Below, piece after piece: positions 1-64,000 of a DNA stretch of 64,000 nt. The DNA is taken from NCBI GenBank assembly GCA_046537785.1, contig JBKHKD010000002.1, positions 71,082 to 135,081 of the forward strand, read 5' to 3'. The notes under the pieces are model-generated. The model was not told where the DNA came from. It searched no databases and saw only the letters and a program-made list of their open reading frames with translations. Position 1 is the stretch's first letter. The number at the start of each line of letters is the position of its first letter. Position numbers and translations under genes: made by a program. The DNA comes from Actinomycetota bacterium (GTDB taxonomy: Bacteria; Actinomycetota; Acidimicrobiia; Spongiisociales; ZC4RG35).

Positions 1-1702
1 GAAACCACTTTTCCCAGTAGGCGTGGTCGGGCAGGTCGGCGTTGGTCAACCCCCGGGCCGCCCCGGTGGCATTGCCTCCGGGTACCCATTCGTCGTTTCT
101 CCATCCGAGGGTGGAGAACGGGACGATCCCGGCGTCGAGCCAGACGTCCCCCACCTCTTCGATGCGGGTGAGCTCGGTGTTGCCGCAGTGGTCGCAGCGG
201 ATGGTGACCCGGTCGATCCAGGGGCGGCGCAGCTCCTCGAGCTGGTCCATACCCGCGGTGGCCTTCGCTGCCAGCTCGCTCTTTGATCCGATGACGGTCA
301 TCTCGCCGCAATCGCAGACGTAGAAGGGCAGGGGGAGGCCGTAGTAGCGCCTTCGGGAGATGTTCCAATCTCCCATGTTGTTGAGCCAGTCGTCCATGAG
401 CTTGCCCATGTAGGGCGGGGTCCAGGCGACCTTCGCGTTGGCGTCCTTCAGGGGTTGTCGGATCTCGTCCACCGAGATGTACCAGTCGTCGGCCACCCTG
501 AAGATGAGAGGGGTGTCACAGCGCCAGCAGTGGGGGTAGGAGTGGGGATATTCGCCCACCTCGACGAGTACGCCCTTTTCTTCGAGGGCGTCGATGATGG
601 GCTGTTTGGCCTCGGTGGTGGTTATCCCGGCGAGCCATCCATATGCGGGGTAGAACTTGCCTTCTCCATCCACCGGGGCGAGGACTGGCAGTCCATGTTC
701 CCGTCCTAGTTCGAAGTCCTCGGCGCCGGCACCAGGAGCGATGTGGACGATCCCCGTGCCCTGCTCCATAGTCACCTCGTCCCAGGGGATGACGAAGTGG
801 TCGACGTCGGCGCCCGCCTCCAGATCCTCGAACGGTGCCCGGTACTTCCAACCCACCAGCTCACTGCCGGGTTTGGTGTCGGTGAACTCCTCTTCGGGGA
901 AGCGCTCCACTGCCACCCAGTCACCGTTCGGACGTTTCCCGTAGGTGTACTCGGGGTGGACCGCGGCGGCGACGTTCGCCGGGATCGTCCAGGGGGTCGT
1001 CGTCCAGATGACCAGCCCTTCCCCGGGGCGGTCGACCAGCGGCAACCGCACCTGGAGGGAGGGGTCGGTCTTCTCTTGATAGACGCCCGACTGCCCGGTG
1101 ATCTCATGCTGGGAGATCGATGTCCCGCATCGGGGGCACCACTCGGTGGCCCGTTCCCCCAGGTAGAGCCAGCCCCGCTCGTGGAGCGTCGCCAGGAATC
1201 GCCAGATGTACTCGATGTTGTTGTCGGCGAAAGTCAGATAGTCGTTGTCCCAGTCCATCCACATGCCGAGACGCTTCGAGCCGCGTCGTAGCTCCTTGAC
1301 TGACCAGGCGACCTTCTCCCGGCATTTGCGGGCGAAATCCTCGAGTCCGTACTCCTCGATCTCCTTCTTCGAGTTGAGGCCGAGATCCTGTTCGACCCCG
1401 ACCTCGATCCACAGCCCCTGACAGTCGAAACCGTTCTGATAGCGCAGGTCCTTGCCCCGGGCCGCCTGATAGCGCTGGATGACGTCTTTGAGGGTGCGTC
1501 CCCAGGCGGTGTGGACACCGAGTGTCTTGTTTGCGGTGACCGGTCCGTCGATGAAGCTGAACGGCTCTGCTCCCTGATTCTTCTCACGGAGCTTTTGGAA
1601 AGTGGCGTTGTCGTCCCACCACTCGAGGATGCGTCGCTCGAGGGCATCGTGGTCCGGCTGGTTCTCCAGTGGTGTGAACACCTGTCTCTCGGTCGGGGCC
1701 AT
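1..1702 (-). CDS. ileS: Isoleucine--tRNA ligase, N-terminal part; the 3' end runs off the window
   Basis: The minus-strand frame reads MAPTERQVF…EWWDDNATFQKLRE…WCPRCGTSISQHEITGQ…CWRCDTPLIF…NISRRRYYGLPLPFYVCDCGEMTVIGS. These are class-I aaRS and IleS zinc-knuckle motifs. ATG is at 1702..1700. The six-frame track does not list it because it has no in-window stop. Confidence 0.85.
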   Translation of the reverse strand, partial: MAPTERQVFTPLENQPDHDALERRILEWWDDNATFQKLREKNQGAEPFSFIDGPVTANKTLGVHTAWGRTLKDVIQRYQAARGKDLRYQNGFDCQGLWIEVGVEQDLGLNSKKEIEEYGLEDFARKCREKVAWSVKELRRGSKRLGMWMDWDNDYLTFADNNIEYIWRFLATLHERGWLYLGERATEWCPRCGTSISQHEITGQSGVYQEKTDPSLQVRLPLVDRPGEGLVIWTTTPWTIPANVAAAVHPEYTYGKRPNGDWVAVERFPEEEFTDTKPGSELVGWKYRAPFEDLEAGADVDHFVIPWDEVTMEQGTGIVHIAPGAGAEDFELGREHGLPVLAPVDGEGKFYPAYGWLAGITTTEAKQPIIDALEEKGVLVEVGEYPHSYPHCWRCDTPLIFRVADDWYISVDEIRQPLKDANAKVAWTPPYMGKLMDDWLNNMGDWNISRRRYYGLPLPFYVCDCGEMTVIGSKSELAAKATAGMDQLEELRRPWIDRVTIRCDHCGNTELTRIEEVGDVWLDAGIVPFSTLGWRNDEWVPGGNATGAARGLTNADLPDHAYWEKWF

Positions 1703-1764
1703 AGAAACCGGGAGGGTAACTGCGTGTATCGCCAAGTCCGTCGGATCGGTTAACTTCGCCCGCC

Positions 1765-2049
1765 ATGGCAGATGCTCCTCTCACGGCCACCGAGGACGGT
1801 GTCTCCATAGCGGTGTGGGTCGTTGCGGGATCGTCGCGGGCGTCCATCGACGGTCTCCACGGTGAAAGGGTGAAGATTCGAGTAACCTCCCCTGCTCGAC
1901 AAGGCAGGGCCAACGACGAGGTGGCGGGCATGCTGGCAGACGCACTGGGCGCCAAGGTGGTGCTCGAGGCGGGAATGCGCAGCCGCTCCAAGACGTTTCA
2001 CGTCTTCATCACCGACGTCGATCATGTCCGGGAGAAACTCGGTCTCTAG
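1765..2049 (+). CDS. DUF167/YggU family protein
   Basis: The 94-aa product contains RVKIRVTSPARQGRANDEVAGMLADALGAKVVLEAGMRSRSK, matching the YggU consensus (V.apP.dGkAN…G..sr.K). Confidence 0.7.
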   Translation: MADAPLTATEDGVSIAVWVVAGSSRASIDGLHGERVKIRVTSPARQGRANDEVAGMLADALGAKVVLEAGMRSRSKTFHVFITDVDHVREKLGL

Positions 2050-2094
2050 GACCGCGGTGTTTGGTAGGGTTCCCCGCCTTTTGTGAGGTGAATT

Positions 2095-2469
2095 GTGGCC
2101 AGAAAACTTGCTAAGAGCACCCTCGAGCGTTTCAGGAAGCGTCTCGAGGCCGAAAAGGAGCGGCTCGAAGAGCTGATCGCGGACTACGAGCGTGATCTCG
2201 AAGAGGCGCGGCTGACGGAGAGCTCCTCCGATCGCAGCCCCGATCCGGGGAATGCGGAGGCGAGCTCGATGAAGCTCGAATACGCCAAGGAGCTGTCGAT
2301 CGAGCAGAACACTCTCGACCTCCTCCGAAAGGCGGAACGCGCCCTCGAGCAGATCGATGCCGGCACGTACGGCACCTGTGAGTCCTGTGGGAAGGCCATC
2401 CCGGTGGAGCGGCTCGAAGTGCTCCCGTACTCGACGCTCTGTGTCGAGTGCGCCGGCCGCGCCACTTGA
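2095..2469 (+). CDS. DksA/TraR-family C4 zinc-finger protein
   Basis: Coiled-coil N-terminus followed by CESCGKAIPVERLEVLPYSTLCVEC, the four-Cys finger typical of DksA/TraR. Confidence 0.75.
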   Translation: MARKLAKSTLERFRKRLEAEKERLEELIADYERDLEEARLTESSSDRSPDPGNAEASSMKLEYAKELSIEQNTLDLLRKAERALEQIDAGTYGTCESCGKAIPVERLEVLPYSTLCVECAGRAT

Positions 2470-2921
2470 TCCGTCGTTATTCTGTCGGACTCGGCATTGC
2501 GGCCGTCCTGGTCGTCGTCGACCTCCTCACCAAGCGCTATGCGGCGCTGAACTTCGAAGGGGATCCCGTCGAGATCATCCCGGGATTCTTCGGTTTCACC
2601 TATCTGGAGAACCCCGGGGGAGCCTTCGGGATGTTCCAGAACGGGGGAGTGGTCATCGGTGTCGCCGCTCTCATCATCACGGTCGTGGTTCTCGTGGCCC
2701 TGGGGATGGAACGGCCGTTGCTCGAGACGGTGGCACTCGGCTTCGTCGTCGGAGGAGCGGTCGGCAATCTCGTCGACCGCTTTGCCCGCGGTCAGGGAAT
2801 CATCGACGGCAGGGTCATCGACTGGATCGAGCTCTGGATCATCCCCACCTTCAACATCGCCGACGCCTCGGTCACCGTGGCGGTCGCCCTGATCCTCGTC
2901 CAGGCATGGCGGACCAGGTAG
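2448..2921 (+). CDS. lspA: Lipoprotein signal peptidase (signal peptidase II)
   Basis: Motifs NPGGAFG, GGAVGNLVDR and PTFNIADASV; four TM segments; 157 aa. The true start may lie slightly downstream, since the ORF overlaps the dksA-like stop. Confidence 0.85.
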   Translation: MRRPRHLIRRYSVGLGIAAVLVVVDLLTKRYAALNFEGDPVEIIPGFFGFTYLENPGGAFGMFQNGGVVIGVAALIITVVVLVALGMERPLLETVALGFVVGGAVGNLVDRFARGQGIIDGRVIDWIELWIIPTFNIADASVTVAVALILVQAWRTR

Positions 2922-3811
2922 AGCTCCAGGTACCCGACGCGCTCGACGGCTCCCGGGTCGACAAGGCGATCGCCGAGTTGTTCGACGTGAGCCGGGCCGT
3001 GGCGTCGGGGGTGGTCGAAGAAGGGGTGCTGGTGGACGGATCGGAGGCAGCTGCTTCGGACAGGGTCCGGGCCGGGCAGGTGATCGTGTGTCGCAGGCCC
3101 AAGGACACCATGCGGCTGGCACCCGAGGCCGTCGACTTCGAGATCGTCTATGAGGACCAATCCGTGATCGTCGTGGACAAGCCTGCCGGTGTTGTCGTCC
3201 ATCCGGGGAGTGGACGCACCTCGGGCACTTTGGCCGCCGGGCTCCTCGACAGGTACCCGGAGCTGGAGGGAGTCGGTGCCGCCGACCGGTGGGGGCTCGT
3301 CCACCGTCTGGACAAGGACACTTCCGGAGTCATCGTCGTGGCACGGACGTCAGTAGCTTTCGACCAGCTCACCGCCGAGCTGCGACGCCGTGAGATCGAA
3401 CGGGTCTACGTGGCTTTGGTGGAGGGTCGGATGAGCGCTCCGACCGGGACGGTCGACGCACCCATCGGCAGGGATCCGTCACGGCCCACCCGGCGCGCCG
3501 TGGTTCCGGGTGGCAAGCACGCCCGCACCCACTACGAGGTGGTCCGTTATTACCAAGAGAGTGACGTTTCTTTGCTCGAGGTTCGACTGGAGACCGGGCG
3601 AACCCACCAGATCAGGGTCCATCTGGCGGCGATCGACCACCCCGTGGCCGGAGACGCCACTTACGGCGCCACGAGACGGGACCTGACTGTCCCCCGCACC
3701 TTTCTCCACGCTGCCAAGGTCGCATTCACCCACCCGACCACGGGCAAACGCCTGGAAGTAGAGGCCCCGCTCCCAGCAGACCTGGCTACGGTTCTGGACC
3801 GGCTGTCCTAA
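2906..3811 (+). CDS. rluD: RluA-family 23S rRNA pseudouridine synthase (RluD-like)
   Basis: S4-like N-terminus, HRLDKDTSGVIVVA catalytic Asp motif and HQIRVHL. The ATG at 2906 overlaps the lspA end. The longer ORF 2357..3811 is an upstream extension overlapping other genes. Confidence 0.85.
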   Translation: MADQVELQVPDALDGSRVDKAIAELFDVSRAVASGVVEEGVLVDGSEAAASDRVRAGQVIVCRRPKDTMRLAPEAVDFEIVYEDQSVIVVDKPAGVVVHPGSGRTSGTLAAGLLDRYPELEGVGAADRWGLVHRLDKDTSGVIVVARTSVAFDQLTAELRRREIERVYVALVEGRMSAPTGTVDAPIGRDPSRPTRRAVVPGGKHARTHYEVVRYYQESDVSLLEVRLETGRTHQIRVHLAAIDHPVAGDATYGATRRDLTVPRTFLHAAKVAFTHPTTGKRLEVEAPLPADLATVLDRLS

Positions 3812-3838
3812 TACCCGATACTCAATACTCTCTACTTC

Positions 3839-4669
3839 GTGACCCAGGAAGACACCACGGCGGCGCCGACCTGTTACCGGCACCCCGACCGTCACACACT
3901 TCTGCGTTGCAGCCGCTGCGATCGACCGATTTGCGCGGCATGCTCGATCGATGCCTCGGTCGGCCAGCGCTGCCCCGAGTGTGTCCGTTCCGAGGGCAGG
4001 CAGAAGGAGATCAGGACCGGCGCCCGCGCCATGTCCCGGGCGGGAGGCGCACCGGCGACGAAGGCCTTCATCGGGATCGCCGTTCTCTTCTGGCTGGGCA
4101 CCAACTTCGGCGGGATGCGTCAGCCGCTGTACGAGCTATTTGCCCAAGCCAACTTCCTGGTCGCCGAGGGAGAGTGGTGGCGCATCTTCACACCCGTTCT
4201 TCTCCACGCCCCCGGTTTTGCCCACATCCTGTTCAACATGTGGGCTCTTTGGGTGCTTGGCCCCCAGATCGAGAGGGGTGTGGGGACCGGACCGTTCGTG
4301 GGTCTCTTCCTGGCTTCGGCCGGGATGGGTGGAGCCTTCATGTACGTCCTGGGCGGCTTGGACGCTCCTATCGCGGTGGGGGCTTCGGGTGCGATCTTCG
4401 GTCTGTTCGGGATCTGGTTCAACTGGGCGGTCCGTCGCCGCAACACGGCGCATGGCCGGATGCTGCTGCGTCAGATCGGGTTCCTGTTGCTCCTGAACGG
4501 TGCCCTCCCGCTCCTCATCCCGAGCATCGCCTGGGAGGCCCACCTCGGCGGTCTCATCGCCGGTTTCGCTATTGGGGAACTCTGGTCGAGGGCCCGGAAC
4601 GAGACGGGACGTTTGGCGGTCACAGTGGCCGTCGCGGGTCTGGCCATCGTCGCGGTATTGGTCTTGTAG
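3839..4669 (+). CDS. Rhomboid-family intramembrane serine protease with N-terminal Cys-rich zinc ribbon
   Basis: N-terminal CYRHP…CSRCDRPICAACS…CPEC, then GASGAIFG (GxSG serine) and AHLGG (catalytic His) across multiple TMs. Confidence 0.8.
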   Translation: MTQEDTTAAPTCYRHPDRHTLLRCSRCDRPICAACSIDASVGQRCPECVRSEGRQKEIRTGARAMSRAGGAPATKAFIGIAVLFWLGTNFGGMRQPLYELFAQANFLVAEGEWWRIFTPVLLHAPGFAHILFNMWALWVLGPQIERGVGTGPFVGLFLASAGMGGAFMYVLGGLDAPIAVGASGAIFGLFGIWFNWAVRRRNTAHGRMLLRQIGFLLLLNGALPLLIPSIAWEAHLGGLIAGFAIGELWSRARNETGRLAVTVAVAGLAIVAVLVL

Positions 4670-4758
4670 GAGGACTTTTCGCGGAGTGGCTGACGCGAGA
4701 GCGGAAGCCATCTATGGTCACTACAGTGCCGGAAACTACACCGTTGTAACTAGGCGAA

Positions 4759-7700
4759 GTGTCCTTCTCTCATCTCCATCTCCACACCGAATACTCCCTC
4801 CTCGACGGTGCGGCGCGGATAGCCGACGTGGTGGGGGCGGCGGCTCGAATGGGCCAGCCCGCAATCGGGATCACCGACCACGGAAATCTCTACGGGGTGG
4901 TCGACTTCGTCAAGGCCGCTCGCCAGCATGACATCAAGCCGGTTATCGGCATCGAGGCCTACTTCACCGACGGTTCCCGGTTCGACCGACCCCCGGCCGA
5001 CCAGAACAAGCGGTATCACATGCTGTTGTTCGCCGAGAACGAGGTCGGGTACCGCAACCTCCTCCAGCTCTCCTCGAAGTCCTTTCTCGAGGGCTACTAC
5101 TACAAGCCCCGGATGGACTACGAGGTGTTGGCGGAGCACTCGGAGGGGATCATCGCCACGTCGGGTTGTCTCGGCGGGATCGTCCCCCAGCTTCTCGGAC
5201 CGGACGCGATGTCGGAGGAGGGCAACAAGGGCACCACCCGTGACTTCGACGCCGCGGTCGCCGCCGCGGCCAGGTTCCAGGACATCTTCGGCCGGGACAA
5301 TTTCTTCATCGAGCTCCAGGACCACGGTCTCGAGGCTCAGGACCGCATCATGGGGGATCTCCTGGATGTGGCGAGACGCATCGACGCTCCGCTGCTGGCC
5401 ACCAACGACGCCCACTACACCCGCAAGGAGGAGCATGACGCCCACGATGCTCTCCTCTGCATCCAGACCGGGTCGCTGCGCAACGAGACGGGTCGGCTCC
5501 GTTTCGAGGGCTCGGAGCACTATCTGAAGACCGCCGAGCAGATGCGCAGTCTCTTCCCCGAGGAGAGCTTCCCCGGGGCATGCGACAACACCCTTTGGAT
5601 CGCCGAGCGGGCCAGTGTCGACCTCGAGTTCGGGAACATCCTCCTGCCCAGCTTTCCCGTTCCCGAGGGCGAGACGGAGGTCACCTACCTGCGGAGACTC
5701 GTCGAGGAGGGCACCCGTGAGCGCTACGGGAGCGAGCCGGGCGCCGACGTCTGGGAGCGGGTCGAGCACGAGCTGAAGATCATCGAGGAGATGGGCTTCC
5801 CCGCCTACTTCCTCATCGTCTGGGACCTCATCCGACATGCCCGGGAGAACGGGATCCGGGTCGGGCCGGGTCGGGGCTCCGCCGCCGGTTCCATCGTCTC
5901 CTACGCGTTGCGGATCACCGACATCGACCCGCTCCGATATGGGCTCATCTTCGAGCGCTTCCTCAATCCCGCGCGCATGTCGATGCCCGACATCGACATG
6001 GACTTCGACGAGCGTTACCGCGGCGAGATGATCCGCTACGCCGCCGAGAAGTACGGCCACGACCGGGTGGCCCAGATCATCACCTTCTCTACGATCAAGG
6101 GGAAACAGGCCATCCGTGACTCGGCCCGGGTCCTCGGCCACCCCTACTCGCTGGGCGATCGCGTCGCCAAGGCAATGCCGCCGTCCATTCTCGGGAAGGA
6201 CCCGACCCTCGACCAGGTGCTCGAGGCACCCGACCCGAACTCACCCTCCGACGTCAAGGACTGGTACGCCAACGCCCACGGGCTCCGGGAGATGTACCAG
6301 TCGGATCCGGGGGTTAGAGAGGTGGTCGACGTCGCCCGCGGGTTGGAGGGGCTGCGCCGCCAGGACTCGATCCACGCTGCCGCGGTCGTCATCGCCCCGG
6401 AGCCGTTGACCAACATCGTCCCCGTCCAGCGCAAGGGGGAGGACGCCGAGGTCGTCACCCAGTTCGAGATGCACGGTGTCGAGGATCTGGGGCTGCTCAA
6501 GATGGACTTCCTGGGCCTGCGCAACCTCTCGATCATCGAACGCTGCCTCGAGTTGTTGGAGGAGAGCACCGGCGAGCGCATCGACATCGACAACATCCCC
6601 CTCGACGACCAGAAGACCTTCGAGCTCCTCCAGAGTGGCAACACCATCGGGGTGTTCCAGATGGAGGGGACAGCCATGCGGGCCCTGATCCGTTCACTGG
6701 CACCGGATACCTTCGACGACGTCATCGCCCTGGTGGCTCTCTATCGGCCCGGTCCGATGGGGGCCGACATGCACAACCTCTACGCCGATCGCAAGAACAA
6801 CAGGGCGCCGGTCGAGGAGCTGCACCCGGCCGTCACCGAGAGCCTGAGCGACACCTATCAGATCATGGTGTACCAGGAACAGGTGATGATGGTGGCCCAG
6901 GACCTGGCCGGTTACTCAATGGCCGACGCCGACAACCTGCGCCGGGCCATGGGCAAGAAGATCAAGTCGGTGATGGACGAGGAGGAGGAGAAGTTCGTCG
7001 CAGGGTGTCTTGCCCAGGGCCACACCGAAGAGACCGCCCGGGAGATGTTCCGGCTCATTGGCCACTTTGCCGGTTACGGATTCAACCGCAGCCATGCCGC
7101 CGGTTACGGCCTGGTTGCCTACCAGACGGCATATCTCAAGGCCCACTATCCGGCCGAGTATCTGGCGTCGCTGCTCACCGCCACGAAACGGGACAAGGAC
7201 CGCACCGCCATCTATCTCAACGAGTGCCGGCAGATGGGCATCGAGGTGCTCGTCCCCGACGTCAACGAGTCGGAGTCCGATTTCACAGTGAGAGACCGCC
7301 GCATCAGGTTCGGCCTGTCGGCAGTGCGCAACGTCGGCGAGGGCGTGGTGGAGAAGATCGCCGAGGCCAGGGAGGATGGACCCTTCGAGTCGTTTCTCGA
7401 CTTCGTCGACCGTGTCGACATCTCGGCTCTCAACCGCCGGACCGTGGAGTCGTTGATCAAGGCGGGTGCGTTCGACGCAATGGGACATTCCCGCAAGGGC
7501 CTGACCCTCATGCACGAGATGATCCTCGACACGACGCTCGAGCGTCGCCGCAACGAAGAGATGGGTCAGTACTCGCTGTTCGCCGGGGAGGAGGCCGGTG
7601 GCGAGGAGAAGGACTTCGAGATCCCTACAGAGGAGTGGGCGCAGAAGACGAAGCTGGCCTTCGAGAAGGAGATGCTCGGGCTATATGTCTCCGACCATCC

Positions 7701-8259
7701 GCTGCTCTCTGTGGGTGCATCACTGGCGTCCGCTACGACATCTACCATCTCCGAACTCGCCGAGCTCAACGACAGGACGTCGGTGGCCGTCGGCGGGATC
7801 GTGGGGACCATCACCAGACGGTGGACGAAGAACGGCGACCCGATGCTGTTCTTCCAGCTCGAGGATCTCGAGGGCTCGATCGAGGTGATCGTCTTCCCCA
7901 AGACGGTCCACGACTTCGGGCATCTGGTGGTGGAAGACGCCGTCGTGGTGGTCTCGGGCCACCTCGACCATCGTGGCGACGACGTGAAGGTGGTCGCCCG
8001 GGAGATCAAGGAGCTGGTAATCCGGGACGACTCGATGGTTCGTCTGGCGGTCCCCGCCCAGCGTCTCACCCCCGAGGTGGTATCCAGCCTCAAGGCGATC
8101 CTGCGGAACCATCCCGGGCCGGCGTCGGTCTTCCTCAACCTCTCCGACAGCGGCGATACCAAGACCCTCAAGCTGGGCGACGACCACAAGGTGGAGCCAC
8201 GCTCGGCCCTCTTCGCCGAGCTCAAGGAGCTGTTGGGCCCCCGCGCCATCCTCAACTAG
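4759..8259 (+). CDS. dnaE: DNA polymerase III alpha subunit
   Basis: 1166 aa. N-terminal PHP domain HLHLHTEYSLLDG, then polymerase core and OB-fold. GTG start. Confidence 0.95.
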   Translation: MSFSHLHLHTEYSLLDGAARIADVVGAAARMGQPAIGITDHGNLYGVVDFVKAARQHDIKPVIGIEAYFTDGSRFDRPPADQNKRYHMLLFAENEVGYRNLLQLSSKSFLEGYYYKPRMDYEVLAEHSEGIIATSGCLGGIVPQLLGPDAMSEEGNKGTTRDFDAAVAAAARFQDIFGRDNFFIELQDHGLEAQDRIMGDLLDVARRIDAPLLATNDAHYTRKEEHDAHDALLCIQTGSLRNETGRLRFEGSEHYLKTAEQMRSLFPEESFPGACDNTLWIAERASVDLEFGNILLPSFPVPEGETEVTYLRRLVEEGTRERYGSEPGADVWERVEHELKIIEEMGFPAYFLIVWDLIRHARENGIRVGPGRGSAAGSIVSYALRITDIDPLRYGLIFERFLNPARMSMPDIDMDFDERYRGEMIRYAAEKYGHDRVAQIITFSTIKGKQAIRDSARVLGHPYSLGDRVAKAMPPSILGKDPTLDQVLEAPDPNSPSDVKDWYANAHGLREMYQSDPGVREVVDVARGLEGLRRQDSIHAAAVVIAPEPLTNIVPVQRKGEDAEVVTQFEMHGVEDLGLLKMDFLGLRNLSIIERCLELLEESTGERIDIDNIPLDDQKTFELLQSGNTIGVFQMEGTAMRALIRSLAPDTFDDVIALVALYRPGPMGADMHNLYADRKNNRAPVEELHPAVTESLSDTYQIMVYQEQVMMVAQDLAGYSMADADNLRRAMGKKIKSVMDEEEEKFVAGCLAQGHTEETAREMFRLIGHFAGYGFNRSHAAGYGLVAYQTAYLKAHYPAEYLASLLTATKRDKDRTAIYLNECRQMGIEVLVPDVNESESDFTVRDRRIRFGLSAVRNVGEGVVEKIAEAREDGPFESFLDFVDRVDISALNRRTVESLIKAGAFDAMGHSRKGLTLMHEMILDTTLERRRNEEMGQYSLFAGEEAGGEEKDFEIPTEEWAQKTKLAFEKEMLGLYVSDHPLLSVGASLASATTSTISELAELNDRTSVAVGGIVGTITRRWTKNGDPMLFFQLEDLEGSIEVIVFPKTVHDFGHLVVEDAVVVVSGHLDHRGDDVKVVAREIKELVIRDDSMVRLAVPAQRLTPEVVSSLKAILRNHPGPASVFLNLSDSGDTKTLKLGDDHKVEPRSALFAELKELLGPRAILN

Positions 8260-8307
8260 ACGGCCGTCTGTAACGCGCTGGCCTAGTGCTCGTCTGGGCT
8301 GCATTCC

Positions 8308-8416
8308 GTCGCGTTTTCCGCCACGCTGTGCAGCGCGGTCGAGGTGCTCGCGGCGGCGTGGTCCTCTGCGCTGCGTTAGGTCGCGTTTTCCGCCACGCGG
8401 TGCAGCGCGGTCGAGG
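8308..8416. repeat. Two 37-bp direct repeats (one mismatch) separated by a 35-bp spacer in the convergent dnaE/HAD intergenic region
   Basis: Unit 1 at 8308..8344 is gtcgcgttttccgccacgctgtgcagcgcggtcgagg. Unit 2 at 8380..8416 is gtcgcgttttccgccacgcggtgcagcgcggtcgagg. Period is 72 bp. Confidence 0.6.
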
Positions 8417-8425
8417 ATCAGCGGC

Positions 8426-9229
8426 TCAGCGGCGCAGGCTTGACCGGGTCAGCTTCGCCAGGGCCGAGGTGTTGCCGTGCTTCCGCCCCAGGGCGTAGGC
8501 GCCGGCGGCGGCACCGACCGAGGCGGCTACAACGCTGCTGAGGGCCACCGCACGCCTCGTCCTCCTGGCGAAGATGACGATCGGCCAGCCCCGTTCATGG
8601 GCAATGCGATCGAGCTCCGAGTCCGGGTTGACGGCGACCGGGTGACCGACCAGTTCCATCATCGGGAGGTCGGAGATCGAATCGGAGTAGGCGTAACAGA
8701 GGTCCAGGTCGTAGCCCCGGTCCGACGCCAGCTTCCCGATGGCCTGGGCCTTGCCCTGCCCGTAGATGAACGGCCCCTCCAGACGTCCGGTGAGATATCC
8801 GTCGACGACCTCGCCCCTGGTGCCGATCGCCCCGGTCATCCCGAGGGATGCCGCCAGGGGCTCGACGATGTCGTGGGGGCTGGCGGAGACGATCCAGGTG
8901 TCCCGATCCGATTCGTGGTGCATGGTGATCAGCTTGCGTGACTCGGGCCGAACCCGGGAGACGAGCTTGGGCAGCACCGCCTGGCCGATTATCTCCAGAT
9001 CGGAGACCGGGACTCCCTCGATTCGGGAAAGGAACTCGGTCCTGATGTCGGTGGTCGATCCGTCCCCCTTGTCCCCGGCCAGGAGATAGGTGAGGGCGGC
9101 GACGGTCCATTTGGCGATGTCCTTTGAGTCGGCCAGACCCTGTCGCCACGCCTCGACGCCGAAGGGGAAAGCCGAGGCACCGGATATCAGGGTCCGGTCC
9201 AGGTCGAAGAATGCGGCTGCGTTTGCCAT
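8426..9229 (-). CDS. HAD-superfamily subfamily IB hydrolase (SerB-like phosphatase fold)
   Basis: N-terminal FFDLDRTL (DxDxT motif I) and the later HAD motifs; 267 aa. Confidence 0.75.
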   Translation of the reverse strand: MANAAAFFDLDRTLISGASAFPFGVEAWRQGLADSKDIAKWTVAALTYLLAGDKGDGSTTDIRTEFLSRIEGVPVSDLEIIGQAVLPKLVSRVRPESRKLITMHHESDRDTWIVSASPHDIVEPLAASLGMTGAIGTRGEVVDGYLTGRLEGPFIYGQGKAQAIGKLASDRGYDLDLCYAYSDSISDLPMMELVGHPVAVNPDSELDRIAHERGWPIVIFARRTRRAVALSSVVAASVGAAAGAYALGRKHGNTSALAKLTRSSLRR

Positions 9230-9256
9230 GGCTATCAGCCTATTTCGTGTCTGTGC

Positions 9257-10288
9257 TCAGGGAAGGAGGTCTGCCCAGGGAAGCCCTTCGGAGTCATCGA
9301 GGAGCCCGGCGAGTCCGGCGAGATCGTGAGGGGGGTTGGGATGCCACGGTACGGTGGCCACCCGGGCCCCGTAGCGGGCGGAGAATTCGTCGCGGGCGTC
9401 GGCCTGGCGGACGGTCTCGGCACTCCACTGCTGGACGACCCGGCCGAACTCCGTCGACAGACCCGGGTCCGGTTCCACTCCTGCCCACTCCTTGGGGAGG
9501 GCTCGGTTGAACACAACGGCAGCCGGGGTGGAAGCGAGATCAGGGAGTTGGCGAAAGAAGCGGACGGCCTCAGCGACCGGCGCCGGGTCGGCCGTGGTGA
9601 TCACCAGAGTGGCCGCGTCTCGCAATACTGTCTCGATCTCGCGTCCCCGGCGGGCAACACCGTCGTAGGTGGTGCGCAGGTCGAGCAGGAACTCCGATAC
9701 CCGCTGGAGCAGGTCGGAGCCGAGGACGGTGTCGGCCACCCGGAGCATCGGCCGGGCGGCGCGGTTGTAGAAAAAGCGGCGGCCGGGGAGTGGCCCACCG
9801 GTGATCCAGCGGAGGAGACGACCGCCGACGAGGTCGGCCATCTGTGCCGGAGCGGTGAAGAAGTCGATCCCTCCTCCGGATGGGGGTGTGTCGACCACTA
9901 CCAGGTCCCAGGCGCGCGCCTGGACGAAGGTGGCCGCCTGGTCGGCAGCGGCGTAGGACTGGGAGGCCGGGAAGTGCTCGGAGGCGGCCCGGAAGAACTC
10001 GTTGTCCGCCAGCCGGGTGGCGACCTCGGGGTCGGCATGACGCATGGCAACGGCGCGCCATGATGCCTGGGAGTCGAGCATCGCCGCCCACAGGTTCTCC
10101 TCGTGCTCGTGGGGCTGTGGTTCGTCGCCGAGGTCCTGGACTCCCAGGGCGGAAGCCAGTCGCCGGGCCGGATCGACGGTCACCACGAGAGTGCGCACGC
10201 CGGCTCGGGACGCCTTGACCCCGAGAGCGGCGGCGACTGTGGTCTTCCCCACACCGCCGGCTCCCGTCACGAGGATGGTCTGCGTCAC
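9257..10288 (-). CDS. ArsA/GET3-family anion-transporting ATPase homolog
   Basis: P-loop ILVTGAGGVGKTTVAAALG and an ArsA-like body. It overlaps the upstream paralog by 4 nt. Confidence 0.8.
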   Translation of the reverse strand: MTQTILVTGAGGVGKTTVAAALGVKASRAGVRTLVVTVDPARRLASALGVQDLGDEPQPHEHEENLWAAMLDSQASWRAVAMRHADPEVATRLADNEFFRAASEHFPASQSYAAADQAATFVQARAWDLVVVDTPPSGGGIDFFTAPAQMADLVGGRLLRWITGGPLPGRRFFYNRAARPMLRVADTVLGSDLLQRVSEFLLDLRTTYDGVARRGREIETVLRDAATLVITTADPAPVAEAVRFFRQLPDLASTPAAVVFNRALPKEWAGVEPDPGLSTEFGRVVQQWSAETVRQADARDEFSARYGARVATVPWHPNPPHDLAGLAGLLDDSEGLPWADLLP

Positions 10289-11130
10289 GTCAGAGCCTCC
10301 AGCTCGTCGCTGATGTGTGCGGCCACCTCCGCGGGGGTGAAGAGCCCGAAGAGGTAGGGGAGGGTGATGGCGGGCGGAAGCTCACGAAGCCACTTTTCCT
10401 GCTCGTCGTTCAGCGAGCGGTGGAGGGTCACCATGTCGCCCACCGGGCCATTCGGCGGGTCGCCGGGACCCACCTTCTCCAGGATCCGGTTGGCGACGAC
10501 GACGGGGTCGCCCACGACGCCGGTCTGTTTCACCCAGTCGATCGTCTCGGCAGTCTCGGTGGTGGGCAGCTCCTCGGCGAGAGTCACGAGCAACAGCTGG
10601 GTTATGTCCGGGTCGCCGAGTGTCTCCGCCATCCACTGCGACTGGCTGCGGATCCGTCCCGTTGTGACCAGTTCGGAGATCGAAGCTGGAGCTCGCAAGT
10701 AGGAGGCGATCTGGCCGGTCGGGGGAGCGTCGACCACGACGAGGTCCCAGCGGTCCTCCCGCACCTCCCAGAGGATCTTGCCGATGGTGACGATCTCGCG
10801 TACTGCGGGTGCGGCCGTCGCCAGGGCGTCGAAGGCACGCGCCATTGCCCCGAACCGGCCCATACCCGGAAGTCGGAGCTGAAGGGAGAGGTACTCCAGG
10901 AGAGCGTCGGAGCGGACGATCTGCATGGCGTGCAGCCCGGGCCGCACCTCGCGCGGTTCGAACTCGAGGGGTCCGGTCCCGAAGTGAGCGGAAAGACCGC
11001 CGCCGGACTCCATCTCCACGGCGAGGATGCGGAGGCCGTGACGTTGTCCCAGCAGGGCCAGGGCCGAGGCGACTGCCGACTTCCCCACGCCGCCCTTACC
11101 GGACACGATCGCCAGGCGCTTGTCGAGCAT
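10285..11130 (-). CDS. ArsA/GET3-family ATPase homolog, tandem paralog
   Basis: P-loop AIVSGKGGVGKSAVASALA and DAPPTGQ switch region; 281 aa. Confidence 0.8.
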   Translation of the reverse strand: MLDKRLAIVSGKGGVGKSAVASALALLGQRHGLRILAVEMESGGGLSAHFGTGPLEFEPREVRPGLHAMQIVRSDALLEYLSLQLRLPGMGRFGAMARAFDALATAAPAVREIVTIGKILWEVREDRWDLVVVDAPPTGQIASYLRAPASISELVTTGRIRSQSQWMAETLGDPDITQLLLVTLAEELPTTETAETIDWVKQTGVVGDPVVVANRILEKVGPGDPPNGPVGDMVTLHRSLNDEQEKWLRELPPAITLPYLFGLFTPAEVAAHISDELEALT

Positions 11131-11149
11131 CAGGAGCCCCGGCTTGTCG

Positions 11150-11368
11150 TCAGTTGTCGCCCTTGAGCGGAATCCTCAGCACCAGGTGGGCGTCGTCGAT
11201 CTCCCAGGATGCGCTGGCGACGAGAGCGAAGTCGGTGTAGTCGGTTTCCGCCTGATTTATGAACTTCTTCCGCTCCTCGCCGGCGACAGGAGGAAGCGGC
11301 CGATCCCGCACCGCCTCGGCGCGTTCTGCATAGCGTTTCAACATGGCATCTACATCGAATTGGGCCAT
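11150..11368 (-). CDS. Small conserved hypothetical protein, first gene of the ArsA-pair operon
   Basis: 72 aa, same strand and 20 bp upstream of the ArsA paralogs. No recognisable motif. Confidence 0.45.
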   Translation of the reverse strand: MAQFDVDAMLKRYAERAEAVRDRPLPPVAGEERKKFINQAETDYTDFALVASASWEIDDAHLVLRIPLKGDN

Positions 11369-11410
11369 GCCCGAACCCTAACCTCGTTCCGCGGGGATCC
11401 CCACGTTCCG

Positions 11411-11551
11411 GGTTGGAACCGCGTACCTCAGGTTGTATGGCTCACATATGAACCGAGAGCCTCGAGAACAACTCGAGGCTCTCGGTTCCATCTTTCTCGA
11501 GGCTGTGGGTTCCGGATATGAGTCACAGAACCTGAGGTACCGGGTTCCACC
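11411..11551. repeat. Composite imperfect palindrome of about 140 bp with a central perfect 17-bp stem and 5-nt loop hairpin
   Basis: 11450..11488 is gaaccgagagcctcgag-aacaa-ctcgaggctctcggttc. A third arm copy, ctcgaggctgtgggttcc, lies at 11497..11514. The outer arms ggttggaaccgcgtacctcaggttgt… and …acagaacctgaggtaccgggttccacc are imperfect inverted copies. Confidence 0.6.
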
Positions 11552-11622
11552 TGGTCGCGCGAGACCGGGAAAAGAAGGGATCGGTCTTACCGGGTGGTGT
11601 CGGGCCCCGGCGGTACGATGGC

Positions 11623-12420
11623 GTGGTGCGGCAATACCACGAGCTTCTCGAGAGGGTTCTGGACGAGGGAACCGAGAAGGGCGACCGGACGGGCACGGGG
11701 ACCCTGTCGGTGTTCGGGCACCAGATGCGGTTCGATCTGACCAAGGGTTTTCCCCTGGTGACCACCAAGAAGGTCCACCTGCGTTCCGTCATCGCCGAGC
11801 TGTTCTGGTTTCTCCGCGGCTCCACCAACGTCGGCTGGTTACAGGAGCGGGGTGTCAGCATCTGGGACGAGTGGGCAGACGACAATGGCGACCTTGGACC
11901 CATTTACGGCTATCAGTGGCGGTCGTGGCCGACTCCGAACGGCGACCACGTCGACCAGATCGAACGGGTGGTCAGCTCTATCAGAGAGAACCCGGACTCG
12001 AGACGGCACATCGTGAGTGCCTGGAACGTCGCCGATGTCGGTGAGATGGCCCTGCCTCCCTGTCACACCCTCTTCCAGTTCTATGTGGCAGACGGACGAC
12101 TGAGCTGCCAGCTCTACCAGCGGTCTGCGGACATCTTCCTCGGCGTTCCCTTCAACATCGCCTCCTACGCCCTCCTCACCCACATGGTGGCCCAGGTATG
12201 CGACCTGGAGGTCGGGGACTTCGTCCACACTCTCGGCGACGCCCACCTCTACCTCAACCATCTCGAGCAGGCCCGTCTTCAGATGGAGCGGGAGCCACGA
12301 GATCTCCCGACGCTCCGTCTCAATCCGGAACGCCGCGCCCTCGACGAGTTCGACATGGACGACGTCGAGGTGCTCGGCTACGACCCGCACCCGGCTATCC
12401 GGGCCCCGATCGCGGTCTAG
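11623..12420 (+). CDS. thyA: Thymidylate synthase
   Basis: Motifs [19 protein letters not shown] and LPFNIASY; 265 aa. Confidence 0.95.
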
Positions 12421-12443
12421 TGGGTTACTAAACCAGGTCACGG

Positions 12444-12911
12444 ATGCGGACCGTGATCGTGGCCGCCGTCGGAAGCAACGGCGTCATCGGCATCGATGAC
12501 CGTCTTCCGTGGAGCATCCCCGAAGACCTCGCCCGGTTCAAACGGATCACCATGGGAGGGGCCCTCGTGATGGGCAGGGCCACCTTCGAATCGATCGGGC
12601 GCCCACTTCCCGGCCGGACCAACATCGTCTTGACGCGCAATGAGGCGTGGAGTCACGAGGGGGTGGAAGTGGCCGGTTCTTTGGATGCGGCCCTAGAGAT
12701 CGCACGAGCCCGCGGCCAGGACGCATTCGTGATCGGCGGGGCGGAGGTCTACCAGACTGCCCTGGACGTTGCCGACATCCTGGAACTCACCGAGGTCGAC
12801 GCCGCTCCGGAGGGCGACACCTGGTTCCCGGCTGTCGACTGGTCGGAATGGCGGGAGACCGCACGAGAGTCACGCGAAGGGTTCAGCTTCGTCACCTACG
12901 AGAGGGCATGA
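12444..12911 (+). CDS. folA: Dihydrofolate reductase
   Basis: IGIDDRLPW, GRATFESIG and VIGGAEVY; 155 aa, immediately after thyA. Confidence 0.9.
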   Translation: MRTVIVAAVGSNGVIGIDDRLPWSIPEDLARFKRITMGGALVMGRATFESIGRPLPGRTNIVLTRNEAWSHEGVEVAGSLDAALEIARARGQDAFVIGGAEVYQTALDVADILELTEVDAAPEGDTWFPAVDWSEWRETARESREGFSFVTYERA

Positions 12912-12938
12912 CCTCGAATCGGAGCTGATTGCTCGGGA

Positions 12939-13250
12939 TTGAGCGCATGTGCTGTTTATCTAAAGGATGTTGTGGCCAAGTTTCTTGTCAGACTCGGAGT
13001 GTTCATCCTGGTGCTGGTGGCCGTCGGTATCGGTGTCGTTCCCATCCTCATCCTCATCGACCTGCTCGACGGGGGCACCGGCTACGGGCTGTGCCCCAAC
13101 GGTCTCGAAGCCTGCGACAAGCCGTACTCGACCGGGGCAGAGATGATCATCATTCTCGGCCTCGGGCTGTTCCTCACCGTTGTCGGTATCCGCCTTCTGA
13201 TACGACTCGCCCGGCGTTTGGACGACGACACCTACCAGGTGAGTCAGTGA
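12939..13250 (+). CDS. Small hydrophobic membrane protein (hypothetical)
   Basis: Two predicted TM helices. The TTG start is uncertain; an in-frame GTG near 12972 is an alternative. Confidence 0.35.
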   Translation: MSACAVYLKDVVAKFLVRLGVFILVLVAVGIGVVPILILIDLLDGGTGYGLCPNGLEACDKPYSTGAEMIIILGLGLFLTVVGIRLLIRLARRLDDDTYQVSQ

Positions 13251-14131
13251 GCGGGAGTCACGGCCTCGGCCTCGCGTGACGCCTCGTCGCGCTGACGGGT
13301 GACTACCACGTAGATGGCGACGACGACCAGCCCGGCTCCGATCCATCCCTGGGTGCCGAGCCTCTCTCCGAGGACCACCCATGCTGTGGCGACACCGAAC
13401 ACCGGCTCGCTGGATAGGACGATGGCGGCGGTGCCGGCACCCACCACGGTCTGTGACCAGATCTGGAGCAGGTAGGCGCCGACAGTCACACCGAGTGCGG
13501 TGAGGGCTATCGCCGGCCACACCGAGCGGTCGGGAATCCCGGGACCCGATTCGAACAGCGCGGACAGTGCTATCGACAGGACGGCAGTGATCGCAAGCTG
13601 AACGGTCGTGAACGGCACCACGGGATGACGGTGGGCGAAGCGGGCCAGGGTGACGATGTGGGTGGCGAAACCGAACGCACACCCGACGGTGAGGAGGTCG
13701 CCGAGCTCGAGACTCAGGCTGTCGACCCCGGTGACGAGGATCAATCCGCCGAAAGCGACGGCAGCGCCTGTCACTACCCACGGACTGGGCGCTCGCCGGG
13801 CCAGGAGCGCGGCGAGAAACGGGGTGATCACCACGTAGAGGCCGGTGATGAGCGCAGAGTTGGCCGCGGTCGTGAACTCGAGGCCGATCGTCTGTAACGC
13901 GTAGCCGCTGAACAAGGCGACGCCGGCCAGAGTCCCGTCGAGCCACAGGCTCTTCCCCTTGGGAATGGCCAGGGTCGCCAGGACGACGGCTCCGATGGCG
14001 AAGCGCCAGGCCACGAAGCTCAGCGGCTCGATGGAGTCGAGAGCGGATTTGACCACCACGAAAGTGGCCCCGAACAGGAACGCGGCGCCGGTCAGGGCAA
14101 GGACTGCCCGGCTCTGTCTGGAAGCAAACAC
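13244..14131 (-). CDS. DMT-superfamily (EamA-like) transporter
   Basis: Ten TM segments with two EamA-like halves. I placed the start at a GTG (14131) to avoid overlap with nth; the track ORF extends to 14230. Confidence 0.65.
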   Translation of the reverse strand: MFASRQSRAVLALTGAAFLFGATFVVVKSALDSIEPLSFVAWRFAIGAVVLATLAIPKGKSLWLDGTLAGVALFSGYALQTIGLEFTTAANSALITGLYVVITPFLAALLARRAPSPWVVTGAAVAFGGLILVTGVDSLSLELGDLLTVGCAFGFATHIVTLARFAHRHPVVPFTTVQLAITAVLSIALSALFESGPGIPDRSVWPAIALTALGVTVGAYLLQIWSQTVVGAGTAAIVLSSEPVFGVATAWVVLGERLGTQGWIGAGLVVVAIYVVVTRQRDEASREAEAVTPAH

Positions 14132-14159
14132 CGGCGGCAGCGTATATACCCTGCCCCGG

Positions 14160-14852
14160 ATGCCAGGGACAAGAGCCGACGGATCCACTCCCACTGCGGC
14201 CGAACGGGGCAAGGCGCGCGCCGTCCTCAACCGTCTCGAGAAGAGATATCCCAGGATGGGGACCGCTCTCGACTACGAGAACCCCTGGCAGCTGTTGGTC
14301 GTGACCGTCCTGTCTGCACAGACGACCGACGAGAACGTGAACAAAGTCGCTCCTGGTCTCTTCGCCCGCTACCCGACGCCCTCCGACCTGGCCGAGGCCA
14401 ACCCCGAGGACGTCGAGAAGCTCATTTTCTCTACCGGTTTCTATCGGCAGAAGACGAAATCGATCATCAGCCTCTCCCGGGATCTCGAGGACCTCTACGA
14501 CGGCGAGGTGCCCACCGACATCGACGACCTGGTGAAGCTCCGTGGCGTGGGGCGGAAGACGGCCTCGGTCGTCCTCGCCGAAGTGTGGGACGTGCCCGCG
14601 ATCGCGGTCGACACCCATGTGAAGCGGGTGGCGGGACGTCTAGGTCTGACCACCGAGACCGACCCCGTGAAGATCGAGACCGACCTCAAGGCGCTGTATC
14701 CCGCCGACGCCTGGTCGGGCCTGTCGATGCGGTTCATCCAGTTCGGTCGTGACGTCTGCGATGCCCGCCGGCCCGACTGTGGCGCATGCGAGCTGTTCAA
14801 TCTCTGCGAGTGGCCGCAGCGGTTTGAGATGGCCGCCAAGAAGACCCGGTGA
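14160..14852 (+). CDS. nth: Endonuclease III
   Basis: HhH-GPD core LVKLRGVGRKTASVVL and a C-terminal 4Fe-4S cluster motif C-x6-C-x2-C-x5-C (CDARRPDCGACELFNLC). Start at internal ATG 14160; the upstream part of ORF 13959 overlaps the transporter. Confidence 0.85.
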   Translation: MPGTRADGSTPTAAERGKARAVLNRLEKRYPRMGTALDYENPWQLLVVTVLSAQTTDENVNKVAPGLFARYPTPSDLAEANPEDVEKLIFSTGFYRQKTKSIISLSRDLEDLYDGEVPTDIDDLVKLRGVGRKTASVVLAEVWDVPAIAVDTHVKRVAGRLGLTTETDPVKIETDLKALYPADAWSGLSMRFIQFGRDVCDARRPDCGACELFNLCEWPQRFEMAAKKTR

Positions 14853-16156
14853 AGTCGCGGTTCCGTCCCACCGACCGGGAGATACTCGGTCTGGCCATAC
14901 CGGCACTGGGCGCCCTTGCCATAGATCCCCTCCTCACCCTGGCGGATACTGCGTTCGTGGCGCGGCTCGGCACCGTGGAACTGGCAGCCCTCGGTGTGGA
15001 CACAGCGATCTTCGGCTTCGCCTTCTTTGCCTTCAACTTCCTCGCTTATGTGGTCACCCCGCTGGTGGCCAGGGCAATCGGGGGTGGCCGGCCGGAGGAG
15101 GCGAGGCGCTGGGTGGGCGACGCCCTGTTTCTCGCTTTGACGCTGGGTGTGACGGTTGCCGTCGTCCTCGAGGTGGCGGCTCCGTTCTTCGTCGATCTGA
15201 TGGGCGCGGGCCCCGACATTGCGGGCCCGGCGGTCGACTATCTGCGCATCAGGGCATTGGCCGCGCCCGCAGTACTCATCGTCACCACGGGACACGGAGC
15301 CTTCCGCGGCCACAAGGACACCCGCACTCCGCTCAGAGTGGCCTTCGGGGTGAACCTGTTGAACCTGGTCCTTGACCCGTTGCTGATCTTCGGGCTCGGC
15401 TGGGGTCTCGAGGGGGCGGCGGTGGCAACCGTGGTCGCCCAGTATTTCGGAGCGGCGTGGTTCCTTCGGCTGATGATGAAGCGGAACATGGCTGCCCGGC
15501 CCCGGGGGCTCACCGAGAGCCTGCCGTCCCTGCTCGACCTGGGGCGAAACGGGGTGCTGCTGACGACACGCACCGGTCTTCTGTTGGCGACGCTCACCAT
15601 CGCCGCCGCCGTGGCTACCAGGCTCGGCCCGGCCGAGATCGCTGCCCACCAACTGGTGGCCCAGGTGTTCCTCCTGTCGGCGTTACTGGCCGACTCGTTC
15701 GCCATCGCCGCCCAGGCCATGGTCGGCGACACCGCCGGCCGCGGCGACATCCTCGAGCTTCATTCACTCAACCGCCGTCTGGTCGGTTGGGGTGTTGTCG
15801 CCGGGTTGATCCTCATGGTCGGTGTCGGACTGGGCAGGTTCGGGTTGGAGTATCTCGCCAGAGAAGAGGTGGTGGGCGCCCTCGCCGTGGATGCCGCCGG
15901 TGTCGTGGCTCTGGCCGAGCCCATCGCTGCGGTCATGTTCGTGGGCGACGGCATCTTTCTCGGTCTGCTCGCTCTGGGGACCATGGTGATCTCGACCGGG
16001 GCCGGGGGAGTTGCGGCCGTCGCCCTCATGCTGTTCACGCCGCTGGGTGACAGTGTCACCGGCATCTGGTGGGCGCTGGCGGTGATGCTCGTCGTGCGGG
16101 GAATCGTCCTCTTGGTGGGCTATCCGAGGTCGGCTCGCACCGCGGTGAGATCCTGA
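14849..16156 (+). CDS. MATE-family efflux transporter
   Basis: 435 aa with 12 TM segments and the MATE repeat pattern. ATGA overlap with the nth stop. Confidence 0.8.
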   Translation: MKSRFRPTDREILGLAIPALGALAIDPLLTLADTAFVARLGTVELAALGVDTAIFGFAFFAFNFLAYVVTPLVARAIGGGRPEEARRWVGDALFLALTLGVTVAVVLEVAAPFFVDLMGAGPDIAGPAVDYLRIRALAAPAVLIVTTGHGAFRGHKDTRTPLRVAFGVNLLNLVLDPLLIFGLGWGLEGAAVATVVAQYFGAAWFLRLMMKRNMAARPRGLTESLPSLLDLGRNGVLLTTRTGLLLATLTIAAAVATRLGPAEIAAHQLVAQVFLLSALLADSFAIAAQAMVGDTAGRGDILELHSLNRRLVGWGVVAGLILMVGVGLGRFGLEYLAREEVVGALAVDAAGVVALAEPIAAVMFVGDGIFLGLLALGTMVISTGAGGVAAVALMLFTPLGDSVTGIWWALAVMLVVRGIVLLVGYPRSARTAVRS

Positions 16157-17364
16157 CCTTTCGTCTCGTCGAGGGTGGCGGTGAGAAGCGCCGCGATCGC
16201 CACGCCGATCGATAGCAGGTAGACGGTGTTGGAGAGGCCGAAGGTGTCAATGGTGTAGATGCCCGAGATGAGCCCGAGGGCAGACCCGACGAGCCCCGAG
16301 TTGCTGGCCGCCGTGTTGGCACTGGAGCGGAGAGGCGTGGGAAACAACTCGGCGCGGTGCGACCCGCCGGAGGGGACGAAGGCGAAGGTGCCGAAGGCTG
16401 ACACCATGGCCGCCACCACGATCACCGGGATGGACGTCGACGAGTAGAGGGCAACCCCGCCCGCGATGGTGAGAAGAAGGCTGACGATCGAGGTCCGCTT
16501 CCGCCCCCACGAGTCCGAGAGGTGGCCGCCGACGAAGAATCCGACGGCTCCCATCGTGCCGCCGAGGAGAAGCACGACGACCGTGTCCCCCGTGCTCATT
16601 CCGACGTCCTGGATCAAACGTTCGGTGGAGAAGGCGGCACCCACTGCGCCATAGGCCGAGGCCAGCAGATTGATGACGATGACCGTCCAGAAACGCTTCG
16701 CCCATGGGCCCGTGGCTAGCTCCCTCCAGTGTCCCCCATCGGGGTCGTCCTCATAGACCCTGGTTTCGGGGACGAATTTCACCAGGAGAGGGAGGAGCAG
16801 GAATCCACCACCCACCAGGAGATGGGGGATGCGCCACGCCTGAGGTCCGCCGTCGGCCAGGGGCAGCACCATTAGGGCAATGCCGCTGCCCAGCGAGACG
16901 GCGGCGCCGAAGAACGAGATCGCATAGGCGCGGATCTTTGGGCTCACCGACTCGGCCAGGATCACCACGCCCAATGCCGACGCCGCAGCAGTACCCGTTC
17001 TGAGGAGCGCATGGAGAAGACCGAACTGCCAGGCCTCCACTACCAGCCCCGCGAAGGAGCCGCCGATCACCACGAGGGTCATGGCGATGAGAAACGGGCG
17101 TCGCCGCCCCCGGTGGTCGCCGAGCCAGCCGATGGGGAGAGCGGCGAATGCGGCGAGCCGGGCCAGGCCCAACATGAGGCTGATCTCGCCTTCGGTGAGC
17201 CCGAGACCCACCCTTGTGAACGGAAGGCTGGCGCTGGCCTGTGACTGGCCGAATCCCTGGATTACGCCTGCGACCCAGATTATGAGGACAATGCGCTTGT
17301 CGAAGGAGGTGAAGCGACCTACCGGCAGGATCGGGTCGAGGGCCCTTCGAAGGACAGATCGCAT
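16120..17364 (-). CDS. MFS transporter
   Basis: 414 aa with 12 TM segments and a GDHRGRRRP-type MFS loop motif. Confidence 0.8.
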   Translation of the reverse strand: MRSVLRRALDPILPVGRFTSFDKRIVLIIWVAGVIQGFGQSQASASLPFTRVGLGLTEGEISLMLGLARLAAFAALPIGWLGDHRGRRRPFLIAMTLVVIGGSFAGLVVEAWQFGLLHALLRTGTAAASALGVVILAESVSPKIRAYAISFFGAAVSLGSGIALMVLPLADGGPQAWRIPHLLVGGGFLLLPLLVKFVPETRVYEDDPDGGHWRELATGPWAKRFWTVIVINLLASAYGAVGAAFSTERLIQDVGMSTGDTVVVLLLGGTMGAVGFFVGGHLSDSWGRKRTSIVSLLLTIAGGVALYSSTSIPVIVVAAMVSAFGTFAFVPSGGSHRAELFPTPLRSSANTAASNSGLVGSALGLISGIYTIDTFGLSNTVYLLSIGVAIAALLTATLDETKGQDLTAVRADLG

Positions 17365-17426
17365 TTAGCGAGCGTAAACACGGCAACTAGGAAGATCGTG
17401 ACGACTTTGACTGTTGGTAGCCAGGA

Positions 17427-18197
17427 ATGTTCGAGAACGTCGCCGACGCAGCGCTGATAGTCCAACTGGTGGTCGCCTTCGGCGCCGGGGTGATCTCATT
17501 CGTGTCGCCGTGTGTGCTACCGCTGCTGCCCGGCTACCTGTCGATGATGTCGGGCTACTCGGCGACCCAGCTCGAAGAGGGTGTGGCTTCGCCGCGCCGC
17601 ATGCTCCGGGTGATCCTCCTCTTCATCCTCGGCTTCACGGTGGTGTTCGCCGCCCTCGGTGCGGGAGCCACTGCGGTCGGTGGCTTCCTCCGCTCCAACC
17701 TTCCCACCCTGACCCGGATAGCCGGTGTGCTGATCATCGTTTTCGGGGCGCTCATGGTGGCGATGGCGGTGTCGAATCGGGGCTTTCTTTCTACGCTCAA
17801 CCAGGAGCGCAAGGTGCATGTCCGCCCCTCCCGACTCGGCAAGTGGGCCCCGCCGGTGATGGGGTCGGCATTCGCCTTCGGCTGGACACCGTGTATCGGG
17901 CCCGTGTTGTCGGCCATCCTGTTGGCGGCGGCCACCAGGGAGACCCTCGGTGAGGGTGTCCTTCTTCTGGTGGTCTACTCCCTGGGGCTCGGCCTCCCCT
18001 TCCTCCTCGCCGGTTTGGGTCTGTTCAAGTTCTTCGGGAAGCTCAAGCCCTATCTACGGCCCATCAACATCGCCTCCGGCGTCCTCCTGTCTCTCTTCGG
18101 GGTCCTCATGGTGACCAACAACGTCGACACTCTCTCTCGCTGGTTCGTCAACGTCTTTGACTCCGTACCCTTCCTGAGAGAGCTCGCGAGGATCTGA
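17427..18197 (+). CDS. ccdA: Cytochrome c biogenesis protein CcdA (DsbD-family thiol-disulfide transporter)
   Basis: FVSPCVLPLLPGYL and a second Cys in WTPCIGP; 256 aa. Confidence 0.85.
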   Translation: MFENVADAALIVQLVVAFGAGVISFVSPCVLPLLPGYLSMMSGYSATQLEEGVASPRRMLRVILLFILGFTVVFAALGAGATAVGGFLRSNLPTLTRIAGVLIIVFGALMVAMAVSNRGFLSTLNQERKVHVRPSRLGKWAPPVMGSAFAFGWTPCIGPVLSAILLAAATRETLGEGVLLLVVYSLGLGLPFLLAGLGLFKFFGKLKPYLRPINIASGVLLSLFGVLMVTNNVDTLSRWFVNVFDSVPFLRELARI

Positions 18198-18198
18198 C

Positions 18199-18975
18199 AT
18201 GCCCTGGATCGCACCTGAACAACCCGACCTGGTCTGGTTCAGCGGGGCGGACGTCCTCCGTTTCCTCAACGACATCATCAGCCAGGAGCTGGGTGACATG
18301 TCCCCGGGGGAGACCCGTCGCTCGTTCCTCCTCGAACCACAGGGGAAGCTCCAGTTTCTCTTGTGGGTGATCCGGACCGAAGACCGCATCGGACTGGTCA
18401 CCGACCCCGGACGGGGCGACGACCTCGCCGGTGCCTTGAACCGTTACCGGATCAGGGTCGACGTCGACGTCACTCCCGAGGAGGAGGACCGGTGGGTCGT
18501 GGTGGGGGACTGCGACGGCTACGACATTTCCTGGCCGGGTGTCGAACGTCATCTCGTCATCGGCTCGAAACCCGACCTGGAGGAGGGTTCCGTCGAGGAC
18601 TACGAGAGGCTCCGGATACAAGCTGGCGAACCGCGATGGGGAGTAGATGTCGACGAGGGGACCATCCCCCACGCATCCGGGCTGGTTCCCGCCAGCGTGG
18701 ATTTCACAAAGGGATGCTTCCTCGGCCAGGAGCTCGTTGCCCGCATCGACAGCAGGGGTGGGAACACTCCCAAGAACCTGTTGCTGATCGAGACCGAAGG
18801 AGGGGTCAACCCCGGTGACCAAGTTGTCGCCGATGGCAAGGAGGTCGGTGAAGTGACTTCGGCTGCGGACGGGACCGGTCTGGCGATGATCAAGCGCTCC
18901 GTCTCGCCGGGAGACAGTGTCGAAGTGAACGGCACAGCGGCCGTTGTTAGAGAACTGCCAGCCAAAACAGGGTGA
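18199..18975 (+). CDS. YgfZ/GcvT-like folate-binding protein
   Basis: The conserved segment DFTKGCFLGQELVARIDSRGG matches the YgfZ signature KGCYxGQE. Confidence 0.7.
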   Translation: MPWIAPEQPDLVWFSGADVLRFLNDIISQELGDMSPGETRRSFLLEPQGKLQFLLWVIRTEDRIGLVTDPGRGDDLAGALNRYRIRVDVDVTPEEEDRWVVVGDCDGYDISWPGVERHLVIGSKPDLEEGSVEDYERLRIQAGEPRWGVDVDEGTIPHASGLVPASVDFTKGCFLGQELVARIDSRGGNTPKNLLLIETEGGVNPGDQVVADGKEVGEVTSAADGTGLAMIKRSVSPGDSVEVNGTAAVVRELPAKTG

Positions 18976-19017
18976 TTTCTCACCGGTTCTTAACAAGTGT
19001 GAGGCCAGACTGAGGAT

Positions 19018-19695
19018 ATGACCGCTAACCCGCGCGCGGTGCTGCTCGTCGAGGACGACGACGCGATAGCGGACATGCTGCGAACGTTCTTCGAGCGCGA
19101 CGGATATCGCTTCCTCCATGCCCTCACCGGCGAAGAGGCTGTGGAGCGTCTTCGGATCCGCCCGGTGTCAGCCGTTCTCCTCGACCTGAATCTGCCCGGG
19201 ATCGACGGCGTGGAGACCTGTCGGAGGATCAGGGAGTTCTCCAATACCCCGGTCATCATGCTCACCGCCCGCGATACCGAGGTCGACAAGGTGCTCGGTC
19301 TCGAGATGGGTGCGGACGACTATGTGACAAAGCCGTTTTCTCCCCGAGAGCTGCTGGCCCGGGTTAAAGCAGTTCTCCGTCGTTCCGAGGAGCCTCCTGC
19401 GAAAGCCCGGATCATCGAGATCTCCGGCTATGAGATCGACAGCGGCAAGCGATCGGTGGCGACTCCATCTGGCGAGGTGATAGAGCCGACTGCCAAAGAG
19501 TTCGACCTGCTCTGGTTCCTCGCCGAGAACGCCGGTCTCGCCCTCAGCCGCAACCAGATCCTCGAAGGGGTATGGGGTTACGAGTATTTCGGCGAGACGA
19601 GGACCGTTGATGTCCACATACGCCAGCTCCGCAAGAAGATCGAAGGCATCCCCATCGAGACCGTTTGGGGCGTCGGCTATCGCCTCGGCGATTGA
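19018..19695 (+). CDS. OmpR/PhoB-family response regulator
   Basis: REC domain (LLVEDDD … LLDLNLPGIDG) plus winged-helix (VHIRQLRKK…GVGYRL). Confidence 0.9.
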   Translation: MTANPRAVLLVEDDDAIADMLRTFFERDGYRFLHALTGEEAVERLRIRPVSAVLLDLNLPGIDGVETCRRIREFSNTPVIMLTARDTEVDKVLGLEMGADDYVTKPFSPRELLARVKAVLRRSEEPPAKARIIEISGYEIDSGKRSVATPSGEVIEPTAKEFDLLWFLAENAGLALSRNQILEGVWGYEYFGETRTVDVHIRQLRKKIEGIPIETVWGVGYRLGD

Positions 19696-19706
19696 GTGAC
19701 CCGACC

Positions 19707-21107
19707 ATGCGTCGCAGACTCTTCTGGACGATCGCCGGTGTGGCTACGGCCACCGGACTGCTCGTGCTGGCGGCGTCTGTGTTTTCCTCTCAGCGGGCCG
19801 CAGTCGATGCCACCTACCGCGAGCTCCAGGTGTCGGCCGAGGAGGCCGTGACCATCATCGACGACTTCCTGGAGAGTGAGGGACGGAGACCGGCAGCGGC
19901 CGTCGACCTGTTGCGCACGATTCAGGGTGACGAGCTCGCCACGCTATTCAGCAGAATCCGACGCAGTGCGGGAGGGTCCGAAATCGGTGTTGCCCTGCTC
20001 ACGAGCGACGGAACCATCCAGTCGGACGCGCCCATCTTCCGACGGGTCGACCTGGCCGGAGAGAGAGTGAGTACGGGAGAGAATCTTCGTACCACGTCAG
20101 AGGACGGCGAGTTGGTGGTGGTGACGCCGACGATCGTGGAGGTGGGATCCAACGAAGTCACCCTCCTGGTCGCCCTTGCCAGGGAGGCTCCGATCGTCCG
20201 TCTCCAGGACCAGGGTCCAAGTCTGGTCGTGCTGATCGCTGGCATCGCCCTGCTCGCCGGTCTCGGCGGCAGGCTGCTCTCTTCCCAGTTGGCGAAGCGT
20301 CTCGAGCCGCTTGCCGATGCCTCGAGACAGGTGGCCTCCGGTGACATGACCGCCAGGGTGCCCGCGGTGGGCGACCCCGACCTCGACCAGGTGGCCGGAG
20401 CGTTCAACGACATGGCGACCGACCTGGAGGCATCCCGGCAGCGGGAGCGGGAGTTCATTCTCGGTGTGGGCCACGACCTGCGGACTCCGCTGACCACGAT
20501 CGGCGGATATGCGGAGGCCTTGGAGCACGGTGATCTGGACCGGGAGGAGCTCGCCCGCATCGGTGGCGTTCTCGGGGTGCAGACCCGTCAGCTGGGCCGG
20601 TTGATCGACGACCTGTCGACGCTCGCCCGCCTGGAGCAGGCGGAGTTCAGCCTGCGGGAGGAGCCGGTCGATGTCGGCGCTCACGTAACAGAGATGGTTG
20701 AAGGGTTCGAGAGGCGGGCATCCGAGCTTGGCGTGGGTCTGAGTGTCGATGCCGATCGCGGTGTCTATCTCGACACCGACCCCGACCGGCTGGGACAGAT
20801 CGCTCAGAACCTGGTGGAGAACGCCCTCCGCCACACCCCGGAGGCCGGCTCGGTGAAAGTGACCGTCCGCGGCGAGCCGGAGGCCGTCGTCATCCGGGTT
20901 GAGGACACCGGGATCGGCATCTCGGAAGAAGACCTGCCCCACGTCTTCGATCGGCACTATGTGGGCAAGCGGCGCTCGATCCACAAAGAGGGGACCGGTC
21001 TGGGTCTTTCCATCGTCAAGGGTCTGGTCGACCAGATGGGCGGCACCGTCTCCGCCGACTCCAACCCCGGCAAGGGGACGACGATCACGGTCCGGTTGGA
21101 CCGATGA
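19707..21107 (+). CDS. Sensor histidine kinase with HAMP domain, partner of the preceding regulator
   Basis: H-box GHDLRTPLTTIGGY and an HATPase_c domain with N/G1/G2 boxes. Start taken at ATG 19707; the track ORF begins at 19665 and overlaps the regulator. Confidence 0.85.
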   Translation: MRRRLFWTIAGVATATGLLVLAASVFSSQRAAVDATYRELQVSAEEAVTIIDDFLESEGRRPAAAVDLLRTIQGDELATLFSRIRRSAGGSEIGVALLTSDGTIQSDAPIFRRVDLAGERVSTGENLRTTSEDGELVVVTPTIVEVGSNEVTLLVALAREAPIVRLQDQGPSLVVLIAGIALLAGLGGRLLSSQLAKRLEPLADASRQVASGDMTARVPAVGDPDLDQVAGAFNDMATDLEASRQREREFILGVGHDLRTPLTTIGGYAEALEHGDLDREELARIGGVLGVQTRQLGRLIDDLSTLARLEQAEFSLREEPVDVGAHVTEMVEGFERRASELGVGLSVDADRGVYLDTDPDRLGQIAQNLVENALRHTPEAGSVKVTVRGEPEAVVIRVEDTGIGISEEDLPHVFDRHYVGKRRSIHKEGTGLGLSIVKGLVDQMGGTVSADSNPGKGTTITVRLDR

Positions 21108-21150
21108 ATCGGGTCGCCCCCTATGCCTCCACCTCCAAATTCCGCAGGTC

Positions 21151-21309
21151 CTACGCAGGCCGGGCCATCGAGGCGGCCTGTTCTTGCGACATCTCCATGT
21201 CGTGAGTCTCCTTGGCGTGTGTCTGTGCCTGGGCCACCACGTCGTCGGTCGATTCCCCATTGATCACCGCGCCACAGGGGCACTCGATCACCTTTGCACT
21301 GTCCGTCAT
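21151..21309 (-). CDS. DUF1059-like small metal-binding protein
   Basis: 52-aa product MTDSAKVIECPCGAVINGESTDDVVAQAQTHAKETHDMEMSQEQAASMARPA. Strong SD (AGGAGG) 7 nt upstream. Not in the ORF track because it is under 60 aa. Confidence 0.55.
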   Translation of the reverse strand: MTDSAKVIECPCGAVINGESTDDVVAQAQTHAKETHDMEMSQEQAASMARPA

Positions 21310-21380
21310 TCCCGTACCTCCTGTCGATGGGATCTTCCGATACCGTATCCATCGAACGTTGGCGTCTGGTTGGAGGCCGA

Positions 21381-22133
21381 TTGGCGTACCGCATCTATCT
21401 GCTTGGAAGGGTCGGCATCGAGTCCGATACGGCCCTGATCGAAGCCGCCGCCTTCCCCGGTCGCCAGGGGCGGCTCGCCTTCGTCTTCCTCGCCAGCGAG
21501 CAGAGCCGTGTCGACCGTCACCGTCTCGCCGACGTGCTCTGGGATGAGGAGCTCCCCGACCAGTGGATGTCGGCGCTGGCCGCCATCACCTCGAAGCTGC
21601 GCAGGGTGCTGACCGACGCCGGCATGGACGGGGCCACGGTCCTCGACGGGAGAGACGGATCCTACGAGCTGCGGTTTCCGTCGGGCACCTGGATCGATCT
21701 CCAGACGGCGATCAACTCCCTCGACCGGGCCGAGGGGTTGTTGCGTCACGACCGGCCGGCGGAGGCATGGTCGGATGCCACCGTCGCCTCGAGCATCTTC
21801 AGGCGGTCGTTCCTCGCCGGCGAGTCGGGGGAGTGGGTGGAGCGGATGAGACGGGACATCCACGAGTACGAGGTGCGGACCTTCGATGCCCTCGCCCGGG
21901 TCTGGCTGGCTCTCAACCAGCCCGCCTCGGCTCTCCACGCGGCGCGGCGGGTGCTCGATCTCGCCCCGTTCCGGGAGTCGGCCCACACCCGGGTGATGGA
22001 GTGCCATCTGGCCGCCGGGGACCGCGCCGAGGCGGTGAGGGTCTATGACCGTCTGCGACAGATGCTGGAGGAGACGATGGGTCTCTCACCCAACGAGCAA
22101 ACCGAGGAGCTGTACGCCCGGGCCTTGGGGTGA
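21381..22133 (+). CDS. SARP-family (OmpR-like DNA-binding plus BTAD) transcriptional regulator
   Basis: YRIYLLGRVGIE…RLAFVFLA…LADVLW winged helix, then a BTAD/TPR-like tail (RVMECHLAAGDRAEAVRVYDRLRQMLEETMGLSP). Start chosen at a TTG preceded by GGAGG; the track ORF starts at 21294. Confidence 0.7.
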   Translation: MAYRIYLLGRVGIESDTALIEAAAFPGRQGRLAFVFLASEQSRVDRHRLADVLWDEELPDQWMSALAAITSKLRRVLTDAGMDGATVLDGRDGSYELRFPSGTWIDLQTAINSLDRAEGLLRHDRPAEAWSDATVASSIFRRSFLAGESGEWVERMRRDIHEYEVRTFDALARVWLALNQPASALHAARRVLDLAPFRESAHTRVMECHLAAGDRAEAVRVYDRLRQMLEETMGLSPNEQTEELYARALG

Positions 22134-22138
22134 ATCGG

Positions 22139-22222
22139 TGCGGGAGGTGGGACTCGAACCCACATGCCCTTGCGGGCAATGGCTTTTGAGGCCATCGCGT
22201 AAACCAGTTCCGCCACTCCCGC
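22139..22222 (-). tRNA. tRNA-Leu(CAA)
   Basis: Hand-folded cloverleaf: acceptor GCGGGAG/CTCCCGC, anticodon stem ATGGC/GCCAT with loop CTCAAAA (anticodon CAA), long variable arm, T-arm GGTTCGAGTCC. CCA is not encoded. Confidence 0.8.
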
Positions 22223-22242
22223 GGAGCCGTCAATTCTATCCG

Positions 22243-23031
22243 TCACCTTTTTGGACCGACAAAGGTGTCGAGGAAGGCCACGTCCTCGCGACGGGCGACC
22301 GAGATATCGCGTGGGGTGGTTTGTGTCCAATGGACGCCAAGCAAGTCCAGGGCATCGGTGAAGATCCCCAGGATGTCGGTCGAGGCATTGGTGAACATGT
22401 ATCGGATGTACCGGTAGCGTTTGATTCCGGACGAGACCTTTCTCGGTACCTCATTGATGTGTCGGTTCCCATCGGAGTGAATCAGACCTCGGATTAGCGC
22501 CTTGGGGTGAGTGGAGATGATCTCTTGCTGCCATGCGACTAGTTCTATGACGCGTTGGTGCTTCCTACCAGGGGCGTGCTGCGGAAAGACGCAGATCCAA
22601 TGCTTCCAGTAAGCAGAGACCTCGACACAGCCCTCCTTGGCGGTGAACCCCACCTCATCAACCCCACGCACGACGACGATGTGGGTGGCGATCTCATCGA
22701 TGATGTCCGGATACTTCAGATCGCAGGCGATCCGTAGCCGGTAGACCCCTCTTGGATGTGGAGACAAACACCCGTCACCCAGATAGACGCCCAGTAAGTA
22801 TGCGTAAGCCTCCTCGTCGATGAAGCCACCTGTGCATCGGAAGCAATTGTCCACATGCATACGGCGTTTCCCGGTCCACTCCTTCGTTCGGCCACCGCTT
22901 CTCGCTTCCAGGCCGACCCGCCAGTCACGGATCGTCCCGCGCGGGATCTCCAGTCTCCTGCCGATCTCGCAGTCGTTGACCCCCTCCTTGATCAGCTCCA
23001 AGGCCTCCTGATACTCCGATTCCGGTCTCAT
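22243..23031 (-). CDS. Free-standing double-motif LAGLIDADG homing-endonuclease-like protein with N-terminal HTH
   Basis: Motif 1 YLLGVYLGDGCL and motif 2 LIRGLIHSDGN, plus an N-terminal HTH (CEIGRRLEIPRGTIRDW). GC content is visibly lower than in the flanking genes. Confidence 0.65.
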   Translation of the reverse strand: MRPESEYQEALELIKEGVNDCEIGRRLEIPRGTIRDWRVGLEARSGGRTKEWTGKRRMHVDNCFRCTGGFIDEEAYAYLLGVYLGDGCLSPHPRGVYRLRIACDLKYPDIIDEIATHIVVVRGVDEVGFTAKEGCVEVSAYWKHWICVFPQHAPGRKHQRVIELVAWQQEIISTHPKALIRGLIHSDGNRHINEVPRKVSSGIKRYRYIRYMFTNASTDILGIFTDALDLLGVHWTQTTPRDISVARREDVAFLDTFVGPKR

Positions 23032-23092
23032 GGCTCGAACGTATCGGGCGGGTGTGACGGAAATGAGGCGGCGCCGATACCCTTAGCCACCC

Positions 23093-23365
23093 GTGAAACT
23101 CGTCCATCGCAGACTGTTCCGGATCAACGAGAAGATCTCCGACCTGGAGCGGGAAGCCGACCAGGTGGCGGCCGAACTCGACTATCACCGGTCGATCAAC
23201 GACGACGCCCAGGAAGACGCGGTCTACGGCAACTCCATCGATCGGGAGGAAGCCAGCCTGACCGCCGCCGACGTCCGTCGGTTCGAGAAAACCCTCGCCC
23301 GTCTCCAAGAGCAGCGCGCCAGGCTGGTGGCCAAACGGGACCGTCTCTTCGACCGCCTCGACTAA
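23093..23365 (+). CDS. Small coiled-coil hypothetical protein
   Basis: 90-aa charged helical protein with no recognisable motif. Confidence 0.35.
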   Translation: MKLVHRRLFRINEKISDLEREADQVAAELDYHRSINDDAQEDAVYGNSIDREEASLTAADVRRFEKTLARLQEQRARLVAKRDRLFDRLD

Positions 23366-23402
23366 AGAACGGGTGTGACTGCCAGGTAGTACCGTCGGGG
23401 GT

Positions 23403-26015
23403 GTGCCGACACTCGCGCTGATCGACGGCAATTCGATCGCCTATCGGGCGTTCTACGCCCTGCCCGAGGACCTGGCCACCAAGTCGGGCCAGGTCACCAA
23501 CGCCGTGTTCGGGTTCACCCGGATGCTGATCCGTCTGATGAAGGACTTTCATCCCGAAGGCGTGGCAGTTGCCTGGGATGTCTCGAGGAAGACCTTCCGC
23601 ACCGAGTCGTACCCCGAGTACAAGGCGAACCGGGAAAAGGCGCCCGACCACTTCCGCAGCCAGCTTCCGCTCATCGATGAAGTGCTCGAGTCCCTCCACA
23701 TCACCCAGCTCAAGGAGGAGGGCTACGAGGCGGATGACATCATCGCCTCGCTCACCCGTGAGGCGGTGGACGACGGCTGGGACGTTCTCATCGTCACCGG
23801 GGACCGGGACGCGTTCCAGCTCGTGGGAGGGCCGGTGAAGGTGCTCTACACCCGCCGTGGAATCAGCGACACGGTCCTCGCCGACAAAGAGTGGATCACC
23901 GAGAAGTACGGGATCTCGCCTTCCCAATACGTCGACTACGCCGCACTCCGGGGAGACAACTCCGACAACCTGCCCGGAGTCCCGGGAGTGGGGGAGAAGA
24001 CTGCCGCCAGGCTGATCTCCGAGTACGGGACCATCGAGGGGGTTTACACCGCCATCGCCGACCAGACTCCCAAGCTGCGGGAGAATCTCGCCGCCCACCG
24101 CGATCAGGTGTTTCTCAACAAGAAGCTGATGGCCCTGGTCGATGATCTCGACGTCCAATACGGCGCCAGCGACCTCGAGACACGGGAGTGGGATCGCAAA
24201 AGGGTCAAGGACCTTTTCGACAGTCTGGAGTTCCACACGATGTGGAACGACCTGGAGGAGGCGCTCCCGTCGACAGGCGGTGCCACCGAGATCCTGGACG
24301 TCGAATGTGAGTTGGTTACCACCGCCGAACGAATTTCCGAACTGGCCGACCGGGAGGAACTGGTCCTCAGTCTGGTCACCGACGCCGGCGAGAACTACGG
24401 CCTGGCGATCTCCACCGGAGATGACGAGGCGGTGGTCGTCCCGTTCGACAGCGCCGAGCCGATCCTCGTGGCGATCAGCGACGGGAAGGTGGCTGTTTCG
24501 GGCCATGACCTGAAGAGCCTCGCCAGGTCACTCCTCGAGATGGGCCACGACCTCACCACACCGGCAATGGACACCGCCCTTGCCTCGTATGTCGTCAACC
24601 CCAGCCAGCGCGACTACGGGCTCGAGGAGATCGCCGAGCGCCTCCTCGGCTTGGAGCTGGTGTCCCCGGACGACGAGGCAGAGGACGGCACCCTTCCCTT
24701 CGACCATGGGCCCGACGCCGACGTCGAGGGGAGACGGGTCGAGGCCACCCGCCGGCTGGTGGAACGGATGCGGAGCGAGCTGAAGGAACGCGACGAGCTC
24801 GACCTTTTCCTCACCTACGAGCTGCCGCTGGTACCGGTCCTCGCCAGGATGGAGCATGCCGGGATAGGAGTCGACCGGGATTATCTGGAGAAGATGGGCG
24901 CCGAGCTGCGGAGCCAGATCGCCGAGCTGGAGAAGAAGCTCCACGAGCTGGCCGGCGAGCCCTTCAACGTGAACTCCACCGACCAGCTGCGCACCATCCT
25001 CTTCGACGAGCTCGGGCTGCCGGTCATAAAGAAGACCTCCACCGGCAAACCGTCGACCGACGCGTCGGTCCTGAAGAAGCTGGACCACCCACTGGTGAGG
25101 ACCCTCCTCGAATACCGCGAGCTGGAGAAGCTCCGCTCCACCTATGTCGACGGATATCTGCCCCTCATCCACCCCGACGGGCGGATCAGGACCCGCTTCA
25201 ACCAGATGGCCGCCACGACCGGCCGTCTGTCGTCCGACAGCCCCAACCTCCAGAACATCCCGGTGCGTTCCGAGTCGGGTCGCACCATCCGCCGGGCGTT
25301 CATAGCCGGAGAGGGCAACGAGTTTCTCGTAGCCGACTACTCCCAGATCGAGCTGAGAGTGCTGGCCCATATGAGCGGGGACCCGTTCCTCATCGAGGCC
25401 TTCCAGTCGGGGCTCGACATCCACACCGCCACCGCCGCCAGGGTGTTCGGTGTCGGCACCGACGACGTCACCGCCGAGCAGCGTCGCCGGGCGAAGATGA
25501 TCAACTTCGGGCTTCTCTACGGGATGGAGGCCTTCGGGCTCGCCGACCGGCTGGGGATCAGCCGGGATGAGGCCCAGGAGCACATCGACGCCTACTTCGA
25601 CCAGTTCCAGGACGTCAAGGAGTACATGGCGTCGGTGGTGACCAGGGCACGCAACCAGGGCTACACGAAGACTCTCTTCGGGCGGAAGCGTTATCTCCCC
25701 GAGCTGAAGTCGGACAACTTCAGGATCCGCCAGATGGGAGAGAGGATGGCGCTCAACGCCCCGGTGCAGGGAACGGCCGCCGACATCATCAAATCGGCGA
25801 TGATCGAGCTCGACCGCATCCTCCGGGAGGAGAAGCTGGCCACCACTCTTTTGCTCCAGATACACGACGAGCTGATCCTCGAAGTCCCCTACGAGGAGAA
25901 GGAAATCGCCGAGAAACTCGTAGTGGAGACCATGGAGGGGGTCGCCGGCCTCGACGTCCCGCTGGTGGTCGACATCGGCTGGGGACCCGATCTCGCCTCC
26001 ATCGACAAGACATGA
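23403..26015 (+). CDS. polA: DNA polymerase I
   Basis: 870 aa with a 5'-3' exonuclease domain (IDGNSIAYRAFYAL) and polymerase motifs (DYSQIELR, QIHDEL). Confidence 0.95.
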   Translation: MPTLALIDGNSIAYRAFYALPEDLATKSGQVTNAVFGFTRMLIRLMKDFHPEGVAVAWDVSRKTFRTESYPEYKANREKAPDHFRSQLPLIDEVLESLHITQLKEEGYEADDIIASLTREAVDDGWDVLIVTGDRDAFQLVGGPVKVLYTRRGISDTVLADKEWITEKYGISPSQYVDYAALRGDNSDNLPGVPGVGEKTAARLISEYGTIEGVYTAIADQTPKLRENLAAHRDQVFLNKKLMALVDDLDVQYGASDLETREWDRKRVKDLFDSLEFHTMWNDLEEALPSTGGATEILDVECELVTTAERISELADREELVLSLVTDAGENYGLAISTGDDEAVVVPFDSAEPILVAISDGKVAVSGHDLKSLARSLLEMGHDLTTPAMDTALASYVVNPSQRDYGLEEIAERLLGLELVSPDDEAEDGTLPFDHGPDADVEGRRVEATRRLVERMRSELKERDELDLFLTYELPLVPVLARMEHAGIGVDRDYLEKMGAELRSQIAELEKKLHELAGEPFNVNSTDQLRTILFDELGLPVIKKTSTGKPSTDASVLKKLDHPLVRTLLEYRELEKLRSTYVDGYLPLIHPDGRIRTRFNQMAATTGRLSSDSPNLQNIPVRSESGRTIRRAFIAGEGNEFLVADYSQIELRVLAHMSGDPFLIEAFQSGLDIHTATAARVFGVGTDDVTAEQRRRAKMINFGLLYGMEAFGLADRLGISRDEAQEHIDAYFDQFQDVKEYMASVVTRARNQGYTKTLFGRKRYLPELKSDNFRIRQMGERMALNAPVQGTAADIIKSAMIELDRILREEKLATTLLLQIHDELILEVPYEEKEIAEKLVVETMEGVAGLDVPLVVDIGWGPDLASIDKT

Positions 26016-26185
26016 CCGACCGGCCAATGGGAGGTTTGCGGGGCGGCAGCTGCCGACCGACCGGCGTCTGTTTGGCCGACTTACGCAGGTCGTGACGGGC
26101 CGAACCGGCGTGGAATCCCGGGAGTGGCGAGAGTCGGCATGGCCCGGGAGACTGGCGGCCAAAGTCGGTCGGCCATCAAAACGGG

Positions 26186-26214
26186 TTGGCGAATGGTCCG
26201 TAGCTGCGTACACT
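26186..26214 (+). promoter_or_regulatory. Candidate sigma-70-like promoter for rpsA
   Basis: TTGGCG – 17 bp – TACACT about 60 bp upstream of the rpsA ATG. Visual match only. Confidence 0.3.
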
Positions 26215-26273
26215 TTCAATGCCTGCCGACCGGTGCGTTGGCAGAGATCTTCCCAAGAGGTAACTACCCACAC

Positions 26274-27788
26274 ATGTCCAACCCCCAAGAGAACGCGTCC
26301 GTAACCGCTCCGGATAACGAGGAGACGGTGGAGGCGCCCGAGACCCCGGCTGCTGACGAGGCCGCCGACGAAGCAGCCACCCCGGAGGAGTCAGTCGACA
26401 CTCCCACCCCCGAGTCTTCAGAGACAGACACCGAGGAGACCCCCGCCGAGTCGAGCGACGACGCCACAGCCGAGACGTCCGGAGACCCGGCCGGCGACTC
26501 CGGCCCCAGGTATCAGGAGCGAGAGGCCCTGGTCGCACCTGACCTGAGCGACCTTCCCGACGACATCGGCGACGACTTCGAGAAGGCCATCGAGGCCACC
26601 GTGCTCGAGTTCAAGGAAGGGGACATCGTCGAGGGGACCATCGTGAATGTCGACTCCGAGGGTGCCCTCGTCGACATCGGTTACAAGTCGGAGGGGTTCA
26701 TCCCCACCCGCGAGCTCTCCATCCGCAACAACATCGACCCCGAGGAGATGGTCTCCGTCGGAGACCGCGTGGAGTCGGTCGTTCTCGACAAGGAAGACGA
26801 CGAAGGCCGTCTCATCCTCTCCATGAAGCGGGCGATGTACGAGCGCGCCTGGGGTCGAATCCAGAAGGTGTCCGATGAGGAAGGCACTGTCGAGGGGACC
26901 GTCATCGAGGTCGTCAAGGGAGGTCTCATCGTCGACATCGGCCTGCGCGGCTTCCTTCCCGCCTCACTCGTCGACCTGAGACGGGTCCGGGATCTCGAGC
27001 CCTTCATCGGGCAGACGATCACCGCCAAGGTCATCGAGCTCGACCGGGCCAGGAACAACGTGGTCCTCTCCCGCCGGGCCCACCTCGAGGAGGCGCTCGC
27101 CGAGGAGCGGAACGAGTTCCTCGACAACCTCCAGGAGGGCGAGATCCGCGAGGGGAAGGTCTCGTCGGTGGTCAACTTCGGGGCCTTCGTCGACCTCGGC
27201 GGCATGGACGGCCTCGTGCACGTGTCCGAGCTCTCCTGGCAACACGTCAACCATCCGGGCGAGCTGGTGAGCGTCGGTGACGAGGTCAAGGTCAAGGTGC
27301 TCGAGGTCGACCGGGACCGTGAGCGCATCTCGCTGTCGATCCGCCAGACCACCGAGGACCCCTGGGATGTGTTCGCCAATGAGAACGAGGTCGGAGACAT
27401 CGTCGAGGGGACAGTCACCAAGACTGTGCCTTTCGGCGCGTTCGTATCGGTCGCCGACGGTGTCGAGGGACTGGTCCATGTGTCCGAGATCGCCATGCAT
27501 CGCGTCGAATCGCCGGAACTGGAGCTCTCCATCGGGCAGAAGGTCCGCGTGAAGATCACCGAAAAGGAAGACGAGCGGCGCCGGGTATCGCTCTCCATCA
27601 AGCAGGCTCTGCCCGACTACAACGAGAGGGCGGCTCAGACCGAGGAGAAGCGGAAGCCCCGCAAGGAGCGCGAGTTCGAGCGGGAGTTCGGTGCTGATGA
27701 TGAGGAAGAGCGTCCGCCGATGCCCGTGGATGCGTCCCTCGAGGCCATTCTCAAAGAACTGAAGGAACGTGGAATCGGTCGCCGGTAG
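26274..27788 (+). CDS. rpsA: 30S ribosomal protein S1 with an extended acidic N-terminus
   Basis: Four S1 repeats (GDIVEGTIVNVD…, GTVEGTVIEVVKGG…, GEIREGKVSSVVNFGAFV…, GDIVEGTVTKTVPFGAFV…). ATG 26274 is preceded by AAGAGG. About 110 aa of E/T/P/A/D-rich sequence precede the first S1 domain. Confidence 0.9.
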   Translation: MSNPQENASVTAPDNEETVEAPETPAADEAADEAATPEESVDTPTPESSETDTEETPAESSDDATAETSGDPAGDSGPRYQEREALVAPDLSDLPDDIGDDFEKAIEATVLEFKEGDIVEGTIVNVDSEGALVDIGYKSEGFIPTRELSIRNNIDPEEMVSVGDRVESVVLDKEDDEGRLILSMKRAMYERAWGRIQKVSDEEGTVEGTVIEVVKGGLIVDIGLRGFLPASLVDLRRVRDLEPFIGQTITAKVIELDRARNNVVLSRRAHLEEALAEERNEFLDNLQEGEIREGKVSSVVNFGAFVDLGGMDGLVHVSELSWQHVNHPGELVSVGDEVKVKVLEVDRDRERISLSIRQTTEDPWDVFANENEVGDIVEGTVTKTVPFGAFVSVADGVEGLVHVSEIAMHRVESPELELSIGQKVRVKITEKEDERRRVSLSIKQALPDYNERAAQTEEKRKPRKEREFEREFGADDEEERPPMPVDASLEAILKELKERGIGRR

Positions 27789-27809
27789 CTTCGATCGATA
27801 TGTCGACCT

Positions 27810-27842
27810 GAGAGCCCCCGGAATCGGAGTTCGGGGGCTCTC
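27810..27842 (+). terminator. GC-rich hairpin downstream of rpsA
   Basis: gagagcccccg – loop – cgggggctctc, an 11-bp perfect stem. No clear U-tract. Confidence 0.45.
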
Positions 27843-28062
27843 TGTAGATGAGGTGCCCGGAGCGTCTTTTCGGTCGGCAGTGGGCCTCGGTGCCCATAGA
27901 TTTGTGGGCCGAAAAACTCAAGACTGGCGTCTTCAGGTCCGACAATCACATGTGTTATCGAACCTGATAAGCAAGGCGGGTGCACGCTCGCCGTTACTAT
28001 GCCCTCTCTCCTCATCGCGGCAAGAGCGATGATCGAAGGAGGGGACAACCGAAGGGGACTCA

Positions 28063-28992
28063 ATGGGTAGGAGAGCAATAGTTCTTCTAGTGGCCTTGGT
28101 TTTGGCCGGATTGGCGGCTTGGGCCGTCTGGAACTTCATGCAGAACGTACGCGGTGAGGCCGAGGCCGGCCAGGAGCAGGTCACGGTTTTCCGCGCCGGC
28201 ACGGGTGGGGTCGCCGAAGGAACCGAAGGCAGCATCCTCCTGTCGGACTTCGAAGGTGGCGGAACACAGATCGTCGAGGGAACCGACGAGGTCGAGGACA
28301 CGCCCCCGGACGCCATCCAGTCCGAAGAGGAGCTTCGTAAGATACTCAGCGAACGCGTCGCGGCCGGCCCGATCTCCGAGCAAGCCATTCTGACCCGCTC
28401 CCAGTGGACCGAGGTGACCGTCGACGTGGAGCCTCTGGCCGATCAGATCGCATCGGGCAACCAGGCGATGACGATCTCGACCAGTGACGTCCAGGGCGTG
28501 AACGGTTTCGTCGAGGCCGGTGACCGGATCAACATGATCATCACCCTCGACATCGAGTTCGACAACATCCCGGTCGACGATGCCCCGGCTCTTCCCGACC
28601 CGGAAGACGAGGAAGAAGCGGAGGAGGAAGAGGAGACCGTCACCATTACCTACACCCGTTATGTGCTCCAGGGGCTCAACGTCCTTGCCGTGGGTCGTGA
28701 CGTCCGTGAAGAGGACGACGGTGACCAGACCGGTGAAATCGATGCCGACCAGGGTGCCGCCGAAGGCGAAGATGGCCAGGAGCAGGAAGGCGAAGAGCAG
28801 CAGGGCAACGACACGGTCTTCACTCTGGAGGTGACTCCGGACCAGGCCGAGCGTGTCGTCTACGCATTCCAGAATGGTTCGATCTGGCTTACCCTGGTGC
28901 CGGAAGATTTTGTTGAGATCGAGTCTGATGGTGTCACGATCGACAACCTGTTCGGGGGAGACCTCGTGGACTCGATCTTCGGAGACAACTAG
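28063..28992 (+). CDS. cpaB: Flp pilus assembly protein CpaB/RcpC-like (SAF domain) with acidic inserts
   Basis: N-terminal TM (AIVLLVALVLAGLAAWAVWNF), a SAF-like region, and a C-terminus VFTLEVTPDQAERVVYAFQNGSIWLTLVP typical of CpaB. D/E-rich low-complexity inserts. Confidence 0.7.
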   Translation: MGRRAIVLLVALVLAGLAAWAVWNFMQNVRGEAEAGQEQVTVFRAGTGGVAEGTEGSILLSDFEGGGTQIVEGTDEVEDTPPDAIQSEEELRKILSERVAAGPISEQAILTRSQWTEVTVDVEPLADQIASGNQAMTISTSDVQGVNGFVEAGDRINMIITLDIEFDNIPVDDAPALPDPEDEEEAEEEEETVTITYTRYVLQGLNVLAVGRDVREEDDGDQTGEIDADQGAAEGEDGQEQEGEEQQGNDTVFTLEVTPDQAERVVYAFQNGSIWLTLVPEDFVEIESDGVTIDNLFGGDLVDSIFGDN

Positions 28993-29010
28993 TTAGAGGA
29001 CAGATTTCTC

Positions 29011-30201
29011 ATGTCAATGGCCGAGCACAACCTCCTGGTCGTCGACCAGGACGACGACTTCGTCGCCAGCGCTAAGGAGCTGTTCGACGGAAGTCTTCCG
29101 GTTGCGCGCTCTCTCGAAGAGGCGAGTCAGACCGTGGCGTCCGGTGACGTCAGGATGATTCTCGTCGGCCCGTCCTACACCTCCGACGAAGCCATGGAAC
29201 AGATCCGTGAGCTCCACAATCAAGACCCGTCCCTGGTCTTGATGGTCGTGGCTGAGGAGGTGACGGCCGATCTGCTCCGCAAAGGCATGCGCTGTGGGGT
29301 CTCGGACGTGATCGAGTCGCCGCTGGACGAGGAGAAGATCGAGGCCGCTATCGAGCAGTTCGCCCACGACGTGCTTCACAGACGTTCGCCAGCGACGGCC
29401 GCACCACAGCCTTCAGGCGAAGAAGAGGGTGCCGAAGGCCGGATCATCACCGTGAGCTCGGCGAAGGGTGGCTCGGGCAAGACCGTTCTGGCAACGAATC
29501 TGGCTCTCGTGCTTCAGCGTCTGCCGGACACGAAAGTGTGTCTGGTCGACGCCGACCTCCAGTTCGGAGACGTCTGTCTGGTACTCCAGCTCGAGCCCCG
29601 CTTCACGATGGTCAACGCGGCCCACGAGTTGCATCATCTCGACGGTGAGCTGCTCGACTCCCTCCTCACCGAACATCCCAGCGGGCTGAAAGTGCTGGCC
29701 GCACCGTTGGAGCCGGCCTTCGCCGACGACATCACCACCGCCGGTCTGATGCAGATGCTCGACATCCTGAAGGAGAACTACGACTACGTGATAGTCGACA
29801 CGGCGGCGATGCTCGACGAGTTGATCCTGTCACTCATTGAGAAGTCCGACGACGTGCTCATGCTCGTCGACATGGACCTGCCTTCAGTCAAAAACGCCAA
29901 GCTCGCGCTCGAGACCCTCCGCCTCCTCAAGTTCTCCACCTCGAACGTGCAGTTGGTGATGAACAGGTCGAACTCCAAGGCCAAGCTGGACAACAAGGAA
30001 ATCGAAGGGGCCCTCAAGATGGAGATTGCAGCGTCGATACCTTCAGATGCGATCGTCGCCGCCTCGGTCAACGAGGGGCGTCCGGTCGTGGAAACGGATC
30101 CAAAATCTAAAGTAGCAAAGGGCTTCGAGTCAGTTGCCGAGCTGATCGCAGGCAAGATTCCAGAAGCCCAGTCAAAGTCCGGATTGTTCGGACGTAAGTA
30201 G
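29011..30201 (+). CDS. cpaE: Flp pilus assembly protein CpaE/TadZ
   Basis: N-terminal degenerate receiver-like domain plus a MinD/ParA-type ATPase. Deviant Walker A IITVSSAKGGSGKTVLATNLA. Confidence 0.8.
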   Translation: MSMAEHNLLVVDQDDDFVASAKELFDGSLPVARSLEEASQTVASGDVRMILVGPSYTSDEAMEQIRELHNQDPSLVLMVVAEEVTADLLRKGMRCGVSDVIESPLDEEKIEAAIEQFAHDVLHRRSPATAAPQPSGEEEGAEGRIITVSSAKGGSGKTVLATNLALVLQRLPDTKVCLVDADLQFGDVCLVLQLEPRFTMVNAAHELHHLDGELLDSLLTEHPSGLKVLAAPLEPAFADDITTAGLMQMLDILKENYDYVIVDTAAMLDELILSLIEKSDDVLMLVDMDLPSVKNAKLALETLRLLKFSTSNVQLVMNRSNSKAKLDNKEIEGALKMEIAASIPSDAIVAASVNEGRPVVETDPKSKVAKGFESVAELIAGKIPEAQSKSGLFGRK

Positions 30202-30215
30202 GGAAGGGGCCAGCA

Positions 30216-31571
30216 TTGCCATCACTATCTGAAAGAGTTGCAGCAGCCCGACAGACCGAGTCGTCAGACACGACCGTCAACAGGAGCGATGCGCTCAGTG
30301 ATTTGCGCGGCCGTCTCCACTTCAAGGTGGTCGAGGAACTCGGACCGACCCTGTACGACAGGGGGATGTCCGACGCCGAGCTTCGTCTCCGCGTGTTGGA
30401 GATGCTCGAGTGGGCGGTCGACCAGGAGCAGGGTCTTCCCCTCACCTCCGCCGACCGGCGCGCCCTCCTCAACGAGATCGCTTCGGACGTACTCGGCTAC
30501 GGTCCCATCGACCCGCTGCTCAACGACCCGGACGTCACCGAGGTCATGGCCAACGGGCCCTACGACATCTACTACGAGAAGAACGGCCGCATCCTGAAGT
30601 CGGATGTCCGGTTCGTGGACGAGACCCACCTGCGGCGCATCATCGACAAGATCGTCGGCCAGATCGGTCGTCGTGTCGACGAGGCGACCCCTATGGTGGA
30701 CGCCCGTCTCCCCGACGGCTCCCGTGTCAACGCCATCATCGCCCCGCTGGCGATCGGCGGGCCGTTCCTGACGATTCGTAAGTTCTCCGTCGACCCGTTC
30801 CAGGAGGCCGACCTGATCAGCTTCGGCACGCTGACCCAGCGTGTCGCCGACTTCCTACGGGCCTGTGTCCGGGGACGTCTCAACATCATCATTTCAGGCG
30901 GTACTGGCTCCGGTAAGACCACCACTCTCAACGTGGTGTCGGCATACATCCCCGGCGATGAGCGCATCATCACCGTGGAGGACGCCGCCGAGCTCCAGCT
31001 CCACCAGGAGCACGTGCTTTCGCTCGAGTCCCGCCCGGCCAACATCGAGGGCAAGGGTGCGGTGGAGATCCGTGACCTGGTGAAGAACTCCCTGCGTATG
31101 CGTCCCGACCGCATCGTCGTCGGTGAGGTTCGTGACGCCGCCGCCCTGGACATGCTCCAGGCCATGAACACCGGTCACGACGGGTCGCTGACCACCATCC
31201 ACTCCAATACCCCTCGTGACACCCTGTCCCGTATCGAGACCATGGTCATGATGGCCGGCTACGACCTGCCGGTCCGGGCCATTCGCGAGCAGGTGTCTTC
31301 GGCGGTCGACCTGATCGTCCACGTCTCCCGTCTCAAGGACGGCACCCGTAGGGTCACCCACGTGACCGAGGTGGAAGGCATGGAGGGCGAAGTCATCACC
31401 CTTCAGGACCTGTTCCTCTTCGACTACGGCATGGGCGTCGACGACGATGGCGTCTACAAGGGTCGCCTCAAGGCCACGGGAATCCGCCCCAGCTTCTCCG
31501 AGGACCTGGAGAACCAGGGCATCCGGCTTCCCGCCGACCTGTTCGACCCCGAGCCGTTCGCCCGCAGATGA
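30216..31571 (+). CDS. cpaF: Tad secretion ATPase CpaF/TadA
   Basis: Walker A GGTGSGKTTTLN, an Asp box, Walker B and a His box (TIHSNTPRDTL). TTG start with a GGGAAGGGG SD. Confidence 0.9.
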   Translation: MPSLSERVAAARQTESSDTTVNRSDALSDLRGRLHFKVVEELGPTLYDRGMSDAELRLRVLEMLEWAVDQEQGLPLTSADRRALLNEIASDVLGYGPIDPLLNDPDVTEVMANGPYDIYYEKNGRILKSDVRFVDETHLRRIIDKIVGQIGRRVDEATPMVDARLPDGSRVNAIIAPLAIGGPFLTIRKFSVDPFQEADLISFGTLTQRVADFLRACVRGRLNIIISGGTGSGKTTTLNVVSAYIPGDERIITVEDAAELQLHQEHVLSLESRPANIEGKGAVEIRDLVKNSLRMRPDRIVVGEVRDAAALDMLQAMNTGHDGSLTTIHSNTPRDTLSRIETMVMMAGYDLPVRAIREQVSSAVDLIVHVSRLKDGTRRVTHVTEVEGMEGEVITLQDLFLFDYGMGVDDDGVYKGRLKATGIRPSFSEDLENQGIRLPADLFDPEPFARR

Positions 31572-33523
31572 AGAAGCTCCTCGCGGTTGTCGCCGCGCTG
31601 TTCCTGGTCGCTCTACCCGCCTGGGGACAGACCGAATCCCAGGAAATCGAGATCGTCGACATCAACGGGTCGCGCTACCCCGAGGGTGGTCAGACCCAGA
31701 TGGTCATCGAGTTCCGCGACTTCGCCGAAGAGCCCGATCCCGAGGCTCTCGAGGTGACCGCCAACGGCGAGCCGGTGTCCGATCTGGTCGTCGAGCCCGT
31801 GGGCGCCTCCGCCGTGCCTGTCGGTGTGGTGCTGGCGATCGACACTTCCGGGTCGATGGAAGGCGAGCCCATAGCTGCGGCCATCAGCGCCGCGCAGAGC
31901 TTCGTCGACCAGGCCAGGGCCGAAGACCGCATTGCCCTGGTCACCTTCAATGATGAGGTGCAGGTTCTCTCCGGTTTCACCAACAACAAGCAGTCCCTCA
32001 ATTCCACTCTCGAGTCGATAACCGCCGAGGGTGAGACCGCATTCAACGACGGGGTAATCCGCGGCATCGAGATGTTCGAGGAACCCGGGGCGTCCAGCCT
32101 TCTCCCCAACATGATCGTTTTGACCGATGGCGAGGACACCGCTTCGGAGTCGTCTCTAGACGATGCCCTGGCGGCCGTCGACGGCACCGACGTACGTACT
32201 TTCTCCGTCGCCCTCGAGGGGTCTGATTTCAACCCCGAGGCTGTGGAGCAAGTGGCTACGGCTGGTGGCGGATTGTTCCTGTCGACACCCGATCCCGAGC
32301 AGCTTTCCCAGCTCTACACCGAGATCAGCCGGGAGATCAGCAACACCCTCGTGGCACGGTTCGTGTCGCCCATCTCGACACCGGGCGAGGTCGACTTCGA
32401 AGTCGGCTACGAGGGGCTGAGCTCGGCAGAGGTCTTCCCCGTCTCGGGCTATGAGGTCACGACTACAACGAGCGAGCCGGGCGAGACGACGACCACCACA
32501 TTGGCCCCATTGACGGGGACTGTCGTGGAGGGTGGGGCCGCACTGCCTCTGGATACTTTGATCCTGATCGGTGCGGCAGGTCTGGGCCTAACGTTGTTCC
32601 TGTTCCTGGTCATCCTGTTTGGCCGGGAGGAGGAAGACGAGCCCGGTCGTTTCGCCGCTCGTCTCCAGGCCTATGGGCGACGTGGCCAGCAGGAAGGGGA
32701 GGAGGAGAGGTCCTTACTGGAGCGCATCCCTCTGCTGAATCGATTCACCCAGGCGGCCGAGGAAGAGGTGCGGAGACGGGGGCTCCTATCCGGAGTCAAC
32801 TCGACGCTGGAGCAGGCAAACATTCCCATGACCGCCGGCGAGGCGATCCTCGGAATGATCGGGCTCTCCGCCGTGGGTGGGATCCTCGTCGGGATCTTCA
32901 ACGGCGCCATCACCGGGGCCATCGCTTTCGGCTTGTTCCTTATGTTGTCGGTGTTCCTGATCCGTTTCGCCGGCTCCCGGGAGAAGAGGAAGTTCGAGAA
33001 TCAGCTGCCCGACACTCTCACCCTCATGTCGACGTCGTTGCGGGCCGGTTACTCGCTGTTGCAAGCTACCGAGGCGGTGTCCAAGGAGTCGCCTAACCCC
33101 ACAGCCCGGGAGTTCGGCCGGGCCATCGCCGAGGCCCGGCTTGGCCGCTCGGTGACTGAGGCGTTGGAGGGGGTGGTGGAGCGGACCCAGTCAGAGGACT
33201 TCCAGTGGGCCGTCATGGCCATCGAGATCCAGCGTGAGGTCGGCGGTAACCTCGCCGAGGTGCTTCAGACCGTGGCCGACACCATGCGGGCACGAAACCG
33301 TCTCAAGGGCGAGATCAGGGCTCTCACTGCAGAGGGACGCATCTCCGCATTCGTCCTTGGGTCACTCCCATTCGCCATGTTTCTGTTCTTGTGGACCTCA
33401 AACCGTGACTATTTGCTTCCGCTGCTAGAGAACACCTTCGGAATCATTGCGATAATCATCGGAGTGATGCTGATGGCCGGTGGGATCTTCTGGCTCAAGA
33501 AGATCGTGGATATCGAGATATGA
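31568..33523 (+). CDS. Signal peptide plus von Willebrand factor A domain fused to a TadB-like inner-membrane platform protein
   Basis: N-terminus: signal peptide MKKLLAVVAALFLVALPAWGQ, then vWA with a MIDAS motif (VLAIDTSGSMEG … LTDGEDT). C-terminal roughly 320 aa: TM plus a GspF/TadB-like domain (PMTAGEAILGMIGL…, QLPDTLTLMSTSLRAGYS…). ATGA-coupled to cpaF. Confidence 0.75.
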   Translation: MKKLLAVVAALFLVALPAWGQTESQEIEIVDINGSRYPEGGQTQMVIEFRDFAEEPDPEALEVTANGEPVSDLVVEPVGASAVPVGVVLAIDTSGSMEGEPIAAAISAAQSFVDQARAEDRIALVTFNDEVQVLSGFTNNKQSLNSTLESITAEGETAFNDGVIRGIEMFEEPGASSLLPNMIVLTDGEDTASESSLDDALAAVDGTDVRTFSVALEGSDFNPEAVEQVATAGGGLFLSTPDPEQLSQLYTEISREISNTLVARFVSPISTPGEVDFEVGYEGLSSAEVFPVSGYEVTTTTSEPGETTTTTLAPLTGTVVEGGAALPLDTLILIGAAGLGLTLFLFLVILFGREEEDEPGRFAARLQAYGRRGQQEGEEERSLLERIPLLNRFTQAAEEEVRRRGLLSGVNSTLEQANIPMTAGEAILGMIGLSAVGGILVGIFNGAITGAIAFGLFLMLSVFLIRFAGSREKRKFENQLPDTLTLMSTSLRAGYSLLQATEAVSKESPNPTAREFGRAIAEARLGRSVTEALEGVVERTQSEDFQWAVMAIEIQREVGGNLAEVLQTVADTMRARNRLKGEIRALTAEGRISAFVLGSLPFAMFLFLWTSNRDYLLPLLENTFGIIAIIIGVMLMAGGIFWLKKIVDIEI

Positions 33524-34455
33524 GCGCCTTCGACCCAATCCTCATCGCCGTTGTGGCCGTCTTCGCCCTGGTCCTGTTCGTGGTCGTCTGGGTGGGGATG
33601 GGTGTTACCCAAGCGCGTGAGGACATGGCCAACCGGTTGGAGCTCTACGGCCGGGACACCGTCGCTGGCGCCCGCGAGGACGAGTTGGCCAAACCTCTGG
33701 CGCAGCGGACTGTAGGCCCTGTCGTCATCAGGTTGGGCAACTTCCTGAAGCGATTCACCCCGGTCGGGTATCTGGAAAAAAAACAGCGCAAGCTGATGCT
33801 CGCGGGCTATCCGGGTAATCTAGATGCTCCGGCATTCACGGTGGTGAAGCTGCTTACCACTGCCCTCGGTCTGGGTGCGGCGTTTGTTCTTATCGATCTT
33901 GGCGCCGATGCGCTCCAGCAGGTCGTGTTATTCGCTTTGCCCATCGCCCTTGGATTCTTCGGACCCGACGCATGGTTAGAACGCAAAGTCGGTGATCGGC
34001 GACAGGCGATGTTGCGTTCACTACCCGACATACTCGACTTGTTAGTGATTTCGGTTGAGGCGGGTCTCGGTTTCGACTCTGCGCTGGCCCGTGTCGTCGC
34101 GACAGTTCCGGGGCCGTTGTCGGAGGAGTTCTACAGAATGCTCCAGGAGACTCGAGTCGGTGTTAGTCGTCGCGACGCAATGAGACACCTCTCGGAACGG
34201 ACCGACCTCGAGGAACTGAGATCGTTCCTCTTGGCCATGATCCAGGCGGAGGCTTTCGGTGTCACCATCGCCAGAGTTCTGCGGGTGCAGGCCGACGAGA
34301 TGCGTGTCAAGAGGCGGCAGCGGGCGCAGGAGAAGGCGTTCGCCGCTCCGGTGAAACTGGTTTTCCCTCTCGTGTTCTGCATCTTTCCGTCGTTGTTCAT
34401 AGTTCTTCTCGGTCCGGCTGCGATCCAGATCGCTGAAGCCTTCGCTTCGACATGA
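33520..34455 (+). CDS. tadC: TadC-like platform protein (GspF-family)
   Basis: 311 aa. TM, then a GspF-like domain (LPDILDLLVISVEAGLGFDSALARV), then TMs. ATGA-coupled. Confidence 0.75.
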   Translation: MSAFDPILIAVVAVFALVLFVVVWVGMGVTQAREDMANRLELYGRDTVAGAREDELAKPLAQRTVGPVVIRLGNFLKRFTPVGYLEKKQRKLMLAGYPGNLDAPAFTVVKLLTTALGLGAAFVLIDLGADALQQVVLFALPIALGFFGPDAWLERKVGDRRQAMLRSLPDILDLLVISVEAGLGFDSALARVVATVPGPLSEEFYRMLQETRVGVSRRDAMRHLSERTDLEELRSFLLAMIQAEAFGVTIARVLRVQADEMRVKRRQRAQEKAFAAPVKLVFPLVFCIFPSLFIVLLGPAAIQIAEAFAST

Positions 34456-35798
34456 CCGGGACGGCCGCGCACGGGGCGCGGCGTCTCTCCATTTCTCATC
34501 TCGCCCTCCTGGTCCCTTGGGTGGCGCTGGTCATCGACGCGTTTCAGCCGATCGGGGACAATTCGTTCCTCTGGCACGTTCGTGCGGGCACCTTGCAGGC
34601 AGGACGCGCAGAAGTTCTCACGTCGGACCCCTTCTCATTCACGATGTCGGGAGAGCCATGGCGTACTCAGAGCTGGCTGGCGGAGCTCCTCTATGGGTGG
34701 GGAGAGAACATGTTCGGATTGGGTTACGTCCCCTACATGATCCTTCTCGTTGGGACGCTCACATTCATTGGCATTGGCCTGCTCGCCTATCTCCACTCGA
34801 GGAGCGTGCCTGCGACCGCGTTTGTTCTGGTTCTGGCTGTCCTGGCCTTGATCAGTTTCCTGGTGCCGCGGCCCGTCATTCTCTCCTATCTTCTCATGGT
34901 GCTGGTGATCCTCGCCTGGGATCAACCGGCCACGCGATGGACAATTCCCTTGCTGTTTTGGATTTGGGCCTCGGTTCACGCCAGTTTCGTCATAGGTCTC
35001 CTATACGTGGGTGTGACGCTCATCATGAGGAAGAATTGGCGTCTGCTTCCCGTAGCGGTGGTTGGTGGGGTGGCAACGCTGGCAACAGCGCACGGTCTCG
35101 GGGTGGTGTCGTTCCTTCTCGACTTCGGGCAGAACAGCGACGTCCTCCAGTATCTGACCGAGTGGCGCGATCCCGAGTTGTTCGAGCCGGTGTTTCTCCC
35201 CTTTGCCGGTTCAATCGTCTTTATTGTCATCGGGGCGTTTCGGGACCGGATCTCGCCCCGCCATCTCTGGTTGTTGGTCCCGTTCCTAGCTCTAGGGCTG
35301 AGTTCGGTCCGTGCCATACCTCCGGCATTTCTCGGCCTGATTCCGCTGGTAGCCATCTCTCTGTCAGGCCTTCAGATTGGCACGCGAGCGGGTCTACGCC
35401 CTCAGCTGGCTGCGATATTTGCCCTCGTGGTTCTGTTCATACCATGGCTGTTGACTTCAGGCACCGGTCTATCCGAAGAACGGTTTCCTCTGGAAGCCAC
35501 TGCGAGTCTGGGCGCCGTGCCCACATTCCACGATGATCGCGTGGGCGGCTATCTGATATGGGCGCTTGGCCCGGACCGGAAGGTCTACATCGATGACCGG
35601 GCCGAGCTCTATGGCGGTCGGATGGCCGAATTCGTTGCTGTGCGGCGCGGGGAGACTCCTTGGGAGCCCGTCTTCGAACGTGATGGAATCGAACAGGCCG
35701 TGCTAGCGAACGGCGAACGGTTGGTGGATGAGCTGCGTTCGTCGGGGTGGATTGAAGTGCACGCCGATGAGCATTTCACGGTCCTTCGCCCAGGGTGA
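34452..35798 (+). CDS. Polytopic membrane protein of unknown function, last gene of the tad operon
   Basis: 448 aa with 10 or more TM helices and a roughly 100-aa soluble C-terminal domain. ATGA-coupled to tadC. No family recognised by eye. Confidence 0.55.
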   Translation: MTGTAAHGARRLSISHLALLVPWVALVIDAFQPIGDNSFLWHVRAGTLQAGRAEVLTSDPFSFTMSGEPWRTQSWLAELLYGWGENMFGLGYVPYMILLVGTLTFIGIGLLAYLHSRSVPATAFVLVLAVLALISFLVPRPVILSYLLMVLVILAWDQPATRWTIPLLFWIWASVHASFVIGLLYVGVTLIMRKNWRLLPVAVVGGVATLATAHGLGVVSFLLDFGQNSDVLQYLTEWRDPELFEPVFLPFAGSIVFIVIGAFRDRISPRHLWLLVPFLALGLSSVRAIPPAFLGLIPLVAISLSGLQIGTRAGLRPQLAAIFALVVLFIPWLLTSGTGLSEERFPLEATASLGAVPTFHDDRVGGYLIWALGPDRKVYIDDRAELYGGRMAEFVAVRRGETPWEPVFERDGIEQAVLANGERLVDELRSSGWIEVHADEHFTVLRPG

Positions 35799-35825
35799 GC
35801 CAGCAAGGCCACGTTGGTGGTGACA

Positions 35826-35860
35826 AGAAAAAGGGGCCCGGCTAAGCGGGCCCCTTTCCG
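35826..35860. terminator. Bidirectional intrinsic terminator between the tad operon and the flp genes
   Basis: aaaaaggggcccg-gctaa-gcgggcccctttcc: a GC stem flanked by an A-tract on one side and a T-tract on the other. Confidence 0.6.
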
Positions 35861-35873
35861 TCTAGTTGGTTGA

Positions 35874-36053
35874 CTACGTCTGGTCGAGACCAGAAGCGAT
35901 GTCACTGAACGTTCCGGACACCTCTTCACCGGCGAGTGCGACGGCGACGAGAGCGATGATGGCGATCAGCACCACGAGTAGAGCGTACTCCACCATGGAA
36001 GCGCCCTTCTCATTGTCCATCCAGGTCTTTACCTTGGTCCACAGAGCAAGCAT
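35874..36053 (-). CDS. flp: Flp-family type IVb prepilin
   Basis: 59-aa product MLALWTKVKTWMDNEKGAS|MVEYALLVVLIAIIALVAVALAG…: Flp motif G/(A)SxxEY followed by a hydrophobic stretch. SD AAGGAGG lies 5 nt upstream of ATG 36053. Confidence 0.75.
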   Translation of the reverse strand: MLALWTKVKTWMDNEKGASMVEYALLVVLIAIIALVAVALAGEEVSGTFSDIASGLDQT

Positions 36054-36147
36054 TGACCCCTCCTTGGGTTGTCGTACATGGGCTTGCAGTGGGCAAATTA
36101 GCCCACAAGTATCCGGAGACAATGGGTCTCCGGAATCATGAGAAATG

Positions 36148-36333
36148 TCAAGGACCGGCTTCCACCAGGCCGGAGCCGATCTCCGAGTAGGTCGAAGAGA
36201 GCTCGGTACCTGCCAGTTCCACTGCCACGAGGGCAACGATGGCTATGAGAACCGCGAGCAGCCCGTATTCGGCCATCGAGGCGCCCCGGTCATCGAATCG
36301 AAGCTTCTGATATAGACGTATCAACAAACTCAA
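36148..36333 (-). CDS. flp: Flp-family type IVb prepilin, tandem paralog
   Basis: …RFDDRGAS|MAEYGLLAVLIAIVALVAVELAG… The TTG start is uncertain by two or three codons. Confidence 0.7.
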   Translation of the reverse strand: MSLLIRLYQKLRFDDRGASMAEYGLLAVLIAIVALVAVELAGTELSSTYSEIGSGLVEAGP

Positions 36334-36409
36334 ACCTCTGTTATTGCTGTTGTCAGCGTAAGACCGAACGCGGGCGTTGCTGATAGGTCGCAGGGCTTAT
36401 TGGTTTCGG

Positions 36410-37048
36410 TCAATGCGGTCGGGCGATTCCGAGCTTGATCGCTTCGATCGCGGCCTGAGTGCGATCACTTACTGCCAGTTTCTGGAATATCGAGGCCAAA
36501 TGATTCTTGACGGTCTTCTGCGATATGTACAGCCGATCGGCCAGCTCGTCGGTGGCAGAGACGCCTATGGCGAGTAGCTGGAGGATTTCCCGCTCCCGCG
36601 GGGTGAGAGAGGCGGCGCCAGGATCGAGTTCCGCTTCCCCGTAGCTCTCCAGCAAGGAGTCGCGTTCCTCGTCATTCAGTTCGATGAGGTTCTGTCCGTC
36701 GGCAACGGCACGGACGGCGGATGCCAGAGTGCCGAGGGGGACAGCCTTGGAGAAGAAGCCGACGGCTCCCGCCTCGACTGCTCGCTTCTTCTGCTCGTCG
36801 TTGGCGTACATGGAGACGACGATCGCCTTGGATCGCCGTCCCAGTTTGGCAATCGTCTCGATTCCGTCTCCGCCGGGCATCTCGATGTCCACGATGGAGA
36901 CCTCGGCGGGCTGGCTCTCCAGAAGGGAATCGAGCTCAGGACCTGAATTGACGACACCCACCACCCTGGCGTCGGGGAGACTGTTGAGAGCCTGACTAAG
37001 GCCTTCAGCAAACAGTTGATGATCGTCGGCGATCATGACTCGAATCAT
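36410..37048 (-). CDS. NarL/LuxR-family response regulator
   Basis: REC domain (IADDHQLF…DIEMPGGDG) plus a LuxR HTH (LTPREREILQLLAIGVSATDELADRLYISQKTVKNH). Start at MIRVMIADD gives a 4-nt ATGA-type overlap with the kinase stop. Confidence 0.85.
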   Translation of the reverse strand: MIRVMIADDHQLFAEGLSQALNSLPDARVVGVVNSGPELDSLLESQPAEVSIVDIEMPGGDGIETIAKLGRRSKAIVVSMYANDEQKKRAVEAGAVGFFSKAVPLGTLASAVRAVADGQNLIELNDEERDSLLESYGEAELDPGAASLTPREREILQLLAIGVSATDELADRLYISQKTVKNHLASIFQKLAVSDRTQAAIEAIKLGIARPH

Positions 37049-38547
37049 CGCGACCCCCATTCAACCGTCACCGCGGTGCCAACCCCCGGCTTTGAGTCGA
37101 ATTTGATGGTTGCACCGATCTTCGACGCTCTTTCCCTCATCCCCATGAGGCCGTAATGGCCCTCAGGCTCGTGTTCGGGGTCGAATCCGACACCGTCGTC
37201 AACGACGGAACAGGAACCGTATGCACGATCGATCTGCCCTGAGATCACCACCATGGTTGCTTCAGAGTGCTGATGGGCGTTGCGGGCTGCTTCGGCGATG
37301 ATCGAGGTCAGGTCTCCGATCAGTGTCGGGCGGGGTGGGCGACGTTCCTCTAAGTCGACGATTACCGGAGGATCGCCATCGAGAGTCGAAGAGGCCTGGA
37401 GTACCCTTGCTGTCAAGGTTGGGCCTGGGGCATTCCGGAGATCTGCAACGGAGGCGCGGACGTCTTCGACCAGCTTGGTGACGTTGGACCGGAGCACCTG
37501 GAGGTCGGCCGCCACCTCGGGGTGGTCGGATTGCTGCATCGCTGTCATGTCGAGTGCGAGGCCCAGGGATGCGAGTGACGGGCCGATCTCGTCGTGCATT
37601 TCCCGGGCGAGCCTGACTCGCTCCTCGGCCACCGCAGACCCGACGATTTCCTGAAGCAGTTGCAGATTGGCGAAAGCGACACTCACAGGGTGGATGATCG
37701 CCGCCACCTGGGCGAGATCGCCAGGGGACATAGCGTGTGGTGTGGTCAGTTCCAGGTTCCCGACCTTTGTGTCGGAAGTGGAAAGCGGTAGGTCGTAGAC
37801 GTGTCCGTTCTCCTCCGGGATTCCACGAGCGGCGAGGACGACTGTCCCTTGGTCTCCTTCGATGGCGAGCTTGCCGGCAGATCCGGGGAAGCGCTCGAGA
37901 ATCGTCTCGAGCGTGTCGGCTCCTACCTCCGTCGCATTGAGGCGCCCCGCCGACACGTCCTCCGAAAGTCGGAGCAGAACACTGTGAATCTCCTCGAGTC
38001 GCTCCAGACGCTTGGTCGCTGACTCCTTTTCCTCGGCCAGGCTGGTGGCCTGCGCGTGGATGTCCTCGAGGAGACGGCGAATGACGCCTACCAATAGGAC
38101 GAAGATCAGATAGAGAGCGATGGCTGGAGCCGTGCCTACGAGCGAATCTCCATTCGCCAGGCTCACGAGAGCTAGGAGCGCTCCGGCCAGAACACCCGTG
38201 GTCAGGCCAGTACGGAGCCCGCCATAGATGGTTGCGAAAACCGGGGGCCCCATAGAGAGGAGCAGGTAGGCGCTGTTGGCGCCTCCGGTGAGAGTCATGG
38301 CGATGAGCACGACCACGGCGCTCAGCAGGCAGATCGCTTCGACTCCGAAACGACGCCAGAACCATGCTTCCGGGATGAGTGTGGTGCCGATAACGTAGGC
38401 GCCCGCGATGCCCATTGCAGCCAGTGATTGGGCGGAACCGCTGCTCTGGACGAGTGAGGAGACGATGCCGACGGTGAGGGCCACCCATTGGCCGATTACT
38501 ACGGTGCGATGGACGCGGGTCTCCCAGGGAGCCGGTGTGGCTAGCAT
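37045..38547 (-). CDS. Sensor histidine kinase (HisKA_3 type) with a multi-TM N-terminal sensor
   Basis: About 6 TM segments, then LAREMHDEIGPSLASL (HisKA_3 H-box) and an HATPase_c domain. Confidence 0.85.
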   Translation of the reverse strand: MLATPAPWETRVHRTVVIGQWVALTVGIVSSLVQSSGSAQSLAAMGIAGAYVIGTTLIPEAWFWRRFGVEAICLLSAVVVLIAMTLTGGANSAYLLLSMGPPVFATIYGGLRTGLTTGVLAGALLALVSLANGDSLVGTAPAIALYLIFVLLVGVIRRLLEDIHAQATSLAEEKESATKRLERLEEIHSVLLRLSEDVSAGRLNATEVGADTLETILERFPGSAGKLAIEGDQGTVVLAARGIPEENGHVYDLPLSTSDTKVGNLELTTPHAMSPGDLAQVAAIIHPVSVAFANLQLLQEIVGSAVAEERVRLAREMHDEIGPSLASLGLALDMTAMQQSDHPEVAADLQVLRSNVTKLVEDVRASVADLRNAPGPTLTARVLQASSTLDGDPPVIVDLEERRPPRPTLIGDLTSIIAEAARNAHQHSEATMVVISGQIDRAYGSCSVVDDGVGFDPEHEPEGHYGLMGMRERASKIGATIKFDSKPGVGTAVTVEWGSR

Positions 38548-38571
38548 GATCGAAGGCTACCGTCCTGCCTC

Positions 38572-39150
38572 GTGACTTATCAGGAGCATCGTTGGATCCT
38601 CAGTGGTGGTCTCGCCTCCGGCAAGAGCCAGGTGAGGCGGTTGCTCGAGGAGCACGGATTTCACACGATCGACGCGGATCGGGTCGGTCACGACGTCCTG
38701 CGATCCGAGGGTCCTGCTTTCGACGAGGTCGTCACTCGCTGGCCCGACATTGTCGCGGACGGCGAGGTCGACCGCCGCGCCCTGGCTGCGGTCGTGTTCA
38801 ACGATCCAGTGGAACTCGCTGCGTTGGAGGCGATTACACACCCTCATATCTTCGACATGATCAATGCCCGGGTGGAGGATGTTGACGAAGCCGTGGTGGT
38901 CGAGGTTCCGGTTCTCGGGCACTCACTTGGCCCCGATTGGCGCAGGATCGTCGTCGATTGCCGGGACGAAATCCGTCTCGAGCGCGCAATCAGCCGTGGA
39001 ATGGCCGCGGCAGATGCTCAGGCGAGGATGGCATCTCAGCCGTCCCGAGCCGAATGGCTTGCGGTGGCGGACGTCGTGCTGCCGAACACCGGCACACTCC
39101 TGGACCTCCGACACACGGTGGACCGATGGACGAGCGTGACAGGTGTTTAG
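38572..39150 (+). CDS. coaE: Dephospho-CoA kinase
   Basis: P-loop GGLASGKS followed by a CoaE-like body; 192 aa; GTG start. Confidence 0.8.
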   Translation: MTYQEHRWILSGGLASGKSQVRRLLEEHGFHTIDADRVGHDVLRSEGPAFDEVVTRWPDIVADGEVDRRALAAVVFNDPVELAALEAITHPHIFDMINARVEDVDEAVVVEVPVLGHSLGPDWRRIVVDCRDEIRLERAISRGMAAADAQARMASQPSRAEWLAVADVVLPNTGTLLDLRHTVDRWTSVTGV

Positions 39151-40655
39151 TCGGGCCCGGCCAGATCGCCTTCGGCAAGTCGGGTTGCAATCGACAAGAC
39201 TCGTTCTGAGGTCACCTGCACCGGCTGGTCTGCTCCGACCAGGAAGCCAACAGGTTCCTTCGGCAGATCGGCGATGACCGTGCACTCCATGATCGCGCGC
39301 ATGGCATAGACATTCGTAGGTTCGTCCGGTCCGTCACATCCTCCGGGAATCCTGTAGGCGAGAAGGGCGCCGAGACGCTCGGCTATGTCGGCGTTGCTCC
39401 AGGTTTCTGAGGGGGACCCGACCTGTCCTCCCTCGCCGGTGCCGTGGTCGCCGGCGATGAGCACGGCGACATCGCGATCCAGGCTTGCAACGACATCCAG
39501 AAGGAGCGAGTCGACACATGAGAGTTGTTGGCGCAGGCGGTGATAGTCATCATCTGAGTCTGGGCGGGTTTCCGTTGCCACCACTTCGCATTTGGAGTCT
39601 ACGACGTACGGGGCATGAGGCAGGAACATGTGGGCGAATACCACATACGGTTCGTCATCGTCGAAGGCGTCGAGATTCGCGAGATGGTCGACTACGGGGA
39701 TGGTGTTGACTGCTGCCATCGAACCGTGTCTCTCCTCGATGATGTCCGCAAAGATGCTGGGCGCTAAGAGGTTCCAGTTGGCTTCACTCAACCAGGAGCT
39801 CTCAAGACATACGTCGGCACGGATACATGTTGACCCATCCCAACCACCCTCGATGTGGATGTATTGGAATCCGGCACTCCGCAGCGTCTCAACGACGAGA
39901 TTCTCTCCCCCGATTATGTCGTAGCTGCTTCGACGGTTACCCCATTGTCCCTTCGGAGAGTCGTCTGCTATCTGGTTTAGTTGAAGGATGCTGGGCACCG
40001 CAAGGCCGGTGAATGTGTTGTGGGACCATGAGACTTCGGGAACCTCGAACCCAGCTTCCATGAGGCCTTCTTGGAGTGGTTCGGTGTCGTGTCCGAACCA
40101 CTGGTCCGCGACCGACAACATGGGATAGCCATCAACGATGAGCACGAGAACATCTTCGACAGCCTCGGTGGGTCTCGCATCGACTGAGGAGTGGGCCTCG
40201 GATAGCGGGTAAGGGACACGGTGCGACACGTGCTGCGTTACGACCTGGAGCGCGGGAGCAAGCAGCGTCAAGGCCAGAATCACAACCACGAGATAGGTGT
40301 TGGTTCGATCCGAAACAGCCCAGTGGAGAAGTGCCCCAACCGCAGCGACCAAGACGAGCCACACGACTCCGGGTACCAGGAGAGTGGTGTGATAGTTGAG
40401 CAGGACGAAGAGGGTCCCGAAGACGATGAATCCGGCCGGGATCTGCCGGACTTCGAACGCGATCAAGGCGAAGAACACCAAAATGCCAATCGCCAACCCG
40501 ATCGACGACGTGAGGAAAACGTCCAAGGGGTTGGCGAGATCCCATGGATTCGCAGCCCAGAAGACGAGCGGCCTATAGAAGCTCCCTGCCACGACAAGCG
40601 AGATTCCCATCCATATCCGCTTTGTCTTCGATCGCTCGCTTCTCACGTTTCTCAT
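39147..40655 (-). CDS. Membrane-anchored alkaline-phosphatase-superfamily enzyme (sulfatase/LtaS/phosphodiesterase-like), paralog 1
   Basis: Four or five N-terminal TM segments plus an extracytoplasmic domain with [28 protein letters not shown] and IAGDHGT. Confidence 0.7.
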
Positions 40656-40705
40656 CCGACTCCATCGTTGAGAATCAGTCTCACCCCCTCGCTACTCTGC
40701 GGAGA

Positions 40706-42712
40706 GTGCCCCGATTCGAAGTGGTATCCGACTTTCAGCCAGCCGGCGATCAACCTAGAGCCATCGACTCGCTCGCCACGGGACTTGAGCGCGGCGACCG
40801 CTATCAGACCCTCCTTGGCATAACCGGGTCGGGAAAGTCAGCAACAATTGCATGGACGATCGAGAGGGTCCAGAAACCCACCCTGGTCCTCGCTCCCAAC
40901 AAGGCGCTGGCGGCACAGCTCGCCAACGAGTTCCGCCAGTTCTTCCCCAGCAACCGGGTCGAGTACTTCGTCTCCTACTACGACTACTACCAGCCGGAGG
41001 CGTACATCCCCCAGACCGACACTTTCATCGAAAAGGACGCCACCATCAACGACGAGATCGACCGGTTGCGTCACTCGGCCACCGCGGGCCTGCTGGTTCG
41101 GGACGATGTGATCATCGTTGCCTCGGTGTCGGCGATCTACGGCCTGGGGTCGCCAGAGCAGTACGAAGGACAGCTGCTAAGGCTCGTCCAGGGCGTCGAG
41201 TATCCGATGCAGGAGGCGATCAAGCGTCTCGTCGACATCCAGTACGAGCGCAACGAGGTGAACCTGGTTAGGGGCAAATTCCGGGTGAAGGGAGACACCC
41301 TGGAGGTCTTCCCTTCCTACGAAGAGACCATCATCAGGGTCCAGTTCTGGGGCGACGAAGTGGAGCGCATCGTCCGGCTCAACCCGGTCACCGGAGAGGT
41401 CGTCGAGGAGATGTCGGAGCTGTTCATCTTTCCGGCCACCCACTACGTGACCGAGCGGGAGCGGCTGCTGCGAGCCATCGCTGGCATCGAGGAGGAGTTG
41501 GAGGAGCGGCTGGTCGAGTTGGAGAAGAGCGGGAAGCTGCTGGAGGCGCAGCGGCTTCGCATGCGCACCAACTACGACCTGGAGATGATGCGGGAGGTCG
41601 GATTCTGCTCCGGCATCGAGAACTACTCACGGCATCTCGACGGTCGTAATCCCGGTCAGGCCCCCTACACCTTGCTGGACTACTTCCCCGACGACTATCT
41701 GACGGTCATCGACGAGTCCCACGTGACGGTGCCTCAGATCGGGGGCCAGTACGAGGGCGACCGTTCGAGGAAGGAAGTGCTGGTCGACCACGGGTTCAGA
41801 CTCCCTTCGGCGAAGGACAACCGGCCGCTTCGTTTCGACGAGTGGCTGGAGCGGGCCAACCAGGTGATCTTCATGTCCGCCACGCCGTCCGATTTCGAGG
41901 TCAGCCATTCCACCCAGGTGGTCGAACAGATCATCAGGCCCACCGGCCTGGTCGACCCCGAGGTGCGGATCAAGCCCACTAAAGGCCAGATCGACGATCT
42001 GCTGGACGAGATCAAGGAGCGTGCCCTCAAGGAGCAGAGGATCCTGGTCACAACCCTCACCAAGAAGATGGCCGAAGACCTCACCGACTACCTGTTGGAG
42101 ATGGGGGTCCGGGCCCGATACATGCACTCGGAGATCGACACCCTGGAGCGTGTCCAGATCATGAGGGAGCTTCGTCTGGGGGAGTTCGACGTGCTCGTCG
42201 GTATCAACCTGCTGCGTGAGGGACTCGACCTACCGGAGGTGTCCCTGGTGGCCATCCTCGATGCCGACAAAGAGGGCTTCCTCCGCTCAGAGACCTCACT
42301 CATCCAGATCATTGGTCGTGCCGCCCGAAATGTCGACGGCCAGGTGGTCATGTATGCCGACGACATAACCGACTCGATGCAGCGCGCCATCTACGAGACC
42401 AACAGGCGTCGGCAGGCGCAGCAGGAGTGGAATGCCGAGCATGGCATCGATCCTCAGACTGTGCGCAAGAGGGTCTCCGACATCCTCGAACTGGTTCAGA
42501 CTGATGCCCCCTCGGCTGATAGACGGAGGAGAGAGGTCGAGAAGCGGGCGCCACTCGATCTCGAGGGAGAGGACCTGGCACGTCTCGTCATGAGTCTCGA
42601 AGAGGAGATGCACGAGGCGGCCAAAGACCTTCGGTTTGAGTATGCGGCTCGATTACGAGACGAGGTGAACGAACTGAAGCGGGAGTTACGCGAGGTAGCG
42701 GAGGCGGGCTGA
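40706..42712 (+). CDS. uvrB: Excinuclease ABC subunit B
   Basis: [20 protein letters not shown], Walker A GITGSGKS, helicase motifs and a C-terminal UVR domain. GTG start 40706; the upstream part of track ORF 40544 overlaps the divergent gene. Confidence 0.95.
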
Positions 42713-42746
42713 GCAGTCCGAAGCGTCGACGGCTGGTCTAACGGTG

Positions 42747-42935
42747 CTAGTTGGATTCGCTCGATGCAGGCTGATCACCATCTGGAATGGGCGCACCATT
42801 CTTCCGCACCTTCGCCCACACTGCTCTCGAACCTTTGCGTACGTACTGCCAGCCAAGCCCGACTGCGGCCAATGCGGCAAGACCAGCTTGGAGCAATGCA
42901 CTCCCCGTTACCGGATCCAGATAACCAAAGACCAT
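42747..42935 (-). CDS. Possible small single-TM protein in a low-GC patch downstream of paralog 2
   Basis: MVFGYLDPVTGSALLQAGLAALAAVGLGWQYV… Only a weak case. Confidence 0.25.
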   Translation of the reverse strand: MVFGYLDPVTGSALLQAGLAALAAVGLGWQYVRKGSRAVWAKVRKNGAPIPDGDQPASSESN

Positions 42936-42957
42936 ATGACACCTCTTCAAACTGCGT

Positions 42958-44532
42958 TCAGCCGGCGTCATTCTGTAGGAAAGGTTCCATCCTGACAATA
43001 GGTCCACCGAACCCCGCCGCGTAATGACGTGTATCGAGTGTCGGGATTGGCTTTCCTGAGAGACACGACATGACCTCCCGGAATATGTTGACGGTAGTGA
43101 TGTCGTCAGGAAGCTCGCCGCGGCACGGCTCAGGAAGGCGGACGGCGCTTATCGTCGAGAATCGTTCTCTCAGTGCCGCATCAGGATTCTTGGAATCTAG
43201 AACCCAGTAGGAGTCTGGTCCGTGATCAGAGAGGATCACTACGATGGCGTCTGGGTCTACCTGACTCAGAAACGCTCGAAGGGTCTGGTTTGCGCATCGA
43301 ACTTGGTCCACCCACGCGTCTCGACGACGTTCCAACTGTTCCTCGGACATGTTTCCATCGTTCATGATGCGACCACCGAGATCAGGGTTGATACGCAAGT
43401 CGCAGTCGGCGTCCAGGAACAGCGGAGGATGTGGCAATGGAATGTGCAAGAAGACGAATTTCGGCGGCCCACGGCGCCAGTCCCTGACGAAGTCGTTCCA
43501 GTGTTCTAGCTGATCGATTCTCGCCAGGTTCAGGGCTGTCGTCGGGTTGTTGGCTTCCGGGTAGAAGAGACCGCCCGCCGGCGTGTTGAGGAGCAGCGCG
43601 TGTCCGGTGATGTCGAGGCCTGGACCAGGCACGCAGATATCGACCTCACCACCGCATTGGTTGTGCCAGTGGTCAGCTTCGGCATGTATGTACGTGTAGC
43701 CATTCGCTTTCAAGAGATTGACCAGGTCATTCTCACCAGCGACTTGACTCGCCAGATATGCGAGGTCTCGATTAGCGAACTCTGCTCCCTCTTGGTGTAC
43801 ATACGACATATTCAAGAGAGCGGGGAGCGAAAAGTGTGTGACTGAGTAATTGGCGACCGACTCGCGGGCGACATCGAATCCCAGGGCTCGGAGGTCATTT
43901 AGGAACGGCTCGTTGTCGTAGCCATAGAGATCTCGAATCACATCGGATCTCCCGTACCCGTCGAGAACTATCAAGACGATGTCTGGCTTCTCGACGAGCG
44001 TTTCGATCTCGATCGGTGTCTGGACACCTACCGATCGTTCCGGAGCCAGGATCGTGCTCGTCGCCGCATACAGCGACAGCGCTCCCGAATATGCCACAGA
44101 AATCACGAAGACGAGAAGCTTGAAGTAGTGCTGGTTGCCATACTTGATTGCCGCTGACAACACGAGTAGGAACACGATTAGGGATGTCGCGGCAGGATCA
44201 AGAGGACCGAAACCCTCTCCAGCGGACCAATGCCAGAAGGAGAGCAGCGTGACAGAAACTGCGGCGAGCGCCCTCCAGCTGGACACATCACGACGGGCAA
44301 ACGGAAGATACAGCCCTGTTGAGATGACGGTGAGTGCGGTACCGATGATGAAAACGCCCTCCACTGAAGCAAGAGCGGCCTGAGTGCCAGTCATGACAGC
44401 CAAGGGGCGATGGAACGACAGGGCGGTCAACTGCAAGAGAGCCCACCAAAGCGAAGGGCGAGCCCGGCTGGTTAATGAAGAGCCAACTCTCGCTGGTGGT
44501 GCGAGAGACTTCCGGTTACCCGCGACAGTCAT
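42958..44532 (-). CDS. Membrane-anchored alkaline-phosphatase-superfamily enzyme, paralog 2
   Basis: N-terminal TM segments; KPDIVLIVLDGYGRSD, SVTHFSLP, FVFLHIPLPHPP and ILSDHGPDS. Noticeably lower GC. Confidence 0.7.
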   Translation of the reverse strand: MTVAGNRKSLAPPARVGSSLTSRARPSLWWALLQLTALSFHRPLAVMTGTQAALASVEGVFIIGTALTVISTGLYLPFARRDVSSWRALAAVSVTLLSFWHWSAGEGFGPLDPAATSLIVFLLVLSAAIKYGNQHYFKLLVFVISVAYSGALSLYAATSTILAPERSVGVQTPIEIETLVEKPDIVLIVLDGYGRSDVIRDLYGYDNEPFLNDLRALGFDVARESVANYSVTHFSLPALLNMSYVHQEGAEFANRDLAYLASQVAGENDLVNLLKANGYTYIHAEADHWHNQCGGEVDICVPGPGLDITGHALLLNTPAGGLFYPEANNPTTALNLARIDQLEHWNDFVRDWRRGPPKFVFLHIPLPHPPLFLDADCDLRINPDLGGRIMNDGNMSEEQLERRRDAWVDQVRCANQTLRAFLSQVDPDAIVVILSDHGPDSYWVLDSKNPDAALRERFSTISAVRLPEPCRGELPDDITTVNIFREVMSCLSGKPIPTLDTRHYAAGFGGPIVRMEPFLQNDAG

Positions 44533-44640
44533 GCGTTTCTATTCTGATAGGGAACCATCAAGGAAACTGGCGATTCGGTCGTTAGAGAGTTTGGTGAGTT
44601 TCGGGATCAGGCCACGTTTGTTGCCAACCAGGGAGATCTG

Positions 44641-45951
44641 ATGGTGGAGCCGAGTCCGACGAACGACGTCGTTTACGTGGCGATGAGTGCAGACATCGTG
44701 CACCCCGGCCACATCAATCTGCTGGACAGAGCCGCTGAGCTGGGCCCGGTCACTGTCGGGCTGCTGACTGACGCAGCGATCGCCAGTTATAAGAGGCTGC
44801 CGCTGATGACTTATGAGGAGCGTCGTGCCGTCGTGGCACAGTTGCGACAGGTGAGTGAATTGATTCCGCAGGAGACCTTGGATTACGAGCCCAATCTTCG
44901 AACCCTGAGGCCGCGTTATGTCGTTCATGGCGACGATTGGCGGGAAGGGGTGCAGGCAAAGGTTCGCCAGCGGGTGATCGAAGTGTTATCCGAATGGGGA
45001 GGCGAGCTAGTCGAGCCCCGCTATACGCCAGGGATCTCCTCGACGAGGGTTCATCAGGCTCTGCTCGAGGTGGGGACCACTCCTGACATTCGCCGACGCG
45101 CCCTTCGCCGGCTTTTGGCCGTGCAGCCGATGACGCGAGTGTTGGAAGCGCACAACGGGTTGACTGGGCTCATCGTTGAACACACCACGGTCACTCAGGC
45201 CGAACGCCAGGTGGGTTTCGACGGTATGTGGCTCTCCAGCCTGACGGATTCGACGATCAAGGGGCGACCGGACACCGAGTACGTGGATCTGACGTCTCGA
45301 AGTGCCACTCTCCAAGAGATCCTCGAGGTCACGACGAAACCGATCCTCTATGACGCGGACACCGGCGGTCTCATCGATCACTTTCAGCTCAAGGTCAAGA
45401 CCCTGGAGCGTCTTGGAGTGTCCGCTGCAGTCATCGAAGACAAGGTCGGGCCGAAGAAGAACTCGCTCTTTGGCACCGATGTCGACCAAACCCAGGACGA
45501 TACCGCCTCGTTCGCTGAGAAGATCCGGGCTGGCAAGGAGGCTCAGGCTACCGAGGATTTCATGGTGATTGCCCGGATCGAGTCGCTGATCCTGGGAAAA
45601 GGTGTGGGCGACGCCCTGGAACGAGCGAGGATCTACGAGGAAGCCGGCGCCGATGCCCTCCTGATTCACTCCCGTGACCCGGACACCTCAGACTTGTTCA
45701 AGGTCCTGGGCGAGCTCGCCGGGTCGATTCCGCTGGTTGCAGTCCCATCTGGCTACTCGCATGTCTACGAGGACGCGCTCTCCCAAGCAGGAGCCTCCCT
45801 CGTCATCTATGCGAACCATCTGTTGCGGGCCGGGTATCCGGCGATGGTCGCCACGGCCAGCTCCATCCTGGAACACGGTCGCGCCAAAGAAGCCGAAGAA
45901 TGCTTACTTCCGATCAGCAACGCTCTCGAGCTCATCCCAGGTAACCGATGA
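44641..45951 (+). CDS. ppm: Bifunctional cytidylyltransferase / phosphoenolpyruvate phosphomutase fusion
   Basis: N-terminal roughly 130 aa TagD-like cytidylyltransferase ([19 protein letters not shown] … VHGDDWREG). C-terminal PEP mutase ([49 protein letters not shown]). Confidence 0.85.
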
Positions 45952-47057
45952 TCGAGGGCCAGGAGGCCATCCGGCTGTTGGAAGGGGCGGGGGCACGACT
46001 GTTCGTCGGAGTGCCCGATTCGCTCATGAAGGGCTTTTGCAGTGCCCTGGGTGACCATCGAGGTCCGGGTCGTCATGTGGTGGCCGCCAACGAGGGAGGG
46101 GCGGTGGCGACTGCGGCGGGCCATTATCTGGCGACAGGACGGCCGGCTGTGGTCTACATGCAGAATTCCGGCTTGGGAAACGCAGCGAGCCCCCTCGTCT
46201 CGCTGGCGAGCCGGCGGGTTTATGGGATCCCGATGCTGCTGATCATCGGATGGAGGGGTGAGCCCGGGACCGTGGATGAGCCGCAGCATGATCACCAGGG
46301 TGATATCACGACTCAGCAGCTCGAGCTTTTGGAGATATCGATATCGGTGGCGGAGCCCGACGACGATGGTTCCGTGTTCGTAGCTGCATACGAGAGGGCC
46401 CTGTCGGGTCAGGTACCCGTGGCAGTTCTGGTCCGCAAAGGAGTATTCGTTCCGCCACCCGAGATCGCTCCCGGTGGCGGATTGACACGGATGTCTGCGA
46501 TGGAGATGCTTCTCCAGCAGCTTCCGACAGACACCGCCTACGTAGCGACAACCGGATACACGGGACGCGAGTTGGCCCTCCTCCGCGCGAAGAGGGAAGA
46601 GAGTTGGTCCTCGGATCTGCTGATGGTGGGATCGATGGGACACGCCGCAGCGATCGCGCTCGGCATCGCCGTAGGGACCCCCGGACGACTCGTTTGCTGT
46701 TTCGATGGAGACGGAGCCGTGGTGATGCATATGGGGACGCTCGCCGCCGTTGGCGCCGAGCAACCTGCGAATCTCCTCCACGTGGTCATGAACAATGGAG
46801 TCCATGAGTCGGTTGGGGGACAACCGTCGGCTCTGAGGGATGCCGACATCCCCGCTTTGGCGCGCAGCTTGGGTTATGTCAGCGCGGAGGTAGCGACAGA
46901 TAAGGACGAATTGGCCAGCGCCGTCGACCGTCTTCACACAGATTCCGGCCCGAATCTGATCGAGGTGAGGATCAGTTCCGGGACGGTGGACGGCTTGCCG
47001 CGACCGTCGAGTCTCCGTGAGCGTGTCGTCGACATGAGGGATTGGTTGAGTGGCTGA
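45948..47057 (+). CDS. ppd: Phosphonopyruvate decarboxylase (ThDP-dependent)
   Basis: 369 aa; ThDP-binding [13 protein letters not shown]…NNG. ATGA-coupled to ppm. Confidence 0.8.
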
Positions 47058-48165
47058 GGTAACCCGAGGCATTGGCGCGCTCGAGACAAGCTTCAGGTCA
47101 GTCGATGGTTCGCCGTGGATCGTGATGAGTGGGAGGACTTCTTTCTCCGCGTCAGGCGCAGAGGCTTCTCTCGAGGATTTCCTCCAATCGGGGGCCAGAC
47201 GCCTGGTTGTCGAAGGGCCGCTTCCGACGACCGACGAGGTCGACCGTCTGGCGGCGGAGGTCGGGTCGAGTAGACCGCGAGCCATACTCGCCGTTGGGGG
47301 CGGACTGGTCATCGACACGATGAAGGCGCTTGCTCTTGCCCTGAGCACAGGAGGGAGTGCGCAGTCATTGCTCAACGGGAGCGCCGTACCGAGCGATGTC
47401 GAGATCCACACAGTTGCTGCCCCCACGACGGCCGGCTCAGGGGCAGAGCGCACGCCATTCGCGGTGCTGTACCACGATGGTGTCAAGCACTCGGTCGACG
47501 ATCCTCGTCTTCTACCGGATCATTCAATAATCGACCCGGCGTTGAGCAGTTCGGCACCTCGCCACGTGGCAGCCTCTGCGGCACTCGACGCTTTGGCTCA
47601 CTCCGTCGAGTCGATGTGGGCATGCCGGTCGACCGTCGAATCTATTGAGGTTGCGGCTCAGGCCCTAGGGCAAATCGTGGACAACATCGAAACTGGCGTT
47701 GTGGGTGAGTCGGCCCCTGCCCGGGAGACCCTCATGTATGCGGCTTCGGACGCGGGCTCCGCCATCGCGGTGTCGAGGACCACCGCGGCCCACGCCCTCT
47801 CGTACCACCTCACCGCTCGACATGGCGTACCTCATGGCCACGCCGTGGCGCTCATGTTGGGACGGGTCATTGCTTTCAACGGTGAAGTCGACGAGTCAAC
47901 CGTGCTTGATCAGCGCGGTCTGGCCCACGTAGCGTCCGTCGCAGCGCGGATCTCTGCTCTTCTCGGCATCGATGAACCGGTCGACGCCCCAGAGCGATTG
48001 CGTGACCTCGTCGCATCGCTGGGTTTGGCGCCGCGAGCGGATGAGGCGGCAGGCGCCATGGTCGATAGGGAGCGATGGATGACTGAAGTGAATGAGCAGC
48101 GACTCGGCAACAATCCACGACGTATCAACCGTGACGATCTATTAGCAATCGTGTGTGACGCATGA
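47050..48165 (+). CDS. Group III iron-containing alcohol dehydrogenase, putative phosphonoacetaldehyde reductase (PhpC/FomC-like)
   Basis: Fe-ADH fold (AVGGGLVIDTMKA … His-rich metal ligands ALAHSVESMWACRSTVESIEVAAQALGQIVDN…AAHALSYHLTARHGVPHGHAV). The GTG start overlaps ppd. Confidence 0.7.
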   Translation: MAEVTRGIGALETSFRSVDGSPWIVMSGRTSFSASGAEASLEDFLQSGARRLVVEGPLPTTDEVDRLAAEVGSSRPRAILAVGGGLVIDTMKALALALSTGGSAQSLLNGSAVPSDVEIHTVAAPTTAGSGAERTPFAVLYHDGVKHSVDDPRLLPDHSIIDPALSSSAPRHVAASAALDALAHSVESMWACRSTVESIEVAAQALGQIVDNIETGVVGESAPARETLMYAASDAGSAIAVSRTTAAHALSYHLTARHGVPHGHAVALMLGRVIAFNGEVDESTVLDQRGLAHVASVAARISALLGIDEPVDAPERLRDLVASLGLAPRADEAAGAMVDRERWMTEVNEQRLGNNPRRINRDDLLAIVCDA

Positions 48166-49316
48166 GAAAACTTCTCGAGCGCACCCGTCTGGCCATGGCG
48201 GAATCCAACAACATGGGCAAGTTGCTCACCCTCCCCAATGATGACCGTGCGGTCGTTGTCTACGCCGAAGATACGTTTAGCTACATCCAGCTCAAGGGAT
48301 ACCTGCGTGCCCTCTGGGTGAACCACGGGGTGCCTTATCAATACGTGACCTCGGCTCCCGATGATCCTCTTCTCGAAGATCCTCCCCCCGGGGCCACCAC
48401 CTGGTTCATTCGCGAACAACTGGCACGGATGATGAGCTCACTCGAGTGTGGCATCTTCATCACAACCATGCCCGATCTGGGAAACTTCCAGGTTCCCCGG
48501 CCGAAGTCTGGGAGGGCTTTGTATGTCTTCCACTCGCTCAACAGCACTCATACCGCCTATCGCTCTGGCGCATTCGACAACTATGACCAATTCATGTGCA
48601 CGGGACCGCATCACATCGAGGAGTTGGGTCGACTGCGGCCCGACTCGAATCCGGTGCTTTCTGAGGTGGGCTACTACAAGCTCGACCTGATCAGGGAAGA
48701 ACACGCAGATTGGCTTGAACGTGACGCGATCGAGGAGGATCTCGTCCTCCTTGCCCCATCGTGGGGGCGCCATAATCTTCTCGAGGCACACGGAAGTGAG
48801 ATCATCGCCTCGCTGGTAACTTCCGGTTTCCGGGTGATCGTCCGGCCCCATCCGCAATTCTTTCACTCGCTCTATCCCGAAGGCGCCGGGGTGATCGGGC
48901 GCCTCCAAGAGGAGTTTGGCGTCGACCATTCGGTCGAATTCGAGCTCAACATCGACTCTCAAGACTCATTCCATCGCAGCGCCCTGATGATCAGCGACTG
49001 GTCCGGTGCCGCCTACGAGTACGCGCTGGGGACACATCGGCGGGTCCTGTTCATCGATACCCCACAGAAGATCTTCAACCCGGGCTGGGAGCAGATCGGT
49101 CTCGCCAGCTTCGAGGGAGAGATGCGAGACCAGGTGGGTGAAGTGCTGGCCACCGATTCGGTGCATTCCACCGGGAACGTTGCCTACGACGTGATCCGAC
49201 GAAGCCGCTACTCCCGCTCCGACCTCGCGGAATTGGCGAGCCAAAAAATCTTCAACCTGGATGAGAGCGCCAGGGTCGGTGCCGAAGTAATCGCAGATAC
49301 CCTCTCTCGCTCATGA
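48162..49316 (+). CDS. TagF/TagB-like CDP-alcohol phosphotransferase family protein
   Basis: LLAPSWG (compare the TagF YAPTWR motif), VIVRPHP and ISDWSGAAYEYA (compare DYSS). ATGA-coupled upstream and downstream. Confidence 0.6.
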   Translation: MRKLLERTRLAMAESNNMGKLLTLPNDDRAVVVYAEDTFSYIQLKGYLRALWVNHGVPYQYVTSAPDDPLLEDPPPGATTWFIREQLARMMSSLECGIFITTMPDLGNFQVPRPKSGRALYVFHSLNSTHTAYRSGAFDNYDQFMCTGPHHIEELGRLRPDSNPVLSEVGYYKLDLIREEHADWLERDAIEEDLVLLAPSWGRHNLLEAHGSEIIASLVTSGFRVIVRPHPQFFHSLYPEGAGVIGRLQEEFGVDHSVEFELNIDSQDSFHRSALMISDWSGAAYEYALGTHRRVLFIDTPQKIFNPGWEQIGLASFEGEMRDQVGEVLATDSVHSTGNVAYDVIRRSRYSRSDLAELASQKIFNLDESARVGAEVIADTLSRS

Positions 49317-50860
49317 CTTTCCGAGACCCGGATCTGTCCGTGCCTCCGCGGCGGCTTCACTGGGTGGACTTTGCCCTCATCGCGATACCGGCCTTCCAAT
49401 TGCCACTTTTGGTCGTCGCTGAGAATGGTATCGGTATTGGACATCCGGAGCTTCTGTTGTTCTTCGGCGGTCTGGTATGGGGGTTAGGAGCGCTCATTCT
49501 CGTTGTCGTGCGCCGGCTCGGTGTCCCTGGCTCGGTCTCGGTACTCGGAGCGTGGCTCTGTGTCTACCTGTTCATGAACACTGGGGCGATTCCCGATAGG
49601 TTCGGATATCCACTCGGGCTGCTCGTGACTCTCGGGACTCTCACCATCTTGCTCTATCTGGTGTCTCAGAGGCCAGAGATCCGTAGTCGGCTCGTCCTAG
49701 GTCTAGCGAGTGTCCTGCTGCTGGCCGAGATACTCATCACCGGGTATGCGACCTTCGCCGACTTTGGGGAAAGTCGGGTCGCTTCTAGTCCGAGCTCGGT
49801 CGACGTCGAACTCGAGCAGAAGCCCGACGTGGTGATGATCATTGCGGACGCTTACGCGGGCGTAGATGGCTTGAGTCGATATTTCGACGTCGATTCACGA
49901 GTGAAGAACACGTACTCGATGAGCGGATTCTGGGTTCCAGACTTGGCATTCTCTCCATACGCAAGTACCGACACCGCACTCTCGACGATGCTGGACATGA
50001 GCTATCCCCTTACTGCCGGACCGGGCATAACTCGTGCGACAAGGCGGGATCTGTACAGGCTGATCGGAGGCGACAACCGCGTGGTCGATGTCTTTCGACA
50101 AAACGAATACCAGGTCACCATGATCGAATCCGGTTGGAGCGGATCGACCTGTGGTGATGTGATCGATACCTGTCCGAGCCCATTTATCGATGAGAGTGTT
50201 TATATCATGCTCGCCGAGACTTGGATTGGCGATCTCGTCCTAGACAGGTTTGGCTACGCGTTCACGGTGGGTACTCGGTCGTCGATGTCATGGCTGGATG
50301 ACAATCTCGTCGAACTGGCGACCGACGAGAAGCCGGACTTCGTTTTTGCCCATCTCGGTATACCGCATCCACCAATGTTCCTCGACTCGGATTGTGAGCT
50401 GCAGGTGACCCCGGACCGGAACGGTGTGACCATGCAGCGACGAGACGTTCCAACCGACGACAGGAAGAAGCTCTATCTCGAGCAGGCAGCGTGTGTCGAT
50501 TCGTTCGTCACGTCACTCGCCGACTCATTGCCGAATGATGTTGTGTTGATACTGACCGGCGACCATGGGACCGACTCGCACCACCAACTGGCAGAGCATC
50601 CGGAGGATTGGTCGACTGACATGATTCGCGAACGATTGAACACGATGTTTGCCTTTCGCGGTCCCGAGGAATGCCGACCGCCCGAGCCCGTTCTCACGGC
50701 CGACCTCTTCCGGCATCTGTTCACCTGCCTGAGTGACGAATCATTGCCGGTGCCACCGCAACAGTTGTACATCTATGCCGCTCTGGAGATCGATGGGGCA
50801 CCCTCACCGATCGTCGAGGTGGAGCCATCGGTGATCGCTGAACTTGTCGGTGGGAGCTGA
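49313..50860 (+). CDS. Membrane-anchored alkaline-phosphatase-superfamily enzyme, paralog 3
   Basis: N-terminal TM segments; KPDVVMIIADAYAGVDG, FVFAHLGIPHPPMF and ILTGDHGTDS. Last gene of the phosphonate operon. Confidence 0.7.
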   Translation: MTFRDPDLSVPPRRLHWVDFALIAIPAFQLPLLVVAENGIGIGHPELLLFFGGLVWGLGALILVVVRRLGVPGSVSVLGAWLCVYLFMNTGAIPDRFGYPLGLLVTLGTLTILLYLVSQRPEIRSRLVLGLASVLLLAEILITGYATFADFGESRVASSPSSVDVELEQKPDVVMIIADAYAGVDGLSRYFDVDSRVKNTYSMSGFWVPDLAFSPYASTDTALSTMLDMSYPLTAGPGITRATRRDLYRLIGGDNRVVDVFRQNEYQVTMIESGWSGSTCGDVIDTCPSPFIDESVYIMLAETWIGDLVLDRFGYAFTVGTRSSMSWLDDNLVELATDEKPDFVFAHLGIPHPPMFLDSDCELQVTPDRNGVTMQRRDVPTDDRKKLYLEQAACVDSFVTSLADSLPNDVVLILTGDHGTDSHHQLAEHPEDWSTDMIRERLNTMFAFRGPEECRPPEPVLTADLFRHLFTCLSDESLPVPPQQLYIYAALEIDGAPSPIVEVEPSVIAELVGGS

Positions 50861-51289
50861 AGAGCTTGGACTTGACCACGGCGGTCTGACGTAAGGGCGC
50901 TACCTAGGGCACGCGGTCTACAAGATCCATCCGGATCATAGGTTCCCCCTGTCGCATGGGGTGTCTGCCGGGAGATACCCATCCCTTTGGGCGACCTGAG
51001 CAATAGGACGGCCACCCGGCGGATCGGTTCACACAGGATCCTCCGGCCAGCTGGCGTCAGCGGAGCGTTAGCGCGCATGACAAGCCTCCTTTTGGGTGTT
51101 GGTTGCGTGCAAGCACCGCACAACCAGGGAGGCTCAAACCCTCACAACGTCAACAACCTCTCTTAATCAGAACACCTAGCCGTTCTTGAGCGTGAGCCCG
51201 GGCTGTGGACAGGAGTGCAGGAAGCGGGATTGCTTCATGGGTGGAAGAGTCCTTTGGAAACAAGGGTTCCCGTTCGATAATGACGAGTT

Positions 51290-52672
51290 GTGAACAAGTT
51301 GTCCGTCCTCATGCCCGTCTACAACGAGTCGCGCACCTTGCGGACGATTGTCGCCAAGGTGCTTGCCTCACCGGTCGACGCTGAGATCGAGTTGGTCTGT
51401 GTAGATGATTGCTCGAAAGATGATTCTCTTGCGATTCTTCACGAGCTGGCAGAGGCCGATTCCCGGATCAGGGTCATTGCCCAGTCGGTGAACTTGGGCA
51501 AGGGCAAAGCGATCCGTACCGCTATCGGGCACATGACCGGCGATGTCGGGATCATCCAGGACGCCGACTTGGAGTATGACCCGAATGAGTACCCGCTCGT
51601 TCTGGCGCCGCTCCTGGAAGGACGAGCCGACGCAGTGTACGGCTCCCGGTTCGCCTCCAGCGAGCAGCGTCGTGTCCTCTTCTTCTGGCACGCGCTAGGC
51701 AACAAGCTGCTCACGCTCATGTCGAATATGGCCAACGACCTCAATCTCACCGACATGGAGACCTGCTACAAGGCGGTTCGCGCCGACGTTCTCAAGGAGC
51801 TTCGACTCACCAGCGACCGGTTCGGGCTTGAGCCGGAGATCACCGCTCGCCTCGCCCAGTGGGGCGCCCGTATCTACGAGGTGCCGATCAGTTATCACGG
51901 ACGCACCTACGCCGAAGGCAAGAACATCGGTTGGAGAGACGGAATGGAAGCACTCTGGCTCATCTTTAAGTTCCGGCTTCTCGACACTCGAGCGACGAAC
52001 GAAGACTCGGTCGTCACGAGGCAGAGCCTGGGGAGTGCCCCCCGCTTCCGCCGCTGGATCCTGTCATCGTTTGACGACTACCTGAGAGACACCGTGCTCG
52101 AGATCAATGCCGGGCCGGGGCACACTACTAGCCATCTGCTCGACGCAAGGAGACTGATCGTCTCTGATGAGGAGCTGGTCCACGTCGAATCGCTGCGTCG
52201 TCGTTTCGGTCACTTGGAGAACGTCGAGGTGATGACGAGCGAAGAGTTGGATCACTCAGACGTGCGGGTCTCGTCGGCTCTGGTGTTCGACGGGTTACAA
52301 CGTGCCGGCGAGCCCAAGGAGTTCTTGGCCTCGGTAGCGTCTCATGTCGAGTCGGGCGGTCATGTTCTCATCCAGGTGCCCGCGGGCCCTGAGCTCTTCG
52401 GACCCACCGACAGGGCCGCTGGGCATGTGAAACGCTTCGACCGCCAAGATATCGAAGATGTCGTTCGCGCCGCCGGGTTGGAGCTCGTGGATATTGCCGA
52501 GGTGAACCGTCTCGGAGCCCTCGGCTGGAGGCTCCATCATTGGCTGGGGAAGGGGCGCATCACGACGTCGGAGGCTCGTCTCTTCGACCTCCTGGTTCCG
52601 CTGGTACGCTCGCTCGACCCCATCTTCCCCGGCCGTGGCCTCAGTCTGCTGGTGGTGGCTCGATCGCCTTGA
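51290..52672 (+). CDS. GT2 (DPM1/GtrB-like polyprenyl-phosphate glycosyltransferase) fused to a C-terminal class-I SAM methyltransferase-like domain
   Basis: LSVLMPVYNE, CVDDCSKD and IQDADLEYDP (GT-A DxD), then VLEINAGPGHTT, a Rossmann-type MTase motif I. Confidence 0.7.
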   Translation: MNKLSVLMPVYNESRTLRTIVAKVLASPVDAEIELVCVDDCSKDDSLAILHELAEADSRIRVIAQSVNLGKGKAIRTAIGHMTGDVGIIQDADLEYDPNEYPLVLAPLLEGRADAVYGSRFASSEQRRVLFFWHALGNKLLTLMSNMANDLNLTDMETCYKAVRADVLKELRLTSDRFGLEPEITARLAQWGARIYEVPISYHGRTYAEGKNIGWRDGMEALWLIFKFRLLDTRATNEDSVVTRQSLGSAPRFRRWILSSFDDYLRDTVLEINAGPGHTTSHLLDARRLIVSDEELVHVESLRRRFGHLENVEVMTSEELDHSDVRVSSALVFDGLQRAGEPKEFLASVASHVESGGHVLIQVPAGPELFGPTDRAAGHVKRFDRQDIEDVVRAAGLELVDIAEVNRLGALGWRLHHWLGKGRITTSEARLFDLLVPLVRSLDPIFPGRGLSLLVVARSP

Positions 52673-52743
52673 CCGAAGTCCCTGTGGAACGGGCGCTCAG
52701 GCTCAAGTCGGCCTTGCCCCTGCCGATGGCATAACAGAGTCCT

Positions 52744-53484
52744 TTGCGTTGGGAGCACGCAATGTATCGAAATCTGAGAGTCATGGGCTTAGTACCTGTG
52801 CTCGATGAGGAGAAGAAGGTCGGTCTCGTTCTCGAGCGAGTCCCCACCGACGTCGTCGACCTGACCCTGGTGATCGATGACGGATCGACCGACGCCTCAG
52901 CTCAGGTAGCGCGCTCCAAAGGTGCCAAAGTGATCGAACTCGGGGCCACTGTCGGTGTCGGAGCAGCGATCAGGACCGGGTTCCAGTACGCGATCGCAGA
53001 AGGGTTCGATGTGGTCGTCGTGATGGCGGGAAATAACAAGGACTCCCCGGAGGAGATCCCGCTGCTCTTGGACGAATTGACCGATCGCCCGGCGGACTTG
53101 GTTCAGGGCTCCAGATGGTCGGGCGATGCTAGTGACTTCGGAGAGATGCCGGCCTATCGCAAGGTGGCCACACGCCTTCACCCGATGCTGTTCAATCTCA
53201 TCTCCCCCGTCAAGCTGACAGACACGACCAACGGCTTTCGGGCTGTCCGTACCAGCCTCCTCGCCGATGAGGACCTGAATCTCGATCAGAGCTGGCTCGA
53301 CGACTACGAACTCGAGGTCTATCTGCTCTATAGGGCGGCCCAGCTCGGGTACGAGCTCTCCGAGGTCGGCGTCACCAAGAGATACCCTCCGAAGGCATTG
53401 GGGCAGACAAAAATGAAGCCGATATCGGGATGGTGGTCGATCCTTCGTCCGCTGGTTCTGCTGGCCGTACGGCTCAAGAGGTGA
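52744..53484 (+). CDS. GT2 family glycosyltransferase (DPM1-like)
   Basis: LVIDDGSTD and VVVVMAGNNKDSPEE…LVQGSRW. Confidence 0.75.
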   Translation: MRWEHAMYRNLRVMGLVPVLDEEKKVGLVLERVPTDVVDLTLVIDDGSTDASAQVARSKGAKVIELGATVGVGAAIRTGFQYAIAEGFDVVVVMAGNNKDSPEEIPLLLDELTDRPADLVQGSRWSGDASDFGEMPAYRKVATRLHPMLFNLISPVKLTDTTNGFRAVRTSLLADEDLNLDQSWLDDYELEVYLLYRAAQLGYELSEVGVTKRYPPKALGQTKMKPISGWWSILRPLVLLAVRLKR

Positions 53485-53499
53485 GGAAGTGACTCGAAA

Positions 53500-54531
53500 A
53501 TGATGACAGGAATCGGAGTCGTGGGTGCCGGTCATTGGGGTCCCCACCTGATACGAAACTTCAACGATCATCTGTCCAGTCAGGTCCTCTGGGTAGCGGA
53601 GAGGGATGAGCGTCGCAAGAAGGGCATCTCGGAACGGTTTCCGGGGACGGCAGTCACTGCTGATGTGGATGAGATTCTGTCGGATGACCGGGTCGATGCC
53701 GTCATCGTGGCGACACCGACTTCTACCCACGCTGCGATTGTTCAAGATGCGCTGGAAGCCGACAAGCACGTACTAGTGGAAAAGCCCATCGCCTATGGTC
53801 TTGAGGACTCCATCGCCCTTTGCGAGATGGCCGACAGCCGAGGTCTCACGTTGATGGTGGGGCACGTGTTCCTGTTCAACCCAGCGTTCCGTGCCGCACG
53901 GGATTACATCCACCGGGGCGACTTGGGGCTCATCAGATACCTGTCAATGGTTCGTACCAATCTGGGTCCGGTTCGCACCGACGTGAACGCTGCTTGGGAC
54001 TTGGCCAGCCACGACGTTTCCATCGCGAACTATTGGCTGGATGCGCTGCCTAAGAGTGTCAGTGCAAGAGGAGGGAGTTGGCTGAACGAAGGGATCGACG
54101 ACGTCGTCTTTGCGACTCTCTCCTATCCGGATGATGTGCTCGTGCACATCGAAGCTTCGTGGCTGAATCCGAGAAAGCGACGTCTGGTGGCGGCTATCGG
54201 GTCTGATCGCATGTTGACGGTGGACGACATGGATCTGAACGAGCCAATTCGCCTTTATGACAAGGGGGTCCTAGAGCGCCCGAAGGAGGACTTCTCTGAT
54301 ACCTTCGCCGGTTTCCGCAATCAGATCAGAGAGGGAGAGGTGCGTATCCCCCATGTCACCGGAGGCGAGCCCTTGCGAACCGAGTGTGACGAGTTTTTGC
54401 GCCGCATCGCGGGCAGCGATGACACCCTTTCCGATGGATGGGAGGGAGCACGGGTCGTCGCGGTACTCGACGCGATTGACCGATCGATCGTTGAGGGCGG
54501 TGCCTCCATCGTCGTGGAGAAGATTCGATGA
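53500..54531 (+). CDS. Gfo/Idh/MocA-family NAD(P)-dependent sugar oxidoreductase (WbpB-like)
   Basis: GIGVVGAGHWGPHLIRNF Rossmann motif plus a Gfo/Idh/MocA C-terminal domain. Confidence 0.85.
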   Translation: MMTGIGVVGAGHWGPHLIRNFNDHLSSQVLWVAERDERRKKGISERFPGTAVTADVDEILSDDRVDAVIVATPTSTHAAIVQDALEADKHVLVEKPIAYGLEDSIALCEMADSRGLTLMVGHVFLFNPAFRAARDYIHRGDLGLIRYLSMVRTNLGPVRTDVNAAWDLASHDVSIANYWLDALPKSVSARGGSWLNEGIDDVVFATLSYPDDVLVHIEASWLNPRKRRLVAAIGSDRMLTVDDMDLNEPIRLYDKGVLERPKEDFSDTFAGFRNQIREGEVRIPHVTGGEPLRTECDEFLRRIAGSDDTLSDGWEGARVVAVLDAIDRSIVEGGASIVVEKIR

Positions 54532-55631
54532 AGGTTCCCCTGGTCGATCTGGCCTGGCAACACCGGCAGATCGCGGATGAGGTCGAGCGGGGCCTGCATG
54601 AGGTGATGGAGACCACTGCCTTCATTCACGGGCCACAACTACATTCGTTCGAGGAGGCGTTCGCGTTGTTTCTCGGAGTCGAGCACTGTGTCGGTGTGGG
54701 GAGCGGGACCGATGCCCTCGAGTTGACGGTGAGAGCCCTCGACATCGGGCCCGGAGATGTCGTTGTGGTCCCGGCCAACAGCTTCATCGCCAGCGCCCTC
54801 GGCATCCTCCGGGCCGGAGCCGACGTCGTCCTGGTCGATTGCCATCCCGACACCTACCTGATGGACGTGGCGCGGGTGGCCGACCTCATCGACTCCAAGG
54901 TGAGGGCGATCATGCCCGTCCATCTCTACGGTCAGATCGCGCCGATCGAGGACATGCCCGACTTGCCTGAGAGGGTGGTGGTCATCGAGGATGCCGCGCA
55001 ATCGCAAGGAGCCACCCGTAACGGGGAAGGGTCAGGCTCGTTCGGTGTGGCGGCTGCGACGAGCTTCTATCCCGGTAAGAACATCGGGGCCTACGGCGAC
55101 GGGGGGGCGGTGCTGACGGACGATGACGCCCTCGCCGCCCAGGTGAGGAAGTTGGGCAACTGGGGGTCGGCCGAGAAGTACCACCATCCCGAGTTGGGGT
55201 TCAACTCCCGACTCGACACCGTTCAGGCGGTCATCCTCCAGGCGAAGTTAAGCCGCCTCGCGGAGTGGAACGGGATGCGCCGCGCCGCCGCCGAGTGGTA
55301 TCGAGAGGCTCTCCACGACGTGGAGAAGGTGTTGCTTCCACTCACACTGGAGGGGAACGAGCACATCTGGCATCTCTTCGTGATTCGGGTACCAAACCGG
55401 GATGCGGTGTTGGCGCGGTTACATGGGCGTGGTGTGGGCGCCGGCATCCATTATCCGGTTCCAATGCACCTCCAGGGAGCGCTATCTGATCTGGGCTATC
55501 GCAGAGGTGACTTTCCGGTAACAGAGAGAGTTGCCGGTGAGATCCTTTCACTGCCCATCTACCCGGGCATCACCGAAGCCCAGCAACAGTACGTGGTCGA
55601 GTCCCTGAAAGAGGCATTGGCGTTCTCCTGA
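54528..55631 (+). CDS. DegT/DnrJ/EryC1/StrS-family PLP sugar aminotransferase (WbpE-like)
   Basis: VPLVDL…, GVGSGTDAL and the family Lys region; 367 aa; ATGA-coupled. Confidence 0.9.
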   Translation: MKVPLVDLAWQHRQIADEVERGLHEVMETTAFIHGPQLHSFEEAFALFLGVEHCVGVGSGTDALELTVRALDIGPGDVVVVPANSFIASALGILRAGADVVLVDCHPDTYLMDVARVADLIDSKVRAIMPVHLYGQIAPIEDMPDLPERVVVIEDAAQSQGATRNGEGSGSFGVAAATSFYPGKNIGAYGDGGAVLTDDDALAAQVRKLGNWGSAEKYHHPELGFNSRLDTVQAVILQAKLSRLAEWNGMRRAAAEWYREALHDVEKVLLPLTLEGNEHIWHLFVIRVPNRDAVLARLHGRGVGAGIHYPVPMHLQGALSDLGYRRGDFPVTERVAGEILSLPIYPGITEAQQQYVVESLKEALAFS

Positions 55632-55632
55632 C

Positions 55633-56199
55633 ATGGCCACGGACTATTTCGCCCACCCCACTGCTCTGGTCGAGACCGACGACGTCGGTTCGGGGAGCAG
55701 AGTCTGGGCTTTTGCCCACGTGATGGAAGGTGCGATCCTAGGACGGCATTGCAAGGTCGGAGACCATTCGTTCATTGAGGGCGGTGCGTCGCTGGGTGAT
55801 CGTGTGACTGTCAAGAACGGGTGTCTCATCTGGCACGGAGTACACATCGGCGACGATGTCTTCGTTGGTCCGAATGTCGTGTTCACCAACGACATGAGAC
55901 CTCGGGTTCGGTATCAGACGACTTCTCAGGAATGGCTGGACACCGAGGTAGGGGAGAGAGCTTCAATCGGGGCGAACTCGACGATCCTCTGCGGAATCCG
56001 CATCGGACGCAACGCGATGGTCGGGGCGGGGTCCGTCGTAACCAAGAGTGTGAAAGACCACGCCATGGTCGTGGGCAATCCGGCCCGACAGGTCGGCTGG
56101 GCGTGTGACTGCGGTGAGTCTCTCGATGGGGACCTTACATGTGCGGCATGCGGCCGCTTCTATCGAAAGGGCTTGAAGGGTTTGGAGGAAATCGAATGA
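55633..56199 (+). CDS. Hexapeptide-repeat (left-handed beta-helix) sugar N-acetyltransferase (WbpD-like) with C-terminal Cys4 ribbon
   Basis: Hexapeptide repeats (IGDDVFVGPNVVFTND…) and a CDCGESLDGDLTCAACGRFY tail. Confidence 0.8.
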   Translation: MATDYFAHPTALVETDDVGSGSRVWAFAHVMEGAILGRHCKVGDHSFIEGGASLGDRVTVKNGCLIWHGVHIGDDVFVGPNVVFTNDMRPRVRYQTTSQEWLDTEVGERASIGANSTILCGIRIGRNAMVGAGSVVTKSVKDHAMVVGNPARQVGWACDCGESLDGDLTCAACGRFYRKGLKGLEEIE

Positions 56200-57299
56200 A
56201 GCGATCGCTTGCTCTCCTGGCCCTCGTGGCCATGATCCTCAGCGCATTGGTGGTCGTTCGGCTCTTGGCGCTTCACGATTTCAACCCGACCACGACGATC
56301 AAGTTCGGCGAAGTCTTCGAAGAGCACAACGAGTATGCCGAGGAGTTGCTCGGTGAGGTGGTTCTTGCTCCTGAGGCCGGCCACGATGGCAAGTTCTTCT
56401 TCTCTCAGGCGATGGATCCGTTCTATCTGGAGCCTGAGGATCATGCGATCTATCTGGATCGCCCGAGTTACCGGGCGCAGAGGATGGCTTATCCCACCTT
56501 GGCCTCTTTGGGAGGGACTCTGGGGGCGCTTGGCACCGCTTGGGGTTTGATCGCGGTCAACATTGTGGCGATGGTGGTTGGCTCGGTGTATACGGGCCTC
56601 GCCGCCACCCGAATGAATCTGTCTCCATGGTTTGGCCTCGCCTTTCTCTTCAATCCAGGGATGATCGTCGAACTCGGCATCGACGGCGGTGGGGTAGTGG
56701 CCATGGCGGGGATGATGGCCGGCGTCTATTACATGCTCCAGGATCGAGTCTGGCTTGCTGCCGTTGCCCTCTCCATCGCGGCATTGGCCCGTGAGACGAT
56801 GCTCATCGCGGCGATAGGGCTGGCAGCCTTCATCCTCTTCCGCTGCCGAAGACTGGAGTGGAAGCTGGCGATGCCCGTAACCGTCGTTGGTGCTTGGTGG
56901 GTATACGTCCGCGCGCGACTCGACGAAGCGCTCGCCCAGGACACCCAGGCTCTGGCCCTCCCGTTTCAGGGTATTGCCGGAGCCTTCCGAGGGTGGGTGA
57001 GTTCGTCCGGAGATGCTCTCGACCTCGTGGTCGGATGTGTCGTTCTACTGGTCGCGCTTATGGTGGTCGTCCGGTCGGCAATATCACCCACTGCTCTCGG
57101 TTGGGCGGCGGCAGGCTTTGCCCTACTTGGCGTGATACTCTCCGAACCGGTCTGGGCAAAGTGGTTTGACTCGACCCGAGCCCTCGCCCCTGTTCTCACC
57201 GCCTACATCCTGATGGTGCCTGCCACCTCGCGGACCACCGCCACTCCTGAGGAGTTGCGTGAGTCGGAGATTCCCCTCTCCTCATCATCTTCGTCTTGA
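56196..57299 (+). CDS. Polytopic membrane protein, paralog A (possible GT-C-like glycosyltransferase or polymerase)
   Basis: Signal/TM MKRSLALLALVAMIL, then a periplasmic loop with GHDGKFFFSQAMDPFYLEPEDHAIYLDRPSYRAQRMAYP, then about 8 TM segments. ATGA-coupled to the acetyltransferase. Confidence 0.55.
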   Translation: MKRSLALLALVAMILSALVVVRLLALHDFNPTTTIKFGEVFEEHNEYAEELLGEVVLAPEAGHDGKFFFSQAMDPFYLEPEDHAIYLDRPSYRAQRMAYPTLASLGGTLGALGTAWGLIAVNIVAMVVGSVYTGLAATRMNLSPWFGLAFLFNPGMIVELGIDGGGVVAMAGMMAGVYYMLQDRVWLAAVALSIAALARETMLIAAIGLAAFILFRCRRLEWKLAMPVTVVGAWWVYVRARLDEALAQDTQALALPFQGIAGAFRGWVSSSGDALDLVVGCVVLLVALMVVVRSAISPTALGWAAAGFALLGVILSEPVWAKWFDSTRALAPVLTAYILMVPATSRTTATPEELRESEIPLSSSSSS

Positions 57300-57348
57300 T
57301 GCGTGAGTCAGGCATCGACAGGTCCGCCCATAGAGAGTCGGGTATCGC

Positions 57349-58452
57349 ATGACGTCCAATACGCCCGCGGGGCGCGTTCGAGGAGTGTTGGTGCTGGTTG
57401 CTCTGGTTGGGATCCTGTTGCCCCTGATGAGCGTCTTTAACGTACTCGAGCAGACAGGTTGGGACCCTTCGATACTCGTGTCCTTCGGTGAAGATGCCAG
57501 CCCCACGACCGAGTATGGAAAGGAGCGCCTCGGAGACGTCTCCCTCCGGGCGGGCCAAGGCCACGACGGCAAGTTCTTTTTCGTCCAGGCCAACGATCCG
57601 TGGGTGCTTGACCCCCAAGCCAACGCAATGGTCCTTGACCGTCCTCTTTACCGCAGCCAGCGAATGCTCTACCCAGTGCTGGCCGGTGGGGCGGGTTTGT
57701 TCGCGCCTGGGATGATCGTCTGGTCGATGCTGATCTTGAACCTGCTCGCCATGGGAGTGGGCACCTGGGTGGTTAGCCTCATCGCCATGGAGATGGGTGG
57801 CTCGCCTTGGGGTGGCCTCGCCTTCGCCTTGAACATCGGCTTCTTCAGCGAGATCAACATCGGGGGGGCAGGCGTCGTAGCGGCGGTCGCAGCCTTCGGC
57901 GCGGTGCTGATGTTTATGCGTCGTCGGACCGCGGCCGGGGTCGGTCTGCTCGTTGCAGCCGTTCTGGCTCGCGAGGCAATGTTGATTGCCGCTGCCGGAA
58001 TCGCCTTCTGGTTGTGGCTGAGGGGCCGACGCAAGCCGGCGATGATGACCGCCCTAATCCCGGGTCTTTGCGTCATCGCATGGGCCGGGTATTTGCGGCT
58101 CCGGATACGGGACGGTGCCGTCGCCTCTGAGGTGCAGGAGATCGGCTGGCCGTTCGTCGGCTTCGTCGAGGCCTTCGAGAGTTGGGTCGGCGACCCGATC
58201 GATCTGGCCGTCGGAGTCTCCATGATGTTGCTATTCGTCCTGTTCGCCCGTCGTGTTTTCATGAGCGGACACGTCGTGGGATGGGCGTTCCTAGGCTTTG
58301 TGTTTCTGGGTGTGGTATTCACCGAACAGGTTTGGCACTCGTACTTCGACATCACCCGGGCAGTGGCGCCCATCATCACGTCGTTCGTGCTACTGGTGTT
58401 TGTCGGAACCCGACACCACGACAGGCCACTGACTGCTTCAAAAGCCAAATAG
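57349..58452 (+). CDS. Polytopic membrane protein, paralog B
   Basis: Same architecture; loop GHDGKFFFVQANDPWVLDPQANAMVLDRPLYRSQRMLYP. Confidence 0.55.
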   Translation: MTSNTPAGRVRGVLVLVALVGILLPLMSVFNVLEQTGWDPSILVSFGEDASPTTEYGKERLGDVSLRAGQGHDGKFFFVQANDPWVLDPQANAMVLDRPLYRSQRMLYPVLAGGAGLFAPGMIVWSMLILNLLAMGVGTWVVSLIAMEMGGSPWGGLAFALNIGFFSEINIGGAGVVAAVAAFGAVLMFMRRRTAAGVGLLVAAVLAREAMLIAAAGIAFWLWLRGRRKPAMMTALIPGLCVIAWAGYLRLRIRDGAVASEVQEIGWPFVGFVEAFESWVGDPIDLAVGVSMMLLFVLFARRVFMSGHVVGWAFLGFVFLGVVFTEQVWHSYFDITRAVAPIITSFVLLVFVGTRHHDRPLTASKAK

Positions 58453-59625
58453 GGCACAGTCGAGATTAGCTGTTCCTATTCCTGCGCAGTCAGCGATGAA
58501 AATATATGAGAATTGAAGGAATATAGATACGAAGCCAGCGATATATATGAGAGTTCGGTATACCAGATCGGAGTGCGCCGCACGGCACGAGACTAGCCCC
58601 ACCGGGGTAAGAAGTGCAACTGCTTCGATAGCATAGCGATATCCATAGGGAAGCCCTCCCGAACTTCTGTTTAAGGTGACGTGGACGAGCAAATACAGGG
58701 CAGCTGCAAGCGGAGTCCATTTCACCCAATGCTCCTGAGCAGACCAGGCCTTGGGTAACAATAGCAAAGCTATTAGTAGCCATAAAGACCAGATAAGAAC
58801 GCCGTAGCGGGGTGAAAAGAGGGCAGTCCATAGATTCGGCAGGAACTCCGGCGCTCGTTCAGCTGACCCCAACGCTCCAGGTTGCCCACCACCGTACGCT
58901 GCCAAAGGGTTGAACGAGCCCCACAAGATTCGATTGTATGTGACGAGTAATAGGGCTCCGACGAAGGAGGGAATGCCTAATCGGATGAGCGGATGCCACG
59001 ACCGTCGGCTCCAACCGATACCGAGTCCAATGACAGCGACTATTACCGCGATGGGAGGGCGAATGAGGATCCCGATTCCAAATGCGATGCCTGCCCACCA
59101 AAGCCGAAGTTCTGTCAAGGCCCACACCCCCATGGCTACAGCGAGGACTGCTGGTCCATGCGGCCAGATCTGATCAGCCGCTATCGACCATATTGGGGTC
59201 CCCAAGCCCACCAGGACGAGAGTGGGCATGCCAAGCTTGGGATCGATCTTGATCATCGACTTTGCCAGAACCAGGACGGCTATGGCTGATGTAATGACGG
59301 CTAACAGGGTGGCAGGCCAGACAACGAACTCGGTAACTAGGGGCGATACCAGGGCGTACGCCAAGGCAGTCAGCCCAACCAACCCAGGCGCCCGATTGCT
59401 GTAAAGCCCTCCGATCTCAGCTTCGTATACCCACGGTCCTTGCGTGATTGTTTGTGAGAGGTCGAGATCTCCATGCTCCACCAGATGCCATGCAGGGAAG
59501 GCAGTTGCTATGGAATCTGCAGTCTGGGATGCCTGATTCCACGACGCCGATAGAGCGAACAGGAGTGTGAGCAGGAGCCATCCGGCCCACAACGATCGGC
59601 GCATCGAGGGGAGTGTGGCAGTCAT
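58438..59625 (-). CDS. Polytopic membrane protein, GT-C-like (hypothetical)
   Basis: About 10 TM segments. Start chosen at an internal ATG (MTATLPSMRRSLWAGWLLL…) to avoid antisense overlap with uvrA. Confidence 0.5.
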   Translation of the reverse strand: MTATLPSMRRSLWAGWLLLTLLFALSASWNQASQTADSIATAFPAWHLVEHGDLDLSQTITQGPWVYEAEIGGLYSNRAPGLVGLTALAYALVSPLVTEFVVWPATLLAVITSAIAVLVLAKSMIKIDPKLGMPTLVLVGLGTPIWSIAADQIWPHGPAVLAVAMGVWALTELRLWWAGIAFGIGILIRPPIAVIVAVIGLGIGWSRRSWHPLIRLGIPSFVGALLLVTYNRILWGSFNPLAAYGGGQPGALGSAERAPEFLPNLWTALFSPRYGVLIWSLWLLIALLLLPKAWSAQEHWVKWTPLAAALYLLVHVTLNRSSGGLPYGYRYAIEAVALLTPVGLVSCRAAHSDLVYRTLIYIAGFVSIFLQFSYIFIADCAGIGTANLDCALFGF

Positions 59626-59754
59626 CGGAGGGACATAAAAGCGCGTGATCTCTTCCGACGACCGACATATCAGTCGTGCAGTTGTTAGGATCAGAACATG
59701 TGTTCGAAGGTGATGCGCATTACACTTGCGTAACTTCCGACCACCAGGCGAGCT

Positions 59755-62577
59755 TTGTCCACCGAATCGATACTCATCAGGGGCGCCCGTGAGCACAACC
59801 TCAAGGACCTCACGGTCGAGCTGCCCCGTGAGAAGCTGATCCTCTTCACGGGGATCTCCGGATCCGGGAAGTCGTCTCTGGCCTTTGACACCATCTATGC
59901 CGAAGGCCAGCGCCGTTATGTCGAGTCGCTTTCCGCGTACGCCCGGCAGTTCCTCGGGCAGATGGACAAGCCCGACGTCGACTTCATCGACGGGCTATCG
60001 CCAGCGATATCGATCGACCAGAAGACGGCATCACGGAACCCGCGGTCGACGGTGGGCACCGTCACCGAGGTCCACGACTACCTCCGCCTCCTCTACGCCA
60101 GAATCGGCACCGCCCACTGTCCCAACGACGGGACACCGGTGGAAAGACAGACACCCCAGCAGATCGTCGACCGGATCCTTGAGCTGGAGGAGGGGACCAA
60201 GTTCCAGGTGCTTGCACCCGTGGTGCGCGGCCGCAAAGGCGAGTACGAGGGGCTGTTGAAGGAGCTGAGCGAGAAGGGCTTCGCCCGGGCCCGCATCGAC
60301 GGGGAGGTGCGAGACCTCACCGAGGACATTCGCCTCGACCGCTACTACCAGCACACGATCGAGGTCATCGTCGACCGTCTCGTGCGCAAAGACGGGATGG
60401 AGCAGCGGCTCACCCAGTCACTGGAGACGGCGCTGTCGCTCACCGAAGGCGTCGCCGACATCGAGATCGTCGACGGCTCCACGCTCACCTTCTCCCAGCA
60501 CCTGGCCTGCTCGGAGTGCGGGCTGTCCTTCGAGGACCTCCAGCCCCGCAACTTCTCATTCAACAGCCCCTACGGGGCGTGCCCTGAGTGCTCCGGGATC
60601 GGCACCAGGTTCCAGGTCGACGCCGACCTGGTGATCGCCGACCCCGACCTGGCGCTCAGCGAAGGCGCCATCCCCATGTGGTCTTCCAACCGAATGCGCT
60701 ACTACCACCGGCTGCTCAACGGTCTGGCGGGGGCCCTCGGGTTCTCCATGGACACGCCGTGGAAGGACCTGTCTGAGGACATGAGGGAGAAGATCCTCTA
60801 CGGGCTGGGCGAGGAGAAGATCACCGTGGAGTACACCAACAGGTTCGGGAGGAAGCGCCGCTGGGACGCCAACTTCGAAGGAGCCATTCCGTTCCTCAAC
60901 AGGAGGCACGAGTCGGCCGAGACGGACAACGCCCGGGAGTACTACCAGGAGTTCATGGCCGAGGTGCCCTGTGATGCATGTAACGGCGGGCGCCTCAACC
61001 CTATCTCGCTTGCGGTCACCATCGAGGAGCGCAACATCGCCGAGGTCTCCGACCTCAGTCTTGCCGAGGCACACGAGTTCTTCGATCGGTTGGAGCTGTC
61101 GGAGCGTGACGCCCACATCGCCGAGCGGGTGCTGAAAGAGATTCGGTCGCGGATCAAGTTCCTCCTCGACGTAGGTCTCGACTACCTGACTCTGTCCCGC
61201 TCGGCCGCCACGCTCGCCGGGGGCGAGGCGCAGCGGATCCGTCTCGCCACCCAGATCGGGTCCGGCCTCGTGGGTGTCCTCTACATCCTGGACGAGCCCT
61301 CGATCGGCCTCCACCAGCGAGACAACAAACGGCTCATCGAGACCCTGCTCCGTCTCCGCGACCTGGGCAACACGCTCATAGTGGTGGAGCACGACGAGGA
61401 AACGATCAGGGTTGCCGATCACATCGTCGACATCGGCCCGGGCGCAGGAGAGCACGGCGGGCACGTCGTAGTGCAGGGAACACTCGAAGACGTGAAAGAC
61501 AACTCCGACTCGCTCACCGGGGACTATCTGGCGGGGCGTCGTCAGATCGAGACCCCGCTGCTCCGTCGACAGGGAAATGGGAGCTCCATCAACGTTTTCG
61601 GCGCCTCAGAGCACAACCTGCAGGGGATCGACGTCGAGTTCCCTCTCGGCGTCTTCACCGCCGTCACCGGCGTGTCAGGGTCGGGAAAATCGACACTGGT
61701 GGAGGAAATCCTCTGGAAGACCCTCGCGGCCAAGGTGAACCGGGCCAGGGTCGTGCCCGGGCGGCACAAGAAGATCGAGGGCATCGACCTCATCGACAAG
61801 GCCATCGACATCGACCAGTCGCCCATCGGACGGACACCACGTTCCAACCCGGCCACATACACCAAGGTCTTCGATCACATCAGGAGTCTTTTCTCCCAGA
61901 CCCAGGAGGCCCGGGCCCGGGGTTACAAGCCGGGACGGTTCTCCTTCAACGTCTCCGGAGGGCGCTGCGAGGCCTGCAAGGGGGACGGGACCATCAAGAT
62001 CGAGATGCACTTCCTCCCCGACGTCTACGTGCCCTGCGAGGTGTGCGGGGGGAAGCGGTACAACCGGGAGACCCTCGAGATCCTGTGGAAAGGGCACAAC
62101 ATCTCCGACGTTCTCGAAATGTCCGTCGAGGATGCCCTCGAGTTCTTCGAGAACCAGCCCAAGATAATCCGGGTGCTCCAGACCCTCTACGACGTTGGTC
62201 TCGGCTATATCCGGCTCGGCCAGCCGGCGACGACACTGTCCGGTGGCGAAGCGCAGCGGATCAAGCTGGCGTCGGAGCTGGGCAAGCGTTCGACGGGCAA
62301 GACCCTCTACATCCTCGACGAGCCGACCACGGGCCTCCACTTCGAGGACATCAGGAAGTTGTTGCAGGTGCTGCAGCGTCTCGTGGACGCCGGCAACACA
62401 GTCATCGTCATCGAGCACAACCTCGACGTGGTGAAGTCGGTCGACCACATCATCGACCTCGGGCCCGAAGGGGGCAGCGGGGGAGGGCGGATAGTGGCCA
62501 TCGGCAGTCCCGAGGAAGTGGCCTCCGTCACCGAGAGCTACACCGGCAAATTCTTGCGGGAGATGGTGGGTACTTAG
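59755..62577 (+). CDS. uvrA: Excinuclease ABC subunit A
   Basis: 940 aa with two ABC ATPase modules ([25 protein letters not shown]), zinc fingers (CxxC) and YARQF. TTG start. Confidence 0.95.
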
Positions 62578-62624
62578 GCCGGCCAATCCATGGCCCGGCA
62601 CGGGAACACGATGAGAATGGGAGC

Positions 62625-63587
62625 ATGACCCGCAAGCACCGTCTTGAGATAGCGCTGGTCGTGCTCATCGTCATCACGGCCGCCTTCTACCTGCGATGGG
62701 ATGTGATCCCTTCCTTCCCCGAACGCCACGTCGATGCGTTCGAGGAGAACTACGAGGTTGACGTCGGTGATCCGGGACGCTGGTTCTCTGCCTGGGCGTT
62801 GGGAGACGGGCAGGCCTACGCACTGATCGGCGTTGACCCGACCGGTCGTACTCTCGCACAGAGGATTCCGGAGGCTGGCTATCGGTTCGCCCGGGCCGGA
62901 TATGGGTGGGCGGTTTGGGCAGTTGCGCTGGGCCAGCCCGACGTCGTGCCTTACGTCCTGGCCGCCGTTGGTGCGCTCGCTGTCATGGGTGTCGTGTTCC
63001 TGGCGATCCGACTTCGCGATCGTCTGGGTCCTCGCTCATGGTTGATAGTCCTCAACCCAGCGTTGTATATCGGATTTGCTGCTGACACGTCCGAACCCAT
63101 GGGGATCCTCCTACTCGCGGCGGTGTTGGCAGGCCGGGGATGGTTGGCTGCCGGCCTCATCGGATTGACGCGCCCAACGTTCCTGGTGGCACTCTGGGGC
63201 CGGCGCAGACACCTTGCCACCGGGGTCGCCGCCGCCCTCGCTCTCGCCTTCTACAGCTTCCTGGCGTTTGGAGTCGACGCGATGATCCCATCAGGTGGTC
63301 GCCTCGGGCTCCCACTCCACGCGTATTTGCAACACCTCAGTGTCGGCGGGCTCCTTCTTGCGATTGCCGCCATCGGCACTTTGGCGATCGGGGTGAGAGT
63401 CCGGGACTGGGCCTGGATCCTTGCTGGGACGTTTGTCCTCTGTTTCGGCCTCGACGTTCTCCGGGATCCGGTCAACGCCTGGAGAGCCGCCGGCTTTCTC
63501 CCAGTCCTCTGGGCCTTTGGAGTCCACTATCGAATCGGCTCGAAGGGATCGCTTCAACCGGAACCGACAGCTGCCGATGTAGCCTGA
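62625..63587 (+). CDS. Hypothetical polytopic membrane protein
   Basis: 320 aa with about 8 TM segments. Start at internal ATG 62625; track ORF 62043 is an upstream extension overlapping uvrA. Confidence 0.5.
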   Translation: MTRKHRLEIALVVLIVITAAFYLRWDVIPSFPERHVDAFEENYEVDVGDPGRWFSAWALGDGQAYALIGVDPTGRTLAQRIPEAGYRFARAGYGWAVWAVALGQPDVVPYVLAAVGALAVMGVVFLAIRLRDRLGPRSWLIVLNPALYIGFAADTSEPMGILLLAAVLAGRGWLAAGLIGLTRPTFLVALWGRRRHLATGVAAALALAFYSFLAFGVDAMIPSGGRLGLPLHAYLQHLSVGGLLLAIAAIGTLAIGVRVRDWAWILAGTFVLCFGLDVLRDPVNAWRAAGFLPVLWAFGVHYRIGSKGSLQPEPTAADVA

Positions 63588-63609
63588 GAGCGTTTTGGAA
63601 GGCAACCCG

Positions 63610-64000
63610 ATGTTCGACATGCGTAGAACCGCCCTTGGTGGGTTTCAGGAGTTTGAGGGCAAGCACGCCGTAGTTCTCGGTGGTGCCGGCTTCCTCGGCT
63701 CCCACGTGTGCACCTGGCTCCTCTACTCGGGTGCCCAGGTCACCTGTCTCGACAACCTGATCACCGGGAACGCCGGCAACGTGACCCACCTGATGGGCGA
63801 CAAGAGATTCCGCCTCATCGACTACGACGTCACCGACTACATGCATGTCCCCGGCGACGTCGACTACGTCCTCAACTTCGCCTCCCCTGCGTCGCCCGTC
63901 GACTATCTCAAGTGGCCGATCCACACTCTCAAGGTCGGCGCTTTCGGCACTCACAAAGGCCTGGGGCTGGCGCTCGACAAGGGAGCCACTTTCATGCTCG
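63610..64000 (+). CDS. NAD-dependent epimerase/dehydratase, UDP-glucuronate decarboxylase-like; N-terminal part, 3' end outside the window
   Basis: VVLGGAGFLGSHVCTWLL…VTCLDNLITGN…RFRLIDYDVTD, the UXS/RmlB-type Rossmann N-terminus. Partial CDS: no in-window stop; 3' end runs off the window. Confidence 0.8.
   Translation, partial: MFDMRRTALGGFQEFEGKHAVVLGGAGFLGSHVCTWLLYSGAQVTCLDNLITGNAGNVTHLMGDKRFRLIDYDVTDYMHVPGDVDYVLNFASPASPVDYLKWPIHTLKVGAFGTHKGLGLALDKGATFML

Follow-up and report, generated by a model that had tools for sequence, protein, structure and literature searches.

Organization of the gene island

Two genes, designated here A (56196..57299) and B (57349..58452), lie in tandem on the forward strand of the window, the whole stretch of 64,000 nucleotides of DNA of an uncultured Acidimicrobiia bacterium (Actinomycetota) that was analysed. 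The genes A and B each encode a membrane protein of 367 aa and belong to the A-type and B-type orthogroups of one family, respectively; A is a GT-C-fold protein and B is its paralog. The limits of both open reading frames are exactly those originally predicted. The product of gene A was matched in the NCBI annotation of the source MAG (P0001, 367 aa, 100% identity and coverage). A and B share 42% identity over 354 aa (BLASTP, E 5e-74), which is far past chance and bears out the paralogy assumed from their sequences. The start ATG of gene A overlaps the stop of the acetyltransferase gene (ATGA, 56196-56199), and gene B starts 49 nt after the stop of gene A. The ATGA coupling to the sugar genes that had been proposed for both genes therefore holds for A but not for B.

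The A module begins with a short GT2 gene (52744..53484, forward strand; Pfam Glycos_transf_2), which encodes a predicted polyprenyl-phosphate sugar synthase of 246 aa. The best NCBIfam matches of this protein are AglJ, PpgS and dolichyl-phosphate hexose transferase, and its sole PDB relative is the dolichol-phosphate mannose synthase 5mlz. The three genes that follow on the same strand (53500..54531, 54528..55631 and 55633..56199) encode, by Pfam, a GFO/IDH/MocA 3-dehydrogenase-like protein, a DegT aminotransferase and a hexapeptide N-acetyltransferase, respectively. UDP-N-acetylglucosamine 3-dehydrogenase is the best NCBIfam match of the first (1.3e-45, below cutoff). The three enzymes are predicted to make UDP-2,3-diacetamido-2,3-dideoxy-hexose, a product that we presume by analogy with the WbpB/WbpE/WbpD-type pathway. 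A further gene upstream (51290..52672, forward strand) encodes a GT2-SAM-methyltransferase-like fusion of 460 aa (Pfam Glycos_transf_2, 4e-31; Methyltransf_23, 1.5e-6), also a predicted polyprenyl-phosphate sugar synthase, with ArnC, DPMS and GtrB as its closest PDB relatives. ArnC is also among the best NCBIfam matches of the two upstream GT2s, and both resemble polyprenyl-phosphate sugar synthases (DPMS, ArnC, GtrB). The NCBIfam matches of the GT2s and of the 3-dehydrogenase all lie well under the curated equivalog cutoffs, so the identities of the sugars are guesses.

No flippase gene (GtrA, SMR or MATE) was found in the island, nor any small multi-TM open reading frame in the 44-64 kb region; the nearest and only MATE gene of the window (14849..16156) is 40 kb off. 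A convergent gene on the reverse strand (58438..59625) encodes another GT-C-fold enzyme of the island, an unrelated membrane protein of 395 aa. A third, distant paralog of 320 aa follows uvrA (62625..63587, forward strand). This protein contains the equivalent motif, LGDG...DP...YRFAR, and matches NF046093 at 9.6e-13; in the hhalign alignment of A1 with this paralog (A3), which has a probability of 98.2% (E 2.7e-14), the two motifs coincide. A fourth paralog, known from other loci, was not found at the right end of the window, where an SDR gene starts instead.

Fold, family placement and conserved loop

The AF2 model of A (pLDDT 93.5, pTM 0.90) consists of TM1 (residues 2-25), a loop of 85 aa with short helices (residues 26-110) and about nine further TM helices, in good agreement with the signal/TM, loop of about 80 aa and roughly eight TMs anticipated from the sequence. 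The best structural matches of A are Pmt4, AglB and ArnT, and Foldseek returns the same families. The protein is polytopic and has the conserved helical core (about 8-13 TM helices) by which the GT-C superfamily is defined. The model shows the GT-C fold, to which we assign A and its paralog B, and no transporter family was matched with confidence.

Searches of A and B against Pfam gave nothing above the gathering threshold, only noise (PIG-U, E 0.42; DUF2079, E 0.43), and the established GT-C Pfam families PMT/GT39, PMT_2/GT83-like, STT3/GT66, GT87/DUF2029, PIG-U and DUF2079 were not matched at threshold. Sequences in the PDB were matched neither by phmmer of A nor by two profile searches. The sole named sequence family that matches A and B is NF046093 (AZOBR_p60025 family cell surface glycopolymer formation protein), with 128.1 bits for A (3e-37) and 102.9 bits for B (1.5e-29). 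Neither score reaches the curated cutoff (150 bits), so A and B are relatives of NF046093 and not members. The original prediction, in which the motif could not be placed in any named family, is consequently right for Pfam but not for NCBIfam. The match spans the TM1-loop-TM region including the motif (profile positions 2-227 of 232), and NF046093 is matched by all 68 of the sampled homologs. The A/B family is large, the profile being matched by 4761 clusters at 50% identity. NF046093 was named from context only, without a fold or an activity. A literature search on the family name found no paper and no biochemical or genetic work on members, and broader searches on newly described GT-C families and on enzymes of the Acidimicrobiia envelope gave nothing about the A/B family. 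The family is an uncharacterised one of a known enzyme class, and NF046093 is its nearest named relative.

The conserved motif in loop 1 of A (residues 62-100, 56379..56495, forward strand) reads GHDGKFFFSQAMDP...LDRPSYRAQRMAYP, and the motif aligned with it in B (residues 71-109, 57559..57675, forward strand) reads GHDGKFFFVQANDP...LDRPLYRSQRMLYP. The elements GHDGKFFF, DP and LDRPxYRxQRMxYP are all present in both proteins, and the loop that carries them is predicted to be extracytoplasmic and is nearly invariant across more than 100 homologs. Conservation of the motif was checked in homologs as proposed: residues G62, H63, D64, G65, D74, P75, D88, Y92, R93, R96, Y99 and P100 are invariant in 63 aligned homologs, and D64, P75 and R96 are still invariant in 68 more distant ones. 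At 33 positions conservation is at least 95% (110 sequences); 22 of these lie in predicted extracytoplasmic loops, with loop 1 accounting for 16, and the predicted cytoplasmic loops contain none. In the modelled topology, loop 1 would face outward.

Residue D64 (D73 in B) is a likely candidate for the catalytic base, and Y92, R93 and R96 may bind phosphate or sugar. In PimE (D58), ALG6, ArnT and PglB, the catalytic Asp occupies the tip of JM1, the first juxtamembrane helix (PMC12041525). D64 of A similarly lies directly before a short helix (residues 65-73) in the model, and its proposed equivalence to the known GT-C catalytic Asp draws on this secondary-structure position and on conservation. 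The distance from TM1 to D64 (about 38 residues) is greater than in most GT-Cs. The conserved P256/G259 of A are located in the TM7-TM8 loop, which in PimE, ALG6 and ArnT forms the donor-entry arch (PMC12041525).

Module-specific linkage of the two orthogroups

The locus was compared with others in a set of 79 loci, mostly from Acidimicrobiia, and a neighbour-joining (NJ) tree was built from 110 copies. The paralogs form two orthogroups, A-type and B-type. In counts taken over related genomes, whose cases are not independent of one another, Hexapep or DegT is directly upstream in 13 of the 15 copies of the A-containing clade, B-type copies directly follow the GT2-methyltransferase gene in 39 cases and another family copy in 23, and 46 of the 67 loci with enough flank have a polyprenyl-phosphate-type GT2 no more than 6 kb upstream. 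About a third of the loci have no GT2 nearby. The A-type copies lie downstream of GT2, 3-dehydrogenase, aminotransferase and acetyltransferase genes, and the short GT2 leads the GFO-DegT-Hexapep-A run in loci having A-type copies. The A-type and B-type upstream patterns are never crossed; the linkage is module-specific. The loci L005 and L006 have the plain order GT2-GFO-DegT/Hexapep-A-GT2MT-B. A divergent clade of the family adjoins isocitrate-lyase-like genes.

Six clade-specific residues separate the A-type from the B-type, and four of them are in loop 1 beside invariant residues (A-type/B-type: N30/D, M73/N, H83/N and A94/S). B itself carries the B-type signature at N82 and S103, which correspond to M73 and A94 of A.

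The pair had been read as a plain tandem duplication linked to the diacetamido-sugar genes, a description that fails because only A belongs to that module; B is part of a second one, with a different GT2. A recent tandem duplication was rejected as the origin of the pair since A and B belong to separate clades, each of wide distribution.

Proposed function and comparison with known systems

A and B are probably extracytoplasmic GT-C glycosyltransferases, and each would carry out the final step of a separate lipid-carrier glycosylation module. As each gene is linked to a different lipid-sugar synthase, the pair most likely attaches two distinct sugars to a polymer of the cell surface, on the outer side of the membrane. 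The resemblance of the two GT2s to DPMS, ArnC and GtrB and the location of the conserved residues in predicted outer loops point indirectly to a lipid-phosphate-linked donor that would be used on the extracytoplasmic face. In the scheme that follows, we infer the enzymatic activity, sugar identity, topology, residue roles and acceptor of A and B. In the A module, the 3-dehydrogenase, aminotransferase and acetyltransferase would convert UDP-GlcNAc to UDP-2,3-diacetamido-2,3-dideoxy-hexose, and the short GT2 would move the diacetamido sugar onto polyprenyl phosphate at the cytoplasmic face. The lipid-linked sugar would then be flipped across the membrane and passed by A to a cell-surface glycopolymer or glycoprotein. 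In the B module, the GT2-methyltransferase fusion would make a second polyprenyl-phosphate sugar, possibly methylated, which B would take as donor. D64 (or D73), placed at the tip of the JM1 helix in loop 1, may act as the base, and the donor phosphate may be held by the invariant residues Y92, R93, R96, R199 and R328.

Three other explanations were considered. The original prediction left a GT-C glycosyltransferase and a polymerase side by side, and A and B could be Wzy-like repeat-unit polymerases or O-antigen-ligase-like enzymes that act on polyprenyl-diphosphate-linked oligosaccharides and not on monophosphate-linked single sugars. The GT-C part of that prediction is upheld by the fold, but the polymerase/ligase part is improbable: the top structural matches of A include no chain of a Wzy, WaaL or SEDS protein, and A and B have no Pfam match to these families or to Wzy_C. 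A GT-C fold might also be retained without a glycosyltransferase role, in a non-catalytic lipid/glycan scaffold like PIGU/GAB1 of the GPI transamidase or in a transferase of a non-sugar group (phosphonate or phosphoglycerol). This is unlikely, if a little less so, given an invariant Asp/Arg/Tyr set on the predicted outer face that is typical of catalytic GT-Cs, a linkage to polyprenyl-phosphate sugar synthase-like GT2s that is specific to each orthogroup, and phosphonate genes beside the family in just 3 of the 79 loci.

The tandem arrangement could instead reflect a complex and not two pathways, with A and B forming an obligate heterodimer on one substrate as in Pmt1-Pmt2 or EmbA-EmbB. Single-type loci are common, however, and include many genomes with the A-type only, directly followed by uvrA (e.g., L012), or with the B-type only (e.g., L013 and L019-L023); each type also tracks its own GT2. 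An obligate heterodimer is hence very improbable and was rejected, and the same loci indicate that A and B act independently.

A and B might represent a GT-C family that is new at the CAZy level. As a tentative proposal that we consider possible but short of probable, the two orthogroups of this family could add two different sugars, on the outer side of the membrane, to a wall glycopolymer or a surface protein of Acidimicrobiia: a 2,3-diacetamido-2,3-dideoxy-hexose carried on a polyprenyl monophosphate and the sugar of the GT2-methyltransferase, perhaps methylated. A dedicated flippase would then not be required. We know of no report of a diacetamido sugar on a polyprenyl monophosphate carrier, and this compound, if the proposal is true, would be a donor type so far undescribed. 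Soils, oceans and wastewater harbour abundant Acidimicrobiia, which are almost uncultured, and to our knowledge the chemistry of their cell envelope is essentially unknown. Placement in the GT-C class provides experimental handles on a large family with neither a Pfam model nor a sequence-detectable solved relative: an Asp is nominated as the catalytic residue, and each orthogroup has a defined partner gene. Because the six clade-specific residues, four of them in loop 1, distinguish the A-type from the B-type, the family is a natural test of how GT-C donor specificity is encoded. The finding extends a well-known enzyme class and pathway logic and introduces no new principle.

The structural relatives Pmt4, AglB and ArnT are far larger than A, have extra luminal or periplasmic domains, share 8-15% sequence identity with it and belong to CAZy families with other donors and acceptors. 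PimE, a polyprenyl-phosphomannose-dependent mannosyltransferase (GT-C_A, PDB 9dm5), has no detectable sequence similarity to A and differs in motif, donor and acceptor; ahead of the Asp, loop 1 of A is longer than that of PimE by about 35 residues, which include short strands. Systems of three components (GT2, flippase and GT-C) are well established (PMC11127046), and mycobacterial PpgS with the GT-C Rv3779 is a further GT2/GT-C example (PMC3485146). As in GtrA/GtrB/Gtr*, ArnC/ArnT, PpgS/Rv3779 and ORF15/ORF13/ORF12 (= GT136), a GT2 synthase gene adjoins the gene of an extracytoplasmic GT-C in the A/B locus, where two GT2s are encoded upstream. The A/B island differs from the three-component systems in that it contains no flippase gene, nests two modules side by side and has one donor that is predicted to be a diacetamido sugar.

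Paralogous genes A and B and their conserved loop motif

Two tandem genes, A (56196..57299) and B (57349..58452), each encoding a polytopic membrane protein of 367 aa, were identified on the forward strand. Their products share 42% identity across 354 residues (E 5e-74) and carry in the same order GHDGKFFF, a DP ten residues on and LDRPxYRxQRMxYP, as expected from the original prediction of tandem paralogs with a common loop motif. An alternative longer start for A is present (ATG at 56139). The homologs of A begin at the MKRS position, and an identical 367-aa product is annotated by NCBI in the source MAG (Actinomycetota bacterium). The ATG of A and the TGA of the preceding hexapeptide acetyltransferase gene overlap, whereas B starts 49 nt after the stop of A, so that the ATGA coupling proposed for both genes holds for A and not for B.

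A word-indexed search identified 119 homologs, all unnamed or annotated as "hypothetical", among which the only Pfam domain was one DUF2079 call. In an alignment of 63 sequences, the motif residues G62, H63, D64, G65, D74, P75, D88, Y92, R93, R96, Y99 and P100 (numbered as in A) are invariant, as are N122, G129, E200, W234, P256, G259, R328 and P332. Searching 1.84 billion cluster representatives exhaustively with a profile gave 4761 matches at E ≤ 1e-3, 858 of them at E ≤ 1e-30, and D64, P75 and R96 remain invariant across 68 more distant full-length members. Such invariance in near and distant homologs shows that the motif is real and strongly constrained.

Pfam searches with A and B gave nothing significant (PIG-U and DUF2079 at E about 0.4), and PDB sequence searches with the family gave no match. 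Both proteins hit the NCBIfam model NF046093 (AZOBR_p60025 family cell surface glycopolymer formation protein), A at 3e-37 with 128 bits and B at 1.5e-29 with 103 bits, in each case short of its 150-bit cutoff; each of the 68 sampled homologs also hits the model. No paper mentioning the NF046093 family was found in a literature search.

A third, distant paralog of 320 aa (62625..63587, plus strand) is encoded directly after uvrA, matches NF046093 at 9.6e-13 and carries the motif LGDG...DP...YRFAR. When the profile of its family was compared with that of the A/B family, the probability was 98.2% (E 2.7e-14), with GHDG/LGDG, DP/DP, YRxQR/YRFAR, NPG/NPA, D163/D154, R199/R183 and R328/R287 aligned. 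The longer mechanical ORF call, 62043..63587, is an artefact: it opens with 194 codons that run over the 3' end of uvrA. Other loci have, after this paralog, a fourth and more distant one in minus orientation.

Predicted fold and candidate active site

An AlphaFold2 model of A built from the 63-sequence alignment was very confident (mean pLDDT 93.5, pTM 0.90). It contains TM1 (2-25), an 85-residue loop 1 (26-110) with short helices at 65-73, 80-86, 90-93 and 98-103, and about nine further TM helices. Foldseek matched the model to GT-C families at probability near 1, but the E-values were weak (6.7e-3 at best) and the TM-scores about 0.45. None of these matches offered a competing Wzy, WaaL, SEDS or transporter fold. 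The strong fold match and the genomic context thus support the GT-C suggestion of the original prediction, while its polymerase alternative found no such backing and no confident transporter match emerged against it. PIGU and GAB1, subunits that are not glycosyltransferases, also have the GT-C fold, and therefore a non-catalytic or non-sugar role can be envisaged for A and B, at low probability. The A/B family is an uncharacterised GT-C family.

The topology of A was inferred from the model helices with the N-terminus (K2, R3) placed inside. Among 110 sequences, 33 positions are conserved at 95% or more, of which 22 lie in predicted extracytoplasmic loops, 16 of them in loop 1 and the others at R199, P256, G259, W267, V319 and R328; none falls in a cytoplasmic loop of this inferred topology, and the remainder lie within helices. 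PimE has its catalytic residue, D58, at the tip of juxtamembrane helix 1, where it corresponds to the catalytic Asp of ALG6, ArnT and PglB; Lys and His hold the donor phosphate, and the TM7-TM8 loop forms an arch under which the donor enters (PMC12041525). In the A model, D64 lies immediately before the first of the short helices in loop 1. By analogy with PimE, D64 is proposed as a candidate catalytic base, the invariant Y92, R93, R96, R199 and R328 as candidates for binding phosphate or sugar, and the conserved P256/G259 loop (TM7-TM8) as a candidate donor arch.

Upstream genes and the two modules

Five plus-strand genes precede A. These encode a GT2 fused to a C-terminal SAM-methyltransferase-like domain (GT2-MT, 51290..52672), a short GT2 (52744..53484), a GFO/IDH/MocA oxidoreductase (53500..54531; best NCBIfam match UDP-GlcNAc 3-dehydrogenase), a DegT aminotransferase (54528..55631) and the hexapeptide acetyltransferase (55633..56199). 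The last three are predicted to constitute the classical 2,3-diacetamido-2,3-dideoxy-hexose nucleotide route (WbpB/WbpE/WbpD-type pathway). The closest solved relatives are polyprenyl-phosphate glycosyltransferases, namely dolichol-phosphate mannose synthase for the short GT2 and ArnC, DPMS and GtrB for GT2-MT. The best NCBIfam matches of both GT2s (AglJ, PpgS, dolichyl-phosphate hexose transferase and ArnC) all fall below equivalog cutoffs.

With one genome scanned per GTDB species, 79 loci were recovered, of which nearly all carry the label Acidimicrobiia or unclassified Actinomycetota MAG, the counts being drawn from related genomes and the events not independent. Two or three tandem copies occur in 30 of the 79. 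Of 67 loci with sufficient flanking sequence, 46 have a GT2 of either type ≤6 kb upstream, and uvrA is ≤6 kb downstream in 36 of 54. When each copy was scored against A and B, A-like copies immediately followed the acetyltransferase or DegT gene in 12 cases and GT2-MT in none, whereas B-like copies followed GT2-MT in 39 cases, another family copy in 23 and the acetyltransferase or DegT gene in none. In a neighbour-joining tree of 110 copies, A belongs to a clade of 15 (13 after the acetyltransferase or DegT gene), apart from the large clade of B, which is headed by GT2-MT. L005 and L006, two of these loci, show the order GT2, GFO, DegT/acetyltransferase, A-type, GT2-MT, B-type undisturbed. With distinct upstream partners and separate clades, the pair represents two modules and not one duplication; A and B are two anciently separated orthogroups, each wired to its own predicted lipid-sugar synthase. 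An obligate A-B heterodimer is argued against by the many loci with only one type.

Six positions are fixed differently in the A and B clades (N30/D, M73/N, H83/N, A94/S, W235/A and L301/V). Four of these adjoin invariant residues in loop 1, where a difference in donor or acceptor between the clades would be expected to show. A divergent clade (loci L054, 9995..11038, and L061, 9956..11074) has isocitrate-lyase-like and other metabolic genes as neighbours and no GT2 or sugar genes close by; some family members sit outside glycan clusters.

The glycan island and comparison with known systems

The island is bracketed by uvrB (40544..42712) and uvrA (59755..62577). This bracket (40544..62577) is conserved in Acidimicrobiia, with uvrB upstream in 27 of 40 loci. 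The island and the region just beyond, third paralog included, encode four GT-C proteins, two polyprenyl-phosphate sugar synthase-like GT2s, a phosphonate biosynthesis set and three LtaS/sulfatase-like membrane proteins. The phosphonate set (44641..50860) comprises a cytidylyltransferase-PEP mutase fusion, phosphonopyruvate decarboxylase and Fe-alcohol dehydrogenase, followed within the same interval by an unknown 384-aa protein and an LtaS/sulfatase-like protein; two further LtaS/sulfatase-like genes are on the minus strand (39147..40655 and 42958..44532). Together, these genes point to a phosphonate-decorated surface polymer. Only 3 other loci combine the phosphonate set with the family. A 448-aa polytopic membrane protein with no Pfam or NCBIfam match (34452..35798, plus strand) is encoded right after Tad pilus genes (29011..34455), and its relatives occur near the family in 9 loci. 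An SDR gene, judged by eye (GGAGFLGSH...) to be UDP-glucuronate decarboxylase/UDP-xylose synthase-like, starts on the plus strand (about 63610..64000) and continues past the right end of the window.

In the established scheme of extracytoplasmic glycosylation, a sugar is attached to polyprenyl phosphate by a GT2, moved by a flippase and passed by a GT-C enzyme to the completed glycan or protein, as in GtrB/GtrA/Gtr*, ArnC/ArnT and the GT136 system (PMC11127046); mycobacterial PpgS with Rv3779 is a further example (PMC3485146). If A and B are glycosyltransferases, the short GT2 would form a polyprenyl-phosphate diacetamido-hexose, the inferred sugar, as donor for A, and the product of GT2-MT would be the donor for B. 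The fusion of GT2 to a methyltransferase in the conserved upstream partner of B-type copies suggests that this product may be a methylated lipid-linked sugar. No flippase gene was found in the island around A/B, which differs in this respect from the three-component systems. In their arrangement of GT2 and GT-C genes, the A/B loci resemble the GtrB/GtrA/Gtr*, ArnC/ArnT, GT136 and PpgS/Rv3779 systems.
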